Source of the DNA: Candidatus Dadabacteria bacterium
GTDB lineage: Bacteria > Desulfobacterota_D > UBA1144 > Nemesobacterales > Nemesobacteraceae
Direction of reading: 5' to 3'
Length of the DNA stretch: 64,000 nucleotides
NCBI GenBank assembly: GCA_009840385.1
Contig: VXNX01000013.1
Coordinates: 84,723-148,722, forward strand
Position numbers and translations under genes: made by a program
The notes under the pieces: model-generated
What the model was told of the DNA's origin: nothing
What the model saw: only the letters and a program-made list of their open reading frames with translations
Database searches by the model: none
Shown here: positions 1 through 64,000 of the stretch, one piece after another
How the letters are laid out: the number at the start of each line of letters is the position of its first letter
How positions within the stretch are numbered: position 1 is the first letter of the stretch

Positions 1-4
1 TAAG

Positions 5-403
5 TTGATCGTTCCCAATCGGATGGAAGAAATCCGAACGATCACAGCGGCGCTGGAGGAATTTTTTGAACAGCAGGGTCTCCCCCCTGAAGCATTGTTT
101 AACACGCAGCTCTCCTTAGAGGAAATCTTCACTAACGTGGCAAGCTATGCGCATGATGATGATCAGGAACATGAAGTGGAAATCATACTTTCTAGAGAAG
201 GTGAAACCATAACTGTTGAGATACTGGATGACGGATCCCCCTTTAATCCGCTAGAAGACGCACCGGAGCTTGATGTCGAAAGTTCGCTTGAAGACCGCGG
301 TATTGGTGGAGCGGGAATAATGCTGGCGAAGCAACTGATGACAGAGTTGCGCTATCGACGCAACAGTGATCGTAATCATCTGACTATGATCAAGAAAATT
401 TAG
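5..403 (+). CDS. Anti-sigma regulatory factor-like Ser/Thr kinase (HATPase_c_2, RsbW/SpoIIAB-like)
   Basis: 132 aa. It has the N-terminal helical region, then EVEIIL..ITVEILDDGSPFNP and a G-rich lid (RGIGGAGIMLA) typical of RsbW-like kinases. TTG start at the window edge. Confidence 0.7.
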   Translation: MIVPNRMEEIRTITAALEEFFEQQGLPPEALFNTQLSLEEIFTNVASYAHDDDQEHEVEIILSREGETITVEILDDGSPFNPLEDAPELDVESSLEDRGIGGAGIMLAKQLMTELRYRRNSDRNHLTMIKKI

Positions 404-413
404 CAAAGATAAA

Positions 414-1613
414 ATGCGGTTATTAAGCAGACTGTCTCTCAAAAAAGTGGTTACCGCCTCAATAGTTGCAATACTGGCAACCGCAGCATCAGGGGAAGCC
501 CAACAGCAAACACACGCTGTGCCGGGCGTATACAGTGACCGTATTGTCTTTGGGCAGTCAGCTGCCTTCAGCGGCCCGGCCGGCAAACTTGGTAAAGGCA
601 TGCAAACCGGCATTCTTTCCGCGTTTAAAGAGGTTAATGACCGGGGTGGCGTTAACGGACGTCGTCTGGAACTGCAATCAATGGATGACGCATACGAACC
701 GGAAGCGGCAATTGTAAATACGCGACGACTGATTGGTGAAAATGTTTTCGCACTCATCGGCGCAGTTGGCACTCCTACATCCAAAGCTGCGGTACCCGTC
801 GCGGAGGAACACGATGTACCTTACATAGCACCTATGACCGGTGCGGAATTCCTGCGTGACAGCGCACGCCGGACAGTGATCAATCTTCGGGCTTCGTATT
901 ATCAGGAAACCGAGGAGATGGTAGAACGATTGACGACCGATCTCGGAATTAATCGCATTGCCATTCTCCATCAGGATGACTCATTCGGTCGTGCCGGTTT
1001 GAATGGGGTCCTTCTTGCCCTTGAGCGTCGCAAGCTTTCTGCTATCGGAACGGGGATATTTCCTCGCAATACTGTCGCGATAAAGACGGCCCTTCTTGAT
1101 CTGCACGCTACCGGACCGGAAGCTGTGATTATTATTGGTCCCTACAAGCCAACCGCGACATTTATTAAGTGGGCGCGCCACATCGGTATGAACTCCATTT
1201 TTATGACACTTTCTTTCGTAGGCAGTAGTGCCTTGGCAAGCGAACTGGGTGATCAAGGGGCCGGAGTTCTGGTTACCCAGGTGGTTCCTTTTCCAACCGG
1301 AAACACGGTGCCTGCTTCCGCTTCCTATCGTGCTGCGCTCAAGGCGTACGACCCGGCGGCAAAACCCGGATTTCTATCGTATGAAGGATATTTAGCAGGG
1401 CGTTTGGCTATCTATGTGGTAGATAATTGCGGCAACCGGGTTAACCGCGGTTGCATCGACGCGGTGCTGCGGACCGGCAACAACATTAATTTGGATGGCT
1501 TCACCTTGCGATATAGCAAGAATGATAATCAAGGTTCAGACAGCGTGTTTTTGACGATTATTGGTCCTGATGGCCAGTATACGCCACTCACGTCTCTAAC
1601 ACGACGATACTGA
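414..1613 (+). CDS. Periplasmic type-I solute-binding protein (Leu/Ile/Val-binding family, Peripla_BP_6-like)
   Basis: Signal peptide (MRLLSRLSLKKVVTASIVAILATAASGEA), ~400 aa, and LivK-like blocks (FGQSAAFSGPA, ALIGAVGTP). Sits immediately upstream of the sensor kinase. Confidence 0.8.
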   Translation: MRLLSRLSLKKVVTASIVAILATAASGEAQQQTHAVPGVYSDRIVFGQSAAFSGPAGKLGKGMQTGILSAFKEVNDRGGVNGRRLELQSMDDAYEPEAAIVNTRRLIGENVFALIGAVGTPTSKAAVPVAEEHDVPYIAPMTGAEFLRDSARRTVINLRASYYQETEEMVERLTTDLGINRIAILHQDDSFGRAGLNGVLLALERRKLSAIGTGIFPRNTVAIKTALLDLHATGPEAVIIIGPYKPTATFIKWARHIGMNSIFMTLSFVGSSALASELGDQGAGVLVTQVVPFPTGNTVPASASYRAALKAYDPAAKPGFLSYEGYLAGRLAIYVVDNCGNRVNRGCIDAVLRTGNNINLDGFTLRYSKNDNQGSDSVFLTIIGPDGQYTPLTSLTRRY

Positions 1614-1658
1614 CCGACGTTTTGCATAGGCAAAAGACGTTGAATTGAGATAAGCGAA

Positions 1659-3881
1659 ATGTTTTCAAAGCTTTGGAACCGAATTTCTACGCAAATTTCT
1701 ACGCAACTTTATATAAGTTACGCAGGTGCTGTAGTACTCATCATCATCGTCAGCTTGATGGCTCTTTCCTTCCTTAACCAAATCGGCAAAGTTCAGCAGA
1801 ACGTTAATGAAAAGAATATACCCGAGATGACATCGGCGTTTGCAATTGCCCAGCAGACAGCCATGCTCGTCGCCGCTGCTCCCCGACTCACCGCGAGCAC
1901 GCCTGAGCAGTTCAGGACCGTTGTCGGGACGGTCGACCTGCAGGCGGATGCATTTAAAACACAACTCTCGACAATGATGGAAAATCAAGGAGAAAGCGAA
2001 CAAGCGCGGCAGATTCAATCTGACGGGGTCGCCATAATCCAGAACATTGAGCGGATCAAGCTGCTTGTCAGGGAACGCTTTGAACTTCGCGAGAGCAGTC
2101 TCAATCTTAGAGACGAGCTCCGGGGTATCCAAAGTAAAATAACGCCGATTATGATTAACGAAATCGACGATCAGATGTTCTATTTAATGACCGGACACCG
2201 GTCTCTTGATGCAGTACAATCTCCCCGCTCGGTTCATTTCTCCGAACCGGAATTCCTGATCTATCGTCGCCTGTTTGAACTCCGCGAAGCGGCTGTAGTC
2301 GCTTCGCAGTTGCTCGCAACCGCGTTTGTAGTGACCGATGCGGCCATGCTGCAGCCATTGCGAGAACGGTTTGAAGCCGCAGCCGGTAGCACCAGCCGAT
2401 CGCTTGATGCGCTTGAGAAATACGAACAGGGGGGAGGCGACCTTCATGACCAGCTGTCTGGGATTTTCGAAGACCTGGTCTCATTCGGCAGAAGGGAAAA
2501 CAACGGATTTGACCTGCGCAGTCGGGAACTTGCAGTTGACGATGAATTATCCGCCCTGCTTCTCGAGAATCAAGCTTTGGGAATTGACATCGTAGCGCGA
2601 GTAGAAAGCGTTGTAAACGATTCAAGCATGACTGCAGGGGAGATGGCGAGCAAAGCGGCGGCGGTAACTGCCACCAGCACGAAGGTACTACTGGTTTTCA
2701 ATATTGTTGCTATAAGTGGTGGAATCTTGTGGGGATGGATACTTGTACATCGTCGTCTGATTCGGCGTCTGGAGAGAATATCGAATCAAATGCAAGAAAT
2801 GGCTGATGGCAACCTGGAAATAGCCGTCGACACTAGAGGTAATGACGAAATCGCGCAATTAGCCAAGGCGCTTGAGGTGTTCCGATATAACGCACTGGAA
2901 GTACAACGCCTTAATCTTGTAGAGACGCTCGCCAACCAGCTGCAAGAAAAAAACGAAGAACTGGCACATACTAACGAAGAGTTGAAACGGGCGCAGGACC
3001 AGATCGTGATGCGAGAGAAACTTGCTGCGCTTGGCCAGTTGACAGCCGGGGTCGCACACGAAATCAAAAATCCAATGAACTTCATCATGAACTTCTCGGA
3101 GGTTTCACAAGAGCTGCTGGAAGAACTTCTGGAGGAAGTGGCCAAAATGGAGGCTAACGGGGACGCGAAAGAGGAATACGATCCGGAGTTAGTCGAGGAA
3201 GTAGCCGAGGATTTGACAGGAAATTTGAAACGCATTCACGAGCACGGAACTCGTGCGAACCGAATTATAACAGACATGCTCAAGATGGGCCGTGGTGGCG
3301 GGGAATGGCAACCGACTGACCTCAACATATTGCTTAACGACCATGCGCTGCTCGCGTTCCACAGCGCTCGCGCTGCCGACCCTGACTTCCAGCTAGAAAT
3401 CCAGGAAGACTACTCGCCGGATATAGGCGAGATCACGGTGCAACCGCAGGACATCGGCCGGGTTTTCCTAAATCTGGTAACTAATGCTTGCTATGCCGCG
3501 GACGAAAAACGAAAAATGCTGGCAGCCGACAATGCGTCGAAGAAAGATTATCAGCCGACGCTTAAATTGAGTACGCGGCTCGTTGATGACCGTATTGAGG
3601 TACATGTTCGTGACAATGGAACCGGTATTCCCGAATCCGCATTGGAACGTATCTTCAACCCGTTCTATACAACGAAGCCCACGGATCAAGGGACAGGCTT
3701 GGGATTATCGCTGTCCAACGACATAGTACGACAGCACGGCGGTGAGTTTCGCGTAGAAACGGAGGAAGGAGAATACACAGATATGATTGTCGTCTTGCCG
3801 CTTGACCCTGTAGCTCATCAGGTAATTGATACTTCAGAAGAAACCGCAGAAGGCGAGGACTCGGCAACTGCCTCTTCGTGA
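1659..3881 (+). CDS. Membrane sensor histidine kinase (two TM segments, periplasmic/helical sensor, HAMP, HisKA, HATPase)
   Basis: H-box GVAHEIKNPMN, N-box FLNLVTNACYA, G1 VRDNGTGIP, G2 GTGLGLSLS. A HAMP-like segment follows the second TM. No receiver domain. Confidence 0.9.
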   Translation: MFSKLWNRISTQISTQLYISYAGAVVLIIIVSLMALSFLNQIGKVQQNVNEKNIPEMTSAFAIAQQTAMLVAAAPRLTASTPEQFRTVVGTVDLQADAFKTQLSTMMENQGESEQARQIQSDGVAIIQNIERIKLLVRERFELRESSLNLRDELRGIQSKITPIMINEIDDQMFYLMTGHRSLDAVQSPRSVHFSEPEFLIYRRLFELREAAVVASQLLATAFVVTDAAMLQPLRERFEAAAGSTSRSLDALEKYEQGGGDLHDQLSGIFEDLVSFGRRENNGFDLRSRELAVDDELSALLLENQALGIDIVARVESVVNDSSMTAGEMASKAAAVTATSTKVLLVFNIVAISGGILWGWILVHRRLIRRLERISNQMQEMADGNLEIAVDTRGNDEIAQLAKALEVFRYNALEVQRLNLVETLANQLQEKNEELAHTNEELKRAQDQIVMREKLAALGQLTAGVAHEIKNPMNFIMNFSEVSQELLEELLEEVAKMEANGDAKEEYDPELVEEVAEDLTGNLKRIHEHGTRANRIITDMLKMGRGGGEWQPTDLNILLNDHALLAFHSARAADPDFQLEIQEDYSPDIGEITVQPQDIGRVFLNLVTNACYAADEKRKMLAADNASKKDYQPTLKLSTRLVDDRIEVHVRDNGTGIPESALERIFNPFYTTKPTDQGTGLGLSLSNDIVRQHGGEFRVETEEGEYTDMIVVLPLDPVAHQVIDTSEETAEGEDSATASS

Positions 3882-3887
3882 CGCGTT

Positions 3888-4247
3888 TTAACCCGTTGTT
3901 GCAGCTATAGCGTCAGAACGAGATTTGAGCACATCAATGATTTTATCAAAACCTGCGATCTCGAAGATTTCCCTTATGGGACCAGGCAAGGAACACAGCA
4001 TGAATCTCGTATTTCTACTTTGCAATGTTTTTGCAATAAGCAGAATTGAACGCAATCCCGCACTGCTGATGTAGGACAGCTTTTCAAGATCCAGAACTAC
4101 GGGATTGTCAGAACCACCTATTTCCTTGTCCAGGTTCTCGTGGAATTCCTGTGCGTTCAGACCATCAATTCGACCAGCTACGGTTATTATCAAGACACCT
4201 TCGACCTGATCGGACTGCAATTCAAGTTGATTGTTTTGACTAGCCAT
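3888..4247 (-). CDS. STAS-domain anti-sigma-factor antagonist (SpoIIAA/RsbV-like)
   Basis: 119 aa. VLDLEKLSYISSAGLRSIL contains the conserved phosphorylatable Ser context, and the C-terminal part (FEIAGFDKIIDV) also fits this family. Confidence 0.85.
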   Translation of the reverse strand: MASQNNQLELQSDQVEGVLIITVAGRIDGLNAQEFHENLDKEIGGSDNPVVLDLEKLSYISSAGLRSILLIAKTLQSRNTRFMLCSLPGPIREIFEIAGFDKIIDVLKSRSDAIAATTG

Positions 4248-4422
4248 TTTTCAATCGTAGTAACTTATCTAACTATAAAGCGATAATCAAGATAGGATTT
4301 GCATGTCCAAACAAAAGAGACAATACCGGGATATTCCAAGGGATGCAACCCCGGGAATCCGGGGTTGCGCAGGTGCCGGGGACTTGTTACCCTTTATCAA
4401 GCTTGTTTGTCAAGCTACAATC

Positions 4423-4887
4423 ATGGGAAAAAATCTTGAGATAGGGAACCAGGCCCCTGATTTTGAAACCGAAACCTACGGAGCGGAGAAAGTAAGGCTA
4501 AGCGACTTTTATTCTAAAGGAACCGTAGCGCTTTACTTTTATCCTAAGGACAACACTACGGGCTGTATTAATGAGGCTTGCTCGCTTCGCAATGCGGAGG
4601 AGGAACTTGCGTCTCTTGGAGTACAGGTCTTGGGGGTAAGCACAGACGGGGTGAAGTCCCATGAGAAGTTCAGAGACAAGTTTTCACTCAATTTCCCGTT
4701 ATTGAGCGACAGGAGCAGGAAGATAGTGGCTCTTTACGGGGTAAGGTGGAAGTTCTTCCCCTTCGTTGCTCGCAGGACTACCTTCCTTATAGAAAAAGGC
4801 GGCAGGATAGCGTATATTTGGAACAAAGTTAAATCCTCGTCCCATGCCGAAGAGATACTCAGCAAGGTAAAAGAACTAGGTCTTTGA
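4423..4887 (+). CDS. bcp: Thiol peroxidase / peroxiredoxin Bcp (PrxQ)
   Basis: APDF near the N-terminus and YFYPKDNTTGCINEAC (the Cys-x4-Cys Bcp motif). I chose the internal ATG at 4423 over the ORF-track start at 4303 because homologues start near MGKNLEIGNQAPDF. Confidence 0.8.
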   Translation: MGKNLEIGNQAPDFETETYGAEKVRLSDFYSKGTVALYFYPKDNTTGCINEACSLRNAEEELASLGVQVLGVSTDGVKSHEKFRDKFSLNFPLLSDRSRKIVALYGVRWKFFPFVARRTTFLIEKGGRIAYIWNKVKSSSHAEEILSKVKELGL

Positions 4888-4937
4888 ACGGTGAACAAAG
4901 TATGAGGAAATGCCAGATCTGAAACCTACACATATTG

Positions 4938-4943
4938 TATAAT
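4938..4943 (+). promoter_or_regulatory. Candidate extended -10 element (TGTATAATTCGG) for the RND gene
   Basis: TATAAT at 4938-4943 preceded by TG. The ATG at 4957 is only 13 nt downstream and there is no Shine-Dalgarno sequence. Confidence 0.4.
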
Positions 4944-4956
4944 TCGGCACGATCTT

Positions 4957-7287
4957 ATGAACTTGGAATCCTACATCTCAACAATTCTCGCCCGCCGCTG
5001 GCTGACCATTCTGCTCTCTTTGCTTGTTATGCTGGTCCTTGCCGCGGGAGCCACGCGCTTGATTGTGGTGGACGTAGACTTCCGCAACCACTTTAGTAAA
5101 TCCGACCCACACCTCGTTGCACTCGAACAGCTTGAAGAGACATATGCACTGTCCGATGTCGTATTGGTTGCCATAGCACCGCATGACGGCACCATTTTTA
5201 CACGGGAAACGCTTGTTGCCATTGAAGAGATGACCAAGCAGCTTTGGCGCACCCCGTACGCCACCCGCGTCGATTCTATTTCAAACTATACGCATAGCGA
5301 GGGGTTTGAAGACGAGCTGGTTGTTGAGCAGCTTATAGACGAAGCCAGTTCCCTGAGCGATACCGATATACAACGAATCATGGATATCGCGCTCGGCACT
5401 GAGGAAGTTGCCGGGCGATTCGTCTCCCGTGACGGACGAGTTGCAGGTCTGGTTGTCAGTATTATTCTTCCTGACGACAATAGGGAATTGGCCAAGCGAG
5501 AGGTTACTGACTACCTGTATGAAACTGTTGCCGACGCCGGGGAGAAATATACATCCATCGACTACCACCTTTTAGGTGGACTCATCCTCAATCGTGTCAT
5601 AGGTGACGCGCTTGATGATGAAACGGCCATCCTCGGGCCCATTGCTCTTGGAACCATGCTGCTTGTCGCCTTGGTTCTGATACGTTCGATATGGGGGACA
5701 CTTGCCATTGTGCTGATGATTGCTACCGTCATCCCATCCGCGCTGGGCTTTGCCGGGTGGACAGGCTTAAGACTGTTTGGTGAAAGCGGTGCCGCAATGT
5801 TCGTGCTGATGGCCGTGACCGTCGCTCACTCCGTGCACATTATTGAGGCAATGGCCGGGGGCTTACGCCAGGGCATGACGAGAACAGAAGCGGCAATCTA
5901 TGCCGTGCGAGTGGACGTGTGGCCTATTTTCCTTACCTCGTTCACAACCGCAATCGGATTTCTGAGCCTGAATTTCGTAGATATGCCACCGTTTAAGGTC
6001 ATGGGTAACATCGTGGCGTTCGGTTCCATGTGCGCTTTCGTCTTTTCGGTGACTCTGTTGCCCGCATTCCTGTCACTATTACCTATTCGTCCCCGGAAGC
6101 TGCGCGAAGACAAACAGGATTTTTTCGATCGTCTCAGCCGTTTTGTCATCTCCTATCGTACGATCCTTCTGTGCTTCTTTGGCATTGTGACTGTCTTTCT
6201 GGTTGCAGGCATTTCCAAGATTGAGCTTAGGGAGAACTGGCTTGAGGTTCTTGACGAGAGTTACGAGTTCCGGCGATCCGCGGATTTTCTGAGCGAGAAT
6301 TTCCCTGGCGTGGAAACCTATGAGTACTCTCTCGATTCCGGCCGTGAAGGCGCCGTCACGGATATAGAATACCTAAAACAGGTTGAGTCGTTTGCGGATT
6401 GGTACCGGGAGCAACCGGAATTTGTCCATATCTTCTCAATTGCCGATATCATGAAGCGTCTTAACAAGAACCTGCATGGTGATGACCCGGATTACTACGC
6501 CCTTCCCGACGATCCTGACCTTGCTGCGCAGTACCTTTTGCTTTACGAATTCTCTCTTCCGGTAGGCCGCGATCTGAACAACCTGATCGACCATGACCGG
6601 AGGGCAACACGCGCAACGGTCTCAGTGAAGAGTATGTCCAGCAAGGAAAAGATCGATCTTGACGATCGTTCACGTGCGTGGCTGCGGCAAAATGCCCCCG
6701 GCATGGAAACCGGCGCTACAGGAATTTCGATTGTGGGGTCTCATTCGATTCAGAGGAACATTGAAAATATGTTGCAGGGCACTTTTGTGGCGATGGCCAT
6801 CGTCTCCCTGCTGCTGTTCGCCATATTCAGAAGCATACGCCTGGGACTGGTCAGTTTGATCCCCAATTTCCTTCCGGCCGCTATGGCCATGGGACTGTGG
6901 GGGTATTTGGTGGGAGAGGTAGGAGTTCCAGCGGCGGTCGTCACCGCTATAGCATTCGGCATCATCGTGGATGACACCATCCACTTCATGACAAAATATA
7001 CGGATAGCAGAAAAGCAGGGAAATTGCCTTCGGAGTCCGTTCAAATTGCCTTTCGCTTGGTGGGCAGGGCACTGTTTACAACTACCGTAGTGTTTGGTCT
7101 GGGCTTCATGGTGTTCGGAGCATCCGGGGTGGTGGGAAACCAAGTGCTTGGTCTTTTGGTAGGAATAACGGTAATTATTGCTCTACTGGCAGATTTCTTC
7201 TTTCTTCCGCCGCTTCTGATGCTACTTGACGAGACCAAGGAAACCACCGAGGAGATTAGGGAGAGATTGAGACGCTCAACCGCATAG
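4957..7287 (+). CDS. RND-superfamily exporter (MMPL/HpnN-like, COG1033-type, two 6-TM bundles)
   Basis: 776 aa. N-terminal TM, large periplasmic loop, 5-TM bundle, second loop, second bundle. This architecture and sequence style match HpnN/MMPL lipid exporters. Confidence 0.8.
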   Translation: MNLESYISTILARRWLTILLSLLVMLVLAAGATRLIVVDVDFRNHFSKSDPHLVALEQLEETYALSDVVLVAIAPHDGTIFTRETLVAIEEMTKQLWRTPYATRVDSISNYTHSEGFEDELVVEQLIDEASSLSDTDIQRIMDIALGTEEVAGRFVSRDGRVAGLVVSIILPDDNRELAKREVTDYLYETVADAGEKYTSIDYHLLGGLILNRVIGDALDDETAILGPIALGTMLLVALVLIRSIWGTLAIVLMIATVIPSALGFAGWTGLRLFGESGAAMFVLMAVTVAHSVHIIEAMAGGLRQGMTRTEAAIYAVRVDVWPIFLTSFTTAIGFLSLNFVDMPPFKVMGNIVAFGSMCAFVFSVTLLPAFLSLLPIRPRKLREDKQDFFDRLSRFVISYRTILLCFFGIVTVFLVAGISKIELRENWLEVLDESYEFRRSADFLSENFPGVETYEYSLDSGREGAVTDIEYLKQVESFADWYREQPEFVHIFSIADIMKRLNKNLHGDDPDYYALPDDPDLAAQYLLLYEFSLPVGRDLNNLIDHDRRATRATVSVKSMSSKEKIDLDDRSRAWLRQNAPGMETGATGISIVGSHSIQRNIENMLQGTFVAMAIVSLLLFAIFRSIRLGLVSLIPNFLPAAMAMGLWGYLVGEVGVPAAVVTAIAFGIIVDDTIHFMTKYTDSRKAGKLPSESVQIAFRLVGRALFTTTVVFGLGFMVFGASGVVGNQVLGLLVGITVIIALLADFFFLPPLLMLLDETKETTEEIRERLRRSTA

Positions 7288-7363
7288 ATCGCGAAGATTC
7301 CACTGTGCGGTATGGAAAAGCTGAATAGTATGCCGAAATCGGCATAAACGTCTCCACATACCT

Positions 7364-8407
7364 CTACGGATTATAATACTGACCATCCGGATAGAACTGC
7401 CTGCAGTAGCGCCGATACTTCCCGATATCGCCGTCAACGCTGCAAAGCCTTGGAAGTGACCGATGTTTTAGATTGCTCCAGATGACGACATCCTGCATGA
7501 CGTCATGCTCCTGGGAAGCAATGAGGACCTTGTTCATGAGGCGGGTCCTGAGTCCCAGGGGAAGGAGCCGCAGCCCGTGGCCCACTCCCTTCAGATTACG
7601 AAGTTGTCGCACTTGGCTCACCAACGTCAATTCAATAATTTTGCCATCAATCGGTGTTGCAAGCACCCACAGGCGGGTGTCCATATTGATCGAATGTTCG
7701 TGAACCTCGACAATTGAATAGCCAAGCCCGTGTATACTGGCGACCGCAGAAACGTCGTACTCGAAAAGCTTGATGCCAGCAACTGTAAGGTTACGTTTGA
7801 AGTTAAAGGAGTTCCTGAGGAAGGTGCCGTCAATCGATACCGAACCGACAATGTTCACACTGTTGTAGTGGTGCACATAGTTAAGGTGTGCAACATCCAC
7901 GGAGTTCTCGGTAGTTTCCTGGGGATGTCCCGGGAAACGGAGGTGGCAGAATTCCATCCCGCTCCAGTCGGTATCCGTTGTGGAGATTTCGGGCAGGTGC
8001 CATAGAGGTTCTCGACCGCCGCTGCCCCACCAACCAAAAATGAGACCCTCTATCTCTCGTGTCTCGAACACCTTCAGCTTGGCGGTTTTTGGCGGAGGAG
8101 CGAAGGGTGTCGCCACGCATTGACCGCTCACGTCAAACTCGAAACCGTGAAAAGGACATACGAGGCAACCGTTGCGCACCCGCCCCCCTGCCTCAGGGCC
8201 AAGATCGGCTCCAAGATGCGGACAGACCGCCTCAGCAACACAAACGTTCCCTTCCCCGTTGCACCAGACAACAATCTGTTCTCCAAGCCAAGTTCTCTTT
8301 AAGAGTCCCTTTTTTTCAATCGTCTTGCGGCTGGCAACAAAATACCAGCCTTCCGGAAATGGGTAAAGCAAGGCTTCATCCTTGCGCACGTTTGAGTTTG
8401 GATTCAT
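7364..8407 (-). CDS. Rieske [2Fe-2S] non-heme-iron oxygenase, alpha-subunit type (KshA/Neverland/SdmA-like)
   Basis: CPHLGADL...CPFHGFEF Rieske ligands, plus the mononuclear-Fe motif ENSVDVAHLNYVHH (E-x3-D-x2-H-x4-H). Confidence 0.85.
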   Translation of the reverse strand: MNPNSNVRKDEALLYPFPEGWYFVASRKTIEKKGLLKRTWLGEQIVVWCNGEGNVCVAEAVCPHLGADLGPEAGGRVRNGCLVCPFHGFEFDVSGQCVATPFAPPPKTAKLKVFETREIEGLIFGWWGSGGREPLWHLPEISTTDTDWSGMEFCHLRFPGHPQETTENSVDVAHLNYVHHYNSVNIVGSVSIDGTFLRNSFNFKRNLTVAGIKLFEYDVSAVASIHGLGYSIVEVHEHSINMDTRLWVLATPIDGKIIELTLVSQVRQLRNLKGVGHGLRLLPLGLRTRLMNKVLIASQEHDVMQDVVIWSNLKHRSLPRLCSVDGDIGKYRRYCRQFYPDGQYYNP

Positions 8408-8444
8408 TTGCTGTTATTCCGCTTATCCAGCGTTAAGTACCAGA

Positions 8445-8458
8445 AATGCATTTGCATT
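8445..8458. promoter_or_regulatory. Operator-like inverted repeat AATGCA-TT-TGCATT
   Basis: Perfect 6-bp arms with a 2-nt spacer. Lies between the -10-like motif (8466-8478) and the Rieske start codon (8407). Confidence 0.3.
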
Positions 8459-8465
8459 AGCTTCA

Positions 8466-8478
8466 GGGAATTATATAT
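8466..8478 (-). promoter_or_regulatory. Promoter-like motif (minus strand reads ATATATAATTCCC) upstream of the Rieske gene
   Basis: Canonical TATAAT followed by TCCC, ~60 nt upstream of the ATG at 8407. The same motif recurs at 13534, 32384, 41417 and 20281. Confidence 0.45.
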
Positions 8479-8763
8479 CTAAACCGAAAAAGTGTAAATT
8501 CTGCTTTTTCTCGTTTGTGGGGGGAATAATAATAAGCGTTTTGCTTGCCTTTTGTTTCTAGATCAATGCACAGCTAGCCTGTTCTCTTAACATAAACTCA
8601 TAACTTGTCCTTATGAAATATTTTGGTTGCAGACAAAATGGCATCCGTCTAGCCAAGTTGATCTTGAAATTGCATCTTTCATTAAATACTATACTAGTGC
8701 TGGTGGCGACCGGCTCGTTCCACAGGACTCTTTATGAGGCAGATGCCTTTGCTTCCGTGAACT

Positions 8764-8877
8764 ATGGAAAACCTTAGATACATAATCGCTTACCTGTTGG
8801 GCTTTGTGGCTATTGCTCTTGTGGCAATTCTGATAGTAGTCGGCGGTGTTACTCTAGTTCGCTGGATTTTTGGGTAA
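8764..8877 (+). CDS. Possible 37-aa single-TM small protein (MENLRYIIAYLLGFVAIALVAILIVVGGVTLVRWIFG)
   Basis: Found by reading the sequence; it is below the ORF-track cutoff. Strongly hydrophobic core. It ends 70 nt upstream of the SMT-like gene. No clear SD. Confidence 0.25.
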   Translation: MENLRYIIAYLLGFVAIALVAILIVVGGVTLVRWIFG

Positions 8878-8946
8878 TTAAAGGGTTAAGCCCATAACCA
8901 CTTATTGCGAAAAATAATTCCATAAATTTTATAGGGGAAACCTGCT

Positions 8947-9984
8947 ATGCAACTCCGCAAATTATTGAACGGACTGAAGACCGCGTACAGCGGGTCGAAC
9001 GTCGCCCGCCGCGTGCAATACTTCAATGGATGGACAGACAGGGCGTCCGCGGAGAATACCGGTGCGGCGGACTATGATCACACCAAGACCGTCAAGGAAT
9101 ACTACGACCTTTGCAGCGAGCTCATGGTGTTCGGCTGGGGCGAATCCCTTCACTTCGCACCGCTGTCGCCCCGCGAGAGCCTGGAGGACTCCAAGATTCG
9201 GCATCAGCGGCTGATGATTGCCAAGCTGGAGCTGCACGAGGGGATGACGGTGGTCGATATCGGTTGCGGGATCGGCGGCCCGATGCGCCGTGTCGTCCGC
9301 GAGGCCGGAGTCAGGGTCGTCGGGGTCAACAACAATGAAATCCAGTTGGACAAGGCAAAATCGTTGAACGTTGAGGCAGGGCTCGACCACATGGTCGACT
9401 ACATCGCGTGCAGCTTCATGGACATGAGCGCCATCGCGGATGACACCTTCGACCGGGGCTACGCGATCGAATCGACGTGCCACGCGCCAAAAAAGACGGA
9501 CGCGTTCGCCGAGATCTACCGCGTGCTGAAACCCGGAGCCCTCTTCTGGGGTCAGGAAATGTGCCTTACGGACAAGTTCGATCCCGACGACAACCGGCAC
9601 CAAGCCATCAAGCAGGAACTAATGCACGGCATCGCGCTCAAGGATATCGCGACGATGGGCGAGGTGGACCGGGCGCTTGAAACCGTGGGATTCCAGGTCG
9701 TCGAGGGGGCGGACCTAGCCGTCGAGGAGAACGGTCCGACCACGCCGTGGTACCAACCCATGGAAACCCGGCACGGAACGCTGGACAATTTCCTGCCTAG
9801 GCTTCCGCTGGGGCGTAAGGTGTTCATCGGGGCATCCAGGCTGGCCGAGATACTGGGGGTGTTCCCGAAAGGTTCCGCGGAAGTCTTCAGTCTGATGGAT
9901 CGGACCGCCGACGCCTATGTCGCGGGCGGCAGGACCGGGGTCTTCACGCCGCTATATTGCTTCCTGGCACGCAAACCCCTCTAA
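8947..9984 (+). CDS. Sterol C-24 methyltransferase-like SAM-dependent methyltransferase (Erg6/SMT family)
   Basis: Collinear with yeast Erg6 as I recall it: EYYDL..FGWGESLHF, SAM motif VVDIGCGIGGP, YAIESTCHAP (Erg6 YAIEATCHAP), IYRVLKPG, and the C-terminal sterol-MT domain ending FTPLYCFLARKP (Erg6 FTPMMLFVARKP). Confidence 0.85.
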   Translation: MQLRKLLNGLKTAYSGSNVARRVQYFNGWTDRASAENTGAADYDHTKTVKEYYDLCSELMVFGWGESLHFAPLSPRESLEDSKIRHQRLMIAKLELHEGMTVVDIGCGIGGPMRRVVREAGVRVVGVNNNEIQLDKAKSLNVEAGLDHMVDYIACSFMDMSAIADDTFDRGYAIESTCHAPKKTDAFAEIYRVLKPGALFWGQEMCLTDKFDPDDNRHQAIKQELMHGIALKDIATMGEVDRALETVGFQVVEGADLAVEENGPTTPWYQPMETRHGTLDNFLPRLPLGRKVFIGASRLAEILGVFPKGSAEVFSLMDRTADAYVAGGRTGVFTPLYCFLARKPL

Positions 9985-10119
9985 ATCCCCGCATTCCCTA
10001 GTGCTCCAGCGGATCCTCCCATGGCGCACTTCAGGCGGACAATTTGCACATCCGCTCGGCAATGCGGAATTTCAGCTTTTGGTTCGGTTTCATCGCAGGT
10101 AAGGGTATATCTTAGGGAA

Positions 10120-11568
10120 TCAATAAGCTGCGCGTCTTGCAATTTCTTTAAGCATCTGCCTGAAAATAATCCAGTGGATTGGATAAAGACCATACCAGTA
10201 AAGCAGACCGCCGAGACCCAAGGGCTGGAAAACGGCCGTCTGCGTTATCTGACTGCCCCTTTCAGCGGGCTCGACTTCAAACTGAAGCCACGCCTGACCA
10301 GGCAACCTCATTTCCGCTCTCAGGCTCAGCAGTCGATTCTCTTCATACGCCTCAACACGCCAGAAATCCAGAGGGTCGCCCTGGCGCAAGTCGGTCGGAT
10401 GCCGCCTGCCCCTCCGCATCCCTACTCCACCCACCAGCAGATCAACCAGGCCGCGCAGATACCATATCCAAGTGGCAAAATACCAGCCCTGCTCTCCGCC
10501 AATGCGTCGTATGGGCGCGAAGGCTCGGGCGGGGTTCACTTTGACGACGGCCTGCTGGCGGTCAACAAGTTGTGAGCCGAAACGTCTTCTGCCCCAAGAC
10601 GGCCGGTTACCGCTTGAAGACACGGCGTCGCTCCAGCGGGTCTGGGCAATTTCCATATTTTCCTGCTTAAGGGCACGGTCTATCGCTTGGCGCACTCCCA
10701 AGGGATGTACCGGGAAACGCTTCAGGGCCGTTTTATCGCGGACGATGGTCTCGTTGCGTAAACCGTCAACGAGTTTCCTTCCCACCCGGGCGTAAAGGGG
10801 AGTCACAAGACCCAGCCAGAGACTTGAGAGATTGGGACTCAGTACAGGCACCGGAATCATGAAGCGCCGCACGCCGATCTGGCGTGCGTACTCCTGCATC
10901 AACTCACCGTAGGTAACCTGGTCAGGACCGGCGATTTCAAAAACCGCGCTGTCTTGCAGTTCCAGATCCAAGCCACAAATGAGATAGGCTATTACGTCTT
11001 CGATGGCGATGGGCTGGGTTAATGTTCTCACCCAGCTCGGGGTAACCATCAGCGGCAGCCTGTCAACCAGGCTTCGCAGCAACTCAAAAGAAAGCGATCC
11101 CGAGCCGATTATGATCGAGGCGCGAAATTCCAAGGTCAGGGGACCTTCTGAGGCCAGAATATCCCCTACTTCCCTGCGGCTCGCTAAGTGAGAGGAAAGT
11201 TCACCATCTCCGAACAAGCCTCCCAGATAAATAATTCGACGCACCCCATGTCGGCGTGCAACCCGGGCAAAATTACGCGCCCCGATACGGTCCTGCTCCT
11301 CGAAGTTGTCCCCGGAACCCATGGAATGGACCATGTAGTAGGCCGTGTCCACCCCTTCAAGCGCGATCTCGAGAGAATCAGGGTCAAGCACATCGCCGGC
11401 GATAATCCGGGTATCGGGGGAGAAACGACCGGCGAGATATCCGGGATTGCGGGCAAGACAACGCACCGGCTCTCCCCTTCCCTCCAAAGCCGGGACCAGC
11501 CGCCCGCCAACATAACCGCTTGCCCCCGTTACCAGTATAATCCGGTCTTCTTTCTTATCATCGGACAT
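10120..11568 (-). CDS. Atypical SDR / NmrA-like NAD(P)-binding protein with C-terminal DUF2867-like domain
   Basis: ILVTGASGYVGGRL Rossmann motif at the N-terminus. The ~150-aa C-terminal region resembles DUF2867 fusions. GC-rich by eye. Confidence 0.7.
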   Translation of the reverse strand: MSDDKKEDRIILVTGASGYVGGRLVPALEGRGEPVRCLARNPGYLAGRFSPDTRIIAGDVLDPDSLEIALEGVDTAYYMVHSMGSGDNFEEQDRIGARNFARVARRHGVRRIIYLGGLFGDGELSSHLASRREVGDILASEGPLTLEFRASIIIGSGSLSFELLRSLVDRLPLMVTPSWVRTLTQPIAIEDVIAYLICGLDLELQDSAVFEIAGPDQVTYGELMQEYARQIGVRRFMIPVPVLSPNLSSLWLGLVTPLYARVGRKLVDGLRNETIVRDKTALKRFPVHPLGVRQAIDRALKQENMEIAQTRWSDAVSSSGNRPSWGRRRFGSQLVDRQQAVVKVNPARAFAPIRRIGGEQGWYFATWIWYLRGLVDLLVGGVGMRRGRRHPTDLRQGDPLDFWRVEAYEENRLLSLRAEMRLPGQAWLQFEVEPAERGSQITQTAVFQPLGLGGLLYWYGLYPIHWIIFRQMLKEIARRAAY

Positions 11569-11611
11569 TAACTTCTCGATGCAATTATTAACTGAGATTA
11601 ATTAACCTCTT

Positions 11612-12523
11612 TTAAAAAACATCGCTGAGCTTTTTTGCTGTCCTGAGCTTTTCAAATGTGGTGTAGCGTAGCCCCTGCATAGCTCCAAGCGGAGCGTCGC
11701 TGAAAGGTATCGGCCCAATCTCTTGTGCTTTCTCAGAGAAAACAATCCGATACTTACCACTCTCCCCATATGGTTCGATCCGGTCAACCGGCGCATAGTG
11801 TGTGATTGCGGAAACTGGATTTGTTTGATAAGCGGCGATGTATTTAATCTTTCCAAGCATCCCACCAGAGATACGTATTGCATGCCAAGAGTCTTCTCCG
11901 AGAAAGACCTTCTTAAACCCCTCTTCACGTGCGGGCACTATTACAGTATCGGGTTTGTGCGAAGGCAAATTGGGCAGTATATCTTCAGTAGTAGCTCTTG
12001 GCGTAGCAACTGGTTTCGGAAACTCGAACACTCGCAAGCCCACCAATGGGAGTATTTGGAGGATTTCCTTTAGAAATCTCTTTGTATCCGCTTTCTCAGA
12101 TTCAGTCATCACAGGTTCTTGCGGAACATTACCGTTGGCCAAATGGCAGCGGTTAGCTTGCGCTGCACGATCCAGTAGCGCATATTCCAGCCAAGTAATA
12201 TGAGCCCGGTTGAGACCATCATTGGCTGAAACAAACACGATCCCATGATCCCAGAAATCCTTATCCTTATAGTGAGACTCAATACGTTTATGGACACCAT
12301 CCGCCTGACCAACATAAATAGTTGGCAACTCATCATCCTCATTCTCATAACCCTTTAACATATAAACACCGGCTCGAGTGAACTCAGGACGCTGCTTGAT
12401 TTCTGCCCATTTGGAACGTGGAAAGGCCAAACCGACCCCTGTCCAATTCATATGGTCAATCACCATAAGGCTTTCTGGGTCGCCATCGGGGACATATATG
12501 TGGATTGTAAACGCTTCAGCCAT
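11612..12523 (-). CDS. GIY-YIG nuclease family protein with C-terminal DUF4357-like domain
   Basis: AGVYMLKGY ... TIYVGQADGVHKRIESH (GIY / YVG / Arg-His block), then a ~110-aa C-terminal domain. Lower GC than its neighbours by eye. Confidence 0.7.
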   Translation of the reverse strand: MAEAFTIHIYVPDGDPESLMVIDHMNWTGVGLAFPRSKWAEIKQRPEFTRAGVYMLKGYENEDDELPTIYVGQADGVHKRIESHYKDKDFWDHGIVFVSANDGLNRAHITWLEYALLDRAAQANRCHLANGNVPQEPVMTESEKADTKRFLKEILQILPLVGLRVFEFPKPVATPRATTEDILPNLPSHKPDTVIVPAREEGFKKVFLGEDSWHAIRISGGMLGKIKYIAAYQTNPVSAITHYAPVDRIEPYGESGKYRIVFSEKAQEIGPIPFSDAPLGAMQGLRYTTFEKLRTAKKLSDVF

Positions 12524-12831
12524 TAATTGCTCTGGTTTTTAATACTCCCACACTGAGAACTTAATATTGATGATTTCATTAGACCTAGAACTGGAGCATA
12601 CTCCAAACAAATTCTATGTAATGAGAAAATATATGTAAGAACATGTTTAATTGTCAATCATGTATGCACAACTATAAGAACGTGTTCTGAGTTTGCTAAA
12701 ATTCAGGTTTTGACATTTCTTCAAATTTCTTCTTATGGTTCAGGAAAATCACATCCAATCCCCTACCTTGATGGAAATTGCTAAAAAAATGTTTTTGCCC
12801 AAAAAGGAAAAGAGTCCTCAGTATACGGAAA

Positions 12832-13500
12832 CTAGGAAAGCAGTTTCTGAATTCTCTTTATCCTCTCTTCTTCCGTTTCCTCTTCCTTCAAGCTTGGGGG
12901 AATCCCGTTTCCTCTTATCACGGCGGGCCTTTCGCCAACTTCGGCATGCCACCTAGTAAGATTCGGAAAAGCCCTGAGATCCAGTTCCGCCCAGTCGTAA
13001 GCGTTTATCCAGGGCCATGTGGCTATGTCGGCGATCGAATACTCTTCTGCAAGATACTCCACTTCAGAGAGTCTTCCGTCGAGTATCGAGTAGAGCCTTT
13101 TAGTCTCCTCGGTGTATCTCTTTATGGCATAGGGTATTTTTTCCGGGGCGTACTTTAAAAAGACGTTCAGCTGTCCCTGCATGGGCCCTACCGCCGACAT
13201 CTGGAACATGAGCCACTGGATGCACGTTGTTCTGCGACTGTCCCCTAGGGGCGGAAGAAAGTTTCCGAACTTGTCGGCAAGATATATGAGTATGGCTCCT
13301 GACTCAAAAACCGCCGTGCCGTCATCATTGTCAACTATTGCGGGTATTTTCCCGTTCGGGTTTATCTCGAGAAACCACGGCTCCTTGTGTTCAAGCTCAG
13401 AGAGGTTAAGAGCGTGAATCTTGTAGGCGGCTCCCAGTTCTTCAAGCATTATTGAAACCTTCTTGCCGTTCGGCGTGGCCGCCGTGTAGAGATCGATCAT
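12832..13500 (-). CDS. Glutathione S-transferase (Nu-class, YfcG/YghU-like)
   Basis: [36 protein letters not shown]-terminal thioredoxin-like domain plus a helical C-terminal domain. Confidence 0.85.
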
Positions 13501-13533
13501 TTTTTGCCTCGGTTTATATCGGGCCCTCAGTTA

Positions 13534-13546
13534 GGGAATTATATAC
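13534..13546 (-). promoter_or_regulatory. Promoter-like motif (minus strand GTATATAATTCCC) upstream of the GST gene
   Basis: TATAAT-TCCC lies ~35 nt upstream of the ATG at 13500. A GAGG SD lies between them. Confidence 0.45.
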
Positions 13547-13630
13547 AATAGTTACGAAAAATCCGGTCAATTTAACTTGTTTCCTGCATCGGCCGTATAT
13601 GTTAAATTTTCTTTTGGAAGGAGTCAGACG

Positions 13631-13702
13631 ATGACCGCAACAGGTCACGCTCCCGAAATGAAACGTAGATTGAGTACGGCTGGACGAAGGATGCCCAGAT
13701 GA
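13631..13702 (+). CDS. Possible 23-aa upstream ORF (MTATGHAPEMKRRLSTAGRRMPR) coupled to the hydroxylase gene
   Basis: Strong SD (GGAAGGAG) 7 nt upstream of the ATG at 13631. Its TGA (13700-13702) overlaps the ATG (13699) of the next gene as ATGA. Confidence 0.25.
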   Translation: MTATGHAPEMKRRLSTAGRRMPR

Positions 13703-14334
13703 CCTATATAATAAGCGCAATCCTGGTGATGAGCGGATTTATGGCCGGAGCCCAGCTGGCCTACTCTAAGCTCTATGACTGGAGAATAGCCGAGGGAGAC
13801 GGCAGTCGTCTCAAGGACCGTTACAGAAATGCTTCAATGAACGGAACGATCGCCGTGGCGCTTTACCTTGTCGCGATCGTGATGTTCGGGGAACTCCTGA
13901 TAGACTTGGATGCAGCTTCCACCTGGTACAAGCCCATCCTTGTCCTGCTGCTTTACGATTTCGGGTACTACTGGCTGCATCGTCTGCTGCATGTGCGGAA
14001 AGTCATGCAGAAAGTGCACTGGGTTCATCACATGAACCTGCATCCCACTGCCGTCGACTCCCTGTATCTGCACCCGGTGGAAATGATCGCGGGGCTGGCT
14101 TTCCTGTTAATCTCGATAGTGATAGTGGGCCCCTTGGGTATCGGAGCGTTTCTGGCGGTCGTTTTGCTTCATACCATCATCAACATACTGCATCATACGA
14201 ATCTGCAGCTACCCTATCGTCTGGCATGGCTCGCGAACCACTGGGCCTCAAGTCACGATGCGCATCATAGCCAGGGAGGAAATTACGGAGTGATTACGCC
14301 TGTATGGGACTGGATATTCGGAACGCGCTCATAA
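13699..14334 (+). CDS. Fatty-acid hydroxylase superfamily membrane di-iron enzyme (sterol desaturase / C-4 methyl oxidase, Erg3/Erg25-like)
   Basis: Three His boxes (HRLLH, HWVHH, HDAHH) and 4 predicted TM segments in 211 aa. Confidence 0.8.
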   Translation: MTYIISAILVMSGFMAGAQLAYSKLYDWRIAEGDGSRLKDRYRNASMNGTIAVALYLVAIVMFGELLIDLDAASTWYKPILVLLLYDFGYYWLHRLLHVRKVMQKVHWVHHMNLHPTAVDSLYLHPVEMIAGLAFLLISIVIVGPLGIGAFLAVVLLHTIINILHHTNLQLPYRLAWLANHWASSHDAHHSQGGNYGVITPVWDWIFGTRS

Positions 14335-15410
14335 AAGGTCCCGTACTGGTAACCGGCGGATGTGGATTCATCGGAGGGGCGATTGTCCACGCATTGGCCG
14401 ACGAGGGGCGGGATGTGCGGGTAGTCAGTCCGCATTGCCATTCGTTTCGGTCCGACGTGCGATTTCTGAACGTGGATATCAGAGACCTGTCTGCCCTCGT
14501 CCGGGCTTGCCAAGGATGCGAGACGGTTATTCATTGCGCGTCCGTCGTACAGACCCGCAACACGGCACGGGATGAAATGTGGTCCGTGAACTACGGCGGG
14601 ACGGTCAACGTGATAGAAGCATGCAGGAGGGCTGGGGTACGCAAACTCGTGCATATCAGTTCGGCCAGCGTGGTTTTCGAGGGCAGGGATATCGAGGCCG
14701 GAGACGAGACCCTTCCCTATGCGGAAGTATCTATGAGCGCCTACGTGGACAGCAAGATAGAGGCGGAACGGCGTGTCCTGGAATTCGCTACAGAGGATGT
14801 AACCCGGGCATGCGCGCTGCGTCCTCACCTTGTCTTCGGTCCGGGAGACCAACGTTTCCTCCCGAACATTCTCAAACGGGCAGACGGGGCAGGTATCCGG
14901 GAAGTTGGTCGGAGGGAGAAGCTGTCCGATTTCGTCTATGTCGACAATGTGGTCGATGCCGTGCTGGCCGCGGAACGGGCCCTTGACTCGAACGGGCTGG
15001 TATCCGGTCAGGCATATTTCGTGACAAACGCGGAGCCGGTCCCGTTTTTCGAGTTCATAGAACGCCTGCTTATGGCGTCAGGGTACGGTCCCATCCGACG
15101 ACGTATTCCCTACTGGGTGGCGTACGCGGGAGCGGGCATTGTGGAGGGCTTCCATGCCGTGATACGACGGGGTTTGGTCCCGGAGGACGGCCTGTCCCGG
15201 TTCGCGGTCCGCTACTTGAATACGCATCACTACTTCCGTATTGACAAGGCGTGCCGCGACCTGCATTGGCAACCCCGCGTATCCCTTGCCGAGGGGATAG
15301 CACGCACGGCCGATTCGTTGCACGATTCGGCGTACGACAGGGCGTTACGTGTTCAACAAGAACCCTCTATCGCAAAGGAACCAGACGATAAAGGTGATGT
15401 CCCGCGATAA
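14304..15410 (+). CDS. 3-beta-hydroxysteroid dehydrogenase/isomerase-family NAD(P) enzyme (Erg26/NSDHL-like)
   Basis: VLVTGGCGFIGGAIV Rossmann motif, catalytic YVDSK (YxxxK), and extended-SDR architecture. Overlaps the preceding gene by 31 nt, so the two are probably co-transcribed. Confidence 0.8.
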   Translation: MGLDIRNALIKGPVLVTGGCGFIGGAIVHALADEGRDVRVVSPHCHSFRSDVRFLNVDIRDLSALVRACQGCETVIHCASVVQTRNTARDEMWSVNYGGTVNVIEACRRAGVRKLVHISSASVVFEGRDIEAGDETLPYAEVSMSAYVDSKIEAERRVLEFATEDVTRACALRPHLVFGPGDQRFLPNILKRADGAGIREVGRREKLSDFVYVDNVVDAVLAAERALDSNGLVSGQAYFVTNAEPVPFFEFIERLLMASGYGPIRRRIPYWVAYAGAGIVEGFHAVIRRGLVPEDGLSRFAVRYLNTHHYFRIDKACRDLHWQPRVSLAEGIARTADSLHDSAYDRALRVQQEPSIAKEPDDKGDVPR

Positions 15411-15466
15411 CTGGACCTTCGACGCACAGATCGTAACCGCCGTAGGAATGTTCAGCGCAGGGTCCA

Positions 15467-16066
15467 TTAGGCCTGAATCTCGTCCGCTCTCTCAAGATGT
15501 TTCGCGTATTCAATAATTTCCGGGAAAAACCGGTTGAAATGCTCGTTCATCTCGTCGTAGTGCGCCACGAGTTCCTGCTCGGACCCGGAAAGGGGATTTT
15601 TTCTCCTTACTCTTATCGACATCCCCCGGAATACGACGCTTAGCCCGGAAATGCTCCGGTACTTCTCTATCCAGCCGTCCTTGATGATGGTGTTTATCCT
15701 GGCCGCCGCGTGCTCGGGGAAGATATCCGCCGCCCCGAGGATTATACCGTACGACCTGTCAAGAAAGTCCCTTAGGCTCTCATCCGAATACCTCTCCCAG
15801 TTAACGGCAAGCAGGTGGTCATAGAAGATGTCAAGAATAACCCTACTCCAGCGCCTGCGCTCGGGACTTATAAGCCGGGCGCACTCCCTCGTTATTTCAT
15901 GAGAATCCGTCCAGGCGTCAATCCTGCGGTGCATCACTATCCCGCGTCTTATGCCCGGGGAATAGCGGTCCTCGGTGAGGCGGCCCTTCACGAAATCGCC
16001 CAGGAAATTTCCTATCAGGCATTCAGGGTCATCCCCGGCAAGGCGGATATGGGCAAGGTAGTTCAT
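15467..16066 (-). CDS. acpH: Acyl carrier protein phosphodiesterase
   Basis: MNYLAHIRLAGDDPECLIGNFLGDFVKG matches the AcpH N-terminus. ~200 aa. Confidence 0.8.
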   Translation of the reverse strand: MNYLAHIRLAGDDPECLIGNFLGDFVKGRLTEDRYSPGIRRGIVMHRRIDAWTDSHEITRECARLISPERRRWSRVILDIFYDHLLAVNWERYSDESLRDFLDRSYGIILGAADIFPEHAAARINTIIKDGWIEKYRSISGLSVVFRGMSIRVRRKNPLSGSEQELVAHYDEMNEHFNRFFPEIIEYAKHLERADEIQA

Positions 16067-16075
16067 CTGCGAACG

Positions 16076-17926
16076 TCACCCGGAACTCAGCCGCTCAAGA
16101 AACTTGTTTATTCTTCCGACCATGCTTCCGGGATTCTCCATGTACCCGGCGGCCAAAAGCGCGTTATCAAAGAGTTGCTCAACTATGATTGCGGCGAATT
16201 CCCCGTCTTTTCCTCTCATGGATGCAAGGTTTTTTATAAGCGCATGGTCGCCGTTTATCTCAAGGCGGACGACGGAACGCATCTCGGCACCCGCGCTGAT
16301 GTTCTTCATGATCCTTTTCATTCCCTGGGTCATGGTGGAATCGGAGTTAAACGCAGCAGCGGGACTCTCAATGAGCCTCCGGCTCATGCGCACGTCCCCG
16401 ACCTTCTCGCCAAGCACTTCCTTCATCCAGCCGCAAAGCGATTTTTCCTCCTCGGAAGGACCCTCAGAAGAACTCTCCGCATCCTTACCCACAACTCCTA
16501 TGTCAACGCTGTCGGCAGAAATAATCTTTTTTTCCTCATACTCCCCGAGAGTCGACATCACGAATTCGTCAATCGGTTCGTATATGAAAAGAACCTCGAT
16601 GTTCTCGGAGCGGAAAAACTCCATGTGAGGCCCGTTCTCAAGCGTTTCTCTTGCGGAACCGAACAGGTAATAGATCTCCTCCTGATCTTCGCGCATCCCC
16701 GAGAGGTAGTCCTCAAAGGAAACCAGTTCCCCTTCCCCCTTGCGCGAGGACTCAAAGCGCAGCAGCCCCCGAAGCTGCTCTTTGTGTTCAAAATCCGATG
16801 CTACACCCTCTTTTATGAAAAAACCGAACTTGCCGTAGAAATCGCCGTAACTTTTCGGGTCGTCAGCCGAACTCTGCTCGAGAAACTTTATGAACCTTTT
16901 CGTGATGGCGGAATTAAGCTTCTTCACAAGCGAGCTGTCCTGCATGGTTTCTCTTGAGATGTTAAGAGGAATGTCAGCGCTGTCCACCACGCCCTTTAGA
17001 AATCTTGCCCATTCGGGAAGAAGATTTTTGGGAGAGGCGTCTATAAGAACCCTTCTTGAGTAAAGACTCACTCCGGGATCCATTCTCCCGAATCCCAGGC
17101 GCTCCATGTTGTCCTCAGGCACGAACAGAAGCACGTTCATGTCAATCGGGGCTTCCGAGGAGAAATGAAGCCTGTATCTGGGTTCGTCAAAGGAATTTGT
17201 CTGGAATCTGTAGAAGCCGCCGTACTCCTGATCCGTAATTTCGCTTTTGTTGCGAAGCCAGACGGCTTCCGTCGTATTTATCTGCTCACCGTTTAGCTTA
17301 AGCGGGAATGGAACAAACGCGGAGTATTTTCTAAGGATGTCCCTTATCACTTCCGGGTCGGAGTACTCCTTTGCATCCTCCCTGAGAGACACGACGACCT
17401 TTGTGCCCCTTCTGTGCCCCTTTCCCTTTGTTATCTCGAACACTCCGTCCCCGCTGCTTCGCCAGACGAGATGCTCTGAATTCTTCCTGTAGCCACGGGT
17501 CACCACTTCAACCGAATCGGCAACCATAAAGGAGCTGTAAAAGCCCACCCCGAACTGCCCGATCAGATCTCCGCCTTCAGTCCCGCTTTTCTCTATCGCC
17601 TCAAGAAAACTCCTTGAACCCGACCGGGCTATCGTTCCGAGGTTCTCAACGAGCTCTTTTCTGCTCATTCCGATGCCGTAGTCGGTAAAGGTGATCGTAT
17701 TGTCCTCGCTTGATGTGGATATTTCGATTTCAAGCGGGAGCGCCTCGTCGTATATCTCTTTTTCGGTAAGCTGTATGTACCTCAGTTTTTCAAGGGCGTC
17801 ACAAGCGTTTGAAACCAGCTCCCTGATGAATATCTCCTTGTCTGTATAGAGAGAATTGATCACGATATCCATCAGCCTTCGCACTTCGGCCTGGAACTCG
17901 TGCTTTTCAGTTTTCTCCTTGGTCAT
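16076..17926 (-). CDS. htpG: Molecular chaperone HtpG (Hsp90)
   Basis: FIRELVSNACDALEKLRY, GQFGVGFYSSF, 616 aa. Confidence 0.95.
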   Translation of the reverse strand: MTKEKTEKHEFQAEVRRLMDIVINSLYTDKEIFIRELVSNACDALEKLRYIQLTEKEIYDEALPLEIEISTSSEDNTITFTDYGIGMSRKELVENLGTIARSGSRSFLEAIEKSGTEGGDLIGQFGVGFYSSFMVADSVEVVTRGYRKNSEHLVWRSSGDGVFEITKGKGHRRGTKVVVSLREDAKEYSDPEVIRDILRKYSAFVPFPLKLNGEQINTTEAVWLRNKSEITDQEYGGFYRFQTNSFDEPRYRLHFSSEAPIDMNVLLFVPEDNMERLGFGRMDPGVSLYSRRVLIDASPKNLLPEWARFLKGVVDSADIPLNISRETMQDSSLVKKLNSAITKRFIKFLEQSSADDPKSYGDFYGKFGFFIKEGVASDFEHKEQLRGLLRFESSRKGEGELVSFEDYLSGMREDQEEIYYLFGSARETLENGPHMEFFRSENIEVLFIYEPIDEFVMSTLGEYEEKKIISADSVDIGVVGKDAESSSEGPSEEEKSLCGWMKEVLGEKVGDVRMSRRLIESPAAAFNSDSTMTQGMKRIMKNISAGAEMRSVVRLEINGDHALIKNLASMRGKDGEFAAIIVEQLFDNALLAAGYMENPGSMVGRINKFLERLSSG

Positions 17927-18128
17927 CTAAAACCTCCATTAAGCGGCAAATTCCATTTGGAAAAACCGTTTTCACTTAGTAAAAATAAGACTGATTGCTC
18001 CCTTGACAAGTGCACGCGGCCCGAGAACCGTTTTTTTATACGGTAAATGTTCCAAGACGGCGAGCTTACCGTAGAGAATTCGGAAGAAAGATATGGGGTC
18101 AGGTCTTGATAAAGTCCCAAAGGCAATC

Positions 18129-18947
18129 CTATTTGCGCCCTGTCGCTTCCCCCCAGGCAAAAGCCGCCAGCGCTCCAGAGGTGTCCTTCCACTCATCAAG
18201 CTTCCGGCGCCAGTCATCGAACTGTTCCTGGGTAGCAATACCGTATTTCGTGGCCGCTTCAACTGTATCAGGGGAGAAAAACCAAGCGCTAATGAAACCG
18301 TGAAGAAAATCAATGTCTTCGTCCGTGCAGAAAGGTTCGAACGAAACACTCGCACTTATGTCCGAGAAACCGGCCTCAACAAACAGCCGCTTGAGTTCCC
18401 TGCCGATCTGGGGGTGGCCCCCGTTAGCTTCGATAAGCTTCGCAAACGTTTCCCATCCGTCCCTCAACGAAGGCTCCAAAAACGAGGAATCAACAAACAT
18501 CTCCCGGCTTGAGATGATGCCGCCGGGCTTCAGGACTCTACGCACCTCCGCCAGAACAGCCAAGGTTTGCGGGGCGTGCATGAGAACGGCGTGACAGTGT
18601 GCGACATCAAACGAGTCATCCTCAAAGGGCAGATCTGCCACGTCAGCGGTCTGGAACACAGCGTTTCGGTGTCCGCCGGCATCCGCGGCGGCCCGTGCGA
18701 TCTCAATCTGCGAAGCCTCCATATCGACACCGAAAAACTCTCCGGGTTCAACCGCTTTTGCCAGTCCCACAGAAATCGTTCCGGGGCCGCAGCCGAAATC
18801 AAGAACGCGCATGCCCGGCTCAAGGTGCGGAAGCAGGTGTGCGGCGCTGGTCCCCGCATTGCGGCGCCTGAGCAGTTTCTGAAAATCGTCGCTGTATCCC
18901 ATGGTGTAGGCAGAAGTGGAAGCATCTTGGGTCTTGTTGCTGTTCAT
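18129..18947 (-). CDS. Class I SAM-dependent methyltransferase (substrate unknown)
   Basis: VLDFGCGPGT motif I and FDVAHCHAVLMH; Methyltransf_11/25-like. Confidence 0.8.
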   Translation of the reverse strand: MNSNKTQDASTSAYTMGYSDDFQKLLRRRNAGTSAAHLLPHLEPGMRVLDFGCGPGTISVGLAKAVEPGEFFGVDMEASQIEIARAAADAGGHRNAVFQTADVADLPFEDDSFDVAHCHAVLMHAPQTLAVLAEVRRVLKPGGIISSREMFVDSSFLEPSLRDGWETFAKLIEANGGHPQIGRELKRLFVEAGFSDISASVSFEPFCTDEDIDFLHGFISAWFFSPDTVEAATKYGIATQEQFDDWRRKLDEWKDTSGALAAFAWGEATGRK

Positions 18948-19195
18948 GGATTCCTCCTCAGTGCTTTTGGCAAATCATTATAGACCCCGGCTGCCACATT
19001 TAAAAGCCCTAGGAAGGCAGAATCCGGAAAAAACTTGAGCAGAGTCTTCTCCACCGTCCCCATCCTCCAAGTGCTAGCCGGGAATATTCGGCTTTTGTTG
19101 ACTATTCTCCCGAGCCTTTTATTATTTTCCGGGGGTTTCGCGCTGTGTAAAAGCGCTTCTCCTCCCATGCTTATAAAACCAAGATTGCAAAAACC

Positions 19196-20230
19196 ATGAG
19201 CACCAGAAGAAAAACTAAAATAAAAACGCCGGTTAGAGACGTCCCTTCTCTTGACCTCTCCGCAAGGCCAAGAAGAAACCGCAAATCCCCTTCCATAAGA
19301 GACTTGGCGCGGGAAACTTCGCTTCTGCCGGGAGACCTTGTGTATCCACTTTTTATCCACGATAAAAACGGCGATGAGGAAATAGAATCGATGCCCGGAT
19401 GCAAAAGATGGGGCATTGCGGGTCTTGTGGAGGAAGTGAGGCAGTCCCACAATCTGGGCGTCGGGGCGGTAATGATTTTCCCTGCAATCGAAGACGGACT
19501 TAAATCTCCTTTTGCCGAGGAGTGTTATAACCCGAGGGGTCTTGTGCCAAGGGCCATAGCCACCATTAAAAAAGAGGTTCCGGAAGTTGCCGTCATAACG
19601 GACATAGCCCTTGATCCATACTCAAGTGACGGGCACGACGGCGTGGTGTCCCCATCCGGGGAAATACTTAACGACGTAACGGTCGAGGTGCTCTGTAAGC
19701 AGGCTCTATGCCATGCCGCCGCAGGAGTCGACATAGTCGCCCCGAGCGACATGATGGACGGGAGGGTTGGAGCGATCAGGGAGATCCTCGACGAAGAGGG
19801 CCATACGAACGTTTCGATAATGTCGTACACGGCAAAGTACGCCTCCTCTTTTTACGGACCGTTTCGCGGAGCGCTTGACTCAGCGCCCAGAGGCGGGGAC
19901 AAAATGACTTACCAGATGGATCCCGCTAACTCAAGAGAAGCCTTGAGGGAGCTCATTTTGGACGAAGAAGAGGGTGCGGATATGGTGATGGTAAAACCCG
20001 CTGGGTACTACTTGGATCTGGTATCCCAGTTTCGGGAAAACACCGACCTGCCGGTGGCGGCCTATCAGGTAAGCGGCGAGTACCTCATGATAAAGGCGGC
20101 CGCGCAATCGGGGTGGCTTGAGGAGGAAAAAATAATCCTTGAAAGCCTTCTTAGCATAAAAAGGGCCGGGGCCGACATTGTAATCACCTATTTTGCGAAA
20201 AAGGCGGCTGAAATTCTTTCCCGAACCTAG
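19196..20230 (+). CDS. hemB: Porphobilinogen synthase (delta-aminolevulinate dehydratase)
   Basis: RPRRNRKSPSIRDLARET, DIALDPYSSDGHDG, VAPSDMMDGRV, IMSYTAKYASSFYGPFR, MVKPA. Confidence 0.95.
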   Translation: MSTRRKTKIKTPVRDVPSLDLSARPRRNRKSPSIRDLARETSLLPGDLVYPLFIHDKNGDEEIESMPGCKRWGIAGLVEEVRQSHNLGVGAVMIFPAIEDGLKSPFAEECYNPRGLVPRAIATIKKEVPEVAVITDIALDPYSSDGHDGVVSPSGEILNDVTVEVLCKQALCHAAAGVDIVAPSDMMDGRVGAIREILDEEGHTNVSIMSYTAKYASSFYGPFRGALDSAPRGGDKMTYQMDPANSREALRELILDEEEGADMVMVKPAGYYLDLVSQFRENTDLPVAAYQVSGEYLMIKAAAQSGWLEEEKIILESLLSIKRAGADIVITYFAKKAAEILSRT

Positions 20231-20280
20231 CAATAGGAAAAGACCGGTGCCGCAGCGCGCTTTACAAAATTTTATAGTCG

Positions 20281-20292
20281 TATAGAATTCCC
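20281..20292 (+). promoter_or_regulatory. Promoter-like motif TATAGAATTCCC upstream of rpmE2
   Basis: A variant of the recurrent TATAAT-TCCC motif, ending 28 nt before the ATG at 20321. Confidence 0.4.
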
Positions 20293-20320
20293 TTTCTCAA
20301 AAAAACACTGGACAGACAAG

Positions 20321-20602
20321 ATGAAAAAAGACATTCACCCAGATTACAACTACGTGGTTTTCAAGGACTCGTTCACCGGGCATATGTTCCTTACGCGCTC
20401 GACCAGAACATCCGAGGAAACCACCAAATGGGAAGACGGAAACGAGTACCCGCTTATAAGCGTGGAAATCTCAAGCGACTCTCACCCTTTCTACACCGGA
20501 AGGGAAAAACACTATAAAAAAGAAGGCAGGGTCGAGAAATTCCGTCGCAAGTACCAGAAAAAGTCCCCCAAGGAAGAGACCGCGGAAACCGAATCACAGT
20601 AA
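20321..20602 (+). CDS. rpmE2: 50S ribosomal protein L31, type B (non-zinc form)
   Basis: [16 protein letters not shown] with no CxxC pair, plus a short acidic/basic C-terminal extension. Confidence 0.9.
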
Positions 20603-20620
20603 AAAGGTTTCAGAATCCCT

Positions 20621-20670
20621 CCGTTTTTGCCATAACCGAATGAGGGAAGATGTGGTTGCAAAAACGGTTT
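20621..20670 (+). terminator. Possible hairpin terminator after rpmE2
   Basis: CCGTTTTTGC (20621-20630) pairs with GCAAAAACGG (20658-20667) and is followed by TTT. The 27-nt loop is large, so this call is weak. Confidence 0.3.
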
Positions 20671-21111
20671 GATCAATTATTTCGTCTGGCGCAGTACGGG
20701 ATCGTGAATTCGCAATCGATGAAGGGCTCTATCCAGATGTATTCATGAATGCTCCGGGTAGCCGCACTGCGGGTGGTTCGGATGGAATCATGCTCAACAT
20801 TTTGGCTGAACGTGTTCTCGGAATGCCACAGGACATCCGCTTCGATAAGGGGATTCCATTCAGCAAAATTCCGACGGGAAGCAACAATTGATGAGCGTAG
20901 GGCCGTTACCGGGCAAGTCGATACGTGTTTAAGACTTTCTTCGGTTTGCTTAGTGTGTTACGAGCAATGAATCAATCGAAAGTTCAAGATTTGCCGGCAT
21001 GGCGCGAACTTAATGCACGTGCAAATTTCTAAGTTGGTACTGTAGAAACTCATTTGCGACATTTGAACAGAGCGATATTGATGCTGGAGCGTATGACGGA
21101 TACGTTAGTCG

Positions 21112-22008
21112 GTGGAAAATGAAAGTATGCTGGATATCAATTTTTTTAACCATCCACTCGCAGGTACACCGTTTGGTACAGCATTTGACCTGTGCTTGAT
21201 CTCGGCGGCGATAGTGTGGCTATTGTCCGTGGTAACTCGCGAATACTCTTGGGTTGATCGGTTGTGGTCAATTTGTCCAATCATCTATTGCCTTATCGTT
21301 GCAGCAAGTGTTGACTTTGACGTGCCGCGTTTAAATCTCATGTTGATTCTCGTATCGCTTTGGGGAATTCGTCTCACATTCAACTTTGCGCGCAAAGGAG
21401 GTTTTTGGAAAGGAGGTGAAGACTATCGATGGGGCATAGTACGCGAAAAAGTTGGCGAACTCAAGTTTCAAGTGATTAATATCCTGTTTATTGCGTTCGG
21501 GCAGATGCTCATAATTTGGTTGTTTACTGCTCCAGTGCATCTGGCATGGTTAGGACGCGATACGTCGCTTACTTGGATTGATGGAGTATCTGTAACTTTA
21601 TTCCTGGTGTTCCTTGTTGGTGAAACCATTGCTGATGAGCAAATGTGGGCGTTTCAGCAGGCTAAGAAACAGAAGATCGCAGCAGGCGAGGAAATTACGC
21701 AACCATTTATCAAGACTGGCCTTTTTGCTTTTTGCCGCCATCCGAATTATTTTTGCGATATAAGCCTGTGGTGGGTGTTCTATCTCTTTGCCGTTGCGGC
21801 TACGGGGCAGTGGTTGAACTGGTCTGGGCTCGGCTTCATTATATTAACGTTGCTTTTCATTTTTACTTCAAAATTGGTAGAGTCCATTTCTCTTGAGAGG
21901 TATCCTACCTATCGGGAATATCAGGAATCGGTTCCACAGCTAATGCCATTTACGCGGATAGGCTGCCCGAAGGTGCGAAACGACAATGGAACTGAGCTGC
22001 TCAGCTAA
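21112..22008 (+). CDS. DUF1295 / steroid 5-alpha-reductase-fold membrane protein (Erg4/Erg24-ICMT superfamily)
   Basis: Multi-TM, with the C-terminal block FCRHPNYFCDISLWWVFYL typical of DUF1295. GTG at 21112 or ATG at 21127 as start. Confidence 0.75.
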   Translation: MENESMLDINFFNHPLAGTPFGTAFDLCLISAAIVWLLSVVTREYSWVDRLWSICPIIYCLIVAASVDFDVPRLNLMLILVSLWGIRLTFNFARKGGFWKGGEDYRWGIVREKVGELKFQVINILFIAFGQMLIIWLFTAPVHLAWLGRDTSLTWIDGVSVTLFLVFLVGETIADEQMWAFQQAKKQKIAAGEEITQPFIKTGLFAFCRHPNYFCDISLWWVFYLFAVAATGQWLNWSGLGFIILTLLFIFTSKLVESISLERYPTYREYQESVPQLMPFTRIGCPKVRNDNGTELLS

Positions 22009-22264
22009 CCTGTATAGGAGACCGTCCACGGTATGCTGACCAATTGGGCCTGATTCTGTTTGAGAGTGAATGCTACTGACGTCAAATTTTGAATTCGAAC
22101 GGTAGTTTTCAACTTGGCGACAGTCGCGGGCCTCCAGCTTATCTATTTGTTAAATAGTCAGAATTCGAGGTCAATACGTGCAAATGATTCTGCAGTTGGG
22201 AAAATGGCTTGCTCGGATGAAAAAGGAGCTTCCAAACTATAGAAAATCCAAGTCCACCCTGCCC

Positions 22265-23083
22265 TCAGGCTAGCGCAATGATGAACAGGCGAGGGAAAGG
22301 ATACAGCGTACGGTTCCCCGAACCCCTGGGATAAGCATCCCGAAGCCGCCGCTTGTATACTTTTAAAAACCGGTTTCGTTCAGTATCGGACAAACCATTT
22401 AGAATCGGGCGCAGACCGCTGCCCATAACCCATTCAAAAACAGGATCATCGCCCTCCAGCACATGGAGATACCGTGTTTCCCAGATATCAAGGCGTCGCG
22501 TACAGGGAGAAAGGATATCATAGTAAAAGTCCGCATCTTCAACCCATTTGTTCGACAATGTGGCAAGAAGCGAAGTGTCGCCAACGGGCTTCCCGTCGGG
22601 ACCGCCATCTGCCAACGTATTCCGCATCAAGCGGTGAGACGGAAGATCCCAGCTAAGCGGCATCTGGACCGCAAGGCAGCCTCCCGGGTTAAGGTAGCCC
22701 ACCAAGCGCGCAAACAGTTCAGAGTGGCCGTCAACCCAGTGCAAAGACGCATTGGAATAGATAAGGTCCGGGGCTTCCTCCGGCACCCAGCTGCGGATAT
22801 CGGCATCTGCCCAGTGTACGGTCGACGGCTCCGCAGCCGCCTCGGCCAGCATCTGTGGTGAGTTATCGATACCGTATACCTTGGATGAGGACCAGCGCTT
22901 CGCCAGAAGACGGGTTATGTGGCCTGAACCGCAGCCCAGATCATAGATCACACCCGGAGCCTCAAGGGGTATACGATCCAGCAACTCAAGGGCCGGTCGC
23001 AAACGCTCCTGGGAGAACTTCAGGTACTGACCGGGGGCCCAGCGCGTTCCGGCAACCTCGCCCTGATGCGCTCTTTGCGACAT
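22265..23083 (-). CDS. tam: Trans-aconitate 2-methyltransferase-like SAM methyltransferase
   Basis: WAPGQYLKFSQERLRPALELLDRIP and IYDLGCGSGH. I chose the start at 23083, which has a GAGGAAA SD, over the ORF-track start at 23149. Confidence 0.75.
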   Translation of the reverse strand: MSQRAHQGEVAGTRWAPGQYLKFSQERLRPALELLDRIPLEAPGVIYDLGCGSGHITRLLAKRWSSSKVYGIDNSPQMLAEAAAEPSTVHWADADIRSWVPEEAPDLIYSNASLHWVDGHSELFARLVGYLNPGGCLAVQMPLSWDLPSHRLMRNTLADGGPDGKPVGDTSLLATLSNKWVEDADFYYDILSPCTRRLDIWETRYLHVLEGDDPVFEWVMGSGLRPILNGLSDTERNRFLKVYKRRLRDAYPRGSGNRTLYPFPRLFIIALA

Positions 23084-23175
23084 GCGATTTCCTCGCTCCA
23101 CCCCTCGGAGATGTCCGCACGGTTTTTTGTGCGGAGTGGTCAGCAACATCGTCTTTTTAACTTCAGGAACTACGA

Positions 23176-23634
23176 TTAGTCGCCGCTCAGGTAACTTACC
23201 ACGTCATCCTGAATGGACTCGTCCACAAGTTCCCTCCACTCCTCATTGCCGCTTGCTATCGATTCGCGTATTTTGGTAGCCGATATGAACCCTATGTTCT
23301 CAGGCGGAAAAAACTCGTTCATCTCGTAACCGACTCCCCTGCCCCAGTTTACCGATTCAATGTCCGGAATCACCATCACGACCACATCATCCCCCTTGCT
23401 CTCGTGATATTTTCTTATCATTCCAACGGTCTGTTCCGTGGTGAAGGGGTTTTTCGGGTCGGGAGGAATATCCCTTACCATTATCAGGCACGGAACTCCA
23501 TTGTCGAGCTTCTGCCTGACAAGGCTTATGTGCCCGGCGTGGTAGGGCTGATATCTGCCGATGAATATGGCTCTTCTGGAAGGAGAAGGCTTTATGTCCG
23601 GATGACCGTGATTTTTACATTCCCAGTTGCTCAT
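23176..23634 (-). CDS. Cytidylyl/adenylyltransferase-fold protein (NMN adenylyltransferase-like)
   Basis: FIGRYQPYHAGHISL is the (T/H)xGH nucleotidyltransferase motif. 152 aa. Confidence 0.65.
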   Translation of the reverse strand: MSNWECKNHGHPDIKPSPSRRAIFIGRYQPYHAGHISLVRQKLDNGVPCLIMVRDIPPDPKNPFTTEQTVGMIRKYHESKGDDVVVMVIPDIESVNWGRGVGYEMNEFFPPENIGFISATKIRESIASGNEEWRELVDESIQDDVVSYLSGD

Positions 23635-23690
23635 TATTTACCTCGTCGAGTGGATTAAAAGAAGATTTTTACTAACTGAAAGACGCACGG

Positions 23691-23696
23691 ATTATA
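23691..23696 (-). promoter_or_regulatory. Candidate extended -10 (minus strand TGTGTATAATCC)
   Basis: TATAAT preceded by TGTG, ~55 nt upstream of the ATG at 23634. A GAGG SD lies between. Confidence 0.4.
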
Positions 23697-23753
23697 CACA
23701 CGTCCGGATTTTTTTCAACAGCAATCAATAAGGGGACTGCAGGCGGCAAAGCT

Positions 23754-24503
23754 TCAGACAGAAGGCATATGCGCCTTTTTCTCCGAGATGCCCCCGAGCA
23801 GATCGATAAAACCGCCGAAAGTCCGCCTGCTGAGATCGGAAAGGGCATCTATGTATTTTGGCGTCTCGGATCTTATAACATCGGGATTTATCTTGCCGCC
23901 GAGTTCTTCGATTTCCTTTTTGTTCACCGGAGTAACAAGCCAGCGCTCTATCATTGGTGCGTCTACCTCGAGGTGAAACTGGAACCCGTACACCTTGTCT
24001 CCGTATCGAAACGCTTGGTTCGCACACGCGGGGGAAGTGGCCAAGTGCACGGCTCCCGGAGGAATCTCAAAAGTATCCCCGTGCCACTGAAAGACCTTCT
24101 CAACCGCGCCGAATGCGCCCATAAGACGGTCCTCTCCCCCCTCTTCGGTAGGGGAAACGTCATACCAGCCGATCTCCTTCTCCGGGTTCTTGCGAACCCG
24201 GGCTCCGAGGGCCTTGGCAATCAGCTGCGAACCGAGACATACGCCGAGCACCGGAGCGTCCATTTCGATAAATTCCCTTATGGACTCGGTCTCCGGTACG
24301 AGGTAAGGATACTCCTCGGTCTCGTCCACGTTCATCGGCCCCCCCAGAACAACAAGACCGTCGTAATTGCGGAGTCTGGGGATCTTGTAGTTTGAACGGC
24401 CGAAGTTTACGTAACGTATCCTGAAACCGGCATCCCTTAGCATCGGGTCAAGCGTTCCCAGTATCTCGTGAGGCACGTGCTGGAAGACAAGCAATTTCGG
24501 CAT
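23754..24503 (-). CDS. Class I glutamine amidotransferase-like protein
   Basis: VLGVCLGSQL (nucleophile Cys) and FQFHLE (His/Glu). Confidence 0.8.
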   Translation of the reverse strand: MPKLLVFQHVPHEILGTLDPMLRDAGFRIRYVNFGRSNYKIPRLRNYDGLVVLGGPMNVDETEEYPYLVPETESIREFIEMDAPVLGVCLGSQLIAKALGARVRKNPEKEIGWYDVSPTEEGGEDRLMGAFGAVEKVFQWHGDTFEIPPGAVHLATSPACANQAFRYGDKVYGFQFHLEVDAPMIERWLVTPVNKKEIEELGGKINPDVIRSETPKYIDALSDLSRRTFGGFIDLLGGISEKKAHMPSV

Positions 24504-24560
24504 GAGGCAGGATTTTAACCATTTTTCCGGCCTCTGTCATTTTGCTGGGGCAGCGACAGT

Positions 24561-25241
24561 TCAGAGCTCCCACCTGCCGCGCAGGGTCTTCTTCTCAAGA
24601 GAGGATTCAAGCGCAGACAGAAACTCCTTTCTTGAGATTTCTCTTCCCCCGAGAGTCCTCATATGATCAGTCGGAACCTGGGAATCTATGAAATCAAAAC
24701 CGGATTCCCAGCATTTTCGCGTCAGATGGAAAAGGGCCACCTTGGAAGCGTCGGTTTCGAGGTGAAACATCGATTCCCCGAAAAACGCACCGCCGAGAGA
24801 CACTCCGTAAAGACCGCCGACGAGTTTCCCATCCAGGTAGGTCTCAAGAGAATGAGCGTAACCCAGTTCATGCAGTTTCCCGTAAGCCGCCTTCATCTCC
24901 TCGGTTATCCAAGTCCCGCTCTGCCCTTTCCTTTGGACCTGAGCACAGTTCTCGACGACCGCGGCGAAATCCGTATCGGCCCTTACCGAGAATTTCCCGG
25001 AAGACACCGTTTTTAAGAGGGTTTTTGAGAACTTGAAGTCCCCCGGAAGAAAAATCATTCTCGGGTCGGGAGAGAACCATAAAATGGGGTCTTCCTCGGA
25101 ATACCAGGGGAAAATGCCGTTTTCGTAGGCCAAAAGAAGCCTCTCGGGAGAAAGGTCCCCTCCGACCGCCAGAAGCCCTCCCGGCTCCGCTTCGGACGGA
25201 TCGGGAAACATTATTCGGGAGTCGAGAAAGTAAACGGTCAT
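24561..25241 (-). CDS. aat: Leucyl/phenylalanyl-tRNA--protein transferase
   Basis: LLLAYENGIFPWY..PILWFSPDPR and GESMFH blocks. Confidence 0.9.
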   Translation of the reverse strand: MTVYFLDSRIMFPDPSEAEPGGLLAVGGDLSPERLLLAYENGIFPWYSEEDPILWFSPDPRMIFLPGDFKFSKTLLKTVSSGKFSVRADTDFAAVVENCAQVQRKGQSGTWITEEMKAAYGKLHELGYAHSLETYLDGKLVGGLYGVSLGGAFFGESMFHLETDASKVALFHLTRKCWESGFDFIDSQVPTDHMRTLGGREISRKEFLSALESSLEKKTLRGRWEL

Positions 25242-25308
25242 CGGTTCCGGATAAAATCCTTTTAGCGTGACGGCCGCTCACTCAGGAAAATCCCTCGGGT
25301 TTGCCAGT

Positions 25309-25965
25309 TCACTGAAGATCCTGCTTCCCCCAGGTTCTTTCAATAAAGCCCTCCCTCCCCGAACCTATTTTGTAATTGCCGTAGTGAATCGGGTTTTTCT
25401 TGTAGTAATCCTGGTGGTATTCCTCCGCTCTGTAGAAAGAGACGAACTTCTCTACCGAGGTGACTATCGGCTTTTTGAATTTGCCCGACTCCTCGAGTTT
25501 CTTTTTCGAAAGAAGGGCTTTTTCTTTCTGTGAATCGTTATGGTAGAAGATAGCGGTTCTGTAGTGCCTTCCCCTGTCGGCAAACTGCCCGTCCACCTGG
25601 GTCGGATCAATGTTTATCCAGAAAGTCTCAAGAAGGGTTTCGTAGTCTATCTTCGCGGGGTCGTAAACGACCCTTATCGCTTCCGCGTGGCCCGTCTTTC
25701 CCTGCCAGACCTGCTCGTAGGTGGGATTTTCCTCCTTTCCCCCAGAGTAACCCACTACCGTTTCGACAACCCCGCTGAGACTGTCAAAAGGAGGTTCCAT
25801 GCACCAGAAGCATCCTCCGGCGAAAGTTGCCTCCATGTAACCGCTGTTTTTCCCACTTTCCATGTTTTTAACCTCCCCTACACTTTCGTTGTACACGGGA
25901 AAAGCCGCACCCGCAAGCACAACAAGCACCGAAACAAAAATCCTAGACCAGAAATCACGTCTCAT
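25309..25965 (-). CDS. msrA: Peptide methionine (S)-sulfoxide reductase MsrA, secreted or membrane-anchored
   Basis: N-terminal hydrophobic segment, then the FAGGCFWC active site. Confidence 0.9.
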   Translation of the reverse strand: MRRDFWSRIFVSVLVVLAGAAFPVYNESVGEVKNMESGKNSGYMEATFAGGCFWCMEPPFDSLSGVVETVVGYSGGKEENPTYEQVWQGKTGHAEAIRVVYDPAKIDYETLLETFWINIDPTQVDGQFADRGRHYRTAIFYHNDSQKEKALLSKKKLEESGKFKKPIVTSVEKFVSFYRAEEYHQDYYKKNPIHYGNYKIGSGREGFIERTWGKQDLQ

Positions 25966-26036
25966 TTTTCCTCACACCAAGCAAAAACCGGGAAATTACC
26001 GACTCCGAGGACCCGTAGAGCCCCCCCAGGCGGGAA

Positions 26037-27143
26037 TCAGTTATATACCCTTATTTCGTTATAAAGCGCGTCTCTCTCAACGGGAACGTACCCCGAATCC
26101 CGGATCATCTTTATCATGAAATCCCTGCTGTGACCCACTTCAGAAGGAGCGCCGGCGTCGTGAATGATCTTCTCCCTCATTATCGTTCCGTCCGCATCGC
26201 TCGCACCGTAATGCAGGGCCACCTGGGCCGCTTTTTCCCCAAGGGTAATCCAGTAGGACTTTATGTGAGGGAAATTGTCAAGATAGAGCCTCGCAAGCGC
26301 GTGAACCTTCATGTCGTATGAGGCCGGAAAAGGCTTTATATCCTTAAGACCCGTGTTCTCCGGCTGGAAAAGAACGGGGATGAACGCAAAAAACCCGGGG
26401 AACTCGTCCTCTATTTTTCTAAGCCTCTCCATGTGGTCAACTACGTGGAAGGGTTTTTCAAGATGGCCGTAGAGTATGGTGGCGTTTGTAGGGATGCCGA
26501 GTGTGTGGGCTAGGCGATGGATTTCCTCCCACCTTGTCGCAACCGTCTTCGGGGCGCAGATCTTTTTTCTTACCTCTTCGTGCAGTATCTCCGCTCCCCC
26601 GCCCGTAAGTGCGTCAACGCCCGCGTCTTGAAGGGCAAGAAGTACATCCTTCAGGGAAAGGCCGCTTATCTCCGAGAACCAGTCGATCTCAACCGCGGTG
26701 AAGGCCTTTACGTGAATATCCGGGAAGTGGCGCTTTATCATCTTCACTATGTCCAGGTAATGATCGAACTCCCAGTCAGGGTGAAGGCCGCCAACTATGT
26801 GAACCTCTCTCATCTCCTCGCTCAGCATGGAAAGCATCTGCTCGTCCGAGAGCTCGTAGGCGTTTGCGGACTTCTTCGTGGTCCCGAAAGCGCAGAACCG
26901 ACACGATATGGCGCATATGTTTGAAGGATTTATGTGGCGGTTCACGACGAAATAGACCTTTTCCCCCGATTTCTTTCTCTTAACGTAATCCGCCATCATG
27001 CCGACCGTGTTAAGATCGGGGGAATCAAGTATCGAAAGCCCGTCTTCAAAGGAAAGTCTGCGGCCCTCGGCGACCTTCTCCATTATGGGGAGCAGGTTCG
27101 GGTCGGTGCAGAAACTCTCGGTCAACTCCAGTACTCGCTCCAT
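26037..27143 (-). CDS. Radical SAM enzyme of the futalosine pathway (MqnC/MqnE family)
   Basis: CAISCRFCAF (CxxxCxxC) and CofH/MqnC/MqnE-like length. It lies in an operon with UbiD/UbiX/UbiA-like genes. I cannot separate MqnC from MqnE by eye. Confidence 0.8.
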   Translation of the reverse strand: MERVLELTESFCTDPNLLPIMEKVAEGRRLSFEDGLSILDSPDLNTVGMMADYVKRKKSGEKVYFVVNRHINPSNICAISCRFCAFGTTKKSANAYELSDEQMLSMLSEEMREVHIVGGLHPDWEFDHYLDIVKMIKRHFPDIHVKAFTAVEIDWFSEISGLSLKDVLLALQDAGVDALTGGGAEILHEEVRKKICAPKTVATRWEEIHRLAHTLGIPTNATILYGHLEKPFHVVDHMERLRKIEDEFPGFFAFIPVLFQPENTGLKDIKPFPASYDMKVHALARLYLDNFPHIKSYWITLGEKAAQVALHYGASDADGTIMREKIIHDAGAPSEVGHSRDFMIKMIRDSGYVPVERDALYNEIRVYN

Positions 27144-28897
27144 CTCGTCTCAACCTTGTCCTTCATATCCTCCGACATCTCTATTACCGGGGGATACCAC
27201 TGTTTTATGGTGGCGTCGATTCCCATCCTGCCGTCGTAAACGACTGCCGAACCACGAAGTTCCGTATGTTCGAACAGAACATCCAGGTAAGGATCGAACC
27301 TAGTAAAGATACCCCAGATAAGTTCCGTGTCATCAGTTAAATCTATATCCGGGCTCACAAGGGCGATTATGCGCACCCCCTCAAGACCCGGAGTATCGAA
27401 CAGTCTGCGTATCATCTCCTTGGGATCGGTCCGGGATTCATCCATCCGGACGACGCAGAAACCTCCCGAAAGAAGTCTGAATCCCGTTATCTCCGGATGT
27501 TTTTCCCTAGGATCGGGAACCTCCTTGGCGTAGGTTTTTCTCTCGGGGGAGTTTTTCCTTACTGCGTTTATTCCCATCTTGCTTCCCACGTTAAACTTGT
27601 TGCTCGTAAAATCAAGGGTGTCCAAGGGGGCCCACTGTATCATGAGGAAATCCTCCCTGGGATCGAAGTTCTCCCCAATTTCGTGAAGCACTGCCGAGAA
27701 ATCCCTCGGGTTAACGTCGCCTGAAACGCAGACCATGCACTTTGTGAGAAGCAGCTGCCCAGTTCCCCAGAGGGCCAGCATTGCCTTTATCCCACCCTTG
27801 GGATAGCGCTCATCGACGGAAACAGCGAGAAGGTTGTGAAATCCCGCCTCGGGATACGCCCACATGTCCTTTACCTCGGGCTGTATTATTCTTATAAGAG
27901 GGGAGAACATCTCGCCGGCGGCAATCCCAAGGTAGACATCCTCCTGCGGGGGCTTGCCAACCACGATGGAAGGGTACACGGGGTTTTTCCTGTGGGTTAT
28001 TTCGCTCAGGTTAAAAACGGGGAAATCGGCCTCCATCGAGTAGTGACCGAAATGATCTCCGAAGGGTCCTTCCTGCCTCAGCACGTCCCTCGGAACGGAA
28101 CCCTCAAGTACGAATTCCGCGTCGGCCGGAACATGAAGCGAGATGCTTTTTCCTTTTACCATAGGCATCGGGCTTCCGCGAAGATAGCTCGCAAACGCAA
28201 GTTCATCCATGCCATCAGGGAGCGGAGCGACCGCGGAAAAGATCATCCTGGGATCTCCCCCGAGAATCACCGCGGCTTCGAGGTCCCTTCCCAGTTTTTT
28301 CGCCTCGTGGTAGTGCGCAGCTCCTCCCTTGTGCGCATGCCAGTGCATCCCGGTGGTCCTCCGGTCATATACCTGAAGCCTGTAAATCCCGAGGTTTCTT
28401 GAACCCGTAGCGGGATCCCTAGTTAGCACCAGACCAAACGTCACGAACTTTCCCCCGTCGCGCGGCCAGCATTTCATCACTGGAAGTCTTGAGAGGTCAG
28501 GTTCGGTTTCAACCTGCTGAACATCGCCGCGCTTCACCTTCTTAGTTCTCATGGAAAGCAAGCCGGTGGCCTTGGGAAGCACGGAAAAAATCCCCTGTAT
28601 TGAGGGAGGGTTAACCTTGCGGAATATCTCGACAAGCTCCTCGCCGACGTCCGACGGTCTTCTGCCGAGAGCAAGCTCCACCCTCTGCTCGGTTCCGAAA
28701 AGATTGATTACAAGAGGAAAATCCGATCCTTCCACGTTTTCAAACAGAAGGGCAGGACCACCTTCCCTAACGGTTCGGGAAGCTATCTCCGTTATTTCAA
28801 GCTCAGGTGAGACTTCGGTTTTTATTCTCTTGAGATCGCCTATGCTTTCAAGATGGCTTATAAAACTCGCTAGATTGGAAAAACCTTTTGGGGGCAT
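27122..28897 (-). CDS. UbiD-family decarboxylase (menaquinone-biosynthesis decarboxylase type)
   Basis: 591 aa with UbiD blocks (GIYRLQV, HWHAHKGGAAHY). Gene order matches the Streptomyces SCO4490-4492-type late menaquinone genes. Confidence 0.85.
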   Translation of the reverse strand: MPPKGFSNLASFISHLESIGDLKRIKTEVSPELEITEIASRTVREGGPALLFENVEGSDFPLVINLFGTEQRVELALGRRPSDVGEELVEIFRKVNPPSIQGIFSVLPKATGLLSMRTKKVKRGDVQQVETEPDLSRLPVMKCWPRDGGKFVTFGLVLTRDPATGSRNLGIYRLQVYDRRTTGMHWHAHKGGAAHYHEAKKLGRDLEAAVILGGDPRMIFSAVAPLPDGMDELAFASYLRGSPMPMVKGKSISLHVPADAEFVLEGSVPRDVLRQEGPFGDHFGHYSMEADFPVFNLSEITHRKNPVYPSIVVGKPPQEDVYLGIAAGEMFSPLIRIIQPEVKDMWAYPEAGFHNLLAVSVDERYPKGGIKAMLALWGTGQLLLTKCMVCVSGDVNPRDFSAVLHEIGENFDPREDFLMIQWAPLDTLDFTSNKFNVGSKMGINAVRKNSPERKTYAKEVPDPREKHPEITGFRLLSGGFCVVRMDESRTDPKEMIRRLFDTPGLEGVRIIALVSPDIDLTDDTELIWGIFTRFDPYLDVLFEHTELRGSAVVYDGRMGIDATIKQWYPPVIEMSEDMKDKVETRWSEYWS

Positions 28898-28906
28898 GGG
28901 AAAAAA

Positions 28907-29458
28907 CTACTCCAGTTCGTCCCTTTTCCATCCCCTGCCGGTATCGACGCCGACGAGGCCTAAGAGCTTGTCCACGTATCCGCTCACCACATCGGAGATC
29001 GATTCGGCGCCCATGTAGTCAGTCGGAGAAATCGGCGCGATCACTACTCCCTCGCGGGAGAGCCGAAGAGCGTTCTCAAGGGCGATTGTGCCAAGCGGGG
29101 TTTCCCTGAGGGCGATTATAAGCCTTCTTTTTTCCTTGAGGGCGACGGCGGCTATTCTGGTTATGAGCGTGTCGGCTATGCCGTTTGCGATCTTGGCAAG
29201 CGTTGATACCGAACACGGTACTATGACCATAGAATCGAAATGGTTGCTCCCCGAGGAAAAAGGCGACGCGAGGTCTGAATCGCTGTAAATATCGGTTACC
29301 CAGGGACGCAGTTCCTCAACCTTGAGGCCGAGTTCCTCGTGAAGAACCCTCTTTCCCCATTTGCTTGCCACCAGATATTTCTCGTCGGGACACCTTCTTA
29401 GAAAATCAACCCCGTAAGCAACCCCCGACGCCCCGGTAATTCCGACTATGGTTCTCAT
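28907..29458 (-). CDS. ubiX: Flavin prenyltransferase UbiX
   Basis: IVGITGASGVAYG N-terminus, 183 aa. Confidence 0.9.
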   Translation of the reverse strand: MRTIVGITGASGVAYGVDFLRRCPDEKYLVASKWGKRVLHEELGLKVEELRPWVTDIYSDSDLASPFSSGSNHFDSMVIVPCSVSTLAKIANGIADTLITRIAAVALKEKRRLIIALRETPLGTIALENALRLSREGVVIAPISPTDYMGAESISDVVSGYVDKLLGLVGVDTGRGWKRDELE

Positions 29459-29460
29459 TA

Positions 29461-30303
29461 TTAAGGTAAGTATATACCCGCGAGAGTGAAAAATAAAACC
29501 GCAAAACCTATGAGAATATTGGTTCTGAAAAAAGCGGAATCAACCTGCCCGAAGCTTCCGTGTTCAAGGTAAAGCAGGTAGCCGCAGAGCAAAAGCGGCA
29601 AAAGCGCAGACAGGGTCCGGAACGAAAGAATATAGAGAAACACGAGGCAGGCGAACGAAAGCAGGTGAGAGACCCTCGAGACAAGCAGCGCCTTCTGTCT
29701 GCCGAAACGAGCAACAAGCGAGTAAATTCCGCGGCGGCGGTCAAACTCCTCGTCGGCCGTGGCGTATATTATGTCAAAACCCGAAATCCAGAGGAAAGTG
29801 AAACCCGAGAGCACAACTGCCGGAAGCATCTCCTCGAAGGAGCACTTAACGGCAAGCCATCCGCCAAGCGGACCGAGCGCAAGGGAGAGTCCCACGCCGA
29901 AATGACAGAGGCTGGTAAATCTCTTCATTAACGGATAGACGGTAAACGCCACAAGCGGAAGCGGCGAGAGAAAGAATACAAGCGGACATATGAGATAGGC
30001 GGAGACAAAGTAAAGCAGGGCCCCCGCGGCCGCCACGGCCAAAGCCTCGACCATGCTCATCTTGCCCGAGGGAAGCTCTCTCTGAGTGGTTCTCGGGTTC
30101 TCCCGGTCTATTTCCCGGTCAAAAATCCTGTTAAGCGCAAGCGCGGCGGTCCTCGCCCCCGTTCCCGCGAGCACTATCAGCACAAAAAGCCGGGCACTGA
30201 ATATCCCGCCGGCGGCAAGAAAAGCTCCCGCGAAAATGACCGGAAGTGAAAAAAACGTATGTTCTATTCTAAGAAATCCCGAGAGATTCTTTAAAAAAGC
30301 CAT
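29461..30303 (-). CDS. UbiA-family aromatic prenyltransferase (MqnP-like)
   Basis: Multi-TM, with the Asp-rich motifs NRIFDREID and ATADEEFD. Confidence 0.85.
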   Translation of the reverse strand: MAFLKNLSGFLRIEHTFFSLPVIFAGAFLAAGGIFSARLFVLIVLAGTGARTAALALNRIFDREIDRENPRTTQRELPSGKMSMVEALAVAAAGALLYFVSAYLICPLVFFLSPLPLVAFTVYPLMKRFTSLCHFGVGLSLALGPLGGWLAVKCSFEEMLPAVVLSGFTFLWISGFDIIYATADEEFDRRRGIYSLVARFGRQKALLVSRVSHLLSFACLVFLYILSFRTLSALLPLLLCGYLLYLEHGSFGQVDSAFFRTNILIGFAVLFFTLAGIYLP

Positions 30304-30480
30304 TGCTTGATACGGAATCCTACTGAATGTTTCGTCTGCGCGGACGATCTTCCGGGCGGATAGTCACCCGCAGAGAACGTGTCCGCAGCTTACTTTGCCT
30401 GTCATCTAAAATAACAGTAATCTTCTCAAACACACGGGAAATTTCAATGAAAATCAACATTTTGAGCCTGGAAACAAACG

Positions 30481-31167
30481 ATGGAAACATGTGAAGCGCT
30501 TGTTTTAAGGAAATCAAGTTACGGGGAAGCCGATCTCCTGGTAACCCTTTTCTCAAGGGAACTCGGGAAATTCAGGGCGCTTGCCAAAAACGCGAAAAAA
30601 AGCCGAAAGCGCTTCGGGGGACGTCTCGATTTCTTTAACCGCCTGGCAATCGAAGTAACCCTGAACAAGGGAAGATTCAATCTCATCGGGGACGTGACAC
30701 TTAAAAAAAGCTACAGGGAGATAACGGAATCCGTTGACTCTTTCGTCGTGGCAACCCGAATTCTCGAGCTGCTCGATTTCCTAACCCCCGAACAGGAACC
30801 CGGAGGCGAACTGTTCGACCTTGCGGCAGAAACCTTGGGGCTTCTCTCGGAAAAACGGGAACCGTATTCTGTTTTTCTCGTTTTCTTCCTTCGAGCGCTT
30901 ACCCTTTGCGGTTACAGACCCGATTTGCGCTTTGACAGGGAAAAAGACATCGCGGGGTTTGACGTTGAGAACGGAAAACTCGGCAATCTTGAGAAAACAC
31001 GCGGGAAAAGAAACGTCTACCCCTTCCACATGGACATAATGAGACACCCGGAAATCATGGACGCAAACCTGGAGAAGGTAAAAAATAACATAAGGGTTCT
31101 CACGAGATACGCCGAATACCGCACCGGAAGACATCTTGAAAAAACCGGGTTTGCTGACGAAACCTAA
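30481..31167 (+). CDS. recO: DNA repair protein RecO
   Basis: N-terminal OB-fold pattern (EALVLRKSSYGEADLLVTLFSRELGK). ~230 aa. Confidence 0.85.
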   Translation: METCEALVLRKSSYGEADLLVTLFSRELGKFRALAKNAKKSRKRFGGRLDFFNRLAIEVTLNKGRFNLIGDVTLKKSYREITESVDSFVVATRILELLDFLTPEQEPGGELFDLAAETLGLLSEKREPYSVFLVFFLRALTLCGYRPDLRFDREKDIAGFDVENGKLGNLEKTRGKRNVYPFHMDIMRHPEIMDANLEKVKNNIRVLTRYAEYRTGRHLEKTGFADET

Positions 31168-31203
31168 GCATGAAACACGAAGTCTCCGCCGAAGGCCCCC
31201 TGA

Positions 31204-32382
31204 TCAGGTCCTGTAATCGGAATTGATCGAGACGTACTTGTGGCTGAGATCGCTTGTGAGAATCGAGTAGGCCGCTTCCCCTTCCCCGAGACTAAGTGTC
31301 ACGGTAAAGGACGGTTTTTTGAACACGGAGGCAAACCTTGATTCCGGTTTAGATCTTACCCCTTTTGAAAATACCTCTATTCCGCCAAAATAAAGCTTTA
31401 TTTTTTCCGGATCGAATTTCACGCCGGCCCTTCCGGCGGCCGCCACTATCCTTCCCCAGTTCGCGTCCTCTCCGTAAAACGCGGTCTTAACGAGCTGGGA
31501 AGTGGCTATCGTCCTTGCGATCTTCTCGGCGTCTCTCTCGGTCTTGGCTTCCGTAACATTGATCCTGACGGCCTTAGTAGCTCCTTCGCCGTCGCTTACT
31601 ATCATCTCGGCGATCTCTCCGCATAAAGACGAAAGCACGTCTACGAACCTGCCGTAATCCCCGCTTTTCTCCGTAATCTGCTTGTTTCCCAGAACTCCGT
31701 TTGCAAGGATGAAAACGGAGTCGTTGGGGGAAGTGTCCCCGTCAACAGTTATGGCGTTAAAAGAACCGCCTGCCGTTGCCACAAGAGCTTTTGAAAGAGC
31801 TTTCCGCTGAATATTAAGGTCAGTCATTATAAAACAGAGCATGGTCGCCATGTTAGGACATATCATCCCCGCCCCCTTGCCGATAGCCGAGACGGTAGCG
31901 GTCTTTTCTCCCACGGCAAGCTGCCTTGATGCGTACTTGGGAAAGGAGTCGGTCGTCATGATGGCTTCGGCCGCCTCGCGTAAATTGTCTTCTCCAAGAC
32001 CCTTTATGAGCCTAGGAATGGACTTTTTGATTTTCCCGACGCGCAGCCGTTCCCCTGTAACCCCGGTTGACGAAGGGATCACGAGCGATTCATCTATACC
32101 GAGCCGCCCCGAGAGCGTATCTGCAATTTCAAGTGAGTCTTCATAGCCCTTTTGACCCGTGAAGGCGTTAGCATTTACGCTGTTTATTATTAGCGCCTGG
32201 CAGAGCCCGCCTGCGATTCTCTCCTGCCCAACAAGCACGGGGGCGCCTTTTATCAGGTTTTTCGTGAATATGGCGGACGCGTGGGCCGGAACCGTTGAGA
32301 ATATAAGCGCCAGGTCCCTCTTTTCGTCTTTCCTAAGCCCGGCGGATACGCCGCTTAGCAGAAATCCCGGTACGTTTTTCAT
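31204..32382 (-). CDS. argJ: Bifunctional glutamate N-acetyltransferase / amino-acid acetyltransferase ArgJ
   Basis: Autoprocessing site PNMATMLCFIMTD and the N-terminus GFLLSGVSAGLRK. Confidence 0.95.
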   Translation of the reverse strand: MKNVPGFLLSGVSAGLRKDEKRDLALIFSTVPAHASAIFTKNLIKGAPVLVGQERIAGGLCQALIINSVNANAFTGQKGYEDSLEIADTLSGRLGIDESLVIPSSTGVTGERLRVGKIKKSIPRLIKGLGEDNLREAAEAIMTTDSFPKYASRQLAVGEKTATVSAIGKGAGMICPNMATMLCFIMTDLNIQRKALSKALVATAGGSFNAITVDGDTSPNDSVFILANGVLGNKQITEKSGDYGRFVDVLSSLCGEIAEMIVSDGEGATKAVRINVTEAKTERDAEKIARTIATSQLVKTAFYGEDANWGRIVAAAGRAGVKFDPEKIKLYFGGIEVFSKGVRSKPESRFASVFKKPSFTVTLSLGEGEAAYSILTSDLSHKYVSINSDYRT

Positions 32383-32383
32383 A

Positions 32384-32397
32384 GGGGAATTATATAC
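32384..32397 (-). promoter_or_regulatory. Promoter-like motif (minus strand GTATATAATTCCCC) abutting the argJ start codon
   Basis: The TATAAT ends 6 nt before the ATG at 32382, and no SD is possible. This predicts a leaderless argJ mRNA. Confidence 0.5.
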
Positions 32398-32494
32398 AAA
32401 CTATGCTGTCTACGGAATAAAAACCGGAACCAAGCCGCAATGACCACCGCAAGAAAGACTCAAGGTCCGGTCTCCCTTAACGCTTCTCTGCGGT

Positions 32495-33601
32495 TCACCG
32501 GTGGTCGGAACCTGTAATCTCGCTTATGTCGCTGATTCCGTTTTTATCCATGAACCGGAGAAGCCCCCTGTTTATCAAGTTCGCAACCGAAAGCCCCTCT
32601 CCGCGAAGACCCGTAACCACCTGGAGGGCTCTTGCGCCCGCACAAAGCTTCTCAAGCGCAGAAGCGGTGTCGCAAACGCCCCCGACCCCGATTATCTCAA
32701 GCTCCCCGCCAGTAGTACGGTAAATGTGGGAAATAATCGACGTTGAAAGCGACCTGTACTCAGGATCGTTTCCGCTTATTCCCCCGGGAAGACCTTCCCA
32801 CTTCGCGCCGTATTTCGCCTTGAGGGCCCGGTTGTCACTCGTATTGGTAGCGATTACGCCCGAAATCCCGGAATCGATCACGACCCTAAGGAGGTCATCG
32901 ATCGCCTCCAGGGAAAGATCCGGGGAGATTTTTACAAATAATGGTTTCCCCACGCCCGAGGAATCCACGAGTGACTCCGTTACCGCACATATTATCTCCC
33001 CAAGGCGCCCTCCGTCCTGAAGCTTCCTGAGCCCCGGGGTGTTCGGGGAACTCACGTTTATGGCGAAGTAGGCAGCGTCGGAACGGAATTTCCGCGCGAC
33101 GGCGGCGTAAGCCCGCGGAGCGTCTTCATGGCTTGTGTCAGAGTTTATGCCCAGGTTTATTCCCACGGGCGTATCGAGACGGCCATACCACCTGAGGTTC
33201 TCTAAAACAGCGTCCATCCCCGGGCTGTTAAGGCCAAGAGAATTAAGGCACACATCGGGGGTTACCATGAACTGCCTGGGCTTGGGATTTCCCCTCTGGG
33301 GCCTCTCGACGACCGAACCCACCTCGACTCCCGCAAACCCAAGAGAGTAAAGCGCTCGAAGCGCTTTCCCGGTCTTGTCCCATCCGGCGCCCACGATAAG
33401 CGGGTTCTCAAAAGGCACCCCGGCGACCGTAACGCCAAGTCTCTTGTCCCTGACCCTAGCCCCGCCGCTTGCGGCGAACTCAAGGAGTCTCAAAGTGAGG
33501 CCCGAGAACTCGCAGAGGTGCATGAGTTCCTTTACGTTATGGTGCCACGTTTCTGAATCGAGACGGTCAAGAACCGGCCTTAGAAAAGTTTTATAGATCA
33601 T
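32495..33601 (-). CDS. pyrD: Dihydroorotate dehydrogenase (quinone), class 2
   Basis: 368 aa with an N-terminal membrane-association extension. GLNSPG, NVSSPNTPGLR and GVGG blocks. Confidence 0.9.
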   Translation of the reverse strand: MIYKTFLRPVLDRLDSETWHHNVKELMHLCEFSGLTLRLLEFAASGGARVRDKRLGVTVAGVPFENPLIVGAGWDKTGKALRALYSLGFAGVEVGSVVERPQRGNPKPRQFMVTPDVCLNSLGLNSPGMDAVLENLRWYGRLDTPVGINLGINSDTSHEDAPRAYAAVARKFRSDAAYFAINVSSPNTPGLRKLQDGGRLGEIICAVTESLVDSSGVGKPLFVKISPDLSLEAIDDLLRVVIDSGISGVIATNTSDNRALKAKYGAKWEGLPGGISGNDPEYRSLSTSIISHIYRTTGGELEIIGVGGVCDTASALEKLCAGARALQVVTGLRGEGLSVANLINRGLLRFMDKNGISDISEITGSDHR

Positions 33602-33672
33602 GCCTTTTGGAGAATTTTATCCGAACAAGGCGTCGGCAGGCAAAACCGGACCCGGAACTAGGCACGTGCGGG

Positions 33673-34773
33673 TCAGACGTTGAACCTGAAAAACATGACG
33701 TCCCCGTCGCAGACCTCGTAATCCTTTCCCTCAAGCCTCATTTTTCCGGCTTCCCTTACCATCTGCTCGGAACCTTCCCTCACGTAGTCCTCGTAGGATA
33801 TGGTCTCGGCCCTTATGAAGCCCCTTTCGAAATCGCTGTGGATAATCCCGGCAGCCTGGGGCGCCTTGGTTCCCCGCTTGACCGTCCACGCCCTTACTTC
33901 TTTCGGCCCCGTGGTGAAATAGGTAAGAAGCCCGAGATTCGAGTACGCGCAGTTAACAAGCCTGTCAAGACCGGAGTCGCAAAGCCCGAGCTCCTCCAGA
34001 AAAACCGCCTTCTCCTCGTCCCCAAGTTCGGATATCTCGGCCTCTATCTTGGCCGAAACAATGATAACATCATCTCCCGCGCCGCTCGCGTGCTCCCTCA
34101 CCTTCTGAACCTCCACATTTCCTTCGGTCCCCGAAACTTCGTCCTCCGATACGTTACATACATAGATAACAGGCTTTGAACTCAGAAGAAAAAGCTCCCG
34201 CATAGTATCCGCACATTCCTCTCCGCCGGGAAAATCACGCGCGCGCCTCCCCGTCTCGATAAATTCTCTAAGAGATCTTACCGTCTCAAGCTCCCTGATT
34301 ATGTCCCTGTCCCCGCTTTTAGACTGATTCGCGAGTCTTTCCTCCCTTTTCTCAACCGTTTCGAGGTCCTTGAGGATAAGTTCGTCCTCGATCGTGTGGA
34401 TATCGCGGATGGCGTCAATTCCCTCCTCAACGTGAACAACGTTTTCATCCTCAAAACATCTGACTACGTGAAGTATTAGATCCACTTCCCTTATATGGGA
34501 GAGAAAAGCGTTTCCCCTGCCCTTTCCCTCAGAAGCTCCCTTCACGAGCCCCGCGATGTCAACGATCTCTATGCTTGCGGGGACGGTCTTCGGGGGTTTT
34601 ACGATATCCGAGATGGCATAAAGTCTGGGGTCCGGAACCCCGACCACCCCTATGTTAGGATCTATAGTGCAGAAAGGGAAGTTGGAGGCGTCCGCGTCCG
34701 CGTTTGTAAGCGCGTTAAAAAGAGTCGACTTCCCGACGTTCGGGAGTCCCACTATTCCGCATCGAAGTCCCAT
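33673..34773 (-). CDS. ychF: Ribosome-binding ATPase YchF
   Basis: GIVGLPNVGKSTLFNALT and the C-terminal TGS-like domain. Confidence 0.95.
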   Translation of the reverse strand: MGLRCGIVGLPNVGKSTLFNALTNADADASNFPFCTIDPNIGVVGVPDPRLYAISDIVKPPKTVPASIEIVDIAGLVKGASEGKGRGNAFLSHIREVDLILHVVRCFEDENVVHVEEGIDAIRDIHTIEDELILKDLETVEKREERLANQSKSGDRDIIRELETVRSLREFIETGRRARDFPGGEECADTMRELFLLSSKPVIYVCNVSEDEVSGTEGNVEVQKVREHASGAGDDVIIVSAKIEAEISELGDEEKAVFLEELGLCDSGLDRLVNCAYSNLGLLTYFTTGPKEVRAWTVKRGTKAPQAAGIIHSDFERGFIRAETISYEDYVREGSEQMVREAGKMRLEGKDYEVCDGDVMFFRFNV

Positions 34774-34805
34774 TTGTCTTTAATTTTCCGCTGCCTGTGA
34801 GGAAA

Positions 34806-34884
34806 TGGGGTGGATGACCGGATTTGAACCGGCGACCTCTTGGGCCACAACCAAGTGCTCTAACCGGGCTGAGCTACACCCACC
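34806..34884 (-). tRNA. tRNA-His (GTG)
   Basis: I folded the cloverleaf by hand. It has the extra G(-1) opposite C73, anticodon loop TTGTGGC, T-loop TTCAAAT, and an encoded CCA. Confidence 0.9.
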
Positions 34885-35106
34885 GTTGAAACTTTCATTT
34901 TCTATAGAAGTAAAAACCAAGCTTGCTAGTATACCGGCAACCCCATTAACAGACAAAATCGCCGGGAGAAAGTCCCCAGAAGCCCTGCGTCCGCTTTCGG
35001 CGCCACGGGGCAGGTCTCGATCGGCAAGCCGTCGCTGCCGGACAGACGGCGGGATCGTTTCTGCTTGCAGCTCAAACACATGATTTCCAAAATCTGACCA
35101 TTTTAG

Positions 35107-35112
35107 TATAGT
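35107..35112 (+). promoter_or_regulatory. Candidate -10 (TATAGT) 8 nt upstream of the permease ATG
   Basis: TAGTATAGTATCTCGGCATG with no SD, which predicts a leaderless or near-leaderless transcript. Confidence 0.35.
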
Positions 35113-35120
35113 ATCTCGGC

Positions 35121-36881
35121 ATGTCTACCGACACTTCCACTTTGCGATCAGACGTCCGCTACGAACCTAACGACAGACCGCCAACGCCACTGGTAGCCGG
35201 GCTGGGCCTGCAACTTGCCATTATCACCATATCGGGGATCGTCCTCACGCCGTTAATCGTGATCAAGGCGGCCGGCGGATCTGAGACTTACATGATGTGG
35301 GCGGTATTCGCATCAGTCGTGATCAGCGGGGTCAGCACGATATTGCAGGCCGTCAGAGTTGGTCGAATCGGCGCAGGATATGTCCTCCTGATGGGCACCT
35401 CCGGCGCATTCATCGCAATCTGTATTACCGCGATCGCGCAAGGCGGACCCGCAATGTTGGCGACGCTCGTCATTATCTCGTCTTTGTTTCAATTTGCCCT
35501 AGCGAGACGTCTTTCCCTCTTTCGCCGGATACTCACCCCCACAGTCGCAGGCACGGTAATCATGCTGATTTCCGTCACCGTGATGCCAATAATTTTCGAT
35601 CTCCTGGACAACGTTCAGGATGCCGCACATCCCCAGGCTGCCCCCCTCACTGCGCTTGCAACCGTACTTGTCATCACTGCCATCGCCCTCAAGGGCACCG
35701 GTGTATTTCGACTTTGGGCACCCGTAGCAGGCGTCATTATAGGATCCATTCTTGGCGGCTTTTTCGGAATTTACGACACGGCACGCATTTCCGAGGCCGC
35801 CTGGATCGGGTTTCCGCAAGGAGGCTGGCCCGGCCTCGATCTGAGCTTTGGACCTATATTCTGGACGCTTCTGCCCGGGTTCATTTTTGTCACCCTGATT
35901 GGTGCAATCGAAACAGTTGGCGACTCCGTAGCAATTCAGCGCATTTCGTGGCGACGGCCGCGGGCCGTAGACTTTCGTTCCGTTCAGGGAGCCGTGGCTG
36001 CCGACGGGGTGGGCAACCTGCTATCCGGGTTCGCCGGCACGATTCCAAATACGACGTACTCGACCAGCGTATCGGTAACGGAACTTACCGGAGTGGGAAC
36101 CCGGACAGTCGGGACTGCTGCGGGCATCGTCTTTCTCATCTTGGCGTGCTTCCCCAAGGCACTCGCCGCAATTCTTGCAATTCCGAGTCCGGTGGCTGCC
36201 GGGTATCTAGCCATCCTGGTGGCCATGCTGTTTGTGGTCGGAATGAAGGTCGTCGTCCAGGACGGAATTGACTACCGCAAAGGCATGATTGCAGGAGTTT
36301 CATTCTGGGTAGGTGTCGGCTTTCAGAACGGCGTGATCTTCCCTGAGTATTTTGCTGAATTTGCCGGTGGCTTATTGCAGAACGGCATGACAGCAGGTGG
36401 CCTCACCGCTCTGCTCCTGACGCTTTTTGTTGAAGTCACTGAACCCCGGCGAAGACGCATAGAACTTCCGTTCCACATTACGACATTGCCGAAAATCCGG
36501 GAGTTTCTGCGATCGTTTGCTTCCCACAGCAGTTGGGGGGAGGCAATGGCTAACCGCCTTGACGCCGCCAGTGAGGAAACCCTGCTCACACTGCTTGAGC
36601 AGAAGACGACATCAGATCAGGAAGAACCCTTGCGGCGACTGCGCATTATTGCGCACAAGGAAGGCGACGAGGCTGTGCTTGAATTCGTTGCATCAGCCAC
36701 TAAAGAGAATCTCGAAGACCAGATCGCGCTGCTAGGCGAGCGGGCTACGGAAGCCCCAACTGAACAAGATGTGTCTCTGCGACTGTTGCAACACATCGCC
36801 TCGTCGGTACAACATCAACAGTATTACGACACGGACATCGTCAAGATCCGCGTGAAGGCACCGGCTCCTTCATCCGACTGA
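35121..36881 (+). CDS. NCS2-family nucleobase (xanthine/uracil) permease with an extra ~140-aa cytoplasmic C-terminal domain
   Basis: Multi-TM core with NCS2-like blocks (GAIETVGDSVA, TYSTSVSVTELTGV). The soluble tail begins around aa 445. GC-rich by eye. Confidence 0.8.
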   Translation: MSTDTSTLRSDVRYEPNDRPPTPLVAGLGLQLAIITISGIVLTPLIVIKAAGGSETYMMWAVFASVVISGVSTILQAVRVGRIGAGYVLLMGTSGAFIAICITAIAQGGPAMLATLVIISSLFQFALARRLSLFRRILTPTVAGTVIMLISVTVMPIIFDLLDNVQDAAHPQAAPLTALATVLVITAIALKGTGVFRLWAPVAGVIIGSILGGFFGIYDTARISEAAWIGFPQGGWPGLDLSFGPIFWTLLPGFIFVTLIGAIETVGDSVAIQRISWRRPRAVDFRSVQGAVAADGVGNLLSGFAGTIPNTTYSTSVSVTELTGVGTRTVGTAAGIVFLILACFPKALAAILAIPSPVAAGYLAILVAMLFVVGMKVVVQDGIDYRKGMIAGVSFWVGVGFQNGVIFPEYFAEFAGGLLQNGMTAGGLTALLLTLFVEVTEPRRRRIELPFHITTLPKIREFLRSFASHSSWGEAMANRLDAASEETLLTLLEQKTTSDQEEPLRRLRIIAHKEGDEAVLEFVASATKENLEDQIALLGERATEAPTEQDVSLRLLQHIASSVQHQQYYDTDIVKIRVKAPAPSSD

Positions 36882-37152
36882 GTGCTCAAAGGAAGAGCGC
36901 TCGAGGTTTTAGCTGTGTCAGCCGGGAAATACCGGCGTTCCCGACCGCCTGTCTTCCCCTATGAAGCTCACATACCGGCAGCTTAAAAAACCCCTTCTAT
37001 ACTCACCTGTATGATCCCGTTCAAAGTTAAAAAACCGCCGTTTTCCCCGACGCCCAACGGGTTCCGGCTGGGATATTTGATTTAATCGAGAACTTGTTTA
37101 TACTAGGCTGTTTTTATTCAATCATAACAGGCATCCGAGGAGCGAATAACCA

Positions 37153-39036
37153 ATGGGCACCACGCTGCACATAAGAGACAACATCGAGCAATCCTACGGG
37201 GACGTGTACACGCCGGAGGCGCTGGAGGCCCTTGAATTCATGGCCCACTTCAACGGCGAGCAGAAGGCCCTCATGGAAAAAAGGACCCAGAGAAGAAAAA
37301 GGCGCTATGAATCCAAGGAAAGAATAACTTTTCTTGATCCAGATTCTCTTATCCCGCGCACCAATCTCAAGATCCAGGACGCAAGGGACGGAAAATTCGA
37401 GGGGCCGGAGATTCCCCACGACCTCAAAACACAGTGGATACAGGGAACGGGCCCAGCGGCAAAACCGAACTCCCCGGTTGAGAAAAGCATAAGAAACGTC
37501 GCCTACGCCCTTCTCTCGGGCGCGGACGGGTGGATGTTCGACGGCGAGGACGCCCTGGGGCAGATATCAACGATGTCCCTTGACAATCAGCGTAATCTAA
37601 AGCTCGCAATCGCGAGGGACGAAGTGTTCATGAAAACCGCGGAAGGCGTGGCCGGGGAAATGAACAGGTGGGGACGGGATTTCTTCGGACACGACATAAT
37701 CGAGGACTGGGAAAAGCAGCTTGACTTCACCACCGTTATTTTCAGGGCGAGGGGACTTCATCTGGACGACCGCCACATACGCGACGCCGATGGCGTAGCG
37801 CTTTCGGCTTCCGTGGTCGACATGACACTCTTTGTCGTTAACAACTACAAGGAGCTTGCCAAGAGAAACTCATCCATAGTCCTTTACCTGCCTAAGATCC
37901 AGACCGCCGAGGAAGCCGCGCTATGGAACGAGATGCTCAGCGCCCTTGAGGGCCACATCGGGCTTCCCGAAGGCACGATAAAGGTATACGTGCTTATAGA
38001 GCAGCTCGAGGAAACCTTTCAGCTGATGGAGATAAGGGCAGTTTTGGGCAAGCACTTCGCCGGGTTTAACACCGGCAGGTGGGATTACATAAACAGCGTC
38101 TCAGATGCCATGGCGTGGGATGAGGATTTCGTTAACCCGAACATAGAGTCAATCACCATGACCTACGGATACATGAGAAACTACGAGGACCGCGTGAGAA
38201 GGGCCGTAAACACCCCGGACGTAAACGGGAACTTTGCGCTCTGGCAGGGAGGCATGGAACCTAACATACCGGTGGGGTCGAAAGAGGGGGTCGAGAGCAG
38301 CATGGAGAAGGCCTACGCGGGGGCCGTAAGGGAGCAGCAGGAAGGAGCAAGCGGCAAATGGGTTGCCCACTGGAAGATGGTTCACATAATAAGGCCCGTC
38401 TGGGAGAAGGTCGGCGAGGAGAACCAGCTCGGAAGGGAGTTCCCTCCCCTTACCTACACCCAGGAGGACGCAGACGGCCTCATACTTCTTGAGCCCGCCC
38501 CGAGAACGATAAGGGGGGCGCGCAACCTGCTTAGCGTCGGACTTCAGTACGGAAACGCATTCGGCCAAGGATTCCAGGCCGCGGCACTTAAGCCCGCCGA
38601 CTTCTTCGGAAACGACGACATCCTCTACCTGATGGAGGACGCCGCGACCGGGGAGATAAGGCTCAGCATACTCTGGGAGTGGATCCACAAGGGAGCGGAA
38701 CTCACCGAGGACGACCCCGAGACGGGGCTTAAGGCCGGGGACACGTTCACCGTCGAGGTCTTCGAGAGGCTTCTTGAAGAAGAATACGCAAAGCTCCAGG
38801 CGGCAAGCGACAGGGACGTCCACGACATCTCTAAGCCCACTACCCTTCCGATAGCAAAGCAGATAGTGAGAGCCTACGTGCTTGACGACGTAAAGGTGCC
38901 GTGGTACATAGACCTGCTCAACATAAACCTAAACAACCACGACCACGAGGTGGCCTCGCAGAGAATCGAACTCTACATGACGGAGTTCGCGGGCAATGAC
39001 ACGAGAATCACCGAGAACCTCGATTTCGTAATCTAG
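37153..39036 (+). CDS. aceB: Malate synthase (A-type core, extended, 627 aa)
   Basis: [50 protein letters not shown]. Confidence 0.85.
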
Positions 39037-39080
39037 GTTCCCGAAAAAACAACCATTTTTATTTTCAGGAGAGCATATCG

Positions 39081-41354
39081 ATGAGCCAGTTAGAAGCTGA
39101 GATAAGGAAGACGAAAAGGTATTTCTCAAGCGCGCGCTTCAGGGGAATAACCCGTCTTTACTCGCCCCGCCAGGTGGTGGAGCAGAGAGGAACCATAAGA
39201 AGGGACTACTCGATCGCGAAAAACGCCGCGGGAGCGTTCTACAAGAGACTCCGCGAGCTTTTCGCCGAGCGAAAGCAGATAACGTCCTTCGGCCCCTATT
39301 CGCCCGGCCAAGCGGTCATGATGAAAAGAAAGGGAATAGAGGGCATATATCTCGGCGGATGGGCCACGTCGGCAAAGGGATCGATCGGCGAGGACCAGGG
39401 AGCGGATCTCGCGAGCTACCCGCTTAGCCAGGTGCCGGACGAGGCGGCCCCCATAGTGAGGGCACTTCTCGCCGCGGACAAGAACCAGAGATACAACCGC
39501 GCAAGGATGACCGAAAAGGAAAGGCAGCAGACGCCCGAGATCGACTACAGCCCCTTCATAATCGCCGATGCGGACACGGGGCACGGCGGCGACGCCCACG
39601 TTAGAAACCTTATCAGAAGGTTTGTCGAGGCGGGCGTTACAGGCTATCACATAGAAGACCAGAAGCCCGGAACCAAGAAATGCGGTCACCAGGGCGGAAA
39701 GGTTCTCGTGCCTTCCGACGAGCAGATAAAGAGGCTTAACGCCGCCCGGTTCCAGCTCGATATCATGGAAGTGCCGGGAATAATAGTTTCAAGGACCGAC
39801 GCCGAAGCCGCCACCCTTCTTGACGGAAACGGGGACGAGCGCGACCAGCCGTTTGTCCTGGGAGCAACCAAGCTCAACATCCCAAGCTACAAAAACGCCT
39901 ACCTTACTATTCTTAAAAGAATCCACGAAAAAGGCGTAAAGGAGATAAACGGCCACAAGCTCTACAAGATAAGCAAAGAGGTCTACGCGGAAACGGACAA
40001 GTGGCTTGAGGAAACCGGCATAGCGTCGTTTATTGACGAGAATATAGAAGCAATGAAGGGGGATACCCAGGAGCTTGAAACCGCTTTGGATTCCGTAGTC
40101 ACCAAGTTCGTCGAGATATGGGAAGAGGAGTCCGGCCTCAGCACCTTCGGCGAAACAATAGAAACGCTAATGGAGTTTAACATGGAGCAGGGCATTGAAT
40201 TCGATATGACCATCGAGCAGTGGAGGGAGTTTGCCAAGACCGCCTCCACTAAAGACGCCATGGAGAAAGCTGATTCTCTGGGAATCGACTACATATGGGA
40301 CCCCGAGATTTCAAGAACGCCCGAGGGATATTCCCAGGTAAAAGGCGGAATCGAATACGCGATCGCGAAGTCGCTTGCCGTGGCGCCCTTCGCCGATCTG
40401 CTCTGGATGGAGACCAAGACGGCTGACCTTGAGGACGCAAGGCAGTTCGCGGACGCCATCCACGAAGTGTTTCCGGACAAGATGCTTGCCTACAATCTCT
40501 CTCCTTCCTTTAACTGGGACACGACGGGAATGACCGACGAGGAAATGAAGAAATTCCCGGAGGAGATAGGGAAGCTCGGCTTCGTGTTCGATTTCATAAC
40601 CTACGGAGGCCACCAGATCGACGGCATGGCCGCCGAAGAGTTCGCGACCGCGCTCATGCAAGACGGCATGCTCGCCCTAGCGCGCGTGCAGAGAAGGCTG
40701 AGGCTCATAGATTCGCCCTACAAGACTCCGCAGACCCATGTCGGAGGACCCCGCATGGACGGAGCGCTCGTGGCAAGTTCGGGAAGAACCGCAACCACGA
40801 AGGCCATGGGCAAGGGTTCGACCCAGTTCCAGCACCTAGTTCAGACGGAGGTTTCGATCAAGCTTCTCGAAGAGTGGCTCGAGGCCTGGACAAGGCACTA
40901 CAAGATTGAAGACAGCTTCACCGTTGAACTCAAGCCTCACACCGTGGGCACTTTCGTGCTTGAACTGGACATCATGAACGGCAAAGGCGATAAGGTGGCA
41001 GATGTCATATTCGAGATACTGCAGGACAGAAAGGGAGAGAAGATACTGACGGTGAGGGACGAGAACAATTTTGACCCTGCCCTTCGCCAGAAACGTCTCG
41101 CTACCCTGCTTCACCTGTTTTTGATCCACCGCTACAGAACGGATTTCGTGCACTACGTGAGCCCGACAGAGGATAATCTCATGCAGACCAAGGGGATGAT
41201 GAGGCTTGGGATCTACGAATCGGTTAACACCGAAGTCGGTCACATAATAGTGACGAAGGTGAACGTCGAATACGTGAAGGAACTGCTTAGTCCCAACCGC
41301 AGGGAACTCAAGAAGCTTATCGCGAAAAAAACCGGTAGACGCAAAAAGAAGTAA
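39081..41354 (+). CDS. aceA: Isocitrate lyase, long form (757 aa, ICL2/eukaryote-like with inserted domain)
   Basis: ICL signature KKCGHQGGK, plus [11 protein letters not shown] and the SPSFNW block. Confidence 0.9.
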
Positions 41355-41389
41355 CGGAGTGCCGGATTGAAAAGATTCTGTTTTTGTGC

Positions 41390-41437
41390 GTGCCCAAGGT
41401 GAAAAGTGTTTCTTTTGGGAATTATATATCTAGGTTG
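41390..41437. repeat. Left arm of an inverted repeat bounding the RM islet
   Basis: GTGCCCAAGGTGAAAAG (41390-41406) is the exact reverse complement of 45275-45291. Gapped similarity continues inward through GGGAATTATATATCTAGGTTG. Confidence 0.75.
41417..41430 (-). promoter_or_regulatory. Orphan copy of the TATAAT-TCCC promoter-like motif, pointing out of the islet into the 3' end of aceA
   Basis: The minus strand reads GATATATAATTCCC. There is no downstream gene in that orientation. Confidence 0.3.
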
Positions 41438-41605
41438 ACTGCTTTCTCTGTTTGTCCGCTTCCGTCGCCATCGTCTTCTCGACATACTGCCGAGCCCGTT
41501 TGTTCGCAGCCCGCTTCAGGAACCGCTTGACGAGGACTCCGTTTGTGTCCTTGTTAGGTCACGGAAGTGCAATTGTCCGTGCTTTTTCGATGGTTCCATT
41601 GTGCT

Positions 41606-43096
41606 TCACCGTTTCCCCGGTCGGTAGGTCTGCACCCCCTTGGCCGCTTCTTCGGGCGTTGCACTCTTGTAACCCGCTTTGTATGTCTGCTTTTGCGGAT
41701 GGCTAAACCTGTCGGTAAGTTTCGCTACGCCCGCTTCGGCAGATAAAACGGCTTGCGATTTCATGGACATTCCTTTCTTCATGAACGAATCTATGTTGCG
41801 TAACATACTTGATTTCGGCAGCGGAACCAAAACATTCCTGATGTGATCCTCAGTCAGTTCATCCACAACCGCACCATGAATGTTGGCAATTAGTTGAATC
41901 TGCCCCAACGGGGATGTGAGGAACGAGCATAGATATCCGGCGGGACACGCCTTTTCCTGCGGCACGACACGCATAATGTGTTCGGAAGCCGCCCAGCCAT
42001 CCCACTCATCTGGGCAAATGGTCACGCGCCCTACGGTTCCAGATCGTGTAACGAGAACCCACCCGGCTTCAATCGAGACTTCGTCTATGAGTTCATGTTC
42101 TCGGGACAGGTATTTCAAGTCCGCTGCTTGGAATTGGACAACGTGACTCCCTTGGAGAAACGGCACCCCGTACTCGGGTTGGACGTAGATTCTCTTGAAT
42201 CTCTTTGGCATGAAAACTTCCGCAACATTCCGTAGCGGCACCGCATCCATTTCGCGCAATTGGTCAAGGGCGTCGAAAAGGGCAGGATTGTAGTGTCCGG
42301 CATCGATTCTGAGTTCCCCGCTCAGGTGCGTTGACCGAAGGGAGAACCAATTGGCTTGGGAACAGTCTGCCGATGACGTTACCGGGATGGTGTCCACGGC
42401 CTTGCGTACCAAGGTCGCTGCTTCCGAGCGTTCATCGACCGATGCTGTCATTGCAGTCTCAATCGAATGGACCAATGCTCTATCTTCCGCCGTTTCCGGT
42501 AAGGGCACGAGAATGTCTTCTGCTTGTTCTTCGGTTAGTTCATCGACCACCGCCCCATATATGTTTGCGGTCAACTGGGCTTGACCGAGTGGCGAAGCGA
42601 GGAACGCGGCTAGATAACCGGAAGGGCATTTCGTCTCATCTGGAACAATACGAAGGATATGCTGCGAAGCCGCCCAGCCATCCCATTCCGGCAGGCAGAT
42701 GGCAGTTCTTCCAATGGTTCCCGAGCATGTCACCAAAAGCCATCCGGCGCGCACTATCCACTGTTCGAGCCTATGGCTGGACAGGGATAGGTATTTGAGA
42801 TCGGCGGGTTGGAAGTGAACGACGTGGCTTCCCTGCAAGAATGGGATACCGTGTTCTCTCTCGACGTACATGCGTTTGAATCTCGGCGGGATGAACACGT
42901 TTTCCGTGATGTCGGCCAATCGTTCGAGGCGCATGCCCGATTCATTCAAAGTGCGTAGCGCTTCGATCAGACGGGGACTGTATCGTTCCGCGTCAAAGCG
43001 AAGTTCGTCCGAGTCTGTCAGGAAGCCGGACGGCAGGACGTAGCTCTCCGTTTTGGACGGAGGTGCATGCTTGGGAGAGGGAACCGTTTGCAGCAT
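41606..43096 (-). CDS. Restriction-modification specificity (S) subunit with two near-identical target-recognition halves
   Basis: Two Methylase_S-like repeats. RFKRMYVEREHGIPFLQGSHVVHFQPADLKYLS aligns with RFKRIYVQPEYGVPFLQGSHVVQFQAADLKYLS. GWLLVTCSGTIGR...VPLP aligns with GWVLVTRSGTVGR...VPLP. Confidence 0.8.
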   Translation of the reverse strand: MLQTVPSPKHAPPSKTESYVLPSGFLTDSDELRFDAERYSPRLIEALRTLNESGMRLERLADITENVFIPPRFKRMYVEREHGIPFLQGSHVVHFQPADLKYLSLSSHRLEQWIVRAGWLLVTCSGTIGRTAICLPEWDGWAASQHILRIVPDETKCPSGYLAAFLASPLGQAQLTANIYGAVVDELTEEQAEDILVPLPETAEDRALVHSIETAMTASVDERSEAATLVRKAVDTIPVTSSADCSQANWFSLRSTHLSGELRIDAGHYNPALFDALDQLREMDAVPLRNVAEVFMPKRFKRIYVQPEYGVPFLQGSHVVQFQAADLKYLSREHELIDEVSIEAGWVLVTRSGTVGRVTICPDEWDGWAASEHIMRVVPQEKACPAGYLCSFLTSPLGQIQLIANIHGAVVDELTEDHIRNVLVPLPKSSMLRNIDSFMKKGMSMKSQAVLSAEAGVAKLTDRFSHPQKQTYKAGYKSATPEEAAKGVQTYRPGKR

Positions 43097-43097
43097 C

Positions 43098-44963
43098 TCA
43101 TGCTCCTAGCCATTCCTCGAAGTCCAGCACTACCTTTGGCAAATCGTCATCTATCGTTGGTTCTTCGTTGTCGTCGAGAATCACGAATCCTTCCGGTGTC
43201 TTCACGAAGACCTTGTTTCCCCTCTTGTCTATGCCGACCTTCTTGGGAATGGCCATGAAGACACCGTATTCGTCCAGCGCTCCCGCCCGCGCCAGCTTTA
43301 CTTCCTCCCGAGAGAGTCTTTGCAGCACCAGGACACTCGGATTCGGCACTCCACCCCCTTCGGCGAAGGTCTCCTTGGGCAGGTCTATGGAAGCCACGAT
43401 CCGCGTGTTCTGGAGCAGCCACTTCCGGATGAATCTGAGTCCGGGGTTGTTGGCGATGCTTCGAGGAAGGACGATGGCGAGGTATCCGCCCCGCTTGACG
43501 TACTTCAATGCGCCCTCCACAAACAACTGTTCGGCGGGCATGAATCTCCGCATGTCCTTGGATTCCAACGCAGGCAATTCATAGCGAGAAAGAATATGCG
43601 GGTCGTCTATGTTTGCTTGTCCTCCAAACGGAGGGTTCGTCACCACGATGTCGAATGCGCCTTGCTTGATTTTCTGACGGGCCGTTTCGTCCTCCCATTC
43701 CCCCGGTGCAGCGAGGGAGTCACCTTGGAACACGTTCACGGAACCGTCGCCGTGCATGACGAGGTTCATCTGCGTTGTGCGGACAAGAAAGGGGTTGATA
43801 TCCATGCCAAAGATGTTGCGTTCCGCCAGTTCTTTGACGCGGATTTCCGCACGGGTGCGGATATCTTCTTCGGAACCACCTTTCGCCCGCTCGAATCCGG
43901 TTATCTTTTCTCGCACAAGGTTGATTACCGCGACGAGGAATCCGCCCGTTCCGCAGCAGCAGTCGAGCACCTTCAAGGAGGCGATTCTCTGGTTCGAGTG
44001 CAGCGACAACACCATACGGACGGCCATGTCGCAGACATTGCGAGGCGTGAAGAACTCGCCCCGATCTCCCCGCAGGTTTGCTCCAACCAGTTCCTCGTAT
44101 GCCTGCCCCTTTATATCCGTCCGGGTATTGAGCAACGAGTATCGCTGCAATTCGGATACGATGTAGGCGAGAACCTTCAGGTTCAACTTGATCCGGTCAT
44201 CTGGTTCAAAGATATAGGGATAGCGGTCCTTGACCTCGTTGAACAATGGCGAGATGCGTTCGTCCCGAAGCCTGCGCTGCCCAGCGATGGACTTGCGCTC
44301 CTCCCCGAGAACGAAAAATCGCAGATCGTCCACGACCTCTTTCTCGTCTAACACCTTGCAGAAGATAAGCTTTTGGAGTTCGTGGAATGCTTCAGCCTTC
44401 TGGATTCCCTGATTGGCGTAAATATAGTTGTGACAGCGCCGGAGTGAAGCCTTGAGGTCAGTCGCCGGGGTAAGTTCGTGGAACTTGGGCGGTTGCGGCT
44501 GCGTATCCCCAAACCGTGGAATATCGGTCGTGTCTTCAATCTTCCCGTCTTCGGCTTTCTCGTAGGCCAGCCTCTCCGAACCTACCCACAGCCCGAACCG
44601 GCACGACGAACAGGCGCTCATGTAGCTCTTGAGTTGTTCGACGCCTTCATCTTTGTCCTTCGGCTTGATGTCTTCGCGCTTCGCTTCCACAATGACGGCA
44701 ACTGTGTCCTGCCGTCTGGGACCACCCGGTTTGAAGATCACGATGTCGGCGCGTTTTCGCTTCGTCCCCATCTTCACCGAGAACTCGACGGCCATGTCCG
44801 ATACGTCATATCCGTACTCGTCAACGAGACTCCTCGCCCATCGCTGCCGGACGTTTTCCTCGGGGGTATCCTTCCGCAGTTTACCGCTGACAAAGCACCT
44901 AATCTTGCCTGCCGGTACGAAGGGAATTACCTCGGCAGGAGGTTTTTTGTCTTTCCCGCTCAT
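43098..44963 (-). CDS. Fused PD-(D/E)xK nuclease-like (HSDR_N-type) domain + gamma-class N6-adenine DNA methyltransferase
   Basis: N-terminal RADIVIF...VAVIVEAKRE (D...ExK); MTase motif I VLDCCCGTGGFL and motif IV VVTNPPFGG. The start at ATG 44963 overlaps the stop of the upstream ORF as ATGA. The stop is 1 nt before the S-gene start. Confidence 0.8.
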   Translation of the reverse strand: MSGKDKKPPAEVIPFVPAGKIRCFVSGKLRKDTPEENVRQRWARSLVDEYGYDVSDMAVEFSVKMGTKRKRADIVIFKPGGPRRQDTVAVIVEAKREDIKPKDKDEGVEQLKSYMSACSSCRFGLWVGSERLAYEKAEDGKIEDTTDIPRFGDTQPQPPKFHELTPATDLKASLRRCHNYIYANQGIQKAEAFHELQKLIFCKVLDEKEVVDDLRFFVLGEERKSIAGQRRLRDERISPLFNEVKDRYPYIFEPDDRIKLNLKVLAYIVSELQRYSLLNTRTDIKGQAYEELVGANLRGDRGEFFTPRNVCDMAVRMVLSLHSNQRIASLKVLDCCCGTGGFLVAVINLVREKITGFERAKGGSEEDIRTRAEIRVKELAERNIFGMDINPFLVRTTQMNLVMHGDGSVNVFQGDSLAAPGEWEDETARQKIKQGAFDIVVTNPPFGGQANIDDPHILSRYELPALESKDMRRFMPAEQLFVEGALKYVKRGGYLAIVLPRSIANNPGLRFIRKWLLQNTRIVASIDLPKETFAEGGGVPNPSVLVLQRLSREEVKLARAGALDEYGVFMAIPKKVGIDKRGNKVFVKTPEGFVILDDNEEPTIDDDLPKVVLDFEEWLGA

Positions 44964-45253
44964 GCCTGTACCTCTACCGACAGTCTGTTGTTGCTCACCA
45001 GCTTCCGGTAGGGCAGCATGAGTCCGCCTGTGACGATGGCCATCTGTTCGATAGTGTCTAGTTCCTGGATGTTGTGGCAACTAGCGAACTTATCTACGAA
45101 CCATCGGCGGGCGGCTTCCTCGTCGGGAAACATCCGCACCAGTTCTATGAGGGAAATGCCTTTCCTGTGGGCATTGGCGGGTGCCTTACGTGCCATAGTC
45201 TTCGTCCGTTGTAATTTAGGCTGAAGTATGCCCGAACCGGAATCAAATGCCAA
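44960..45253 (-). pseudogene. Internally deleted IS1595-family (ISXO2-like) transposase relic
   Basis: The N-terminal block SLIELVRMFPDEEAARRWF is joined directly to the C-terminal block HNIQELDTIEQMAIV..L.YRKL. The zinc-ribbon and DDE core are missing. Confidence 0.55.
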
Positions 45254-45291
45254 CCCAAGTATATAGTCCCCTTTCTTTTCACCTTGGGCAC
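45252..45291. repeat. Right arm of the inverted repeat bounding the RM islet
   Basis: CTTTTCACCTTGGGCAC (45275-45291) is the exact reverse complement of 41390-41406. The inner part CAACCCAAGTATATAGTCCCC is similar to the left arm. Confidence 0.75.
45259..45271 (+). promoter_or_regulatory. Promoter-like motif GTATATAGTCCCC pointing toward mgtE
   Basis: A variant of the TATAAT-TCCC motif inside the right inverted-repeat arm, ~280 nt upstream of the mgtE ATG. Confidence 0.35.
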
Positions 45292-45549
45292 AGCTTTTGT
45301 CTGCTTCTTCCGCGAGATATCGCTCACTGATTAAATCTCACTTCCCGATCACCACTCCCCCATAGGAGTTATGCGCGACCATAACCACAAAGTGGGGGAA
45401 TGCTCGGTTTCCCGCCGCTACAGCTTCAAAGAAAAAGATCGCAGGATATATTTTTTGTAGTAATCAATACCGAAAACTGTATCCTAATCTGTTCAGGAAA
45501 GAGGCACTCAACACGCCTCCCGAGAAAACACGGAACCGAGAGTAACAAA

Positions 45550-46923
45550 ATGCCGATTAACGTCAAAAAAACGGTAAAAAGAATAGACAGAGTCCTTAAG
45601 AAAGGGAACTGGGATGCAGTTAGAAGCATAACACAGTCCATGCACCCCTCCGAGATAGCATCCCTTATACAGGCTTCTCCGCAGGAAAAAAAGCATCTGA
45701 TACTTGAGGCTCTCGACACCGAAGTAGCCTCTGAGGTCTATTTCCAGCTAAACCCCGAGGAACGCGTAAGCATGCTGAAGCTTATGCGGGAGACGTCCAT
45801 CACCGCGATGGCAGAAGAAATGGAATCGGACGATGCCGCCGACTTCCTGGGAGAACTGCCGGAAGACCTGGCGAAGAAGGTTCTCGAGGCTATGGATCCG
45901 GAAGAACGCGAGGAGGTGACGCCGCTTCTCAAGTACCCGCAAGATTCTGCGGGCGGAATCATGCAGACCGAAGTTCTAAAAGGTTCGCATGACGCTACTT
46001 CTAGAGAAACCGTCGAACTGATAAGAAAAATCGAGGAAGAAGACGAAGAGGACGTAGAGGACCTGCATATGGTCTACGTTGTGAACGAAACGGGAAGGCT
46101 CGTCGGAAGGGTGTTTCCACTTAAGCTCTCAACTGCGGCGCCGGATTCTCCCCTCTGGACGATAATGGACCCTGTCGAGGTAACGCTCACTCCGAATATG
46201 GACCAAGAGGAAGTTGCCAAAATCTTCAGAAAATACGATGAAATGTCGCTTCCCGTTGTGGACGATTCGGGAGTGCTGCTCGGCAGAATAACCGCAGACG
46301 ATATACTCGACGTCATATCCGAAGAGGCTGGGGAAGACATATACAAGCTCGGGGGAATAAGCGGCGAAGGACTCCACCCCATACACACGTCCATATACGA
46401 CAACGTGAGACTGAGAGCGCCCTGGATAATGCTCGCTCTTGTGGGAGAACTTCTGGTGGCTTTCATAATAATGCAGAAGTTTCAAACCACACTTGAGAAT
46501 TTCATCATACTCGCGGCGTTGCTACCCTTGGTCATGGCCACGGGTGGAAATGTCGGAGTTCAGACAAACACCATCACTGTCAGGGTCCTAGCCACTGGTG
46601 ATTTCGTGATGAACCGGATAAAAGACCTCCTTCTGGCGGAACTCAAGGTGGGACTGGCCCTCGGGATCATAAGTGGCCTTCTGGGCGCCTTGATCGGACT
46701 TCTGCTAAATACCGCGGAAGCTGATGTTACAAGATTGTTTCTGGTAATATTCGCAGGGATTGTTGGAGCTACGCTTACAACTTCGTTTCTTGGAGTTGCG
46801 GGGCCCCTTGTTCTTAACAGGCTAAAGATGGATCCGGCGGTATCCTCAGGGCCGTTTCTCGTTACTTTCAATGATATATTCGGCACCGCTTTCTACCTGT
46901 TTTTAGGTGCGGCGCTGCTGTAA
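45550..46923 (+). CDS. mgtE: Magnesium transporter MgtE
   Basis: MgtE N-domain, CBS pair and 5-TM C-terminus with PLVMATGGNVGVQ. I chose the start at 45550 (MPINVKK) over the ORF-track start at 45400. Confidence 0.9.
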   Translation: MPINVKKTVKRIDRVLKKGNWDAVRSITQSMHPSEIASLIQASPQEKKHLILEALDTEVASEVYFQLNPEERVSMLKLMRETSITAMAEEMESDDAADFLGELPEDLAKKVLEAMDPEEREEVTPLLKYPQDSAGGIMQTEVLKGSHDATSRETVELIRKIEEEDEEDVEDLHMVYVVNETGRLVGRVFPLKLSTAAPDSPLWTIMDPVEVTLTPNMDQEEVAKIFRKYDEMSLPVVDDSGVLLGRITADDILDVISEEAGEDIYKLGGISGEGLHPIHTSIYDNVRLRAPWIMLALVGELLVAFIIMQKFQTTLENFIILAALLPLVMATGGNVGVQTNTITVRVLATGDFVMNRIKDLLLAELKVGLALGIISGLLGALIGLLLNTAEADVTRLFLVIFAGIVGATLTTSFLGVAGPLVLNRLKMDPAVSSGPFLVTFNDIFGTAFYLFLGAALL

Positions 46924-46956
46924 ATGAAGTAGAGTCAGTATCCTTAGCAAATGATG

Positions 46957-47262
46957 TTAATCAACACTTAGTAGTTTGCCCTCATTGTCTAGCCGCCACT
47001 GAGCCGCATCAACAACATCGTTGCAAAAGAAACATGAATATTTTACTATCAGTGCTTCGAAACTGCGGTCGAGTTGGCTGCGATCACGGAGAACTTTAAA
47101 CCCTTGTTGGAGATCAGCACTAATCGCGAGTTTTGACAATGCGTTAATGGGACCATCGCGTTCAATCATTTGCCGAGTTCGCGATGCCGCAAACCCAATG
47201 GCTTCCTCATAAAGTGTTATAGATTCCTCAATTTCTCGTAACAACGATCGTTTTGACAACAT
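46957..47262 (-). CDS. Hypothetical 101-aa protein in an AT-rich patch
   Basis: An ORF only; I recognise no motif. Its composition differs from the flanks. Confidence 0.35.
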   Translation of the reverse strand: MLSKRSLLREIEESITLYEEAIGFAASRTRQMIERDGPINALSKLAISADLQQGFKVLRDRSQLDRSFEALIVKYSCFFCNDVVDAAQWRLDNEGKLLSVD

Positions 47263-47765
47263 AATGTTCTTTTAAGCTTACCCGAATGTTTGACCTAAAC
47301 GTGATTATATAACGTAATGGATGCTTTATAGAACTTGCAGTTTGGTCGCTAAGGACAAAGTGTGTTATACTTATGTCCATCGATTTAGCCGATGAATTGT
47401 TTTTTTTAGTCCGCTTTATCTTTGTGGTATGTATTAGCTTCATTTCGGCTTCCGCACATGGGAATTTAATCCTGAAAGTGGAGGTAGATATGATAATTGC
47501 CAAAACGTGCGTGGAGATGTCGGCGATCTTGTGGAGGCCGTAATGGTATGCTGATCTACGCAATAAAATGTGGATAGTGATTCTAGGCTAGAAGGATCGC
47601 CTCATTGCCACGGGGAGGTCGCCCTCCCCCTCCACGCCCACTCTTTTGCCATGTTTGAATGGTATAAAGTGTGTGAAATTCATCGGTTTAAAACCTTTTA
47701 CTAAGTATCAGATTTAGTCCCCAAAGTGAGTATTCCGATAGGAATTACATCGGAATATGGAAATG

Positions 47766-47840
<75 letters not shown>

Positions 47841-47874
47841 CAAAAAACCAAACACGCATCAAATCACGAAGAAA

Positions 47875-47950
47875 TGGTCGGGGTGAGAGGGCTCGAACCT
47901 CCGACCTCAGCATCCCAAATGCTGCGCGCTCCCAGCTGCGCCACACCCCG
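47875..47950 (-). tRNA. tRNA-Pro (TGG)
   Basis: Hand-folded cloverleaf with acceptor CGGGGTG/CACCCCG and anticodon loop TTTGGGA. CCA is encoded. Confidence 0.9.
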
Positions 47951-48017
47951 ATTTAAAAACGCATAATTATAACGACAGCTACTGAAGAAAACAAAACCGC
48001 CGTCCCGGCGGAAAAAC

Positions 48018-48914
48018 TCAGGAACCCGGAAGCATATACTTCTTCCAATATCTTATGAGACCGCCGGCATTCATATGGTAAGGAGTCATAAGATCATATT
48101 TTTGATAGACTTCCTCGCTCACCCCTTCCCGCTCGAATATTCCCCTGAAGTAGTCTCCGAATTCTTCTGTTATCTCCTCATCGCTCTTCCCGGCCGACAC
48201 TCTCTCGCCGATCCACTCAGACCACTCTTCGAGTTTTTCGGCGGCGTCGTCAAGCATGGGACCCACATCCGTGTATCCGCCGAAATGGGTGAGATAAAGT
48301 ATGTCGGGGGATATCTCCCTCATCTTCTCAATAGAAGCGTTCCACTTCTCAAGGTGTATCTCCGGAGGAGGAGTCGCAGGAATCATGGGCCCGCCCGCCA
48401 TCAGGCACCCCGCAGTATCCCCGGTAAAAAGGGCGTTCTCAATCAGGTAGCAGTGATGATGCCCGGCATGTCCGGCTGTCTCAATAATTTTCACTTCAAC
48501 GTCTCCTATGTTGATGACTTGGCCGTCCTCAATGGCAACCACGCGGTCTTTATCCATTCCCCTGACCTCACCCCAGAGACGTCGCATGTTGTCCTCCCCG
48601 TATATCCTCGTCGCAGATCTCATGAGTTTCTCGGGGTCAACAAGGTGCGGAGCTCCCACCGGGTGAACGTATATGGTGGATCCCGCCTCGGCAAAATGCC
48701 AGGCGGCACCCGAGTGGTCAAGATGAATGTGGGTTACGAACACGTGTTTTACGTCAGAGGGTGCGTAGCCGAGGTCCGAAAGACCGCTTTTAAGATTCTC
48801 AAACGACGTGTCGGGACCGGTTTCTATCAGCATCGGCCCTTCTCCAGTCTCTATCAGGTAAGACGCTACCGCCTCCGTTGTAAAGAAATTAACGTCAATG
48901 ATCTTCAAGTCCAT
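48018..48914 (-). CDS. MBL-fold metallo-hydrolase
   Basis: THIHLDHSG (HxHxDH) and downstream His/Asp ligands. Confidence 0.8.
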   Translation of the reverse strand: MDLKIIDVNFFTTEAVASYLIETGEGPMLIETGPDTSFENLKSGLSDLGYAPSDVKHVFVTHIHLDHSGAAWHFAEAGSTIYVHPVGAPHLVDPEKLMRSATRIYGEDNMRRLWGEVRGMDKDRVVAIEDGQVINIGDVEVKIIETAGHAGHHHCYLIENALFTGDTAGCLMAGGPMIPATPPPEIHLEKWNASIEKMREISPDILYLTHFGGYTDVGPMLDDAAEKLEEWSEWIGERVSAGKSDEEITEEFGDYFRGIFEREGVSEEVYQKYDLMTPYHMNAGGLIRYWKKYMLPGS

Positions 48915-48945
48915 TTAGTTATGTCCTCCTGCGTTTGTTCCATTT

Positions 48946-49407
48946 TTAGAATCCGAAACGTAAACCTGCGTGAAAAGTAGTATTGTCGATTGACAACGAG
49001 TCTATTATATCGCTGCTTCTGGCAATCCCCAGTTTCAGCCTTGCGCTCTCTCCCAGGTTAACAAAACCCGCAATGGCCAACGCGGTGTTACCTACACACG
49101 GGTCCCCGTCCTTTACCGGGTAAGAAGTCCCGTTTGTATAGTGACTGACACCCATGCCCAGTTTCACCCCCGCTACCTTGAAGCCCGCTCCCCCCGTAAA
49201 TACGCTGATATTGTCAAGCTCAGAGTACTTTTCATCAAACGGGGTATGCGACGCGCTTACGTCAAACGTAACTTTCTGGTGAACAAGTTCGGGTACCGCG
49301 TGGATTGCTAGATTGTTGTTTTCAACGGTACTGCAATCGTTCGCAGTTGCCAGCGCCGGCATAATAGCTATTAAGCCCGCTATTAGGAACATTTTGATCT
49401 TATTCAT
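48946..49407 (-). CDS. Small outer-membrane beta-barrel protein
   Basis: Signal peptide ending ALATA, alternating beta-strand pattern, and a C-terminal aromatic residue (GLRFGF). Confidence 0.6.
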   Translation of the reverse strand: MNKIKMFLIAGLIAIMPALATANDCSTVENNNLAIHAVPELVHQKVTFDVSASHTPFDEKYSELDNISVFTGGAGFKVAGVKLGMGVSHYTNGTSYPVKDGDPCVGNTALAIAGFVNLGESARLKLGIARSSDIIDSLSIDNTTFHAGLRFGF

Positions 49408-49544
49408 TTCTCTATCTCCTTTAAATCAGGAACTTACCTTGTCGATTGAGCAGTCTGCCAATGCAGACGGTTAACTGCATCGGCATAATTCTTCCTTTTC
49501 AGATATTTTTTGGCAATCATTTTCTATACGGGAACTTTCGTCTC

Positions 49545-50705
49545 CTATGCGCCGGCTTTTACCCGGCCGGAGTCAACAAAAAACGAGTGGAACTCTCCTT
49601 GACGAGGTATCTCGTTTTTATCAGTCGATGTAACAAATACCTGCCCGGTAAATTCCGAAAGCGTCTGGAAAAGAAAGCTCCTGCGTTTAATGTCAAGTTC
49701 GCTTGTTATGTCGTCTAGAAGAAGTATGGGATTGGTCCCTGTATGCTCCTTAAAAAGCCTTATCTCTGAGGCCTTAAGCGCAAGAACCAGGTTTTTTGAC
49801 TGCCCCTGCGAGGCAAAGCGCGAAGCGTCCTGTCCATTCAGCAGAAAACCGACCCGGTCCCTGTGGGGACCGACAGTCGTGTGGCCCCTTTTTTTATCCG
49901 AAGGGAAATTCCTTGAAAGCGCCTCCCTTATGCCCTCGCCTAGGTCTGCCTTGCGTTCAAAGGAAAATCCGTAGCTCACGCGCGCCGACGTGTCAGACTC
50001 CCCGTGCTCTCCGTATACTTCGGCTAGCTTGCGGTTAAAGCTTTTTATCATCTCGACGCGCCTGCTTACGATATCGGCTCCGATCCCGGCTATCTGCTCA
50101 TCCCAGAGTTCCATGGAAAGAGAAGACATTTTCTCCCTTGAACCGAGCATGTGGTTTCTCTGGCTCACGGCCCTCTGGTAATCGCGAAGCTGCTTTATGT
50201 GGACCGGATAAACAGCGCTTATGACGGAATCGAGATAATTTCTCCTAGCCTGAAGCCCTCCCTTTACTATCTCTATGTCCGAGGGAAGAAACAAAACTAC
50301 TTTGAAACGGCCGAAGTGCTGGCTTATGCTCCGCACGGTCTTTGAGTTAAGCCGCGTGTGGCGGCCTTCTTTCTTCACGGTTATGTGCACTTCGTTGAGG
50401 CCGTTTCCCGAAAGAATCTCCCCCTTCACGAGGGATGCTTCGCAGCCGAAGCGCACAAGCTCAGAGTTTTTCGCACCCGAAAACGGCCGCAGTCCGCAGA
50501 CAAGATAGATGGCTTCGAGGAGGTTGGTTTTCCCTTGGGCGTTTCGACCGTGGATAACGTTGAATCCGGGATAGAACGGAAGGGAAAGGTTTTCGTAATT
50601 TCTGTAATTTCTTAGGCTTAAATGTTTGAGCTGCACTTGATCTACCGACTGTTTTTTCTGGGAAAAAACCGCTTCGCCGCTTCCCGCAGGCCCTTTCTTG
50701 ACCAT
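49545..50705 (-). CDS. recF: DNA replication and repair protein RecF
   Basis: Walker A GRNAQGKTNLLEA, signature SQGQSKNLVLALK, Walker B ILLLDDITSELD. The true start may be GTG at 50636. Confidence 0.9.
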   Translation of the reverse strand: MVKKGPAGSGEAVFSQKKQSVDQVQLKHLSLRNYRNYENLSLPFYPGFNVIHGRNAQGKTNLLEAIYLVCGLRPFSGAKNSELVRFGCEASLVKGEILSGNGLNEVHITVKKEGRHTRLNSKTVRSISQHFGRFKVVLFLPSDIEIVKGGLQARRNYLDSVISAVYPVHIKQLRDYQRAVSQRNHMLGSREKMSSLSMELWDEQIAGIGADIVSRRVEMIKSFNRKLAEVYGEHGESDTSARVSYGFSFERKADLGEGIREALSRNFPSDKKRGHTTVGPHRDRVGFLLNGQDASRFASQGQSKNLVLALKASEIRLFKEHTGTNPILLLDDITSELDIKRRSFLFQTLSEFTGQVFVTSTDKNEIPRQGEFHSFFVDSGRVKAGA

Positions 50706-50746
50706 AAAATTTTAAGCGTTAATATCTTTTTTGAAAGGTACGGCTA

Positions 50747-52858
50747 ATGATATCGCTTAAAATATCGGAAATCCACTCAAAGGACTGGGGAAAGGGTTAC
50801 GCCAGGATCAGCAGTCTGGATATGAAAGAACTCGGCCTCACATCCTGGGATCTCATACAGATAGACGGAAGGAAAAAAACCGTTGTAAGGGCTCTGCCGT
50901 TAGATATAGACGAAGAGGAAACGGAATCCGTCATAGAAATAGATACGGTAACGAGAGAAAACGCGGGAGTGGGGCTTGACGACATAGTGATAGTGACAAA
51001 AGCCGATCTTGAGAAGGCAAGCAGGATAACGCTTTGCCCGAGGGACAAGGCGTTTCTCTACGACCCCGCAAAAAGCAAGCGCCTTTCCAACAGACTCGAA
51101 GGGCTTGCGGTAACGGTCGGAGACAGGGTGTCGGTCAGGGTATCCGCCGCCAAGACCGAAGACTTCGACGTGCTTACCGCCATGCCGGAGCATTCAGTGA
51201 TCATAAGCCAGAAGACCCGCATGGACGTGATACAGAGACCGAAAACCAAAGTAGACGCAGAAAGGATCTCTTACGCGGACATAGGGGGACTTTTAAGCCA
51301 GATAAAGAGAATAAAGGAGATTCTTGAATTTCCGATACGCTTTCCCTCGCTTTTCGAAAAGCTCGGAGTTCAGCCACCCAGAGGAGTTCTTCTTACCGGA
51401 CCTCCTGGAAGCGGAAAGACCCTGCTTGCAAAAGCCATAGCGTTTGAAACGAATTCCAATTTCCAGGTAATAAACGGTCCCGAGATAATTCACAGATTCT
51501 ATGGAGAAAGCGAAGCTAAGCTGCGCCAGATATTTGAGGCCGCGACGAAAAACCAGCCGTCAATAATATTCCTTGACGAACTCGATGCGATAGCTCCCCG
51601 CCGGGACAAGGTAACGGGAGACGTGGAGAAAAGGGTAGTGGCACAGCTTCTCTCGCTCATGGACGGACTTACGAACAGGGGAAACGTTACGGTTATCGGA
51701 GCGACAAATCTTCCGGATATGCTTGATCCGGCACTGCGTCGCCCCGGCAGGTTCGACAGGGAAATCCACCTTCCGGTTCCCGATACCAAGGCCCGCCTCG
51801 AGATATTCCAAGTTCATTCAAGAAGCATGCCTCTTTCAAATGACGTGGATCTCCAGAGGCTCTCTGAGCTTTCAAGCGGTTACGTCGGGGCCGACATAGA
51901 AAACCTCTGCAGGGAGGCAGCCATAAACTCCCTTACCAATATTCTGCCGGACATGGAGGAAGACTCCGCCTCTGACTTCGGGCAGAGCTTTCCCGTCGAA
52001 GTCAGCATGGAAAACTTCCTTGAGGCCCTCCGGAACATCCATCCTTCCGCCATAAGGGAGATAGTGGCTGAGATACCGAAAACCTCCTGGGATGACGTTG
52101 GAGGTCTTGAGAACGTAAAGAACGACCTGATCGAATCGGTTATATGGCCGATGAAACACAGGAATTTCTACGAGGCTCTGGATGTAACGTCCCCGAGGGG
52201 AATAATGCTTCACGGTCCGCCGGGAACGGGAAAAACCCTTCTTGCAAAAGCGCTTGCCAACAGAACGGAAGTGAACTTCATTTCCATAAAGGGAGCGGAG
52301 CTTCTCTCCAAGTACGTCGGCGAGTCGGAGCGTGCCGTAAGGGAAGTTTTCAGAAAGGCAAAGCAGGTTTCTCCGTGCATAGTGTTTTTTGATGAGATTG
52401 ACGCCCTTTGTCCCAGACGCTCCGAATCAAACTCAACCCGTGTGAGCGAAAGGGTCGTAAGTCAGCTGCTTGCCGAAATTGACGGGGTTGAGGAGCTCCC
52501 GGATGTTCTGGTGCTGGCTGCGACAAACAGAATTGACATGGTCGAACCGGCTCTTCTGAGACCGGGAAGATTCGATCTGGTGGTTGAAGTTCCCGCTCCG
52601 TCAAAACAGGAAATTCTCGAAATCCTGAAAATTCACACCTGGAAAAAACCTCTAGGCACCGACATAAAAATCTCTGCGCTTGCGGAGCAACTGGAAGGCA
52701 GGACCGGAGCGGACGTAAAACTCGTATGCAACAGGGCTTCTCTGCATGCGATAAAAGAACATCTGGGGAAAAACAAAAAAGTCATCAAACTCTGCAAAAG
52801 ACATTTTGACCTGGCACTTGCGGAACTCCAGAAAAGAAGCGGTTACCGAGAAGAGTAG
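50747..52858 (+). CDS. Cdc48/VCP-like double-ring AAA+ ATPase (N-domain + D1 + D2)
   Basis: Cdc48-N-like double-psi barrel N-terminus. Walker A GPPGSGKT and GPPGTGKT; Walker B IIFLDELD and IVFFDEID. Confidence 0.9.
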
Positions 52859-52875
52859 CTAGGACAGGAGTCGTC

Positions 52876-53742
52876 TTGGAAAGTTCCTTTTTCTTTCTTG
52901 ACAGTATCGTTCCAGAAATATGGTTTTTCATCCTGGGGGCGGCACTCGGAAGTTTTGTGAATGTCTGCGCAAGGAGAATTCCGGCCGGGGCATCAGTTAT
53001 CTCCCCCCGCTCCCGCTGCGAGAGCTGCAAGACTGCTATACGGAGCTATCACAACATTCCCGTTTTAAGCTGGATTCTTCTAGGGGGCAAATGCGCCTAC
53101 TGTAAAGAGCAGATATCGATTGAGTATCCGCTCACGGAACTTCTGTGCGGAGTGCTTGTGCTTTTTCTCTACATGGAGTTCGGAGTATCGCTTGAGCTGC
53201 TTTTCTACCTGGCGCTTTGCCTGTCGCTTGTGGTTATAACTCTGATAGACATAAGGCATCTCATTATCCCCGATGTGGTAACATTGCCGGGAATAGCAGC
53301 CGGGGTTTTGCTCAACGCAATTAAGACCGACTGGGAAACCGTAGCCGAGGTGGTTTTCTCTCCCGCACTTTCCGACTTTCTGCCCGCCATAGCGGAAATC
53401 GCGGTTTTTAATTCAATAGGTGGGGCACTGCTTGGAGGAGGAGCTTTCTTGCTAATCGCCACGGTTTACAGAACCTTGAGAAAAAAAGAAGGGATGGGGA
53501 TGGGTGACGTCAAGCTTGTCTGCATGCTTGGTGCTTTCTTCGGAATGTGGGGAGTGCTGGTCATAATATTTCTAAGCTCCATCCTGGGAACCCTGATCGG
53601 ACTGTCGGTTATAATACTGCGCAAAAAGGATCCGGGACACGCTATTGCCTACGGCCCCTTTCTTTCCTTCTCGGCCATCTTGTATCTGCTTGGAAATGAA
53701 CTTTTTCTTCTTGCCGGAATAAGCATCGGGCCACTGGGGTAA
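52876..53742 (+). CDS. pilD: Prepilin peptidase / N-methyltransferase (A24 family)
   Basis: GSFVNVCARRIP, Cys pairs CESC...CAYC, and the catalytic GMGMGDVKL. TTG start. Confidence 0.9.
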   Translation: MESSFFFLDSIVPEIWFFILGAALGSFVNVCARRIPAGASVISPRSRCESCKTAIRSYHNIPVLSWILLGGKCAYCKEQISIEYPLTELLCGVLVLFLYMEFGVSLELLFYLALCLSLVVITLIDIRHLIIPDVVTLPGIAAGVLLNAIKTDWETVAEVVFSPALSDFLPAIAEIAVFNSIGGALLGGGAFLLIATVYRTLRKKEGMGMGDVKLVCMLGAFFGMWGVLVIIFLSSILGTLIGLSVIILRKKDPGHAIAYGPFLSFSAILYLLGNELFLLAGISIGPLG

Positions 53743-53746
53743 AATC

Positions 53747-54562
53747 ATGAACAGAATAATCAAAAATCTCTTTCTCCTGATCGTCATAGTCATCGCGGCC
53801 AAGTTTCTGATCACGGTCTTCGGAAAAGACCTCTCCACCGGATATCCGGAGAAAATAATCCTTGGAAGCTGGACGGAACAGAGCATTGAAACCCTTATAA
53901 AACAAGCCGGCTCGAAAAATAGTTCCGGGGAAAAGATAGAATTTCTCTCGGAGAGTTTTCTTGGGACTCCCTACGCCGAGAACACCCTAGGCGGAGGAAG
54001 CGATCAGACGGAGCAGCTTACCGTGGATCTCTCGGGACTCGACTGTTTCACTTATATTGACTACGTGGAATCGCTGAGACTCTCGGGAAGTTTTGCGGAA
54101 TTTAGAGAAAAACTCGCGAAAATCAGATACAAACACGGCGCCGTGCTATGGGAGAAAAGAAAACACTTTTTCTCCGACTGGGTTAGCGGTGGGGATAAAA
54201 ACGCGCATGACGTCACGGGGAAAATCGGGGGTGACGCCGTGCTTACGGCAACCAAGGAATTAAACAGAAAAACAGACGGTTCGCTCTGGCTTCCGGGCCT
54301 CACCACAGTAAAAAGGGAAATAAGCCACATTCCCTCTCAGAAAATCAGTCCGCAGGTACTTCGGGAGATAAAAACGGGAGACTACATTGGAGTCTACTCC
54401 GATAGAGACGGTCTTGACGTGTCTCACACCGGAATCGCGGTGAGAAAAAATGGCGGGGTTTACCTGCGTCATGCTTCCCTGGTGCATAAGAAAGTGCTTG
54501 ACGAGGAACTTGCCACCTACATGAAAAACAAGCCCGGACTCTTGGTATACAGGGTAAAGTAA
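53747..54562 (+). CDS. DUF1460-like protein, putative NlpC/P60-type cell-wall hydrolase
   Basis: N-terminal anchor. GLDCFTYIDYV (Cys) and VSHTGIAV (His) are spaced as in NlpC/P60-like enzymes. This assignment is from memory of the family. Confidence 0.5.
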   Translation: MNRIIKNLFLLIVIVIAAKFLITVFGKDLSTGYPEKIILGSWTEQSIETLIKQAGSKNSSGEKIEFLSESFLGTPYAENTLGGGSDQTEQLTVDLSGLDCFTYIDYVESLRLSGSFAEFREKLAKIRYKHGAVLWEKRKHFFSDWVSGGDKNAHDVTGKIGGDAVLTATKELNRKTDGSLWLPGLTTVKREISHIPSQKISPQVLREIKTGDYIGVYSDRDGLDVSHTGIAVRKNGGVYLRHASLVHKKVLDEELATYMKNKPGLLVYRVK

Positions 54563-54629
54563 TCTATTATGTGGTAGAATCAGAACTGCCCCAAGGAGGG
54601 GTATGATCGTAATCTAAGGAGGCAAATTG

Positions 54630-55046
54630 ATGTCTTTAGACCCGAAAGAACTCACGGGATGTCTTAAGGAAGTGCAAAAAGCGCAGAAATCTCTTGATCA
54701 TCTTCTTGACTTCGTAGACCTGATGAAAAACGTAAAGGAATCTTTCCCGGGAGATGTGGCGACTCCGGCTGAGAAAATCAGGGAGATTTCAAGCACCGTG
54801 GCGCCTTACATAAAAGAGATAAAAGCGGCTTTTGACGAGGAGCTGAACAAGGTTCCGATAAATGACGAAGAGGTTGAAGACGCTGCGAAGAAACTGGTTC
54901 TTTATCACGGAGACCACATGCAGGTTCTTATCTGGGCCGAGCAGCAGAAGGCAAACCACGAACCGGACTCCTACTGGTGGAAATATTGGAACGGTATAAC
55001 GGAAAACGTAAAAAAAGACATGGCGGAGCATCAAAAACAGCTCTGA
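54630..55046 (+). CDS. Hypothetical helical protein
   Basis: Strong SD (AAGGAGG) 7 nt upstream of the ATG at 54630. No recognisable motif. Confidence 0.5.
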   Translation: MSLDPKELTGCLKEVQKAQKSLDHLLDFVDLMKNVKESFPGDVATPAEKIREISSTVAPYIKEIKAAFDEELNKVPINDEEVEDAAKKLVLYHGDHMQVLIWAEQQKANHEPDSYWWKYWNGITENVKKDMAEHQKQL

Positions 55047-55138
55047 GGCTTCTCTCCAGACACGGCCTCCCAAAAATCCATCCGGACAACTCCAACTCCG
55101 AAGCCCCCGTGAAGTGATTCCCGCCCGCCCAAACCAAA

Positions 55139-56176
55139 ATGCAATTCATAGACGAGGCAAGAATAACCGTCATATCAGGTAACGGCGGCAACGGATGCGT
55201 CAGTTTCAGAAGAGAGAAGTTCGTCCCCAAGGGGGGGCCAAACGGCGGCGACGGAGGCAAGGGGGGAGACATAGTAGTGGTCGCGGACGCGAATATGTCC
55301 TCTCTTCTTGACTACAGGTACAAAAAGGAATACAAAGCCCAAAACGGGGAGCCCGGAAGGGGGAAGGACCAGCACGGAAAATCGGGTTCTGACCTCATTA
55401 TTCCGGTCCCCACGGGAACCATAGTGACATCCTGCGAAGACGGAGAGACGCTCGCCGACCTTACCAAAGACGGCCAGCGTTTTACAATAGTGCAGGGAGG
55501 AAGGGGAGGAAGAGGGAACTCAAGGTTCGTCTCACCGACTAACCGGGCGCCCAGAGAAGCGGAGAGCGGTCGGGAAGGACTGCGCCGGGAAGTGAAGCTC
55601 GAACTTAAGATACTGGCCGACGTCGGCATACTGGGATTCCCAAACGCGGGGAAATCAACCCTTATATCGAAAATCTCGGCCGCGAGACCTAAAATCTCAG
55701 GTTATCCGTTTACCACACTCGTCCCCAATCTCGGGGTCGTAGGCTACGGTGACTATCAGTCTTTCGTAATCGCGGATATCCCCGGGATCATCGAGGGAGC
55801 TCACAAGGGCCAAGGACTGGGTCTTCAGTTTCTAAAGCATGTCGAGAGAACCCGCCTTCTGGTTCACATGCTGGATCTTGACCCCATATCGGGGAGAGAC
55901 CCCGTGGAAGATTTTGACAAGATCAATTCAGAACTCAGGAAGTATTCAGCTAATCTTGCTGAAAAAACCCAGCTGGTGGTACTTAACAAGATTGACATCA
56001 CTGAAGCCAGGGAGTTAAGCGTTAAGACAGCCGAGAGATTTAAAGAAAGGAACATTGAAACCCTCAGCATATCCGCGGTCACGGGAGAAGGTTCGCAGGA
56101 GCTTGTTTACTCAATCGGGGAGAGGCTCAAGCTTCTTACTGAAGATTCTCGTAATCAATCTCCTTCCGCGGAATAG
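55139..56176 (+). CDS. obg: GTPase Obg/CgtA
   Basis: Gly-rich Obg fold GGNGCVSFRREKFVPKGGPNGGDGGKGG. G1 GFPNAGKST, G3 DIPG, G4 NKID. Confidence 0.95.
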   Translation: MQFIDEARITVISGNGGNGCVSFRREKFVPKGGPNGGDGGKGGDIVVVADANMSSLLDYRYKKEYKAQNGEPGRGKDQHGKSGSDLIIPVPTGTIVTSCEDGETLADLTKDGQRFTIVQGGRGGRGNSRFVSPTNRAPREAESGREGLRREVKLELKILADVGILGFPNAGKSTLISKISAARPKISGYPFTTLVPNLGVVGYGDYQSFVIADIPGIIEGAHKGQGLGLQFLKHVERTRLLVHMLDLDPISGRDPVEDFDKINSELRKYSANLAEKTQLVVLNKIDITEARELSVKTAERFKERNIETLSISAVTGEGSQELVYSIGERLKLLTEDSRNQSPSAE

Positions 56177-56558
56177 GCATCAAAGAGGCGTGGTGAAGTG
56201 CCATCTTCCATTCTCCATCCGCATGCTCAAATATGTTGGTTGCCTGAGCCAGCACGACAACCCTGCGATTGTCTAGCGAGTAAGTTGCCCTCTCAACACA
56301 GTTAAGCCAAGCCGAATTTCCCTTCACTTCAACAAAGAAATCAGAAATATCAACACGGTCAAATCCGCCCGTTTCAAAAATAGTTTTCCAGCTCTCTTTT
56401 ATAGCTTCCCACCCGAAAATTATCGGCCAGCCCGCATGGACGCACTTGGCCCGGCCATCGGTAAGCCAGACCTGTTCTATCAGATCGATATCGTAGCGGT
56501 TGCGGGCATCGTAAAATTTTCTGTTTGCCTTTATTATTTCGTCTTTTTCATAACTCAT
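56136..56558 (-). CDS. NTF2/SnoaL-like fold protein (DUF4440-like)
   Basis: 140 aa with an N-terminal pattern (ANRKFYDA...DLIEQVW) typical of SnoaL-like proteins. The 3' end overlaps obg convergently by 41 nt. Confidence 0.6.
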   Translation of the reverse strand: MSYEKDEIIKANRKFYDARNRYDIDLIEQVWLTDGRAKCVHAGWPIIFGWEAIKESWKTIFETGGFDRVDISDFFVEVKGNSAWLNCVERATYSLDNRRVVVLAQATNIFEHADGEWKMALHHASLMPIPRKEIDYENLQ

Positions 56559-56570
56559 AGAAAACAGGCC

Positions 56571-57719
56571 TCAGTTTCGCACGGAATCAATAGCATAATG
56601 AACTTCTTCTAGAACCTCTTCGTCGGTTTCGGTCTCAAGCAGGCGCTCAAGTTCAACCAGACATCCCTCGCCCTTGAGCTTCCAAAGCGCCCAGACCGCA
56701 TGAGCCCTTATGATCGGCTCATCATCACCGAGAAAGCCTATTACGTATTTTATATACTCCTTATTTCCCGAATTTCCAACAGCCACAAGTACATTTCTCA
56801 TAAAACCCCTGCGCTTGGCCCTTTTTACGGGACTTTTCCTGAAAACTTCCCGGAATCCGTCCCCGTCAAGTTCCATAAGCCATTTGAAATCAGGGCTGAG
56901 CAGTTTCTCGCGCGGATTGAAGCTTTCCTTCAGGGTGAAAAGGGCATCGTGGTTCCACGGACAGATATCCTGACAAATGTCGCACCCGAAAACATTGTTT
57001 TCCATCCCTTCCCTGAGTTCAAGCGGTATTTTCCCCTTAAGCTCTATTGTGAGGTAGGAAATGCATTTCCTGGCATCAAGCACATAGGGTTCCACTATGG
57101 CGTCGGTGGGGCAGGCATCTATACATCTGGTACAAGTACCGCAACGGTCCTCAACCGCCGTGTCGTAGTCAAGTTCAATATCAGTTATCACCTCGCCGAG
57201 AAAAAGCCAAGAACCGGCCCGCTGATTGATAAGACAGGTGTTTTTTCCTACCCACCCTATTCCCGAATGGCTGGCGTGCACCTTCTCGAGAACGGGACCC
57301 GTATCCACATAAGCCTTAACGCCGGATTTCTCGGGACAAAGACCCGTTATGTATTCGGAAAGCTCGCCGAGCATTTCCCCCATTACGTCGTGATAATCAT
57401 CTCCCCACGCGTACCTTGATATCCAACCGTCTCCCGAAGTCTCGGTTGAGTGGGGATTTTCCGTATTGTAGTTAACGGCGCAGGACACAACCGATTTGGC
57501 ACCGGGAAGAACCCTTTCCACCTCTTTCCTCTTCAAAAGACCCCTGTCAAGATAGCTCATCTCCCCGGCGTAACCCCGCCCGAGCCACCTCTCAAACAGG
57601 TCCGCTTCCCCGTAATGGCTCTCGACCGGACTTATCCCTACAAGGTCAAACCCAAGAGCGAGCGCATGATTCTTTATAAGTGCGGAAAGTCGGCGGGATG
57701 TCTTCATCTCAACACTCAA
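56571..57719 (-). CDS. queG: Epoxyqueuosine reductase QueG
   Basis: CGTCTRCIDACP and CDICQDICPWN ferredoxin motifs, plus C-terminal HEAT-like repeats. Confidence 0.9.
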   Translation of the reverse strand: MSVEMKTSRRLSALIKNHALALGFDLVGISPVESHYGEADLFERWLGRGYAGEMSYLDRGLLKRKEVERVLPGAKSVVSCAVNYNTENPHSTETSGDGWISRYAWGDDYHDVMGEMLGELSEYITGLCPEKSGVKAYVDTGPVLEKVHASHSGIGWVGKNTCLINQRAGSWLFLGEVITDIELDYDTAVEDRCGTCTRCIDACPTDAIVEPYVLDARKCISYLTIELKGKIPLELREGMENNVFGCDICQDICPWNHDALFTLKESFNPREKLLSPDFKWLMELDGDGFREVFRKSPVKRAKRRGFMRNVLVAVGNSGNKEYIKYVIGFLGDDEPIIRAHAVWALWKLKGEGCLVELERLLETETDEEVLEEVHYAIDSVRN

Positions 57720-58213
57720 CCCCCCCTCTTTGAGTTTACGATCAGGTTCCCAAGCTCCGTGAAAACCGCTTCTCCGTCAAAGTTTGATACGTAATTCGAG
57801 ACCATTCTGAGGTCAAGCGGAGCGGAGATGGGTACGACGGAAAAAACCCCGGAACAGAATAAATCAATGTCGGAGACTTCCGAGCCGAGCAGTACGCAGT
57901 CTTTTTTTTCCGCCCTGTTCCGAACGTAGCCGCGATCTTCGGTGACACGGTGGCCGTTTTTTTCGATCAGGTCCCCGAACCCGCTCGTCGAAGCAAAATG
58001 CCCTCCCCCGGAACCATAAAAAACGATCTCGGTGCCAAGGGAGTGAAACTCCCCAAGAAGCTCCGACGCGGAAAAATTCTCGGGAACCCCAAGGTCACCG
58101 TTTGACGGACGGGCGAACACCCCGACGTTTACCAGAAGGGTAGTGGCTTCGCGGAATATCTTTTCCATGTCCGTCCTGATCCTTGTCAAAACGTCTTTGC
58201 TGTGTTTTCGCAA
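57716..58213 (-). CDS. Hypothetical protein translationally coupled to queG
   Basis: Its stop overlaps the queG start by 4 nt. TTG start at 58213; alternative ATG at 58168. No recognised motif. Confidence 0.5.
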   Translation of the reverse strand: MRKHSKDVLTRIRTDMEKIFREATTLLVNVGVFARPSNGDLGVPENFSASELLGEFHSLGTEIVFYGSGGGHFASTSGFGDLIEKNGHRVTEDRGYVRNRAEKKDCVLLGSEVSDIDLFCSGVFSVVPISAPLDLRMVSNYVSNFDGEAVFTELGNLIVNSKRGG

Positions 58214-58242
58214 TTTACCCTAACTCCCGAAACTCTCTCAAG

Positions 58243-58248
58243 TATAAT
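58243..58248 (+). promoter_or_regulatory. Candidate -10 (GTATAATTG) 10 nt upstream of the rhomboid ATG
   Basis: TATAAT at 58243-58248, ATG at 58259, no SD. Confidence 0.35.
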
Positions 58249-58258
58249 TGTCACGATA

Positions 58259-58978
58259 ATGATACCGATTAGAAGCACAATAAAAACCGAAATCATACCC
58301 TACGTAAATTACACGCTTCTTGCCGTAAACATTGCGATTTTCGCGTACACCCTTTCTCTTACGGGTGAGTCACTTGAGATGTTCTACCAAACGCACGGTA
58401 TAGTGCCCAGCAAGATAACGGCTTTGGACACCTACGGATTTTTCGACAGGACGGCAAAGTATTTCAGTTCCATGTTCATTCATGAAAACTGGGTGCACAT
58501 AGCCGGGAATCTCATTTTTCTCTATATATTCGGAAACGGAATTGAAGATCTGCTCGGCCACACAAGATACCTGCTTTTCTATCTGGTGTGCGGGCTCGCG
58601 GCTGTATTTATTCAGGTGATCCTAAACTCTCACTCGGCAATCCCCGCAATAGGAGCAAGCGGGGCAATCTCCGGAGTTCTGGGTGCGTACATGCTTTTTT
58701 TCCCCAGATCAAAGATCCTTACGCTTCTCATAGTCCTGGTTTTTGTCCACTTCGTACGCATAAGTGCCTACCTGTTCATAATTTTCTGGTTTGCCGTTCA
58801 GTTTCTGACGGGAATCGGCTATATTGGTGACGCAGGAACCGAGGGTTTATGGGCGCATTTGGGGGGATTTGCCTGTGGAGCCATTGCCGGAAGCGGTTTC
58901 CTATACACGAGGGGATATCGCAGCAAAAAATACAAAGCTGGCTACGGAACCGGGTGGTACAGAAAAGATGGCGAATAG
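58259..58978 (+). CDS. Rhomboid-family intramembrane serine protease
   Basis: GASGAISGVLGAY (catalytic Ser) and AHLGGF (His). I chose ATG 58259 because the GTG at 58202 would overlap the divergent gene. Confidence 0.85.
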   Translation: MIPIRSTIKTEIIPYVNYTLLAVNIAIFAYTLSLTGESLEMFYQTHGIVPSKITALDTYGFFDRTAKYFSSMFIHENWVHIAGNLIFLYIFGNGIEDLLGHTRYLLFYLVCGLAAVFIQVILNSHSAIPAIGASGAISGVLGAYMLFFPRSKILTLLIVLVFVHFVRISAYLFIIFWFAVQFLTGIGYIGDAGTEGLWAHLGGFACGAIAGSGFLYTRGYRSKKYKAGYGTGWYRKDGE

Positions 58979-60215
58979 AAAAATGGACAATGTGGGAATA
59001 ATTGCGGCGGGAGGACCTGCTCCTGGGATAAACGGCGTTATCAGCTCAGCCACGATCGAGGCCAGAAACAGAGGGAAGAAAGTAATAGGGATTCTCGACG
59101 GGTTCAAGTGGATTTCTAGGGGAGACACCTCGAAAGTTCTAGATCTTGATATCCACAACACTTCGAGGATTCATACAACCGGCGGCTCGATTATCGGAGT
59201 ATCAAGACAAAGTCCCCTTGCTACTGAGGAAACCTTTAAAAACACGGTTTCCTCGATCGAAGAACTCGGCATAGGAAACCTGATAACCATAGGCGGCGAC
59301 GGAACAATGTTTCTCGCAAAAACGCTTCACGAGCGCTTCGGGGGAAGATTAAAAATAGCGCATCTGCCTAAGACTATAGACAACAATATCGCCCTTCCCG
59401 ACTACATATCAACCTTCGGATTCGAGACCGCAAGGGATGTGGGAGCGAAGATAATGAATAATATAATGGAAGAGGCGAGAACTACGGGCAGGTGGTTTCT
59501 GGTTATAACCATGGGGAGAAGAACTGGCCACCTTGCTCTTGGAATCGGGCAGTCAGCTGGAGCCACAATAACGATAATCCCAGAGGATTTCGAAGAGGAA
59601 AGAGTGCCGCTTGAGAAAGTCATAGCCATCCTCGAGGGTTCCATAATAAAAAGAATGAGCATGGGGAGGGAGTACGGAGTGGCGATACTCGCCGAAGGGA
59701 TGCTTGACAAGATAGATCCCGTTGACCTGGGACTTATGGACAAAGACGGCATGGGAAGAATAAGATACGTTGACGTTAACTTCGGTCAGCTTCTGAAAAG
59801 CACTCTTAGCGAAAAACTCTCCGAAAAAGGAGTCGAAGCGGAGCTAGTGCATAAAAGGTTGGGCTACGAACTCCGCTCGGCCAATCCGATTCCGTTTGAC
59901 GTCGATTATACGCGAAAGCTCGGCTACTGTGCCGTAAAGTACCTGCTCGGCGGAGAGGCAGATGGGGCTCTTGTATACGTAAGAACGGGAAAAATACAAG
60001 CGACCCCGTTTCAAGAACTAATAGATAAGAAAACAAACAGCATTAAAGTAAGATATATGGACAAGAACACAGAAGCCTACGAGGTTTCGCAGAAATACAT
60101 GATCAAGTTAAATCGCAACGATATCGAAACGCCCGCAACCCTTAAAAAACTCTCAAAACAGACCAACCTTAGCAGCAGCGAATTCAGGGAATACTTTTCA
60201 AAAATTTTCCGCTGA
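58968..60215 (+). CDS. pfk: 6-phosphofructokinase (ATP versus PPi specificity unresolved)
   Basis: GIIAAGGPAPGING, TIGGDGT, PKTIDNN. I chose the start at 58968 (MANRKMDN) over 58824. Confidence 0.9.
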   Translation: MANRKMDNVGIIAAGGPAPGINGVISSATIEARNRGKKVIGILDGFKWISRGDTSKVLDLDIHNTSRIHTTGGSIIGVSRQSPLATEETFKNTVSSIEELGIGNLITIGGDGTMFLAKTLHERFGGRLKIAHLPKTIDNNIALPDYISTFGFETARDVGAKIMNNIMEEARTTGRWFLVITMGRRTGHLALGIGQSAGATITIIPEDFEEERVPLEKVIAILEGSIIKRMSMGREYGVAILAEGMLDKIDPVDLGLMDKDGMGRIRYVDVNFGQLLKSTLSEKLSEKGVEAELVHKRLGYELRSANPIPFDVDYTRKLGYCAVKYLLGGEADGALVYVRTGKIQATPFQELIDKKTNSIKVRYMDKNTEAYEVSQKYMIKLNRNDIETPATLKKLSKQTNLSSSEFREYFSKIFR

Positions 60216-60299
60216 CGCCGTACGCTACGTTCGGTTCCAGCGCGAGCAGTTTCTCTGCGAAACCGACGGGACGGAAGTCGGAAGAAAGGCCAACCAACA

Positions 60300-61994
60300 T
60301 CAGTCCTTTATGTGATGTTTTTCGTGAACCGGTTTTATCAGGAGATTGCTTATCAACGCGATTATTAATAACGCCGCCATCACATACATCGTCGAGTTGT
60401 ACAAGGAAGCCGTCGGGTCTACTGTCCCTTCAGGCGCGATATCCATAAGTTTCGCAAGCGTTACGGTTTTATTTTGCACGAGTATCTCTAGGTCGCTAAC
60501 TCCGGCTCCGAAAGTCCTGACGAATTCATCTGGCGATACCTTTTCAGCGAGGCGATTGATTTCGGCCATAAGCGAACGATCTCTAAGCGAGGTGACCGCC
60601 AAGGGACCGAGCACGCCGGCGACGCTCCAAGCGGTCAGCAAACGTCCATAGATACCACCAACGTAACGAGTACCAAACAGGTCGGCCAGATATGCCGGAA
60701 CGGTGGCGAAGACTCCCCCGTAGAAAGTAAAAATTATCATCGTCGCCGCGTAGAACATTAACAGCCAGAAAATCGAAGGATTAAGGTTAACGTAATGGGC
60801 GGCCACAGGAATGGACAAATACAACAAAAAACCGGCCGCGCAAAATATCGAACACGTATTGCGTCGCCCTAGTTTATCGGAGGCACTCGCCCACATAACA
60901 CGCCCTAGCATGTTGAACATGCCGATCATCAAAACGTAAGTGGCGGCAAAGGTGACGTCAACAATATCCGGAAGCGCGTTACTGAATATCTCGGTCATCA
61001 TTGTCTTGGCGACAGAGATAATCCCGATGCCGGCTGTAACGTTAAGGCACAGTACAACCCACACTTGGTAGAACTGAGGTGTTTTTAACGCCTGATCCAT
61101 ATGCACATCTTTCTGACTGATCATTCGCTTGCTGGAATCCTTGCCGATCGGCGGCTCCCATCCCTGCGGCTTATACCCCGGAACCGGGACACGATATAAA
61201 AAGGCCGATACCATTATCACAAGAAAATAAACCGCTCCGAAGAAAAGAAAGGTCTGGGCGACTCCCGCGGAACCGGTGCCAACCACATACACTCCGGCTG
61301 CTTCGGTTCCGGGCGCCAGCACATGTGCCGCCTCGGCAGCCCCCGCGACAACGACCTCTTTGAGCTGACCGCCGACTTCAACAAAGCGTCGGCCCGAATG
61401 AGTGATCATATCGAGGGCGTCGGCCGTCCCCAAGTATTGAGGCGCCTTGTAAAAGTACTGGAGGAAAAATTCCTTAAGCGGCACCGCGATCATCGCCCCG
61501 CCGCCGAAGCCCATGATCGCCATTCCGGCGGCCAAGCCGCGTCGGTCCGGAAACCAGCGAATTAAATTGGTGACCGGAGAAACATAGCCTAAACCCAGAC
61601 CGATACCGCCGATTACGCCGTAACCCAGATAAATCAGCCACAATTGATGCAAAGTAACGCCGAGACTGCTGAGCATATAGCCGCCACCCCAAAAACACGC
61701 TGCCATCACACAGACCATGCGCGGTCCCACCTTCTCAACCCACTTGCCGGCAAACGCCGCCGTAAGCCCGGTGAACGCGATCGCGACGCTGAATATCCAC
61801 ACTACCTGACGCAGAGTCCAGTCGTCCGCCGCACTGGTGGCAACCCCAAGCACCTCAATTAACGCGGGATTATATATGCTCCAGGCGTAAACGGAACCAA
61901 TGCACAGGTGAATCGCAATAGACGGAGGCACAGCCAGCCAGCGGTTGAATTCCGGACCTCTAACGATACGTTCCTTTGATAAAAGACTCGCCAT
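60300..61994 (-). CDS. MFS transporter, oxalate/formate antiporter (OFA)-like, with extended central loop and C-terminal tail
   Basis: 12-TM pattern and an OFA-like N-terminus (IHLCIGSVYAWSIY). I chose the start at 61994; the longer ORF runs into tRNA-Thr. Confidence 0.85.
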   Translation of the reverse strand: MASLLSKERIVRGPEFNRWLAVPPSIAIHLCIGSVYAWSIYNPALIEVLGVATSAADDWTLRQVVWIFSVAIAFTGLTAAFAGKWVEKVGPRMVCVMAACFWGGGYMLSSLGVTLHQLWLIYLGYGVIGGIGLGLGYVSPVTNLIRWFPDRRGLAAGMAIMGFGGGAMIAVPLKEFFLQYFYKAPQYLGTADALDMITHSGRRFVEVGGQLKEVVVAGAAEAAHVLAPGTEAAGVYVVGTGSAGVAQTFLFFGAVYFLVIMVSAFLYRVPVPGYKPQGWEPPIGKDSSKRMISQKDVHMDQALKTPQFYQVWVVLCLNVTAGIGIISVAKTMMTEIFSNALPDIVDVTFAATYVLMIGMFNMLGRVMWASASDKLGRRNTCSIFCAAGFLLYLSIPVAAHYVNLNPSIFWLLMFYAATMIIFTFYGGVFATVPAYLADLFGTRYVGGIYGRLLTAWSVAGVLGPLAVTSLRDRSLMAEINRLAEKVSPDEFVRTFGAGVSDLEILVQNKTVTLAKLMDIAPEGTVDPTASLYNSTMYVMAALLIIALISNLLIKPVHEKHHIKD

Positions 61995-62042
61995 TGGCTG
62001 TACCACGTAGTTAGTCGAGGAGGTGGAGCTGAAGCTACATAC

Positions 62043-62114
62043 AGCCGACGAGGGGATTCGAACCCCTGACCTGCTCATTACGAGTGAGCTGCTCTACCAC
62101 TGAGCTACATCGGC
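62043..62114 (-). tRNA. tRNA-Thr (CGT)
   Basis: Hand-folded cloverleaf with acceptor GCCGATG/CGTCGGC and anticodon loop CTCGTAA. CCA is not encoded. Confidence 0.9.
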
Positions 62115-62239
62115 AGTAATAAGCCTTTAATTTTGCCACAGTAAAAGTCTTTGTAAACATGATCCCTTCAACAATCACCTTAAGCTAATAGGATCCGAAA
62201 GCATACAATTAAATATGGGTGGGCGTATCTTGTTTTATA

Positions 62240-63637
62240 TCAGGGTGCCATATCCACGTGAATTTTTCTGGCCGCAAATTCCGCTGAACGCACGCAATCG
62301 GGAATCCCAACGCCCAAATAAGCCGCTCCGCAAAGCGCAAGCCCCGAGTGACGCGAAAGTCGGTGCATAACGCCCGAGATATCCTCTTTGTGCCCCAGCG
62401 CAAAGCGCGGCATGGACATCCTATATCTCCTGATATAAATATCCGTCGGATGATTATCGAATCCAAAAACTCTCGCAAGTTCTTCCCTTAAGACGGATTT
62501 TATTTCTTCCTCATCCCAAAGCACCGCATCGGGGTTAAGCTCTCCTCCGAGAAAACACCTGATCACCACTTTTCCGCTCCCGGACTTTCCGGGAAACTTG
62601 CTGCTGTAAAGCGAACAAGCAACGAGGTTCATTCCCTCTCTGGAAGGAATTATGATTCCCAAGCCCTCGGGAAGACCGCGGAAATCCTTTTCCTCAAAAA
62701 CAAGAGTCGCGACAACAGAAGAAACATAGCGCACGCCCGAGAGCCTCACTCCAAGCTGCGGATCGATATCGGAAAGCAGCAGGCCGGCCGCATCGGCCCC
62801 GACAGACAGGATGACAGCGTCAAACTCCTCTTCTCCACGGTCAGAGCCGACAAGCCATCCCTTTTCTGATTTTTTAAGGGAAAGAACCGGGGTCTCAAAA
62901 TCCTGCCTCGCAAATTCGGCACTTTCGCAAAGTCTTTCGGCGATAATGGACATACCTTCCGCCGGAGTGAGAAAAAGACCGTACCTGGCACCGCTTTCCC
63001 CACGGGACGTCGGTGGATTGCGAAGAAGGTCCCAAAGAACGCTTCGGCTTCGCTGCTCCATCTCAAGGAACTGCGGCATGGTGGCCAAGAGGCTGAGCTT
63101 ATCCGGGTCGGCCATGTATATCCCGCCCAGAAGAGGCTGCGCGGCCTTCTCGAAGATTTCCCTTCCGAACCTCCTTTCTACAAAAGAACGGACGCTTTCA
63201 TCCCCTCCCCCACCGCGGGGAACCAGAGGCTCAAGAAGCACCCTGAGCTTGGCCCCGGCGCTGAAAAGTCCGCTACGCAAAAAGGGAAGAAGCTTTGAGG
63301 GAGCCATCAGGAAAAAACCTTCGGGAAGCGCCGAAAGCCTTTCCTCCTGATACACGAACGTATTCTTTCCCTTGCCGTATCCCACCCCAAGGAGCGAATC
63401 CCCCAGTCCGAGTTCCCTTGCAAGATCAAGCGCCCAAGGCTTTGACGTTATAAAGGAATCGGGTCCGAGTTCAAGAACCATGTCCCCCTTTTTTACGGTA
63501 TCCAGAACCCCACCTGGACGCTCAGAGGACTCGAAAAGAACAAGCTCAAGGGGGACACTTCCCTCCCGGCAAAGCTTTCTCAGGTAATGGGCCGAGGAGA
63601 GACCCGAGATTCCCGCGCCGACAATAGCGACTTTCAT
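62240..63637 (-). CDS. hemY: Protoporphyrinogen / coproporphyrinogen III oxidase (HemY/CgoX family, FAD-dependent)
   Basis: MKVAIVGAGISGLS dinucleotide-binding motif. 465 aa. Adjacent to ferrochelatase. Confidence 0.85.
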   Translation of the reverse strand: MKVAIVGAGISGLSSAHYLRKLCREGSVPLELVLFESSERPGGVLDTVKKGDMVLELGPDSFITSKPWALDLARELGLGDSLLGVGYGKGKNTFVYQEERLSALPEGFFLMAPSKLLPFLRSGLFSAGAKLRVLLEPLVPRGGGGDESVRSFVERRFGREIFEKAAQPLLGGIYMADPDKLSLLATMPQFLEMEQRSRSVLWDLLRNPPTSRGESGARYGLFLTPAEGMSIIAERLCESAEFARQDFETPVLSLKKSEKGWLVGSDRGEEEFDAVILSVGADAAGLLLSDIDPQLGVRLSGVRYVSSVVATLVFEEKDFRGLPEGLGIIIPSREGMNLVACSLYSSKFPGKSGSGKVVIRCFLGGELNPDAVLWDEEEIKSVLREELARVFGFDNHPTDIYIRRYRMSMPRFALGHKEDISGVMHRLSRHSGLALCGAAYLGVGIPDCVRSAEFAARKIHVDMAP

Positions 63638-63652
63638 ACCAAACTATCTTAC

Positions 63653-64000
63653 TTACTGCTGGGAGTTTTCTGAATCGATAAGCCTCAGCACCCCGTCACC
63701 CAAGGCCTTTATGTAGCGGTCATCATCGTTTACGGTCTCAGCCCTGTAAAGGTTCACCCCGCACTCACGCGCGGCTTCGCTTGCTTCAACACCTATATCG
63801 AAAAGTACCTCGATATGATCGCATACAAACCCTATCGGCTGAATCACAATATCCGTAAAACCCCGGTCAGCAAGATTCCTTATCACGTCGCATACGTCCG
63901 GTTCAAGCCACTCCTCGTTTGGAGAACCGCTCCTGCTCTGATAGGCAACCATCCATTTTTTGTGCCTAGCTCTGTCCGCCACCAGCATGGCGGAAGTTTC
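63653..64000 (-). CDS. hemH: Ferrochelatase, C-terminal part (gene runs off the window)
   Basis: IQPIGFVCDHIEVLFDIGVEA block. The reading frame is open to the window edge. Confidence 0.8.
   Translation of the reverse strand, partial: ETSAMLVADRARHKKWMVAYQSRSGSPNEEWLEPDVCDVIRNLADRGFTDIVIQPIGFVCDHIEVLFDIGVEASEAARECGVNLYRAETVNDDDRYIKALGDGVLRLIDSENSQQ

What the first reader, a model, noticed from the sequence alone, without database searches (positions are those of the whole stretch)
4957..15410. Neighbourhood of sterol-type tailoring enzymes in a bacterial contig
Seen: six relevant genes lie within 10.5 kb. They are an RND-superfamily lipid-exporter-like protein (4957-7287), a Rieske/non-heme-Fe oxygenase (7364-8407), a protein collinear with eukaryotic sterol C-24 methyltransferase Erg6 (8947-9984), an SDR+DUF2867-type protein (10120-11568), and a three-His-box Erg3/Erg25-superfamily hydroxylase (13699-14334) overlapping an Erg26/NSDHL-type 3beta-HSD (14304-15410). 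A DUF1295 (steroid-reductase-fold) membrane protein lies 6 kb further on (21112-22008). Known: in eukaryotes these families carry out sterol side-chain methylation, C-4 demethylation and double-bond reduction. In Methylococcus, bacterial C-4 demethylation was assigned to a Rieske oxygenase plus an SDR (SdmA/SdmB). Inference: the locus tailors sterols or closely related triterpenoids. No squalene epoxidase or oxidosqualene cyclase is in the window. The substrate would therefore be made elsewhere in the genome or taken from a eukaryotic host or prey. This combination of enzymes in one bacterial locus is unusual to my knowledge.
Basis: partly seen in the sequence, partly recalled or inferred. Interest (0 to 1): 0.85.

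Follow-up and report, generated by a model that had tools for sequence, protein, structure and literature searches.

The report
Sterol-tailoring gene module, sponge symbiont
A bacterium living inside a marine sponge carries a small, horizontally spread gene set (a lipid pump, an iron-sulfur oxygenase and a sterol side-chain methyltransferase) that most likely remodels sterols. Gene sets of this kind are already described in sponge symbionts, so this is a further example and not a new phenomenon.

Summary
The window comes from an Ircinia ramosa (sponge) metagenome scaffold of a Dadabacteria-type symbiont.

Only three genes form a conserved unit:
- an HAE3/MMPL RND transporter (4957-7287);
- a KshA-like Rieske oxygenase (7364-8407);
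- a divergent 'type B' sterol C-24 methyltransferase paralogue (8947-9984).

This trio is kept in all close relatives. Expanded versions occur in at least 8 taxon groups of sponge-symbiont MAGs. They add a GPP34-P450 fusion, an FAD amine-oxidase-like protein and an ERG4/ERG24 reductase. SMT identity between these groups is 74-86%. In Binatia and Nitrospirales the cassette lies beside SQMO-OSC. In the Binatia locus it also lies beside CYP51, ERG24 and SdmA/SdmB homologues. The sterol link is therefore well supported.

The Rieske protein is not SdmA. The FA-hydroxylase/3β-HSD pair is a separate two-gene module, also found in bacteria with no sterol context. The SDR-DUF2867 and DUF1295 genes are variable accessories.

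Whether the substrate is made by this bacterium or taken up is unresolved.

Bacterial SMTs and steroid clusters in sponge symbionts are published (Hoshino & Gaucher 2021, Kelly 2022, Brown 2023). Verdict: a new member of a known kind, of moderate interest.

The parts
4957..7287 (+). Core gene 1: an HAE3/MMPL-family RND lipid transporter (776 aa). It is the putative sterol transporter of the module.
   Evidence: Pfam MMPL 122 bits. NCBIfam HAE3 161 bits, HpnN 95 bits and BstA 29 bits, all below the curated cut-offs. The nearest solved structure is HpnN, weakly. It is 91-94% identical in the 6 Dadabacteria relatives and 50-70% identical next to the SMT in Alpha- and Gammaproteobacteria and Nitrospirales.
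7364..8407 (-). Core gene 2: a KshA-like Rieske non-heme-iron oxygenase (347 aa) with an unknown sterol-oxidising step.
   Evidence: Pfam Rieske plus KshA_C. The CPH...CPFH cluster motif and the E-x3-D-x2-H-x4-H iron motif are visible. The best PDB hits are KshA entries 4qdc and 2zyl. The SdmA model gives only 30 bits. The same family lies within 10 kb of the SMT in 55 of 81 loci.
8408..8946 (.). Divergent intergenic region between the Rieske and SMT genes. It holds promoter-like sites in both directions and a 37-codon hydrophobic ORF (8765-8878).
   Evidence: Minus-strand TTTACA-17-TATAAT at 8498-8470 (11/12 matches). Plus-strand TTGAAA-17-TACTAT at 8664-8692. Sequence. The roughly 290 bp upstream of the SMT do not align with relatives. 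These are consensus matches only.
8947..9984 (+). Core gene 3: the 'type B' sterol C-24 methyltransferase paralogue (345 aa).
   Evidence: Methyltransf_11 plus Sterol_MT_C. It is 34% identical to recalled Erg6 end to end, with VDIGCGIGGP and YAIESTCHAP conserved. Region I reads LMVFGWG where Erg6 has FYEYGWG. More than 575 relatives exist, and the best 80 are 74-86% identical across at least 8 taxon groups. It forms a clade distinct from type A SMTs. GC is 60.7% against 51.7% for the window.
10120..11568 (-). Accessory gene, variably present: an atypical SDR (NAD-binding) fused to DUF2867 (482 aa). Its role is unknown.
   Evidence: Pfam. Present at 91-94% identity in 4 of 6 species-representative relatives and absent from L007, L018, L087 and L143-145. 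The nearest PDB entries are generic epimerase/NmrA-like proteins.
11612..12523 (-). Intervening phage-family gene (303 aa) that is not part of the chemistry. It has a GIY-YIG-like motif.
   Evidence: No Pfam or NCBIfam hit. phrog_12629 at E 5e-41. The motif TIYVGQA...RIESHY is visible. It is present in only some relatives.
13699..14334 (+). Separate module, gene 1: a three-His-box membrane di-iron oxygenase of the FA_hydroxylase ('sterol desaturase') superfamily, 211 aa.
   Evidence: Pfam 93 bits. His boxes. It is 33% identical over 153 aa to human MSMO1 as recalled from memory. It always lies directly upstream of the HSD homologue. A 39% homologue lies next to the SMT in Nitrospirales L070 and L083.
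14304..15410 (+). Separate module, gene 2: an extended SDR of the 3β-HSD/NSDHL/OleD family (368 aa), probably translationally coupled to the FA hydroxylase.
   Evidence: 3Beta_HSD 194 bits. The best PDB hit is human NSDHL 6jkg at E 2e-38. The best NCBIfam hit is an OleD-like reductase at 233 bits (cut-off 580), and SdmB gives 76 bits. Homologues run from 98% in other I. ramosa Dadabacteria to 72-75% in Ca. Poriferisodalis and about 50% in free-living marine Gammaproteobacteria. The region 13535-15456 has no counterpart in the 6 species-representative relatives.
21127..22008 (+). DUF1295 membrane protein (293 aa from ATG 21127). It is a strain-variable gene separated from the module by housekeeping genes, and I do not consider it part of the module.
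   Evidence: Pfam DUF1295 159 bits. No PDB or NCBIfam match. Absent at this site in L005, L087 and L143-145. The exact product occurs only on the window's own scaffold and duplicates. No tblastn similarity to the cassette's ERG4/ERG24 reductase.

Best explanation
The window is chromosomal DNA of a Dadabacteria-type symbiont of the sponge Ircinia ramosa.

Bases 4957-9984 hold a reduced version of a sterol-tailoring cassette that circulates among sponge-symbiont bacteria. It has three separately transcribed genes.
1. The HAE3/MMPL RND transporter moves the sterol between membranes or across the envelope (inferred).
2. [quoted passage not shown]
3. The KshA-like Rieske oxygenase carries out an O2-dependent hydroxylation or desaturation of the same lipid. 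This step is different from SdmA-type C-4 demethylation (inferred).

No cyclase lies within reach, and published tables report no ERG24-CYP51-LSS cluster in sponge Dadabacteria. I therefore favour exogenous sterols as the substrate, from the host or from neighbouring symbionts. This last step is the least certain.

The FA-hydroxylase/3β-HSD pair at 13699-15410 is an independent, mobile two-gene oxidation module. It may act on the same lipid but is not part of the conserved cassette. SDR-DUF2867, the phage-family gene and DUF1295 are accessory insertions.
For: Source: the SMT lies on ENA scaffold ENGE20-1_SAMN12347673 scaffold_2 (735 kb) and in NCBI GCA_009835375.1. Flanking housekeeping genes are 88-97% identical to MAGs labelled Candidatus Dadabacteria or Thermodesulfobacteriota.

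SMT identity: Sterol_MT_C domain and SMT regions.

Conservation:
- RND-Rieske-SMT is kept at about 91% nucleotide identity in 6 of 6 species-representative relatives, while both flanks vary.
- Across 81 loci an RND is present in 61, the Rieske family in 55, the GPP34-P450 fusion in 60, the amine oxidase in 38 and ERG4/ERG24 in 9.

Sterol link:
- The cassette RND of Chloroflexota hits the Patched-SSD and Sterol-sensing Pfam models.
- An ERG4/ERG24 reductase sits directly upstream of the RND in Dadabacteria L004 and L005.
- An SQMO-OSC fusion lies beside the cassette in L055, L079 and L083. In L055 a P450 (presumed CYP51), an ERG4/ERG24-family gene, an SdmA homologue (408 bits) and an SdmB homologue (301 bits) lie there too.

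HGT: SMT identity is 74-86% across phyla and its GC is 9 points above the window mean. The type B clade is tight, with Dadabacteria monophyletic.

Purifying selection: dN/dS is 0.21 between co-resident strains.

Literature:
- Bacterial SMTs from sponge symbionts methylate desmosterol and 24-methylenecholesterol in vitro (PMC10070321).
- SMT1/ERG6 is enriched in Ircinia MAGs (PMC9531527).
- 'CSG present = No' for the two UBA1144 Dadabacteria rows I could read, one of them jk18x11bins.6. That MAG is 96.6% complete and is the MAG of my locus L011. UBA1144 is absent from the paper's list of CSG-bearing classes.
Against: - No biochemical datum exists for this SMT type. It matches by identity level (about 35% to Erg6) the second paralogue in Brown et al.'s clusters. 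Some tested SMTs there were inactive on desmosterol and 24-methylenecholesterol, and I could not find out which.
- Region I has MVF where canonical SMTs have YEY.
- Hoshino & Gaucher 2021 state that Dadabacteria possess a full eukaryote-like steroid pathway, including ERG25-27 and SdmAB. This argues against the scavenging sub-claim.
- I could not scan the rest of this genome.
- No reductase partner for the Rieske protein is in the module.
- The three genes are not an operon: they sit on opposite strands with separate promoter-like sites.
Confidence: 0.65

Rival explanations
1. The module is the tailoring end of a complete de novo sterol pathway. The squalene epoxidase, cyclase, CYP51 and C-14 reductase genes lie elsewhere in the same Dadabacteria genome. 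The FAH/HSD pair is its ERG25/ERG26-type C-4 demethylase.
For: - Hoshino & Gaucher 2021 report that Dadabacteria have MVA, SQS, Stage 2 genes and both SdmAB and ERG25-27.
- The HSD's best solved relative is NSDHL.
- The FAH has the Erg25-type His boxes.
- In Binatia and Nitrospirales the same SMT type is physically inside de novo clusters.
Against: - Kelly et al. list 'CSG present = No' for sponge UBA1144 Dadabacteria MAGs, including a 96.6%-complete close relative. UBA1144 is not among their CSG-bearing classes.
- No cyclase lies in the 64-kb window or in the 21-kb loci of 7 Dadabacteria.
- Relatives have small genomes of 1.6-2.1 Mb.
- The FAH/HSD pair also occurs in Zhongshania, in a P450/GMC-oxidoreductase/aldehyde-dehydrogenase context, and in Ca. 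Poriferisodalis among MoCo genes.
Confidence: 0.3
2. The Erg6-like enzyme methylates a non-sterol lipid, such as another triterpenoid, a polyprenoid or an unsaturated acyl chain. The oxygenase and pump handle that lipid, and the sterol-like annotations are only family resemblance.
For: - Region I differs from canonical SMTs.
- The enzyme also hits the CMAS and cyclopropane-fatty-acid-synthase models.
- The cassette's amine-oxidase-like flavoprotein and the window's DUF1295 belong to families that, to my knowledge, also sit in bacterial cyclopropane/furan fatty-acid loci.
- Some SMT homologues in Brown et al. were inactive on two sterols.
Against: - The Sterol_MT_C domain scores well above its cut-off, and the protein aligns collinearly with Erg6.
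- The cassette repeatedly contains ERG4/ERG24 and an SSD-type RND, and it is embedded in OSC/CYP51/SdmAB clusters.
- It is sister to type A SMTs that carry the canonical YEYGWG motif.
Confidence: 0.1
3. The locus serves uptake and catabolism or detoxification of host sterols. A KshA-like oxygenase opens the way to ring degradation.
For: The Rieske protein's closest solved relatives are KshA 3-ketosteroid 9α-hydroxylases. In other phyla a P450 and a flavoprotein accompany it. An RND/MMPL transporter is adjacent.
Against: - A SAM-dependent side-chain methyltransferase is anabolic.
- No KshB, KstD, Hsa or β-oxidation side-chain genes are in the window or in the cassette loci.
- The association with ERG4/ERG24 and with biosynthetic clusters points to tailoring.
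Confidence: 0.05

Closest known systems
Bacterial sterol biosynthesis and SMT gene clusters of sponge symbionts (Brown et al. 2023, PMC10070321; 'CSGs' of Kelly et al. 2022, PMC9531527; 'SMT accompanied by three uncharacterized genes' in Hoshino & Gaucher 2021, PMC8237579)
   Same: Same habitat. The window comes from the I. ramosa metagenome project, whose public MAGs Kelly et al. re-analysed. The same SMT family occurs in two paralogue types (about 42% and about 35% identity to Erg6). Both show inter-phylum HGT. In Binatia and Nitrospirales the window-type SMT is inside such clusters.
   Different: The window has no SQMO-OSC, CYP51, ERG24 or SdmAB. It carries only the divergent type B SMT, with a transporter and a KshA-like oxygenase, as an 'orphan' tailoring module in a small genome.
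SdmA/SdmB C-4 sterol demethylase of Methylococcus capsulatus
   Same: SdmA is also a Rieske oxygenase acting on sterols, and SdmB is also an extended SDR of the 3β-HSD/HpnA type.
   Different: The window Rieske has a KshA_C catalytic domain, not VanA_C, and scores 30 bits on the SdmA model. A sponge-symbiont SdmA homologue scores 408 bits. The window HSD scores 76 bits on SdmB, against 301 bits for a true homologue. Both Rieske types co-exist in L055.
KshA (3-ketosteroid 9α-hydroxylase oxygenase) and related Rieske sterol oxygenases
   Same: Same domain pair (Rieske plus KshA_C), intact cluster and iron ligands, and KshA is the best solved relative.
   Different: The match is only about 81 bits at E 1e-21 to KshA. 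No KshB-type reductase is adjacent. The context is biosynthetic or tailoring, not catabolic. The reaction is unknown.
HpnN (hopanoid) and BstA (4-methylsterol) RND transporters of the HAE3 family
   Same: An MMPL/HAE3 RND encoded next to polycyclic-triterpenoid genes. The cassette's Chloroflexota version carries sterol-sensing/Patched signatures.
   Different: Scores are far below the equivalog cut-offs (HpnN 95 vs 752, BstA 29 vs 1400). No BstB/BstC-like partners were seen. Direction of transport is unknown.
Erg25/MSMO1 plus Erg26/NSDHL (eukaryotic C-4 demethylation)
   Same: A three-His-box membrane oxygenase immediately followed by a 3β-HSD-family SDR whose best solved relative is NSDHL.
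   Different: The oxygenase is about 90 residues shorter than the MSMO1 sequence I recalled from memory (211 vs 293 aa). The SDR scores higher on the OleD-like model. The pair also occurs in bacteria without sterol genes, and no Erg27 analogue is adjacent.
GPP34_L (GPP34-cytochrome P450 fusion) of sponge symbionts (Microbiome 2025, PMC11706023)
   Same: It is the most frequent neighbour of the window-type SMT in other phyla (60 of 81 loci) and has the same sponge-restricted distribution.
   Different: It is absent from the window and from all 7 Dadabacteria loci. The paper interprets it as a phagosome-evasion factor and does not mention sterols.

Membership tests
Sterol C-24 methyltransferase (Erg6/SMT) | Class I SAM-methyltransferase core with a glycine-rich SAM motif (Region II, LDVGCGVGGP in Erg6) | tested here: met
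   VDIGCGIGGP at residues 103-112. Methyltransf_11, _25 and _31 hits.
Sterol C-24 methyltransferase (Erg6/SMT) | C-terminal domain specific to sterol methyltransferases (Pfam Sterol_MT_C) | tested here: met
   PF08498 at 55.3 bits against a cut-off of 21.7, residues 288-344. The alignment to recalled Erg6 runs collinearly to the C-terminus.
Sterol C-24 methyltransferase (Erg6/SMT) | Region I aromatic motif YEYGWG and Region III YAIEATCHAP | tested here: inconclusive
   Region III is conserved (YAIESTCHAP). Region I keeps FGWGxSxHF, but YEY is replaced by MVF. Type A bacterial paralogues keep FYEYGWG.
Sterol C-24 methyltransferase (Erg6/SMT) | Genomic association with other sterol genes | tested here: met
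   ERG4/ERG24, an SSD-type RND, SQMO-OSC, CYP51 and SdmA/B homologues lie next to the same SMT type in other genomes.
Sterol C-24 methyltransferase (Erg6/SMT) | SAM-dependent methylation of a Δ24 sterol in vitro | not testable with these tools
   Brown et al. tested 24 metagenomic SMTs. I could not establish whether a type B enzyme was among the active ones.
SdmA (4β-methylsterol monooxygenase) | Full-length match to the SdmA model (NF052579), with a VanA_C-type catalytic domain and an adjacent SdmB | tested here: not met
   The window Rieske scores 30 bits, on the Rieske domain only, and its catalytic domain is KshA_C. The positive control L055:7658-8746 scores 408 bits over 4-343/351 with VanA_C and sits next to an SdmB homologue.
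KshA-like Rieske oxygenases | Rieske CxH...CxxH cluster ligands, a mononuclear iron motif and the KshA_C domain | tested here: met
   CPH(x17)CPFH and ENSVDVAHLNYVH. KshA_C 90 bits. KshA is the top PDB hit.
KshA-like Rieske oxygenases | A dedicated KshB-type ferredoxin reductase partner and a 3-ketosteroid substrate | tested here: not met
   No reductase is encoded in the module or in the cassette loci inspected. The substrate cannot be tested here.
Erg25/MSMO1 C-4 methyl oxidase | Three His boxes of the FA_hydroxylase superfamily | tested here: met
   HRLLH, HWVHH and HDAHH. PF04116 at 93 bits.
Erg25/MSMO1 C-4 methyl oxidase | Specific orthology (full-length similarity and consistent sterol context) | tested here: inconclusive
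   The protein is 211 aa against about 293. It is 33% identical over 153 aa to MSMO1 recalled from memory. There is no PDB hit or specific NCBIfam hit. A 39% homologue lies beside the SMT in Nitrospirales, but the FAH-HSD pair also occurs without sterol genes.
Erg26/NSDHL sterol-4α-carboxylate 3-dehydrogenase | 3β-HSD-family extended SDR closest to NSDHL among characterised proteins | tested here: inconclusive
   NSDHL 6jkg is the best PDB hit at E 2e-38, with the next at 2e-17. The best NCBIfam model is an OleD-like reductase at 233 bits. Homologues at about 50% identity are common in marine Gammaproteobacteria.
HpnN/BstA-type HAE3 RND lipid transporters | MMPL/RND architecture with scores reaching the family cut-offs | tested here: inconclusive
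   The MMPL domain is met. HAE3 scores 161 (cut-off 352), HpnN 95 (752) and BstA 29 (1400). The window protein has no sterol-sensing Pfam hit, but the cassette's Chloroflexota RND does.
Cluster of steroid genes (CSG: ERG24-CYP51-LSS) of Ircinia symbionts | Presence of the three core genes | tested here: not met
   None is in the 64-kb window. Kelly et al.'s Table S1 gives 'No' for UBA1144 Dadabacteria MAGs.

The most novel reading that the evidence does not exclude
The type B SMT, with its RND pump and KshA-like oxygenase (plus the GPP34-P450 fusion elsewhere), may be a sponge-symbiont-specific, horizontally shared system that remodels sterols the bacterium does not make itself. These would be host or community sterols. 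It could be responsible for some of the unconventional sponge side chains (24-isopropyl, 26-methyl and similar) whose enzymatic origin is still open. This reading would also reinterpret GPP34-P450, currently proposed as a phagosome-evasion factor, as a sterol- or membrane-lipid-modifying enzyme. The allele swapping seen at the SMT gene between co-resident strains would then reflect diversification of product specificity.
Probability: 0.3. Interest if true: 0.75.

Novelty: new member of a known kind. Interest (0 to 1): 0.45.

Why it matters
Side-chain-alkylated steranes such as 24-isopropylcholestane and 26-methylstigmastane are used as the oldest chemical evidence for animals. As of 2025 it is still stated that whether the relevant methyltransferases reside in sponges, in their bacterial symbionts, or in both has not been established (PMC12541326).

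This window adds a clean example of a streamlined symbiont lineage that keeps an SMT, an oxygenase and a lipid pump with no cyclase in the window or in relatives' 21-kb loci. It therefore points to a concrete, testable candidate for symbiont remodelling of host sterols.

The comparative work also shows that this divergent SMT paralogue, not the canonical one, travels with the sponge-restricted GPP34-P450 fusion. That link is absent from the paper that described the fusion.

Tried and rejected
1. I tested whether the Rieske and HSD proteins are SdmA and SdmB. This was rejected by NCBIfam scores, with a positive control from L055.
2. I looked for cassette partners in the window by tblastn (GPP34-P450, amine oxidase, ERG4/ERG24, LppX-like, MFS). 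None was found.
3. I searched all ORFs and six-frame translations for the OSC DCTAE motif. It occurs only in L055, L079 and L083, not in the window or the Dadabacteria loci.
4. I checked whether the amine-oxidase gene at 62240-63637 could be squalene-related (HpnE). It is protoporphyrinogen oxidase.
5. I tried to learn which SMTs of Brown et al. were inactive, and whether they are type B. Neither the text nor the supplements held here say.
6. PDB sequence searches for the FA hydroxylase and for DUF1295 found nothing.
7. I could not test for a cyclase elsewhere in this genome.
8. My first conclusion, that FAH/HSD is strain-specific, was corrected. The pair is shared by several I. ramosa Dadabacteria MAGs at the same site, though it is absent from the species representatives from other assemblies.
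9. An exact look-up of DUF1295 with the GTG start failed. The ATG 21127 start matched only the window's own scaffold.
10. No paper in the held library characterises the SMT-Rieske-P450-RND cassette.

Full report
OBSERVATION

- 4957-7287 (+): MMPL/RND.
- 7364-8407 (-): Rieske plus KshA_C.
- 8947-9984 (+): Methyltransf_11 plus Sterol_MT_C.
- 10120-11568 (-): NAD-binding SDR plus DUF2867.
- 13699-14334 (+): FA_hydroxylase.
- 14304-15410 (+): 3Beta_HSD, overlapping the FA_hydroxylase ORF.
- 21112-22008 (+): DUF1295.

Two genes inside the span were not mentioned. One is a phage-family gene at 11612-12523 (phrog_12629, E 5e-41; GIY-YIG-like motif). The other is a glutathione-dependent disulfide-bond oxidoreductase-like GST at 12832-13500.

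The rest of the 64 kb is housekeeping: HtpG, HemB, L31, futalosine-pathway genes, ArgJ, PyrD, the glyoxylate shunt, a type I R-M system, RecF, a CDC48-like ATPase, Obg, QueG, PPi-PFK, HemY and four tRNAs. No squalene epoxidase, cyclase, CYP51 or C-14 reductase is present.

SOURCE

The exact SMT protein is encoded on ENA scaffold ENGE20-1_SAMN12347673_METAG-scaffold_2 (735 kb) and in NCBI assembly GCA_009835375.1. From its accession block and sample names I take this to be the Ircinia ramosa sponge metagenome set. Kelly et al. re-analysed 113 public MAGs from that species.

Housekeeping neighbours are 88-97% identical to MAGs labelled Candidatus Dadabacteria or Thermodesulfobacteriota, with genomes of 1.6-2.1 Mb where closed.

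WHAT IS CONSERVED

A scan of one genome per GTDB species found more than 575 relatives of the SMT. The best 80 are 74-86% identical. They come from MAGs labelled Dadabacteria/Thermodesulfobacteriota, Dehalococcoidia/Chloroflexota, Alpha- and Gammaproteobacteria, Acidimicrobiales, Binatia, Nitrospirales and Gemmatimonadetes. As far as isolate names show, these are sponge-metagenome bins.

In the six Dadabacteria species representatives (L004-L007, L011, L018), RND-Rieske-SMT is retained at about 91% nucleotide identity inside a conserved housekeeping backbone. Both edges are hot spots of variation.
- Upstream, a peroxiredoxin and/or an ERG4/ERG24-family reductase come and go.
- Downstream, SDR-DUF2867 is present in 4 of 6 relatives, and the phage-family gene in some.
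- The segment 13535-15456, which holds FAH-HSD, is replaced by an OMP β-barrel gene.

DUF1295 is missing at its site in L005, L087 and L143-145.

FAH-HSD is shared, at the same site, by other I. ramosa Dadabacteria bins, namely GCA_009837925.1 and GCA_009842755.1.

THE WIDER CASSETTE

I clustered all ORFs of 81 loci. The SMT travels with the following partners:
- an MMPL-type RND in 61 loci;
- the same KshA-like Rieske family in 55;
- a 675-aa GPP34-cytochrome P450 fusion in 60;
- an FAD amine-oxidase-like protein in 38;
- an ERG4/ERG24 reductase in 9;
- an LppX-like lipoprotein plus an MFS transporter in about 15.

The Chloroflexota RND hits the Patched-SSD and Sterol-sensing Pfam models.

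In Binatia (L055) and Nitrospirales (L079, L083) the cassette is contiguous with an SQMO-OSC fusion that carries the DCTAE motif. In L055 it also lies beside a P450 (198 bits on the generic Pfam p450 model, presumed CYP51), an ERG4/ERG24-family gene, an SdmA homologue (NF052579, 408 bits) and an SdmB homologue (301 bits).

This is strong guilt-by-association evidence that the cassette acts on sterols.

The Dadabacteria version, including the window, is the most reduced: RND, Rieske and SMT only.

THE SMT

The protein aligns end to end with yeast Erg6 at 34% identity. It keeps the SAM motif and Region III, but Region I reads LMVFGWG where Erg6 has FYEYGWG.

The loci contain two paralogue types.
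- Type A keeps FYEYGWG and is 40-44% identical to Erg6.
- Type B, the window type, is 33-38% identical to Erg6.

This mirrors the about 42% and about 35% SMT pairs listed for sponge-symbiont clusters by Brown et al.. Those authors showed that 8 of 10 symbiont SMTs methylate desmosterol and that two A. aerophoba enzymes make 24-isopropyl side chains. I could not determine whether any type B enzyme was among the active ones.

In an NJ tree the type B clade is tight, and Dadabacteria are monophyletic within it. The SMT gene's GC is 60.7% against 51.7% for the window. This fits old inter-phylum transfer followed by retention.

THE OTHER ENZYMES

The Rieske protein has intact cluster and iron ligands. 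Its nearest solved relatives are KshA proteins. It is clearly not SdmA: it scores 30 bits, on the Rieske domain only. Both Rieske types co-exist in L055, so it must catalyse a different step.

The HSD's best solved relative is human NSDHL at E 2e-38. Its best NCBIfam model is an OleD-like reductase.

Homologues of the HSD always have the small FA hydroxylase immediately upstream. They occur in three settings:
- at 98% identity in sister strains;
- at 72-75% in the actinobacterial sponge symbiont Ca. Poriferisodalis, among molybdenum-cofactor genes;
- at about 50% in free-living marine Gammaproteobacteria such as Zhongshania, next to a P450, a GMC oxidoreductase and an aldehyde dehydrogenase.

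FAH-HSD is therefore an independent, widely distributed two-gene oxidation module. A 39% FAH homologue beside the SMT in Nitrospirales keeps a sterol role possible. Hoshino & Gaucher's statement that Dadabacteria have ERG25-27 may refer to genes like these.

MECHANISM (mostly inferred)

The RND protein shuttles sterol. The SMT alkylates the side chain with SAM. The Rieske oxygenase hydroxylates or desaturates the sterol. Where an ERG4/ERG24 reductase is present, it would reduce the resulting Δ24(28) bond.

The three genes have separate promoter-like sites and are not an operon.

Whether the substrate is endogenous is unresolved. Kelly et al. give 'CSG present = No' for sponge UBA1144 Dadabacteria, including the 96.6%-complete MAG of my locus L011. 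Hoshino & Gaucher, in contrast, describe Dadabacteria as having a full pathway. I could not scan the rest of the genome.

COMPARISON AND NOVELTY

Several related findings are already published:
- bacterial SMTs in sponge symbionts (PMC10070321);
- steroid gene clusters and SMT enrichment in Ircinia MAGs, with HGT (PMC9531527);

The window is therefore a new member of a known kind. The residual novelty has three parts:
- the orphan, cyclase-less arrangement in a streamlined lineage;
- the uncharacterised type B paralogue;
- its tight linkage, in other phyla, to the GPP34-P450 fusion, which a 2025 paper describes as sponge-symbiont-exclusive without any mention of sterols.

No paper in the held library characterises the cassette.

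Interest is moderate, at 0.45.

Noticed in passing
Related loci, e.g. L015:11079-13106 (-), L084:11077-13110 (-), L088:5890-7917 (-). Not present in the window.: The GPP34-cytochrome P450 fusion ('GPP34_L') sits directly next to the window-type SMT in 60 of 81 loci. It is usually flanked by an SSD-type RND, the KshA-like Rieske and an FAD amine-oxidase-like gene. A 2025 paper reports the fusion as exclusive to sponge symbionts and interprets it as a phagosome-evasion factor. That paper never mentions sterols or methyltransferases. The linkage suggests a sterol or lipid-modifying role.
   Followed up: partly
Window 8947-9984 compared with L143:7287-8324: A co-resident I. ramosa Dadabacteria strain is 98-100% identical in flanking proteins (dS 0.02-0.09). 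Its SMT is only 89% identical (dS 0.29, dN/dS 0.21). This indicates an allele replacement confined to the SMT gene, still under purifying selection. HemB also shows raised dS (0.27).
   Followed up: partly
L004:4653-5792 (+) and L005:4652-5791 (+). The corresponding window junction is 4888-4956.: Two Dadabacteria relatives carry a 379-aa ERG4/ERG24-family sterol reductase directly upstream of the RND gene. The window has only 69 bp there. A 77-bp piece of the window's peroxiredoxin 5' region (4281-4357) lies inverted upstream of the RND in L004-L006, which hints at a rearrangement at this junction.
   Followed up: partly
Window 11612-12523 (-): A 303-aa protein with no Pfam or NCBIfam hit but a strong match to phage family phrog_12629 (E 5e-41) and a GIY-YIG-like motif. 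It is an inserted mobile-element-type gene between SDR-DUF2867 and the GST, and it is present in only some relatives.
   Followed up: partly
L147:1-7047 (Zhongshania sp. GCA_018067195.1) and L146:5348-7017 (Ca. Poriferisodalis): The FA-hydroxylase plus 3β-HSD-like pair is a conserved two-gene unit outside sponge Dadabacteria. In Zhongshania it follows a P450, a MarR regulator, a GMC oxidoreductase and an aldehyde dehydrogenase. That arrangement looks like a lipid or hydrocarbon oxidation operon of unknown substrate.
   Followed up: partly
Window 8765-8878 (+): A 37-codon ORF encoding a single hydrophobic helix (MENLRYIIAYLLGFVAIALVAILIVVGGVTLVRWIFG) lies just upstream of the SMT start, in a stretch that does not align with relatives. 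It may be spurious or a small membrane peptide.
   Followed up: no
Window 37153-41354 (+): A glyoxylate-shunt pair with unusually long proteins: malate synthase of 627 aa (only 248 bits on the malate synthase A model, below its cut-off) and isocitrate lyase of 757 aa, matched in two separate stretches.
   Followed up: no
Window 41606-45080 (-): A type I restriction-modification module (HsdS-like, 496 aa; a fused HSDR_N/N6_Mtase/Eco57I-type methylase, 660 aa) lies between the glyoxylate genes and MgtE.
   Followed up: no
Window 62043-62114 (-) and 60300-62078 (-): The tRNA-Thr(CGT) gene overlaps the first 36 nt of the long ORF called for the lactate/oxalate-formate-type MFS transporter. The transporter's real start is probably further downstream.
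   Followed up: no
Window 50747-52858 (+): A full-length CDC48-family double-AAA ATPase (797 bits on TIGR01243, just under its cut-off) in a bacterial genome, next to RecF, a prepilin peptidase and an AmiA-like amidase.
   Followed up: no

Follow-up and report, generated by a model that had tools for sequence, protein, structure and literature searches.

Known sterol-modifying systems and the locus

Several described systems resemble, each in a different part, the locus reported here. The ERG25/MSMO1 and ERG26/NSDHL system couples a di-iron FA-hydroxylase with three His boxes to an extended SDR of the 3Beta_HSD family, and ERG25 and ERG26 also occur as a natural fusion (P0440). In the SdmA/SdmB(/SdmC) system of Methylococcus capsulatus, Enhygromyxa salina and Calothrix, a Rieske-type oxygenase lies in a bacterial sterol neighbourhood where sdmAB adjoins bstABC; the sterol transporter BstA belongs to the MMPL family (PMC10942540). 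A Rieske domain plus KshA_C is the architecture of KshA and of the sterol C-7 desaturases Neverland, DAF-36 and DES7. Steroid and SMT clusters of sponge symbionts, with ERG24-CYP51-LSS, DFR/SdmB, SdmA and SMT genes and horizontal spread over multiple phyla, are described in passages of Kelly et al. (2022; PMC9531527) and Brown et al. (2023; PMC10070321). Tetrahymena gives a precedent for remodelling of scavenged sterols via both FA-hydroxylase-family and Rieske enzymes (PMC9485055), and Dadabacteria were predicted in silico to hold homologues of ERG25–27 and of SdmAB (Hoshino and Gaucher, 2021; PMC8237579).

Here we describe part of a 64,000-nucleotide stretch (the window) of contig VXNX01000013.1 (positions 84,723 to 148,722; assembly GCA_009840385.1) from Candidatus Dadabacteria bacterium. 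This bacterium lives in association with sponges and is filed by NCBI under Thermodesulfobacteriota. A first-pass annotation had seen here an Erg25-like hydroxylase gene overlapping that of an Erg26-like 3β-hydroxysteroid dehydrogenase (HSD) and, about 5 kb away, an intact Rieske oxygenase gene, and had read them as two candidate C-4 demethylation chemistries in the same locus. The motifs, domains, overlap and distance are all as it placed them; Pfam matches the domains, and E-values of 1e-18 to 1e-57 for the hydroxylase, HSD and Rieske domains mark these as real domains and not chance motifs. The observation is thus confirmed, while its interpretation is only partly supported.

Table 1. Features at one end of the window (positions count from its first letter)
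Feature	Position	Strand	Size and family matches
MMPL/RND-family inner-membrane transporter	4957..7287	+	Pfam MMPL 122 bits
Rieske non-haem iron oxygenase, KshA-like	7364..8407	-	347 aa; Pfam Rieske 65 bits, KshA_C 90 bits
Sterol C-24 methyltransferase (ERG6/SMT family)	8947..9984	+	Pfam Sterol_MT_C 55 bits, Methyltransf_11, CMAS
NmrA-like atypical SDR fused to DUF2867	10120..11568	-	Pfam NAD_binding_10/NmrA and DUF2867, 117 bits
303-aa protein, no family match	11612..12523	-	strain-variable insertion
Glutathione-dependent disulfide oxidoreductase-type GST	12832..13500	-	Pfam GST_N/GST_C; NCBIfam PRK11752/PRK13972 about 190 bits
Cassette (upstream ORF, hydroxylase, HSD), horizontally shared	13616..15382	+	1.77 kb (blastn)
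Upstream ORF	13631..13702	+	23 codons, MTATGHAPEMKRRLSTAGRRMPR; in frame in L017, L018, L092
FA-hydroxylase, short-form membrane di-iron	13699..14334	+	211 aa; Pfam FA_hydroxylase 93 bits
3β-Hydroxysteroid dehydrogenase, ERG26/NSDHL-like	14304..15410	+	368 aa; Pfam 3Beta_HSD 194 bits

An island of sterol-related genes

We infer that this region forms one end of an island with predicted functions in the tailoring and trafficking of sterols, which spans about 25 kb and is made up of window positions 1-15410 and an upstream stretch of roughly 9.6 kb. Just upstream of the window are genes for a sterol reductase of the ERG4/ERG24 family, a GPP34-P450 fusion, a protein resembling FAD amine oxidases, and a TPR protein; SMT2, ERG4/24 and GPP34-P450 were located less than 10 kb upstream, on a contig that matches the window at 99.99% identity. 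Neither the 64-kb window nor 10 kb on either side of it contains OSC, SQMO or CYP51. The genes of the window itself include no homologue of ERG27 and none for steroid ring cleavage or side-chain catabolism, and true SdmA or SdmB is found nowhere in it.

The Rieske gene has at least 579 relatives, of which the best 80 are all from MAGs of about 10 phyla. An MMPL gene adjoins the Rieske gene in 39 of these 80 loci, including all 17 Dadabacteria-type loci and 22 from other phyla (47-72% identity); it is the constant partner of the Rieske gene, much as bstABC adjoins sdmAB. The transporter has no match among PDB sequences. The hopanoid transporter HpnN is a member of the same Pfam family. The methyltransferase, which carries an FGWGESLHF motif, is 34% identical over its full length to a presumed yeast ERG6 sequence (E 2e-71) and 72-81% identical to the SMTs that adjoin this type of Rieske gene in other phyla. 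SMT and MMPL genes flank the Rieske gene in the window, and both had been missed in the first-pass annotation. The module Rieske–MMPL(–SMT–GPP34-P450–FAD oxidase–ERG4/24) is common to symbionts of sponges and corals from about ten phyla. Synteny shows that its conserved core is a KshA-like Rieske oxygenase plus an MMPL/RND transporter, accompanied by sterol methyltransferases, and this core module is exchanged among symbionts of many phyla. Neither the KshA-like Rieske-MMPL-GPP34-P450-FAD-oxidase module nor the hydroxylase/HSD cassette is mentioned in the searched passages of PMC9531527 and PMC10070321.

The other genes of this part are less uniform. GST is a conserved neighbour (16 of 17 related loci), the DUF2867-SDR is a variable island member present in 11 of the 17 Dadabacteria-type loci, and the 303-aa protein, without any Pfam or NCBIfam match, occurs among related loci only in L013 and L015 and is of low GC (0.469). 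The top PDB match of the DUF2867-SDR is a generic NAD-dependent epimerase (60 bits); a role as ketoreductase is possible by inference only.

The Rieske oxygenase

The Rieske gene, 5.3 kb from that of the hydroxylase, encodes intact metal sites (CPH at 62-64, CPFH at 84-87, and D171-x2-H174-x4-H179), as had been noted before. What kind of Rieske oxygenase is it? Its top PDB match is KshA (4qdc, 80.7 bits), to which it aligns over the full length at only about 25% identity, and its catalytic domain is of the KshA_C type, whereas on the NCBIfam SdmA model it reaches 30 bits against a cutoff of 600 bits, and this in the generic Rieske domain only. A single Nitrospirales cluster of a sponge/coral symbiont (L036) bears on this. 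It holds squalene epoxidase, P450, ERG24, SdmA, SdmB, two SMTs and a window-type Rieske copy of 69% identity, which places this Rieske gene within a sponge-symbiont steroid cluster; the true SdmA of that cluster gives 415 bits over the full SdmA model and is 20% identical (47 bits) to the window protein. Failure on the SdmA model and coexistence with SdmA/SdmB led us to reject the protein as an SdmA-type C-4 methyl oxidase. It is a sterol-cluster associated, KshA-like protein other than SdmA. Not like the case of KshA, there is no KshB reductase or steroid-catabolic gene nearby, and the context is one of biosynthesis or tailoring (SMT, sterol reductase, transporter); the presumed substrate is likewise a steroid. 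The enzyme may carry out some other oxidation (desaturation or hydroxylation) of the sterol ring or side chain, such as a Neverland-type C-7 desaturation, on sterols moved by the MMPL system. The fallback reading of the first-pass annotation, in which one oxygenase has a role other than C-4 demethylation, holds for the Rieske protein.

The hydroxylase and the dehydrogenase

The hydroxylase shows His boxes HRLLH, HWVHH and HDAHH at aa 94, 107 and 186 and a further HH at aa 165, and among 18 homologues these residues vary little or not at all; its AF2 model is all-helical with a pLDDT of 92. A profile of its family gives 75/74 bits to MSMO1, 66-68 to ERG25 and 39-62 to SC5D/ERG3, and has no match to the CH25H and CrtZ references, which rules out a CrtZ- or CH25H-like enzyme. 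The CH25H, MSMO1, SC5D and ERG25 references were confirmed as exact database entries, and that of CrtZ as a 100% match to a Pantoea ananatis plasmid over 155 aa. Among characterised proteins, MSMO1/ERG25 and then ERG3 are the nearest relatives by profile score. Bacterial relatives score 110-230 bits on the same profile against 75 bits for MSMO1, and an NJ tree puts the hydroxylase inside a bacterial clade of ~224-aa proteins and outside the ERG25 clade. Because the clade is only bacterial and the protein has 211 aa versus about 300 aa for ERG25, it was rejected as an ERG25 orthologue; its earlier description as Erg25-like survives as nearest characterised kinship and not as membership of the ERG25 clade. 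Relatives of ~40% identity lie between SMT and GPP34-P450 (L029) or directly 5' of GPP34-P450 (L174).

The description of the HSD as Erg26-like is supported. With GGCGFIGG at aa 18 and YVDSK at aa 147, it has human NSDHL (6jkg) as top PDB match at 135 bits, followed by a second at 66 bits, so that NSDHL is far ahead of other solved structures. The alternative of a sugar-nucleotide epimerase, raised in the first-pass annotation, was rejected. The HSD is 38% identical to human NSDHL, 33% over its full length to a presumed yeast ERG26 sequence and 29% (74 bits) to SdmB. As yardsticks, this presumed ERG26 and NSDHL are 43% identical, and a protist ERG26 domain and NSDHL only 28%, so that by sequence the likeness falls within the spread among eukaryotic orthologues. 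Across NCBIfam models its scores follow the pattern of NSDHL itself. These comparisons support an ERG26/NSDHL-like enzyme, closest to the decarboxylating branch. It is to be noted that alignment gives Ser in the window HSD at the β2 end, where NAD+-dependent NSDHL has Asp; this could mean a preference of the HSD for NADP(H) and a role as reductase.

A mobile cassette

The two ORFs share 31 nt (14304-14334), and ATG 14304 is the sole canonical in-frame HSD start 5' of the Rossmann motif. The overlap is kept in L017 and L092 and is 4 nt in the diverged copies L001 and L175, and a pair with overlapping stop/start codons persists in three phyla, at identities as low as 40% (FAH) and 55% (HSD), which supports a conserved, translationally coupled pair, as had been supposed from the overlap.

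The 1.77-kb cassette is mobile. It is 88.6% identical to that of L092 over 1768 bp (blastn) while the flanks are unrelated, the L092 flanking permease being only 40% identical in amino acids. Copies in L017 and L018 are 96-97% identical in amino acids, those in Ca. Poriferisodalis (L001, L007) 57-58% for FAH and 73-74% for HSD, and a diverged one in L175 40% and 55%. The cassette thus occurs in three unrelated genomic contexts, with a diverged version in a Gammaproteobacterium. Of 17 related reference loci, 15 lack it at the syntenic position, and in two other lineages (Ca. Poriferisodalis and L092) it lies among housekeeping genes; as a conserved linkage, therefore, the "same locus" of the first-pass annotation does not stand. 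In two of the three contexts no sterol genes are found within 10 kb of the close cassette. The upstream ORF has a Shine-Dalgarno sequence, GGAAGGAG, and a TGA stop overlapping the hydroxylase ATG; it is absent in Ca. Poriferisodalis, whose cassette follows a tRNA-Ala gene.

What may the cassette do?

The hydroxylase is proposed to be a methyl oxidase and the HSD a 3-dehydrogenase/C-4 decarboxylase. The di-iron enzyme would oxidise, step by step to a carboxylate, the methyl group adjacent to the 3β-hydroxyl (the C-4 methyl of 4-methyl or 4,4-dimethyl sterols), and the coupled dehydrogenase would then oxidise the 3β-hydroxyl so that the resulting β-keto acid loses CO2. The 3β-hydroxyl would be regained through a further enzyme, a ketoreductase, for which the DUF2867-SDR is a possible candidate. 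Such a cassette would follow ERG25/ERG26-like logic with a non-orthologous bacterial oxidase, its translational coupling paralleling the natural fusion. It differs from the eukaryotic system in the shorter hydroxylase, in the Ser of its HSD and in the lack of ERG27 in the window, and it is a mobile bacterial unit with a 23-codon upstream ORF. Points against the proposal are also the lack of OSC, SQMO and CYP51 in the window and its 10-kb flanks, the two contexts of the close cassette without sterol genes nearby, the fusions and non-sterol contexts of some hydroxylase-clade members, and the neighbours of the L175 pair. Since the Rieske protein is not SdmA, the window holds one candidate C-4 demethylation chemistry, the cassette, and not two. 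Two parallel systems, eukaryote-type ERG25+ERG26 and an SdmA-type Rieske with an SDR, might be suspected from a metal-intact Rieske oxygenase and two SDR-type genes within 8 kb, and from the homologues of both SdmA&B and ERG25-27 attributed to Dadabacteria (PMC8237579). Against them, however, stand the SdmA model score and the L036 coexistence, the 44-47% identity to MCA1016 given for sponge-metagenome SdmA homologues in a passage of Brown et al. (PMC10070321), the 41 bits of the DUF2867-SDR on the SdmB model (N-terminus only) and the lack of true SdmA or SdmB in the window; this reading, very improbable to us, is largely refuted by the test of SdmA membership from sequence.

Might the pair act on a lipid other than a sterol, for example a fatty acyl chain, a β-hydroxy/β-keto acid or an ornithine/sphingoid lipid, its proximity to sterol genes being incidental? 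Its housekeeping surroundings and its absence from the syntenic site would suit this, and so would fusions of some hydroxylase-clade members to FA desaturase or exosortase (others are fused to DUF4139 or lie in non-sterol contexts) and the best NCBIfam matches, OlsE for the hydroxylase (23 bits) and OleD for the HSD (233 bits). But the OleD cutoff is 580 bits, no oleABC genes are near the HSD, and the match is generic because human NSDHL itself gives 172 bits where the window HSD gives 149-163 over the same region. In L175 an MMPL gene that encodes a sterol-sensing domain lies 8 kb from the pair, and the pair's neighbours (FA desaturase, CMAS-type methyltransferases, FAD_binding_4) are just as compatible with fatty-acid modification. 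With the HSD like NSDHL/ERG26 at the between-orthologue level and hydroxylase relatives embedded in SMT/P450/MMPL clusters, we regard a non-sterol substrate as rather unlikely. Another reading keeps the sterol and drops demethylation: a 3β-HSD(/isomerase) or 3-ketoreductase would work with a sterol desaturase or hydroxylase (C-5, C-22, C-25 or C-24 dealkylation), and the pair could, for instance, provide the KshA-like Rieske enzyme with 3-keto steroids or modify sterols of the host. The profile scores for ERG3/SC5D (up to 62 bits) are near those for ERG25 (up to 75), the FA-hydroxylase superfamily counts desaturases of sterol C-5 and C-22 as well as a C-24 de-ethylase among its members (PMC9485055), KshA-type enzymes use 3-ketosteroids (PMC4064121), and the Ser of the HSD suits a reductase. 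Yet this reading, too, seems unlikely, as the HSD is nearest to the decarboxylating branch, its strict coupling to an oxidase mirrors ERG25-ERG26 including the fusion, and steroid ring-cleavage and side-chain catabolic genes were not seen in the window.

Possible sterol tailoring in Dadabacteria

That Dadabacteria have ERG25-27-like and SdmAB genes had, as a general claim, already been published as an in silico prediction (PMC8237579). For the present locus as a whole, the best explanation, to which we would lean only tentatively and at somewhat less than even confidence, is the end of a sterol-tailoring and sterol-trafficking island with a non-SdmA Rieske oxygenase, joined by a mobile cassette that may bring ERG25/ERG26-like demethylation to its bacterial host.

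Genes and origin of the locus

The first-pass annotation had proposed that two candidate chemistries for sterol C-4 demethylation lie in the same locus, one run by an ERG25/ERG26-type pair and one by a Rieske oxygenase. The three genes in question are real, sit where they had been placed and carry the Pfam domains and motifs ascribed to them (see the table); the observation stands, and the interpretation is supported in part. As a bioinformatic claim the headline is not new, because, according to Hoshino & Gaucher (2021), homologues of both SdmA and SdmB, the known bacterial C-4 demethylase, and of ERG25-27 occur in myxobacteria and Dadabacteria. The window belongs to a 735-kb metagenome scaffold, ENGE20-1_SAMN12347673, and loci with the same gene order and Rieske genes 93-95% identical to that of the window come from MAGs labelled Candidatus Dadabacteria or Thermodesulfobacteriota, whose chromosomes measure 1.5-2.0 Mb. 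The host is probably a sponge (Ircinia), to judge from the sample tags and from how related MAGs are named.

Features of the window, with window positions
Feature	Position	Strand	Description
MMPL transporter	4957-7287		Flanks the Rieske gene; absent from the first-pass annotation
Rieske protein	7364-8407	-	347 aa; Pfam Rieske 65 bits and KshA_C 89.8 bits; both metal sites intact (CPH...CPFH aa 62-87; D171/H174/H179)
Sterol methyltransferase (SMT)	8947-9984		Sterol_MT_C; flanks the Rieske gene; absent from the first-pass annotation
DUF2867-SDR	10120-11568		
303-aa protein	11612-12523		Low GC (0.469); no Pfam or NCBIfam match
Upstream ORF	13631-13702		23 codons (MTATGHAPEMKRRLSTAGRRMPR); strong GGAAGGAG Shine-Dalgarno; TGA stop and hydroxylase ATG overlap (ATGA)
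Hydroxylase (FAH)	13699-14334	+	211 aa; Pfam FA_hydroxylase, 93 bits; HRLLH aa 94, HWVHH aa 107, HDAHH aa 186
Dehydrogenase (HSD)	14304-15410	+	368 aa; Pfam 3Beta_HSD, 194 bits; GGCGFIGG aa 18, YVDSK aa 147
Class I methyltransferase	18129-18947		
DUF1295 protein	21112-22008		
Class I methyltransferase	22265-23149		
CofH/MqnC-like radical SAM gene with UbiD, UbiX and UbiA	26037-30303		
Malate synthase	37153-39036		627 aa
Isocitrate lyase	39081-41354		757 aa, unusually long
Type I restriction-modification S/M pair	41606-45080		

Some other genes of the window deserve a remark. The DUF1295 protein belongs to a superfamily to which steroid and sterol reductases are related, and its gene is near the two class I methyltransferases; a 97% identical copy in L017, a Dadabacteria-type locus, lies between genes for AcpH and an outer-membrane protein and adjoins the cassette of hydroxylase and dehydrogenase genes. 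The clustering of the radical SAM gene with UbiD, UbiX and UbiA points to a quinone pathway, futalosine-type menaquinone biosynthesis.

The Rieske protein

Is the Rieske protein of this locus an SdmA? The [2Fe-2S] and mononuclear iron ligands of SdmA are present in it, but they are generic to Rieske oxygenases. On the SdmA model NF052579, whose cutoff is 600 bits, it scores 30.2 bits over aa 21-102 only, and this aligned part is the generic Rieske domain alone. As a positive control, a protein from a Nitrospirales MAG (L036:3480-4607) gives 414.7 bits over positions 5-346 of the 351 of the model, and the Rieske protein of the window is 20% identical to it (47 bits). The protein is thus not an SdmA, the type that the first-pass annotation had considered for it, with a score far under the cutoff and with KshA as the closest solved relative (4qdc, 80.7 bits, full length, aa 17-342); Rieske and KshA_C domains are both present, in an alignment that runs through the whole protein. 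There is no SdmB-type reductase gene adjoining the Rieske gene, the neighbours of which are the MMPL gene and the SMT gene. On the SdmB model (cutoff 600 bits), the DUF2867-SDR reaches 41 bits and the HSD 76, compared with 303 bits for the true SdmB of the Nitrospirales locus, and no true SdmA or SdmB is found anywhere in the 64-kb window. Neither a KshB reductase partner nor steroid-catabolic genes were found among the ORFs scanned in the window and its 10-kb extensions. The SdmA homologues that Brown et al. describe from sponge metagenomes are 44-47% identical to MCA1016, and are therefore a different protein type from the Rieske protein described here. The latter is predicted to catalyse a desaturation or a hydroxylation. 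The Rieske gene next to the SMT gene represents a distinct, widely shared KshA-like family, a point that appears to be new, and a Rieske gene beside sterol genes cannot be presumed to encode SdmA. In some genomes a second, divergent Rieske paralogue adjoins the same group of genes (L011, about 13.5-14.5 kb; L070:8013-9068); it is about 25% identical to the window type and gives 57 bits on the SdmA model, over the Rieske domain only.

A shared module around the Rieske gene

A scan of species-representative genomes returned at least 579 relatives of the Rieske protein. The best 80 among them, at 59-95% identity, are all from MAGs, many with sponge-derived names, and span Dadabacteria, Nitrospirales, Alpha- and Gammaproteobacteria, Acidobacteriota, Nitrospinota, Rhodothermales and others. 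The module content was defined by clustering the neighbouring genes around these best 80 loci, 17 of Dadabacteria type and 63 of other origin. An MMPL gene is the direct neighbour of the Rieske gene in every one of the 17 Dadabacteria-type loci and in 22 further loci. Of the 63 non-Dadabacteria loci, 42 have a GPP34-P450 fusion of 677 aa; SMTs and a FAD amine-oxidase-like protein are found in 26 and 15 loci, respectively; TPR, LolA-like and outer-membrane β-barrel proteins are also repeatedly encoded nearby. A contig 99.99% identical to window positions 1-11613 (L176) adds 9.6 kb upstream of the window, where the same strain has a second SMT, an ERG4/ERG24-family reductase, the GPP34-P450, the FAD oxidase and a TPR protein. 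In the Nitrospirales MAG, a single cluster holds a squalene-epoxidase-domain protein (Pfam SE, 82.5 bits), a 491-aa P450, an ERG4/ERG24 reductase (239 bits), two SMTs and true SdmA (415 bits, full length) and SdmB (303 bits), and 5 kb onward lies a Rieske copy 69% identical to that of the window.

The SMT of the window has a methyltransferase domain and a Sterol_MT_C domain (55 bits, cutoff 21.7), and shows 34% identity to a provisional yeast ERG6 reference sequence with an E value of 2e-71. Against this reference it falls within the SMT criterion of Brown et al., at least 30% identity and E <= 1e-50 to yeast ERG6. The MMPL protein had no match among PDB sequences, and a similarity to HpnN therefore lacks sequence-level support. 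In Methylococcus, the sterol transporter BstA, which is encoded beside sdmAB, is an MMPL-family protein (PMC10942540). In our reading, the Rieske-MMPL core and the accessory genes together form a module, passed between lineages horizontally, for the tailoring and trafficking of sterols.

The accessory genes have features of their own. The fusion of a GPP34 (GOLPH3-like) domain with a P450, about 675 aa, is located some 4-6 kb before the start of the window (L176:3589-5607), at L070:4617-6650 and in 40 other loci, with 62-64% identity across phyla; CYP51 structures are the best PDB matches of its P450 domain, at a marginal 76 bits. The FAD amine-oxidase-like protein, about 460 aa (L176:5756-7138, and also in L032, L036, L074 and L089), is 83-85% identical among Dadabacteria, Nitrospirales, Alphaproteobacteria and Rhodothermales, far above the conservation of its neighbours, and has LkcE as its best PDB match (88 bits). 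The ERG4/ERG24-family reductase, 379-404 aa, occupies a variable slot adjoining the MMPL gene in some Dadabacteria strains (about 13.8-15.0 kb in L012, L013, L019 and L023) and is beside the second SMT in this strain (L176:2093-3232); it could be a Δ24(28)-, Δ14- or Δ7-reductase. The 303-aa protein of the window was seen only in L013 and L015 among the related loci, and has the look of an insertion into the island that varies between strains.

The hydroxylase and the dehydrogenase

Where do the two proteins of the pair belong? The hydroxylase has all the histidine boxes of the ERG25/MSMO1 type (HX3H, HX2HH and HX2HH), which are conserved in its family, and the histidine positions are invariant or nearly invariant among 18 homologues. 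It matched no PDB sequence even at E <= 10, and a Foldseek search of its AF2 model (pLDDT 92) against PDB gave a best E of 1.7 and hence no structural neighbour. With a profile of the hydroxylase family, MSMO1 scores 75 and 74 bits, ERG25 66-68 bits and SC5D/ERG3 39-62 bits; CH25H and CrtZ gave no match to this profile and are rejected as relatives. Uncharacterised bacterial proteins of about 224 aa reach 110-230 bits on it, compared with 75 for MSMO1. Among the references, the sequences of human CH25H, MSMO1 and SC5D and of yeast ERG25 were confirmed as exact database entries, and Pantoea CrtZ was confirmed at 100% by tblastn against plasmids. In a neighbour-joining tree with 200 bootstraps, the deep nodes of which are weakly supported, ERG25 and CH25H form a clade with a support of 0.94 that is joined by ERG3 at 0.6, and the hydroxylase family falls in a separate bacterial clade. 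Thus the protein, which the first-pass annotation had called ERG25-like and had wished to see placed among ERG25, ERG3 and CrtZ, lies outside the ERG25/MSMO1 clade, and from the bacterial profile scores and the separate clade it is kin to ERG25 and ERG3 and orthologous to neither. Members of the bacterial clade are beside the GPP34-P450 or an SMT in two loci (L029 and L174); others are fused to exosortase, DUF4139 or FA desaturase, or stand in unrelated contexts. The name 'sterol desaturase family protein' carried by relatives in their source records is uninformative, as PGAP gives the same name to bona fide CrtZ. As for partners of an ERG25, the ERG26-like HSD is translationally coupled to the hydroxylase, and the DUF2867-SDR is at most a candidate for the ERG27 role.

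The HSD has both the GxxGxxG and the YxxxK motifs of the 3Beta_HSD-family extended SDRs. Its ORF overlaps that of the hydroxylase by 31 nt, with an identical overlap in L017 and in L092, a JGI contig, and no canonical start other than the ATG at 14304 precedes the Rossmann motif. Among solved proteins the closest to the HSD is human NSDHL at 135 bits, the next PDB match being at 66, and the HSD is 38% identical to NSDHL, 29% to SdmB and, over the full length, 33% to a provisional yeast ERG26 reference sequence. To give a scale, this ERG26 and NSDHL are 43% identical, and only 28% identity to NSDHL is seen for the ERG26 domain of P0440. This P0440, from a 2.5-kb Logan contig, is a 633-aa natural fusion of an ERG25-type methylsterol oxidase with an ERG26-type 3β-HSD, and its source is AT-rich and probably a protist. 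It emerged, together with fungal ERG25/ERG3 entries, from a search with a chimera of the ERG25, SC5D, CH25H, CrtZ and NSDHL cores, the matches of which were all at least 400 aa long, apparently through a length filter. Of the SDR branches compared, NSDHL/ERG26 is the nearest to the HSD; the OleD branch is not separable in this comparison. OleD is in fact its top NCBIfam match (NF042422/NF042423, 233 and 228 bits), under a cutoff of 580. This match is not discriminating, because on the same model NSDHL reaches 172 bits over a region where the HSD scores 149-163 bits; the two proteins also rank the remaining NCBIfam models in the same order. No ole genes (oleABC) were seen beside the HSD gene, and OleD is rejected as its identity, the score being below cutoff and the score profile being that of NSDHL. 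At the end of β2, the Asp of NSDHL (NVFD) aligns with Ser in the HSD (RVVS), so that the acidic residue specifying NAD+ is absent; the position is Asp in L175, a Gammaproteobacteria MAG, and Asn in Candidatus Poriferisodalis. To judge from this residue, the HSD may use NADP(H).

Spread of the cassette

The hydroxylase has few close homologues, with only 20 clusters in a search of 5.8 billion proteins. The closest are from Candidatus Poriferisodalis, Acidimicrobiia sponge symbionts on which a literature search found nothing, where the pair (FAH 57-58%, HSD 73-74% identity) stands among molybdopterin and housekeeping genes. There the cassette begins 20-120 nt past a tRNA-Ala(CGC) gene (L001:9909-9982 and L007:9804-9877), a position consistent with insertion at a tRNA site. 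In L092 the cassette, window positions 13616-15382, is retained at 88.6% nucleotide identity over 1768 bp and is flanked by unrelated housekeeping genes. Among the 17 Dadabacteria-type loci, the pair is at the syntenic site only in L017 and L018, and it could be elsewhere in the genome in the others. L175 has a diverged pair (FAH 40%, HSD 55%) with a 4-nt overlap, and 8 kb away is an MMPL gene that encodes a sterol-sensing domain. Since the pair is conserved in Candidatus Poriferisodalis, L092 and L175, the pairing is old and has been kept, and its linkage to the Rieske gene has not. The cassette is mobile and, as far as seen, confined to sponge symbionts, and its coupling of an ERG26-grade dehydrogenase to a non-orthologous bacterial oxidase appears to be new. 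The upstream ORF is in frame in L017, L018 and L092 and absent from Candidatus Poriferisodalis; it may encode a leader peptide or serve to couple translation, and its conservation on the cassette also appears to be new. Adjoining the diverged pair of L175 (L175:11341-16489) are CMAS-type methyltransferases, a FAD_binding_4 oxidoreductase and a FA desaturase fusion, an arrangement reminiscent of the genes by which mid-chain methyl-branched fatty acids are made.

Proposed mechanism and alternatives

What could the cassette do? The di-iron hydroxylase would oxidise the methyl group α to the carbinol carbon, which is C-4 of a 4-methylsterol, to a carboxylate. The coupled NSDHL-type dehydrogenase would then oxidise the 3β-hydroxyl group, the resulting β-keto acid would decarboxylate, and a separate reductase, possibly the DUF2867-SDR, would restore the 3β-hydroxyl group. 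Judged from sequence, such a three-step C-4 demethylation by the cassette is a serious possibility, which we would put somewhat short of an even chance. That the substrate is a non-sterol lipid is unlikely in our estimate, and the FA desaturase, CMAS-type methyltransferases and FAD_binding_4 protein next to the pair in L175 speak for it; the closeness of the HSD to NSDHL belongs with the sterol readings. That the cassette carries out some other sterol modification is unlikely to a similar degree. It is to be noted that no oxidosqualene cyclase was seen in 84 kb, that is, the window and 10 kb on each side. Tetrahymena, a sterol scavenger, remodels exogenous sterols with FA-hydroxylase-family and Rieske enzymes (PMC9485055), and by analogy this precedent may fit a small-genome organism such as the present one.

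Concluding remarks

Among the cases of independent invention in sterol biosynthesis, C-4 demethylation by bacteria is the best example. Experiments have established three variants of the SdmA/B/C route, and for an ERG25/ERG26-type route in bacteria there are in-silico claims only (Hoshino & Gaucher, 2021), which Lee et al. (2023) did not reproduce for E. salina: no ERG25-27 homologues were found there at their thresholds, and demethylation based on SdmA/B/C was shown instead. At 1.77 kb, the cassette of the window, in which an ERG26-grade dehydrogenase goes with a non-orthologous oxidase, is a compact test case that lends itself to expression. As a tentative proposal, leaning to the unlikely side, sponge and coral symbionts of about 10 phyla exchange horizontally two apparently undescribed sterol toolkits, one for Rieske-MMPL sterol remodelling and the other being the cassette as a third C-4 demethylation route. 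The first would comprise the KshA-like Rieske protein, the MMPL exporter, the GPP34-P450, the FAD oxidase, SMTs and the ERG4/24-type reductase, and would remodel host-derived or symbiont-made sterols, giving for instance Δ5,7 sterols or sterols alkylated in the side chain. In the second, a mobile mini-operon, an ERG26-type decarboxylase would have recruited a non-orthologous bacterial di-iron oxidase as its partner, and the mini-operon would be a third, independently assembled route of sterol C-4 demethylation. If this is true, small-genome symbionts, maybe without oxidosqualene cyclase, would have a share in the unusual sterol profiles that sponges show and in sterane biomarker signals. As the Rieske-MMPL-SMT-P450 module is common to sponge symbionts, it bears on the question of who makes or remodels the sterols of sponges, and therefore on 24-alkyl sterane biomarkers.

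Follow-up and report, generated by a model that had tools for sequence, protein, structure and literature searches.

The gene at positions 8947–9984 on the forward strand of the window, the 64-kb stretch of Dadabacteria DNA analysed here, encodes a member of the Erg6/sterol methyltransferase (SMT) family that belongs to a clade defined in this analysis, SMT-A. The best explanation of the data, to which we give about an even chance of being right, is that SMT-A is an intact, selected C-methyltransferase of the SMT family, forming a sponge-symbiont subfamily with a non-standard substrate or regiochemistry, and that it was acquired horizontally. A different methylation is probable because the clade is a separate branch with a rebuilt pocket and other gene neighbours, and because a tested relative was inactive on the usual sterols. 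Conserved positions are numbered as in yeast Erg6 unless residues of the window protein are named, and the features of the locus are as follows.

4957–7287, forward strand: MMPL/RND (HAE3-type) membrane transporter, a candidate lipid/sterol transporter (Pfam MMPL, 122 bits; NCBIfam HAE3, 161 bits)
7364–8407, reverse strand: KshA-like Rieske non-haem iron oxygenase, transcribed divergently from SMT-A and a recurrent partner of it (Pfam and structure match)
8408–8946, no strand: AT-rich intergenic region between the divergent Rieske and SMT genes (GC ~0.40)
8947–9984, forward strand: SMT-A gene, an Erg6/SMT-family SAM-dependent C-methyltransferase of a divergent sponge-symbiont clade (ORF, motifs, Pfam, clade signature)
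10120–11568, reverse strand: NAD(P)-binding SDR fused to DUF2867, convergent with SMT-A (Pfam NAD_binding_10 + DUF2867, 117 bits)
13699–15410, forward strand: overlapping FA_hydroxylase (13699–14334) and 3beta-HSD-family (14304–15410) genes (Pfam, 93 and 194 bits)

The SMT-A reading frame runs uninterrupted from ATG to stop and encodes 345 aa; the reverse strand of the same interval has stops throughout. The product carries, in order, EYYDL, FGWGESLHF, VVDIGCGIGGP, YAIESTCHAP, IYRVLKPG and GVFTPLYCFLARKP, confirming the full-length Erg6-like frame and all the motifs quoted in a preliminary description of this DNA, and this combination of frame and motifs is far above chance expectation. The Sterol_MT_C profile (PF08498), proposed there as a check, matched residues 288–344 with 55.3 bits against a gathering threshold of 21.7. 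Class I methyltransferase models also matched, the CMAS model scored 57.9 bits, and there were matches to cyclopropane synthase structures. The copy of the PDB that was searched held no solved SMT structure, and the best sequence matches in it were unrelated small-molecule methyltransferases. Homologues were found with E = 1e-208 at 100% coverage, and the protein is 34.5% identical to residues 27–368 of yeast Erg6 (E = 9e-73). The reference sequence that we take to be yeast Erg6 agrees with 35 of the 36 residue identities quoted in the Brown & Welander preprint. The Region II motif D125-x-G-x-G-x-x-G-P133 is present as VVDIGCGIGGP, with D125, G127, G129, G132 and P133 invariant in the clade; Region III, YAIE(A/S)TCHAP, is present as YAIESTCHAP and includes E195; and H90, which like E195 is a catalytic or anchoring residue, is also kept. 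The earlier assertion that this is a genuine SMT and not a generic methyltransferase is thus borne out at the level of family and architecture (Sterol_MT_C, Regions II and III, H90, E195). Its companion statement, on the rarity of SMTs in bacteria, has to be qualified: close relatives of the protein are encoded in at least 575 stretches of species-representative genomes.

Judged by its sequence, SMT-A is a divergent branch of the SMT family. Residues M60, L68, Q203, M205, I229 and A230 of the window protein correspond to yeast positions 81, 89, 223, 225, 249 and 250, so that the residues lining the sterol side-chain pocket of canonical SMTs show the replacements Y81M, F89L, Y223Q and W225M, Ile at 249, and G250A; E108Q and E246M are further clade-fixed changes. 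Among 144 clade sequences, M81 occurs in 143, L89 in all 144, I249 in 140 and A250 in 142, and Q203 and M205 (yeast 223 and 225) are fixed at 99–100%. In the other family representatives Y81 and F89 are present in 87–90%, Y223 in 70% and W225 in 84%. The Region I aromatic signature Y81-E-[Y/F/W]-G-W-G-x-S-F89-H-F is replaced in the window protein, which has M81, V82, F83 and L89, and the Region IV aromatic pair Y223/W225 is missing. Altogether 16 clade-fixed differences are concentrated in Regions I, III and IV and the 245–250 loop, and the signature M81/L89/Q223/M225/I249/A250 was absent from every other family representative compared. The clade is monophyletic with a stem 3.4 times the median branch length. 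Its 144 members have a mean pairwise identity of 71%, with the SAM residues and H90 invariant, as are D125, G127, G129, Q154, D189, E195 and W286 in the clade alignment. The window protein is a member, having the full signature, an intact SAM site and 99 of the 99 near-invariant clade columns.

T78, F89 and L341 are present in every SMT proven active (Brown & Welander preprint); of the 25 conserved residues of active SMTs listed there, the window protein matches 22 and deviates by T78S, F89L and L341M. The sterol side chain has been docked between residues 81 and 249, and an active bacterial SMT in which residue 249 alone was changed, to Ile (G249I) among others, still made C28 sterols, with C-24 monomethylation intact. 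The pocket changes alone therefore do not exclude C-24 activity.

Like SMT-A, Erg6 and the plant SMT1-SMT2 enzymes (EC 2.1.1.41, 2.1.1.143) have a class I core with Sterol_MT_C, the DxGxGxxGP and YAIE(A/S)TCHAP motifs with E195, H90, and W85/F91. They differ in Region I (M-V-F-GWG-ES-L-HF in SMT-A, Y-E-Y-GWG-xS-F-HF in Erg6/SMT1-SMT2), in Region IV (Q223/M225 versus Y/W) and in the 248–250 loop (G-I-A versus G-[D/N/G]-G). The functional sponge-symbiont SMTs of Brown et al. 2023, here SMT-B (e.g., Aplysina aerophoba JGIcombinedJ30088_10000835 '1 of 2'), share family and host type with SMT-A and sometimes lie in the same gene cluster (L085/L086), but are 42–45% identical to it and have a canonical pocket (T78, Y/F81, F89, G249). 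SMT-B adds one to three carbons at C-24 (Brown et al. 2023).

A further comparison is with JGIcombinedJ30088_100008359 ('10000835 2 of 2', also from A. aerophoba), which falls in the SMT-A clade, is 75.7% identical to the window protein and has the same pocket signature (S78, M81, L89, I249, A250). It comes from a non-Dadabacteria genome and lies in a de novo sterol cluster adjoining a GPP34-P450 fusion gene, whereas the window copy has other neighbours. The tested protein was matched to its clade member indirectly, by gene order, percent identity to ERG6 (35.159% here, 35.16% as published), the residue rules of the preprint and the published gene IDs; the tested SMTs were also traced through synthetic gene sequences bearing OCR damage. 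In Brown et al. this protein is one of those that showed no activity on desmosterol or 24-methylenecholesterol, and the authors suggest that such enzymes may need other substrates. The negative result comes from one experiment in E. coli lysate, in which two substrates were offered, and poor expression or folding could explain it.

A precedent for altered chemistry is provided by STRM-1/BmSTRM, the sterol C-4 methyltransferases of nematodes and dinoflagellates, which are SMT family members in which Region I aromatics are lost and regiochemistry is changed; here remodelled Region I aromatics accompany the new regiochemistry. Their substrates are 3-ketosteroids, compounds on which KshA-type oxygenases act and which 3beta-HSDs produce; enzymes of both kinds are encoded near SMT-A. 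Compared with STRM-1 as described, SMT-A retains F83, W85 and F91, with Met at 81, and has lost Y81/F89. SMT-A groups with no other family representative that has an aberrant Region I.

The product of the divergent gene at 7364–8407 has a [2Fe-2S] Rieske domain (PF00355, 65 bits) and a KshA-type catalytic C-terminal domain (KshA_C, PF19298, 89.8 bits), and matched the 3-ketosteroid 9alpha-hydroxylase structures 4qdc and 2zyl over its full length (E = 1e-21). The bacterial C-4 demethylase SdmA was considered for this gene and rejected in favour of a KshA-like enzyme, the SdmA equivalog model scoring 30 bits against a cutoff of 600. Between the two genes, a promoter-like TTTACA-17-TATAAT (11/12) lies on the minus strand at 8498–8470, within the half of the region that is conserved among Dadabacteria loci; the SMT-proximal half is variable and is ~140 nt longer in the window. 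A search for riboswitches (SAM or other) upstream of SMT-A gave no Rfam match at E ≤ 1.

The RND transporter is syntenic in all Dadabacteria loci. HpnN and BstA models match it weakly, far below their cutoffs, and in three Alphaproteobacteria loci (L007, L038, L083) the gene immediately upstream of SMT-A encodes a 70%-identical homologue. On the other side, the SDR-DUF2867 gene fills the convergent slot held by GPP34-P450 in other phyla. Its product weakly matches 3Beta_HSD and SdmB N-terminal models, its GC of 0.569 is above the window mean, and it is present in five of the eight syntenic loci of the Dadabacteria lineage (one, L140, ends inside the SMT gene, so that the slot is beyond its end); we include it in the SMT-A module tentatively. 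The FA_hydroxylase/3beta-HSD pair is absent from the equivalent slot of syntenic loci (in L001 an unrelated ORF of 289 aa occupies it), and a 39%-identical FA_hydroxylase directly adjoins SMT-A in Nitrospirales L067 and L080; the pair is a strain-specific cassette, possibly steroid-related. The 64-kb window contains none of the sterol core-pathway genes sought (OSC, CYP51, ERG24) and no GPP34-P450 fusion; the rest of it is housekeeping. The core-pathway linkage seen with active bacterial SMTs is thus absent for this SMT-A within 64 kb. ERG25-27 homologues have been reported in Dadabacteria (Hoshino & Gaucher).

Gene context was counted in 100 well-flanked SMT-A loci and in 80 cyclase-centred loci, the best 80 of 403. 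GPP34-P450 is present in 70/100 SMT-A loci, as an immediate neighbour with a median gap of 49 nt, and a Rieske homologue in 66/100, across several phyla; one or both occur in 79/100, and the window has such a partner in its divergently adjacent Rieske gene. The RND transporter is present in 16/100. An SE-OSC is near SMT-A in 5/100, leaving 95/100 with no cyclase nearby. Conversely, SMT-B directly adjoins the SE-OSC fusion, CYP51 and ERG24 in 56 of the best 80 of 403 cyclase loci, and SMT-A occurs in 4/80; none of these 80 is from Dadabacteria or Chloroflexota. The OSC-containing clusters with SMT-A are L052, L076, L080, L085 and L086. A few genomes of Nitrospirales and Binatia have SMT-A within a de novo sterol cluster, a setting that would also suit an ordinary biosynthetic role. 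The link of SMT-A to the Rieske and P450 genes is a correlation. The P450 partner itself has been described: GPP34_L, a GPP34 + P450 fusion, is a different protein from SMT-A but exclusive, as SMT-A appears to be, to sponge symbionts of many phyla, and was proposed to modulate host phagocytosis, no sterol or methyltransferase link being made (PMC11706023, Microbiome 2025). Given a context unlike that of active bacterial SMTs, an inactive relative, clade-fixed pocket replacements and a match to 22 rather than all 25 active-SMT residues, the stronger part of the preliminary description, that this is a genuine sterol C-24 SMT, is not borne out in that form.

SMT-A was found solely in sponge-associated MAGs and metagenomes, in at least eight bacterial lineages. 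All 78 of the 78 matches in the JGI collection came from metagenomes of Aplysina, Petrosia or Sarcotragus sponges, and the syntenic relatives include L109 and L140 (Aplysina) and L081 (Petrosia). GC is 0.607 in the SMT gene (GC3 0.80), 0.528 in the Rieske gene (GC3 0.60) and 0.517 in the window, in line with an earlier remark that the SMT gene is the more GC-rich of the two neighbours. SMT-A is 9–10 GC points above its Dadabacteria flanks and equals host-genome GC in Chloroflexota and Alphaproteobacteria, and the Dadabacteria sequences are nested inside Chloroflexota-dominated diversity. Composition and phylogeny together support the suggestion of horizontal acquisition made at the outset: a Dadabacteria-like lineage would have gained SMT-A from a high-GC symbiont donor and inherited it vertically afterwards.

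The gene is intact and selectively maintained. Among Dadabacteria, ω for SMT-A is 0.28 and its dS equals that of its neighbours; its dN is the highest of the genes of the locus, and the excess variation is peripheral, lying outside Region I and the SAM motif. Recent allelic replacement, considered as the cause of the lower conservation of the SMT relative to its syntenic neighbours, was rejected because dS matches and only dN is raised. A pseudogene or decaying copy was likewise rejected, as all 99 clade-invariant columns are kept and the excess variation is peripheral.

These observations make SMT-A most likely a C-methyltransferase of steroids or triterpenoids whose substrate or regiochemistry is not the standard one; the substrate is purely an inference. 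The methyl acceptor would be a steroid or triterpenoid outside the standard delta-24 sterols, or else methylation would take place at a different position. The KshA-like Rieske oxygenase next door would probably act before or after SMT-A on this compound, made by the bacterium or drawn from the sponge. In other phyla the GPP34-P450 fusion may also take part, and transport of the lipid probably falls to the neighbouring RND protein.

The possibility that SMT-A is instead an ordinary sterol C-24 methyltransferase, acting on a delta-24 sterol perhaps with another nucleus (zymosterol, lanosterol or cycloartenol), seems to us rather unlikely. The sterol would be bacterial-made or host-derived, and the failure of the relative in vitro would be technical or a matter of substrate choice, just two having been offered. 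The complete SMT architecture, the 22/25 'functional' residues (H90, E195 and the SAM motif among them), the C28 sterols made by G249I and other position-249 mutants, the OSC-containing clusters with SMT-A and the eukaryote-like sterol pathway reported in Dadabacteria (Hoshino & Gaucher) all favour this explanation. Yet F89 and T78 are found in every active SMT tested and Leu89 is clade-invariant; SMT-A has replaced four conserved aromatics whose presumed role is to stabilise carbocation intermediates during C-24 methylation; and no cyclase is near the gene in 95/100 well-flanked loci. Moreover, where both types occur it is the canonical SMT-B that adjoins the cyclase, so that a second enzyme for the same step would be redundant.

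Methylation of a non-sterol lipid (squalene, another isoprenoid, a hopanoid or an unsaturated acyl chain) is improbable in our judgement. Botryococcus has SMT-like triterpene methyltransferases, and cyclopropane and mycolic acid synthases are related enzymes. The strong CMAS match and the hits to cyclopropane synthase structures fit such a role, as do the loss of aromatic sterol-pocket residues, the lack of a cyclase near the gene in most host genomes and the absence of Chloroflexota and Dadabacteria from the best 80 of 403 cyclase-bearing matches; Sterol_MT_C and Region III are nevertheless well conserved, the recurrent Rieske partner is of the steroid-acting KshA type, and the apparent restriction to sterol-rich sponge hosts fits a steroid substrate. 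Least probable, and in our view very unlikely indeed, is a catalytically dead sterol- or SAM-binding pseudoenzyme with a regulatory or binding role. The inactivity of the relative in vitro and the highest dN at the locus could be read in this way, but D125, G127, G129, G132, P133, H90 and E195 are invariant in 144 sequences whose mean identity is 71%, ω is 0.28, and the excess variation is peripheral.

A more speculative and improbable proposal is that SMT-A, the KshA-like Rieske oxygenase and GPP34-P450 form a symbiosis-specific sterol-editing module that methylates sites beyond the reach of canonical SMTs. An example would be C-26 on a delta-25(27) side chain, giving aplysterol/petrosterol-type sterols and 26-methylstigmastane precursors; an alternative would be methylation of the steroid nucleus of 3-keto intermediates. 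A literature search found no paper identifying a C-26 methyltransferase.

The earliest chemical evidence for animals is drawn from side-chain-alkylated steranes such as 24-isopropylcholestane and 26-methylstigmastane, and as of late 2025 the field holds that the location of the responsible methyltransferases (sponges, symbionts or both) is not established. SMT-A is a very abundant, apparently sponge-restricted SMT branch that genome surveys would count as 'ERG6/SMT', but it is distinct from all enzymes of proven activity and is accompanied by conserved partner genes of its own. If C-24 methylation is not its activity, the 24-alkylation capacity of sponge microbiomes is lower than their tallies of 'bacterial SMTs' suggest, and SMT-A becomes a defined candidate for alkylation steps that are still missing. 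The linkage of SMT-A with GPP34-P450, newly seen here, also joins two independently reported hallmarks of sponge symbiosis. Should the sterol-editing module prove real, GPP34_L would be tied to host-membrane sterol chemistry, beyond phosphoinositide binding alone, and symbionts, maybe cyclase-free ones, would make or remodel the 'unconventional' sponge sterols that are used as the oldest animal biomarkers.

The Erg6-family gene of the window is intact, with every motif quoted in the preliminary description in place and the opposite strand closed:

8947–9984, + strand: SMT-family gene, clean 345-aa open reading frame
18129–18947 and 22265–23149, both − strand: two generic class I SAM methyltransferases

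The product scored 55.3 bits against the Pfam Sterol_MT_C profile (threshold 21.7), which bears out the C-terminal domain described earlier; Pfam class I methyltransferase and CMAS models also matched it, and no NCBIfam equivalog did. The two generic methyltransferases resembled it weakly (29–31% over the methyltransferase core) and lacked the Sterol_MT_C domain. The window protein was 34.5% identical to residues 27–368 of yeast Erg6. The Erg6 sequence used for alignment and numbering agreed with the Brown & Welander preprint at 35 of the 36 positions for which the preprint names a residue; at the 36th, position 175, the preprint made several substitutions, one of them to the residue in this sequence.

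Alignment with Erg6 of 150 SMT sequences taken from related loci placed 144, including the window protein, in one subfamily, SMT-A (clade A), marked by Met81 (143/144), Leu89 (144/144), Ile249 (140/144), Ala250 (142/144) and Ser, Gly or Asn at position 78. The other six (SMT-B) are adjacent paralogues with canonical T78, Y/F81, F89 and G249. Both groups retain an invariant SAM site, H90, E195 and W286, and the window protein keeps 99 of 99 near-invariant SMT-A columns. Searched exhaustively, 1.84 billion representatives yielded 262 family clusters at E ≤ 1e-30; ~130 full-length ones were examined, and in these the signature was confined to a handful of clade A members. SMT-A formed a monophyletic group whose stem was 3.4 times as long as the median branch, and 16 of its positions are fixed otherwise than elsewhere in the family: Y81M, F89L, E108Q, L111M, A112I, I137V, A143V, A191G, A196S, Y223Q, W225M, I245L, E246M, G250A, L290M and L348Y. 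Ile249, which lies in the loop of I245L, E246M and G250A, is not counted as a seventeenth, since other family members vary too much there. Within the mapped sterol-binding regions, clade A has substitutions at six conserved residues, four of them aromatic and two acidic.

The gene neighbourhood is likewise distinct, as seen by comparing loci centred on oxidosqualene cyclase (OSC) with SMT-A loci.

Genes in OSC-centred loci (n = 80) and in SMT-A loci with at least 6 kb on each side (n = 100)
SMT-B type: 56/80; 3/100
SMT-A: 4/80; 100/100 (by definition)
Squalene epoxidase–OSC fusion (SE-OSC): 80/80; 5/100
CYP51: 70/80; 3/100
ERG24: 69/80; 12/100
GPP34–P450 fusion: 22/80; 70/100 (median gap 49 nt, usually convergent)
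KshA-like Rieske: 6/80; 66/100
Rieske and/or GPP34–P450: not counted; 79/100 (both in 57)
MMPL: 16/80; 16/100

The window carries the Rieske and RND transporter genes of this module, and no GPP34, P450 or cyclase was found in its 64 kb. The Rieske protein aligned end to end with KshA structures; its assignment as the C-4 demethylase SdmA was rejected with NCBIfam profiles. Of 403 cyclase-bearing stretches, the best 80 included none from Dadabacteria or Chloroflexota. In those 403 stretches of species-level genomes, mostly sponge-named MAGs, the SE-OSC fusions (L159–L238, e.g., L086 2360–6022) are ~1,130–1,170 aa long and 65–92% identical across phyla, in a very conserved ERG24, CYP51, SE/OSC, SMT-B cluster. 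The ~680-aa GPP34 (GOLPH3-like)–P450 fusion (e.g., L005 11227–13254; L086 9072–11141) directly adjoins SMT-A in 99 of 158 SMT-A loci. One paper (PMC11706023) reports this fusion from sponge symbionts exclusively and suggests that it interferes with phagocytosis; sterols and methyltransferases go unmentioned there, so the SMT-A linkage appears unreported.

Relatives of the window SMT appear to be restricted to sponges. A protein search gave 1,935 matches, the best 120 being 77–89% identical and the few named entries among them being Dadabacteria, Chloroflexi and Rhodospirillaceae MAGs; all 78 matches in the JGI metagenome collection came from Aplysina, Petrosia or Sarcotragus sponge metagenomes. 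At least 575 stretches of species-representative genomes encode relatives, the best 80 spanning Dadabacteria/Thermodesulfobacteriota, Dehalococcoidia/Chloroflexota (the majority), Alphaproteobacteria, Gammaproteobacteria, Nitrospirales, Gemmatimonadota, Binatia and Acidimicrobiales, with sponge-bin names common. Several symbionts have two or more SMT-family genes per genome (L009 and L011, both CBDEGP010000002.1; L012, L016, L027, L052, L071, L167, L232), either as two SMT-A copies ~110 kb apart or as tandem SMT-A/SMT-B/third-type paralogues, which points to repeated expansion of the family.

Synteny with Dadabacteria-labelled MAGs was complete (PBP, histidine kinase, peroxiredoxin, MMPL, Rieske, SMT, SDR-DUF2867, GST, AcpH, HtpG; neighbour proteins 91–95% identical), which points to a sponge-associated, Dadabacteria-like bacterium as the source of the window. 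The SMT gene is GC-richer than the Rieske gene, as first judged by eye (0.607, GC3 0.80, versus 0.528, GC3 0.60; whole window 0.517). Across Dadabacteria its GC lies 9–10 points above the flanks, whereas in Chloroflexota, Alphaproteobacteria and Nitrospirales it equals that of the host genome, and the Dadabacteria SMTs form one group nested in Chloroflexota-dominated diversity, in keeping with the horizontal acquisition initially suggested. Among Dadabacteria genomes, SMT dS (0.29) is the same as that of neighbours, dN is 2–3 times higher and omega is 0.28 (neighbours 0.08–0.24), the excess change falling in the N-terminus and residues 251–325 and sparing Region I and the SAM motif. This indicates that the gene was acquired horizontally long ago and has since been passed on vertically, with purifying selection acting on it and its periphery evolving fast.

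The preliminary description read the product as a genuine C-24 SMT. Family membership stands; the canonical role does not follow, given the clade-specific pocket, the different neighbours and the biochemistry of relatives. Eight of ten sponge-metagenome SMTs methylated desmosterol, and three bacterial enzymes made 24-isopropyl sterols (Brown et al. 2023). In the preprint, 25 residues, including T78, F89 and L341, are conserved in every in vitro-active SMT, and its docking has the sterol side chain lying between residues 81 and 249. The window protein keeps 22 of the 25, and since Leu89 is found throughout clade A, the clade cannot contain any SMT shown to be active. On Aplysina contig 10000835, gene 9 is SMT '2 of 2' (35.16% identity to ERG6), gene 11 the propylating '1 of 2' (42.36%), and genes 12 onward are SMO/OSC, CYP51, ERG24, sdmA and sdmB. 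L086 is organised in the same way: its SMT-B agrees with the synthetic '1 of 2' gene (published sequence read from OCR-damaged text) and its SMT-A is 35.159% identical to ERG6. The preprint reports 11 enzymes without methylation, and the supplementary-alignment block starting '10000835 2 of 2' has 11 rows. Gene order, ERG6 identity and this block therefore suggest that the assayed enzymes included an SMT-A member sharing 75.7% identity with the window protein, and that it methylated neither desmosterol nor 24-methylenecholesterol, the two substrates offered in a single lysate assay.

We give roughly even chances to a non-canonical steroid or triterpenoid methyltransferase, which would act on a compound other than a standard Δ24 sterol or at another position; STRM-1, an SMT-family enzyme whose regiochemistry changed along with loss of the Region I aromatics, is a precedent for such a change. 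The Rieske oxygenase (elsewhere also the P450) would be its likely partner, and the RND protein probably carries the lipid. An ordinary C-24 SMT is less likely: single 249 substitutions, including Ile, left C28 formation intact in another SMT (preprint), and against it stand the pocket, the three departures from the 25 residues, the inactive relative and the neighbours. A non-sterol lipid substrate, with which the CMAS match would be compatible, is improbable beside the Sterol_MT_C domain and KshA-like neighbour. A pseudoenzyme could also explain the inactive relative, but with an invariant SAM site and purifying selection it is very improbable.

Other features of the window include the following:

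8764–8877, + strand: small, strongly hydrophobic 37-aa ORF (MENLRYIIAYLLGFVAIALVAILIVVGGVTLVRWIFG) in the Rieske–SMT intergenic region
11612–12523, − strand: 303-aa ORF, low GC (~0.46), sub-threshold GIY-YIG matches only
13699–15410, + strand: FA_hydroxylase (211 aa) and 3β-HSD-family (368 aa) genes, overlapping by 31 nt
37153–41354, + strand: malate synthase beside isocitrate lyase (glyoxylate shunt)
41606–45080, − strand: type I restriction-modification specificity and N6-methylase/HsdR-N fusion genes

The 37-aa ORF had no Pfam match and sits in a ~140-nt stretch missing from syntenic Dadabacteria loci L001, L002, L008 and L015. Of the syntenic loci, just L001 and L003 share the 303-aa ORF, a pattern suggestive of a variable insertion between SDR-DUF2867 and GST. 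The hydroxylase/3β-HSD slot holds an unrelated 289-aa ORF in L001, and the pair is missing from all other syntenic loci; the 3β-HSD-family gene is GC-rich (0.587) like the SMT. The top NCBIfam match was OleD-like, below cutoff, and the two proteins may be either ERG25/ERG26-like or lipid enzymes unrelated to these. The isocitrate lyase is unusually long (757 aa), and its C-terminal extension weakly matched a phage tail chaperone, below threshold.

Enrichment of SMT genes has been published for Ircinia symbiont MAGs, and a eukaryote-like sterol pathway has been reported in Dadabacteria (Hoshino & Gaucher). Because sponge-symbiont SMT homologues are already published, finding a bacterial homologue is not in itself new. 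Surveys of sponge microbiomes have likely tallied the abundant SMT-A clade under 'bacterial C-24 SMT', and the clade offers a concrete, testable candidate for sponge sterol alkylations without an assigned enzyme.
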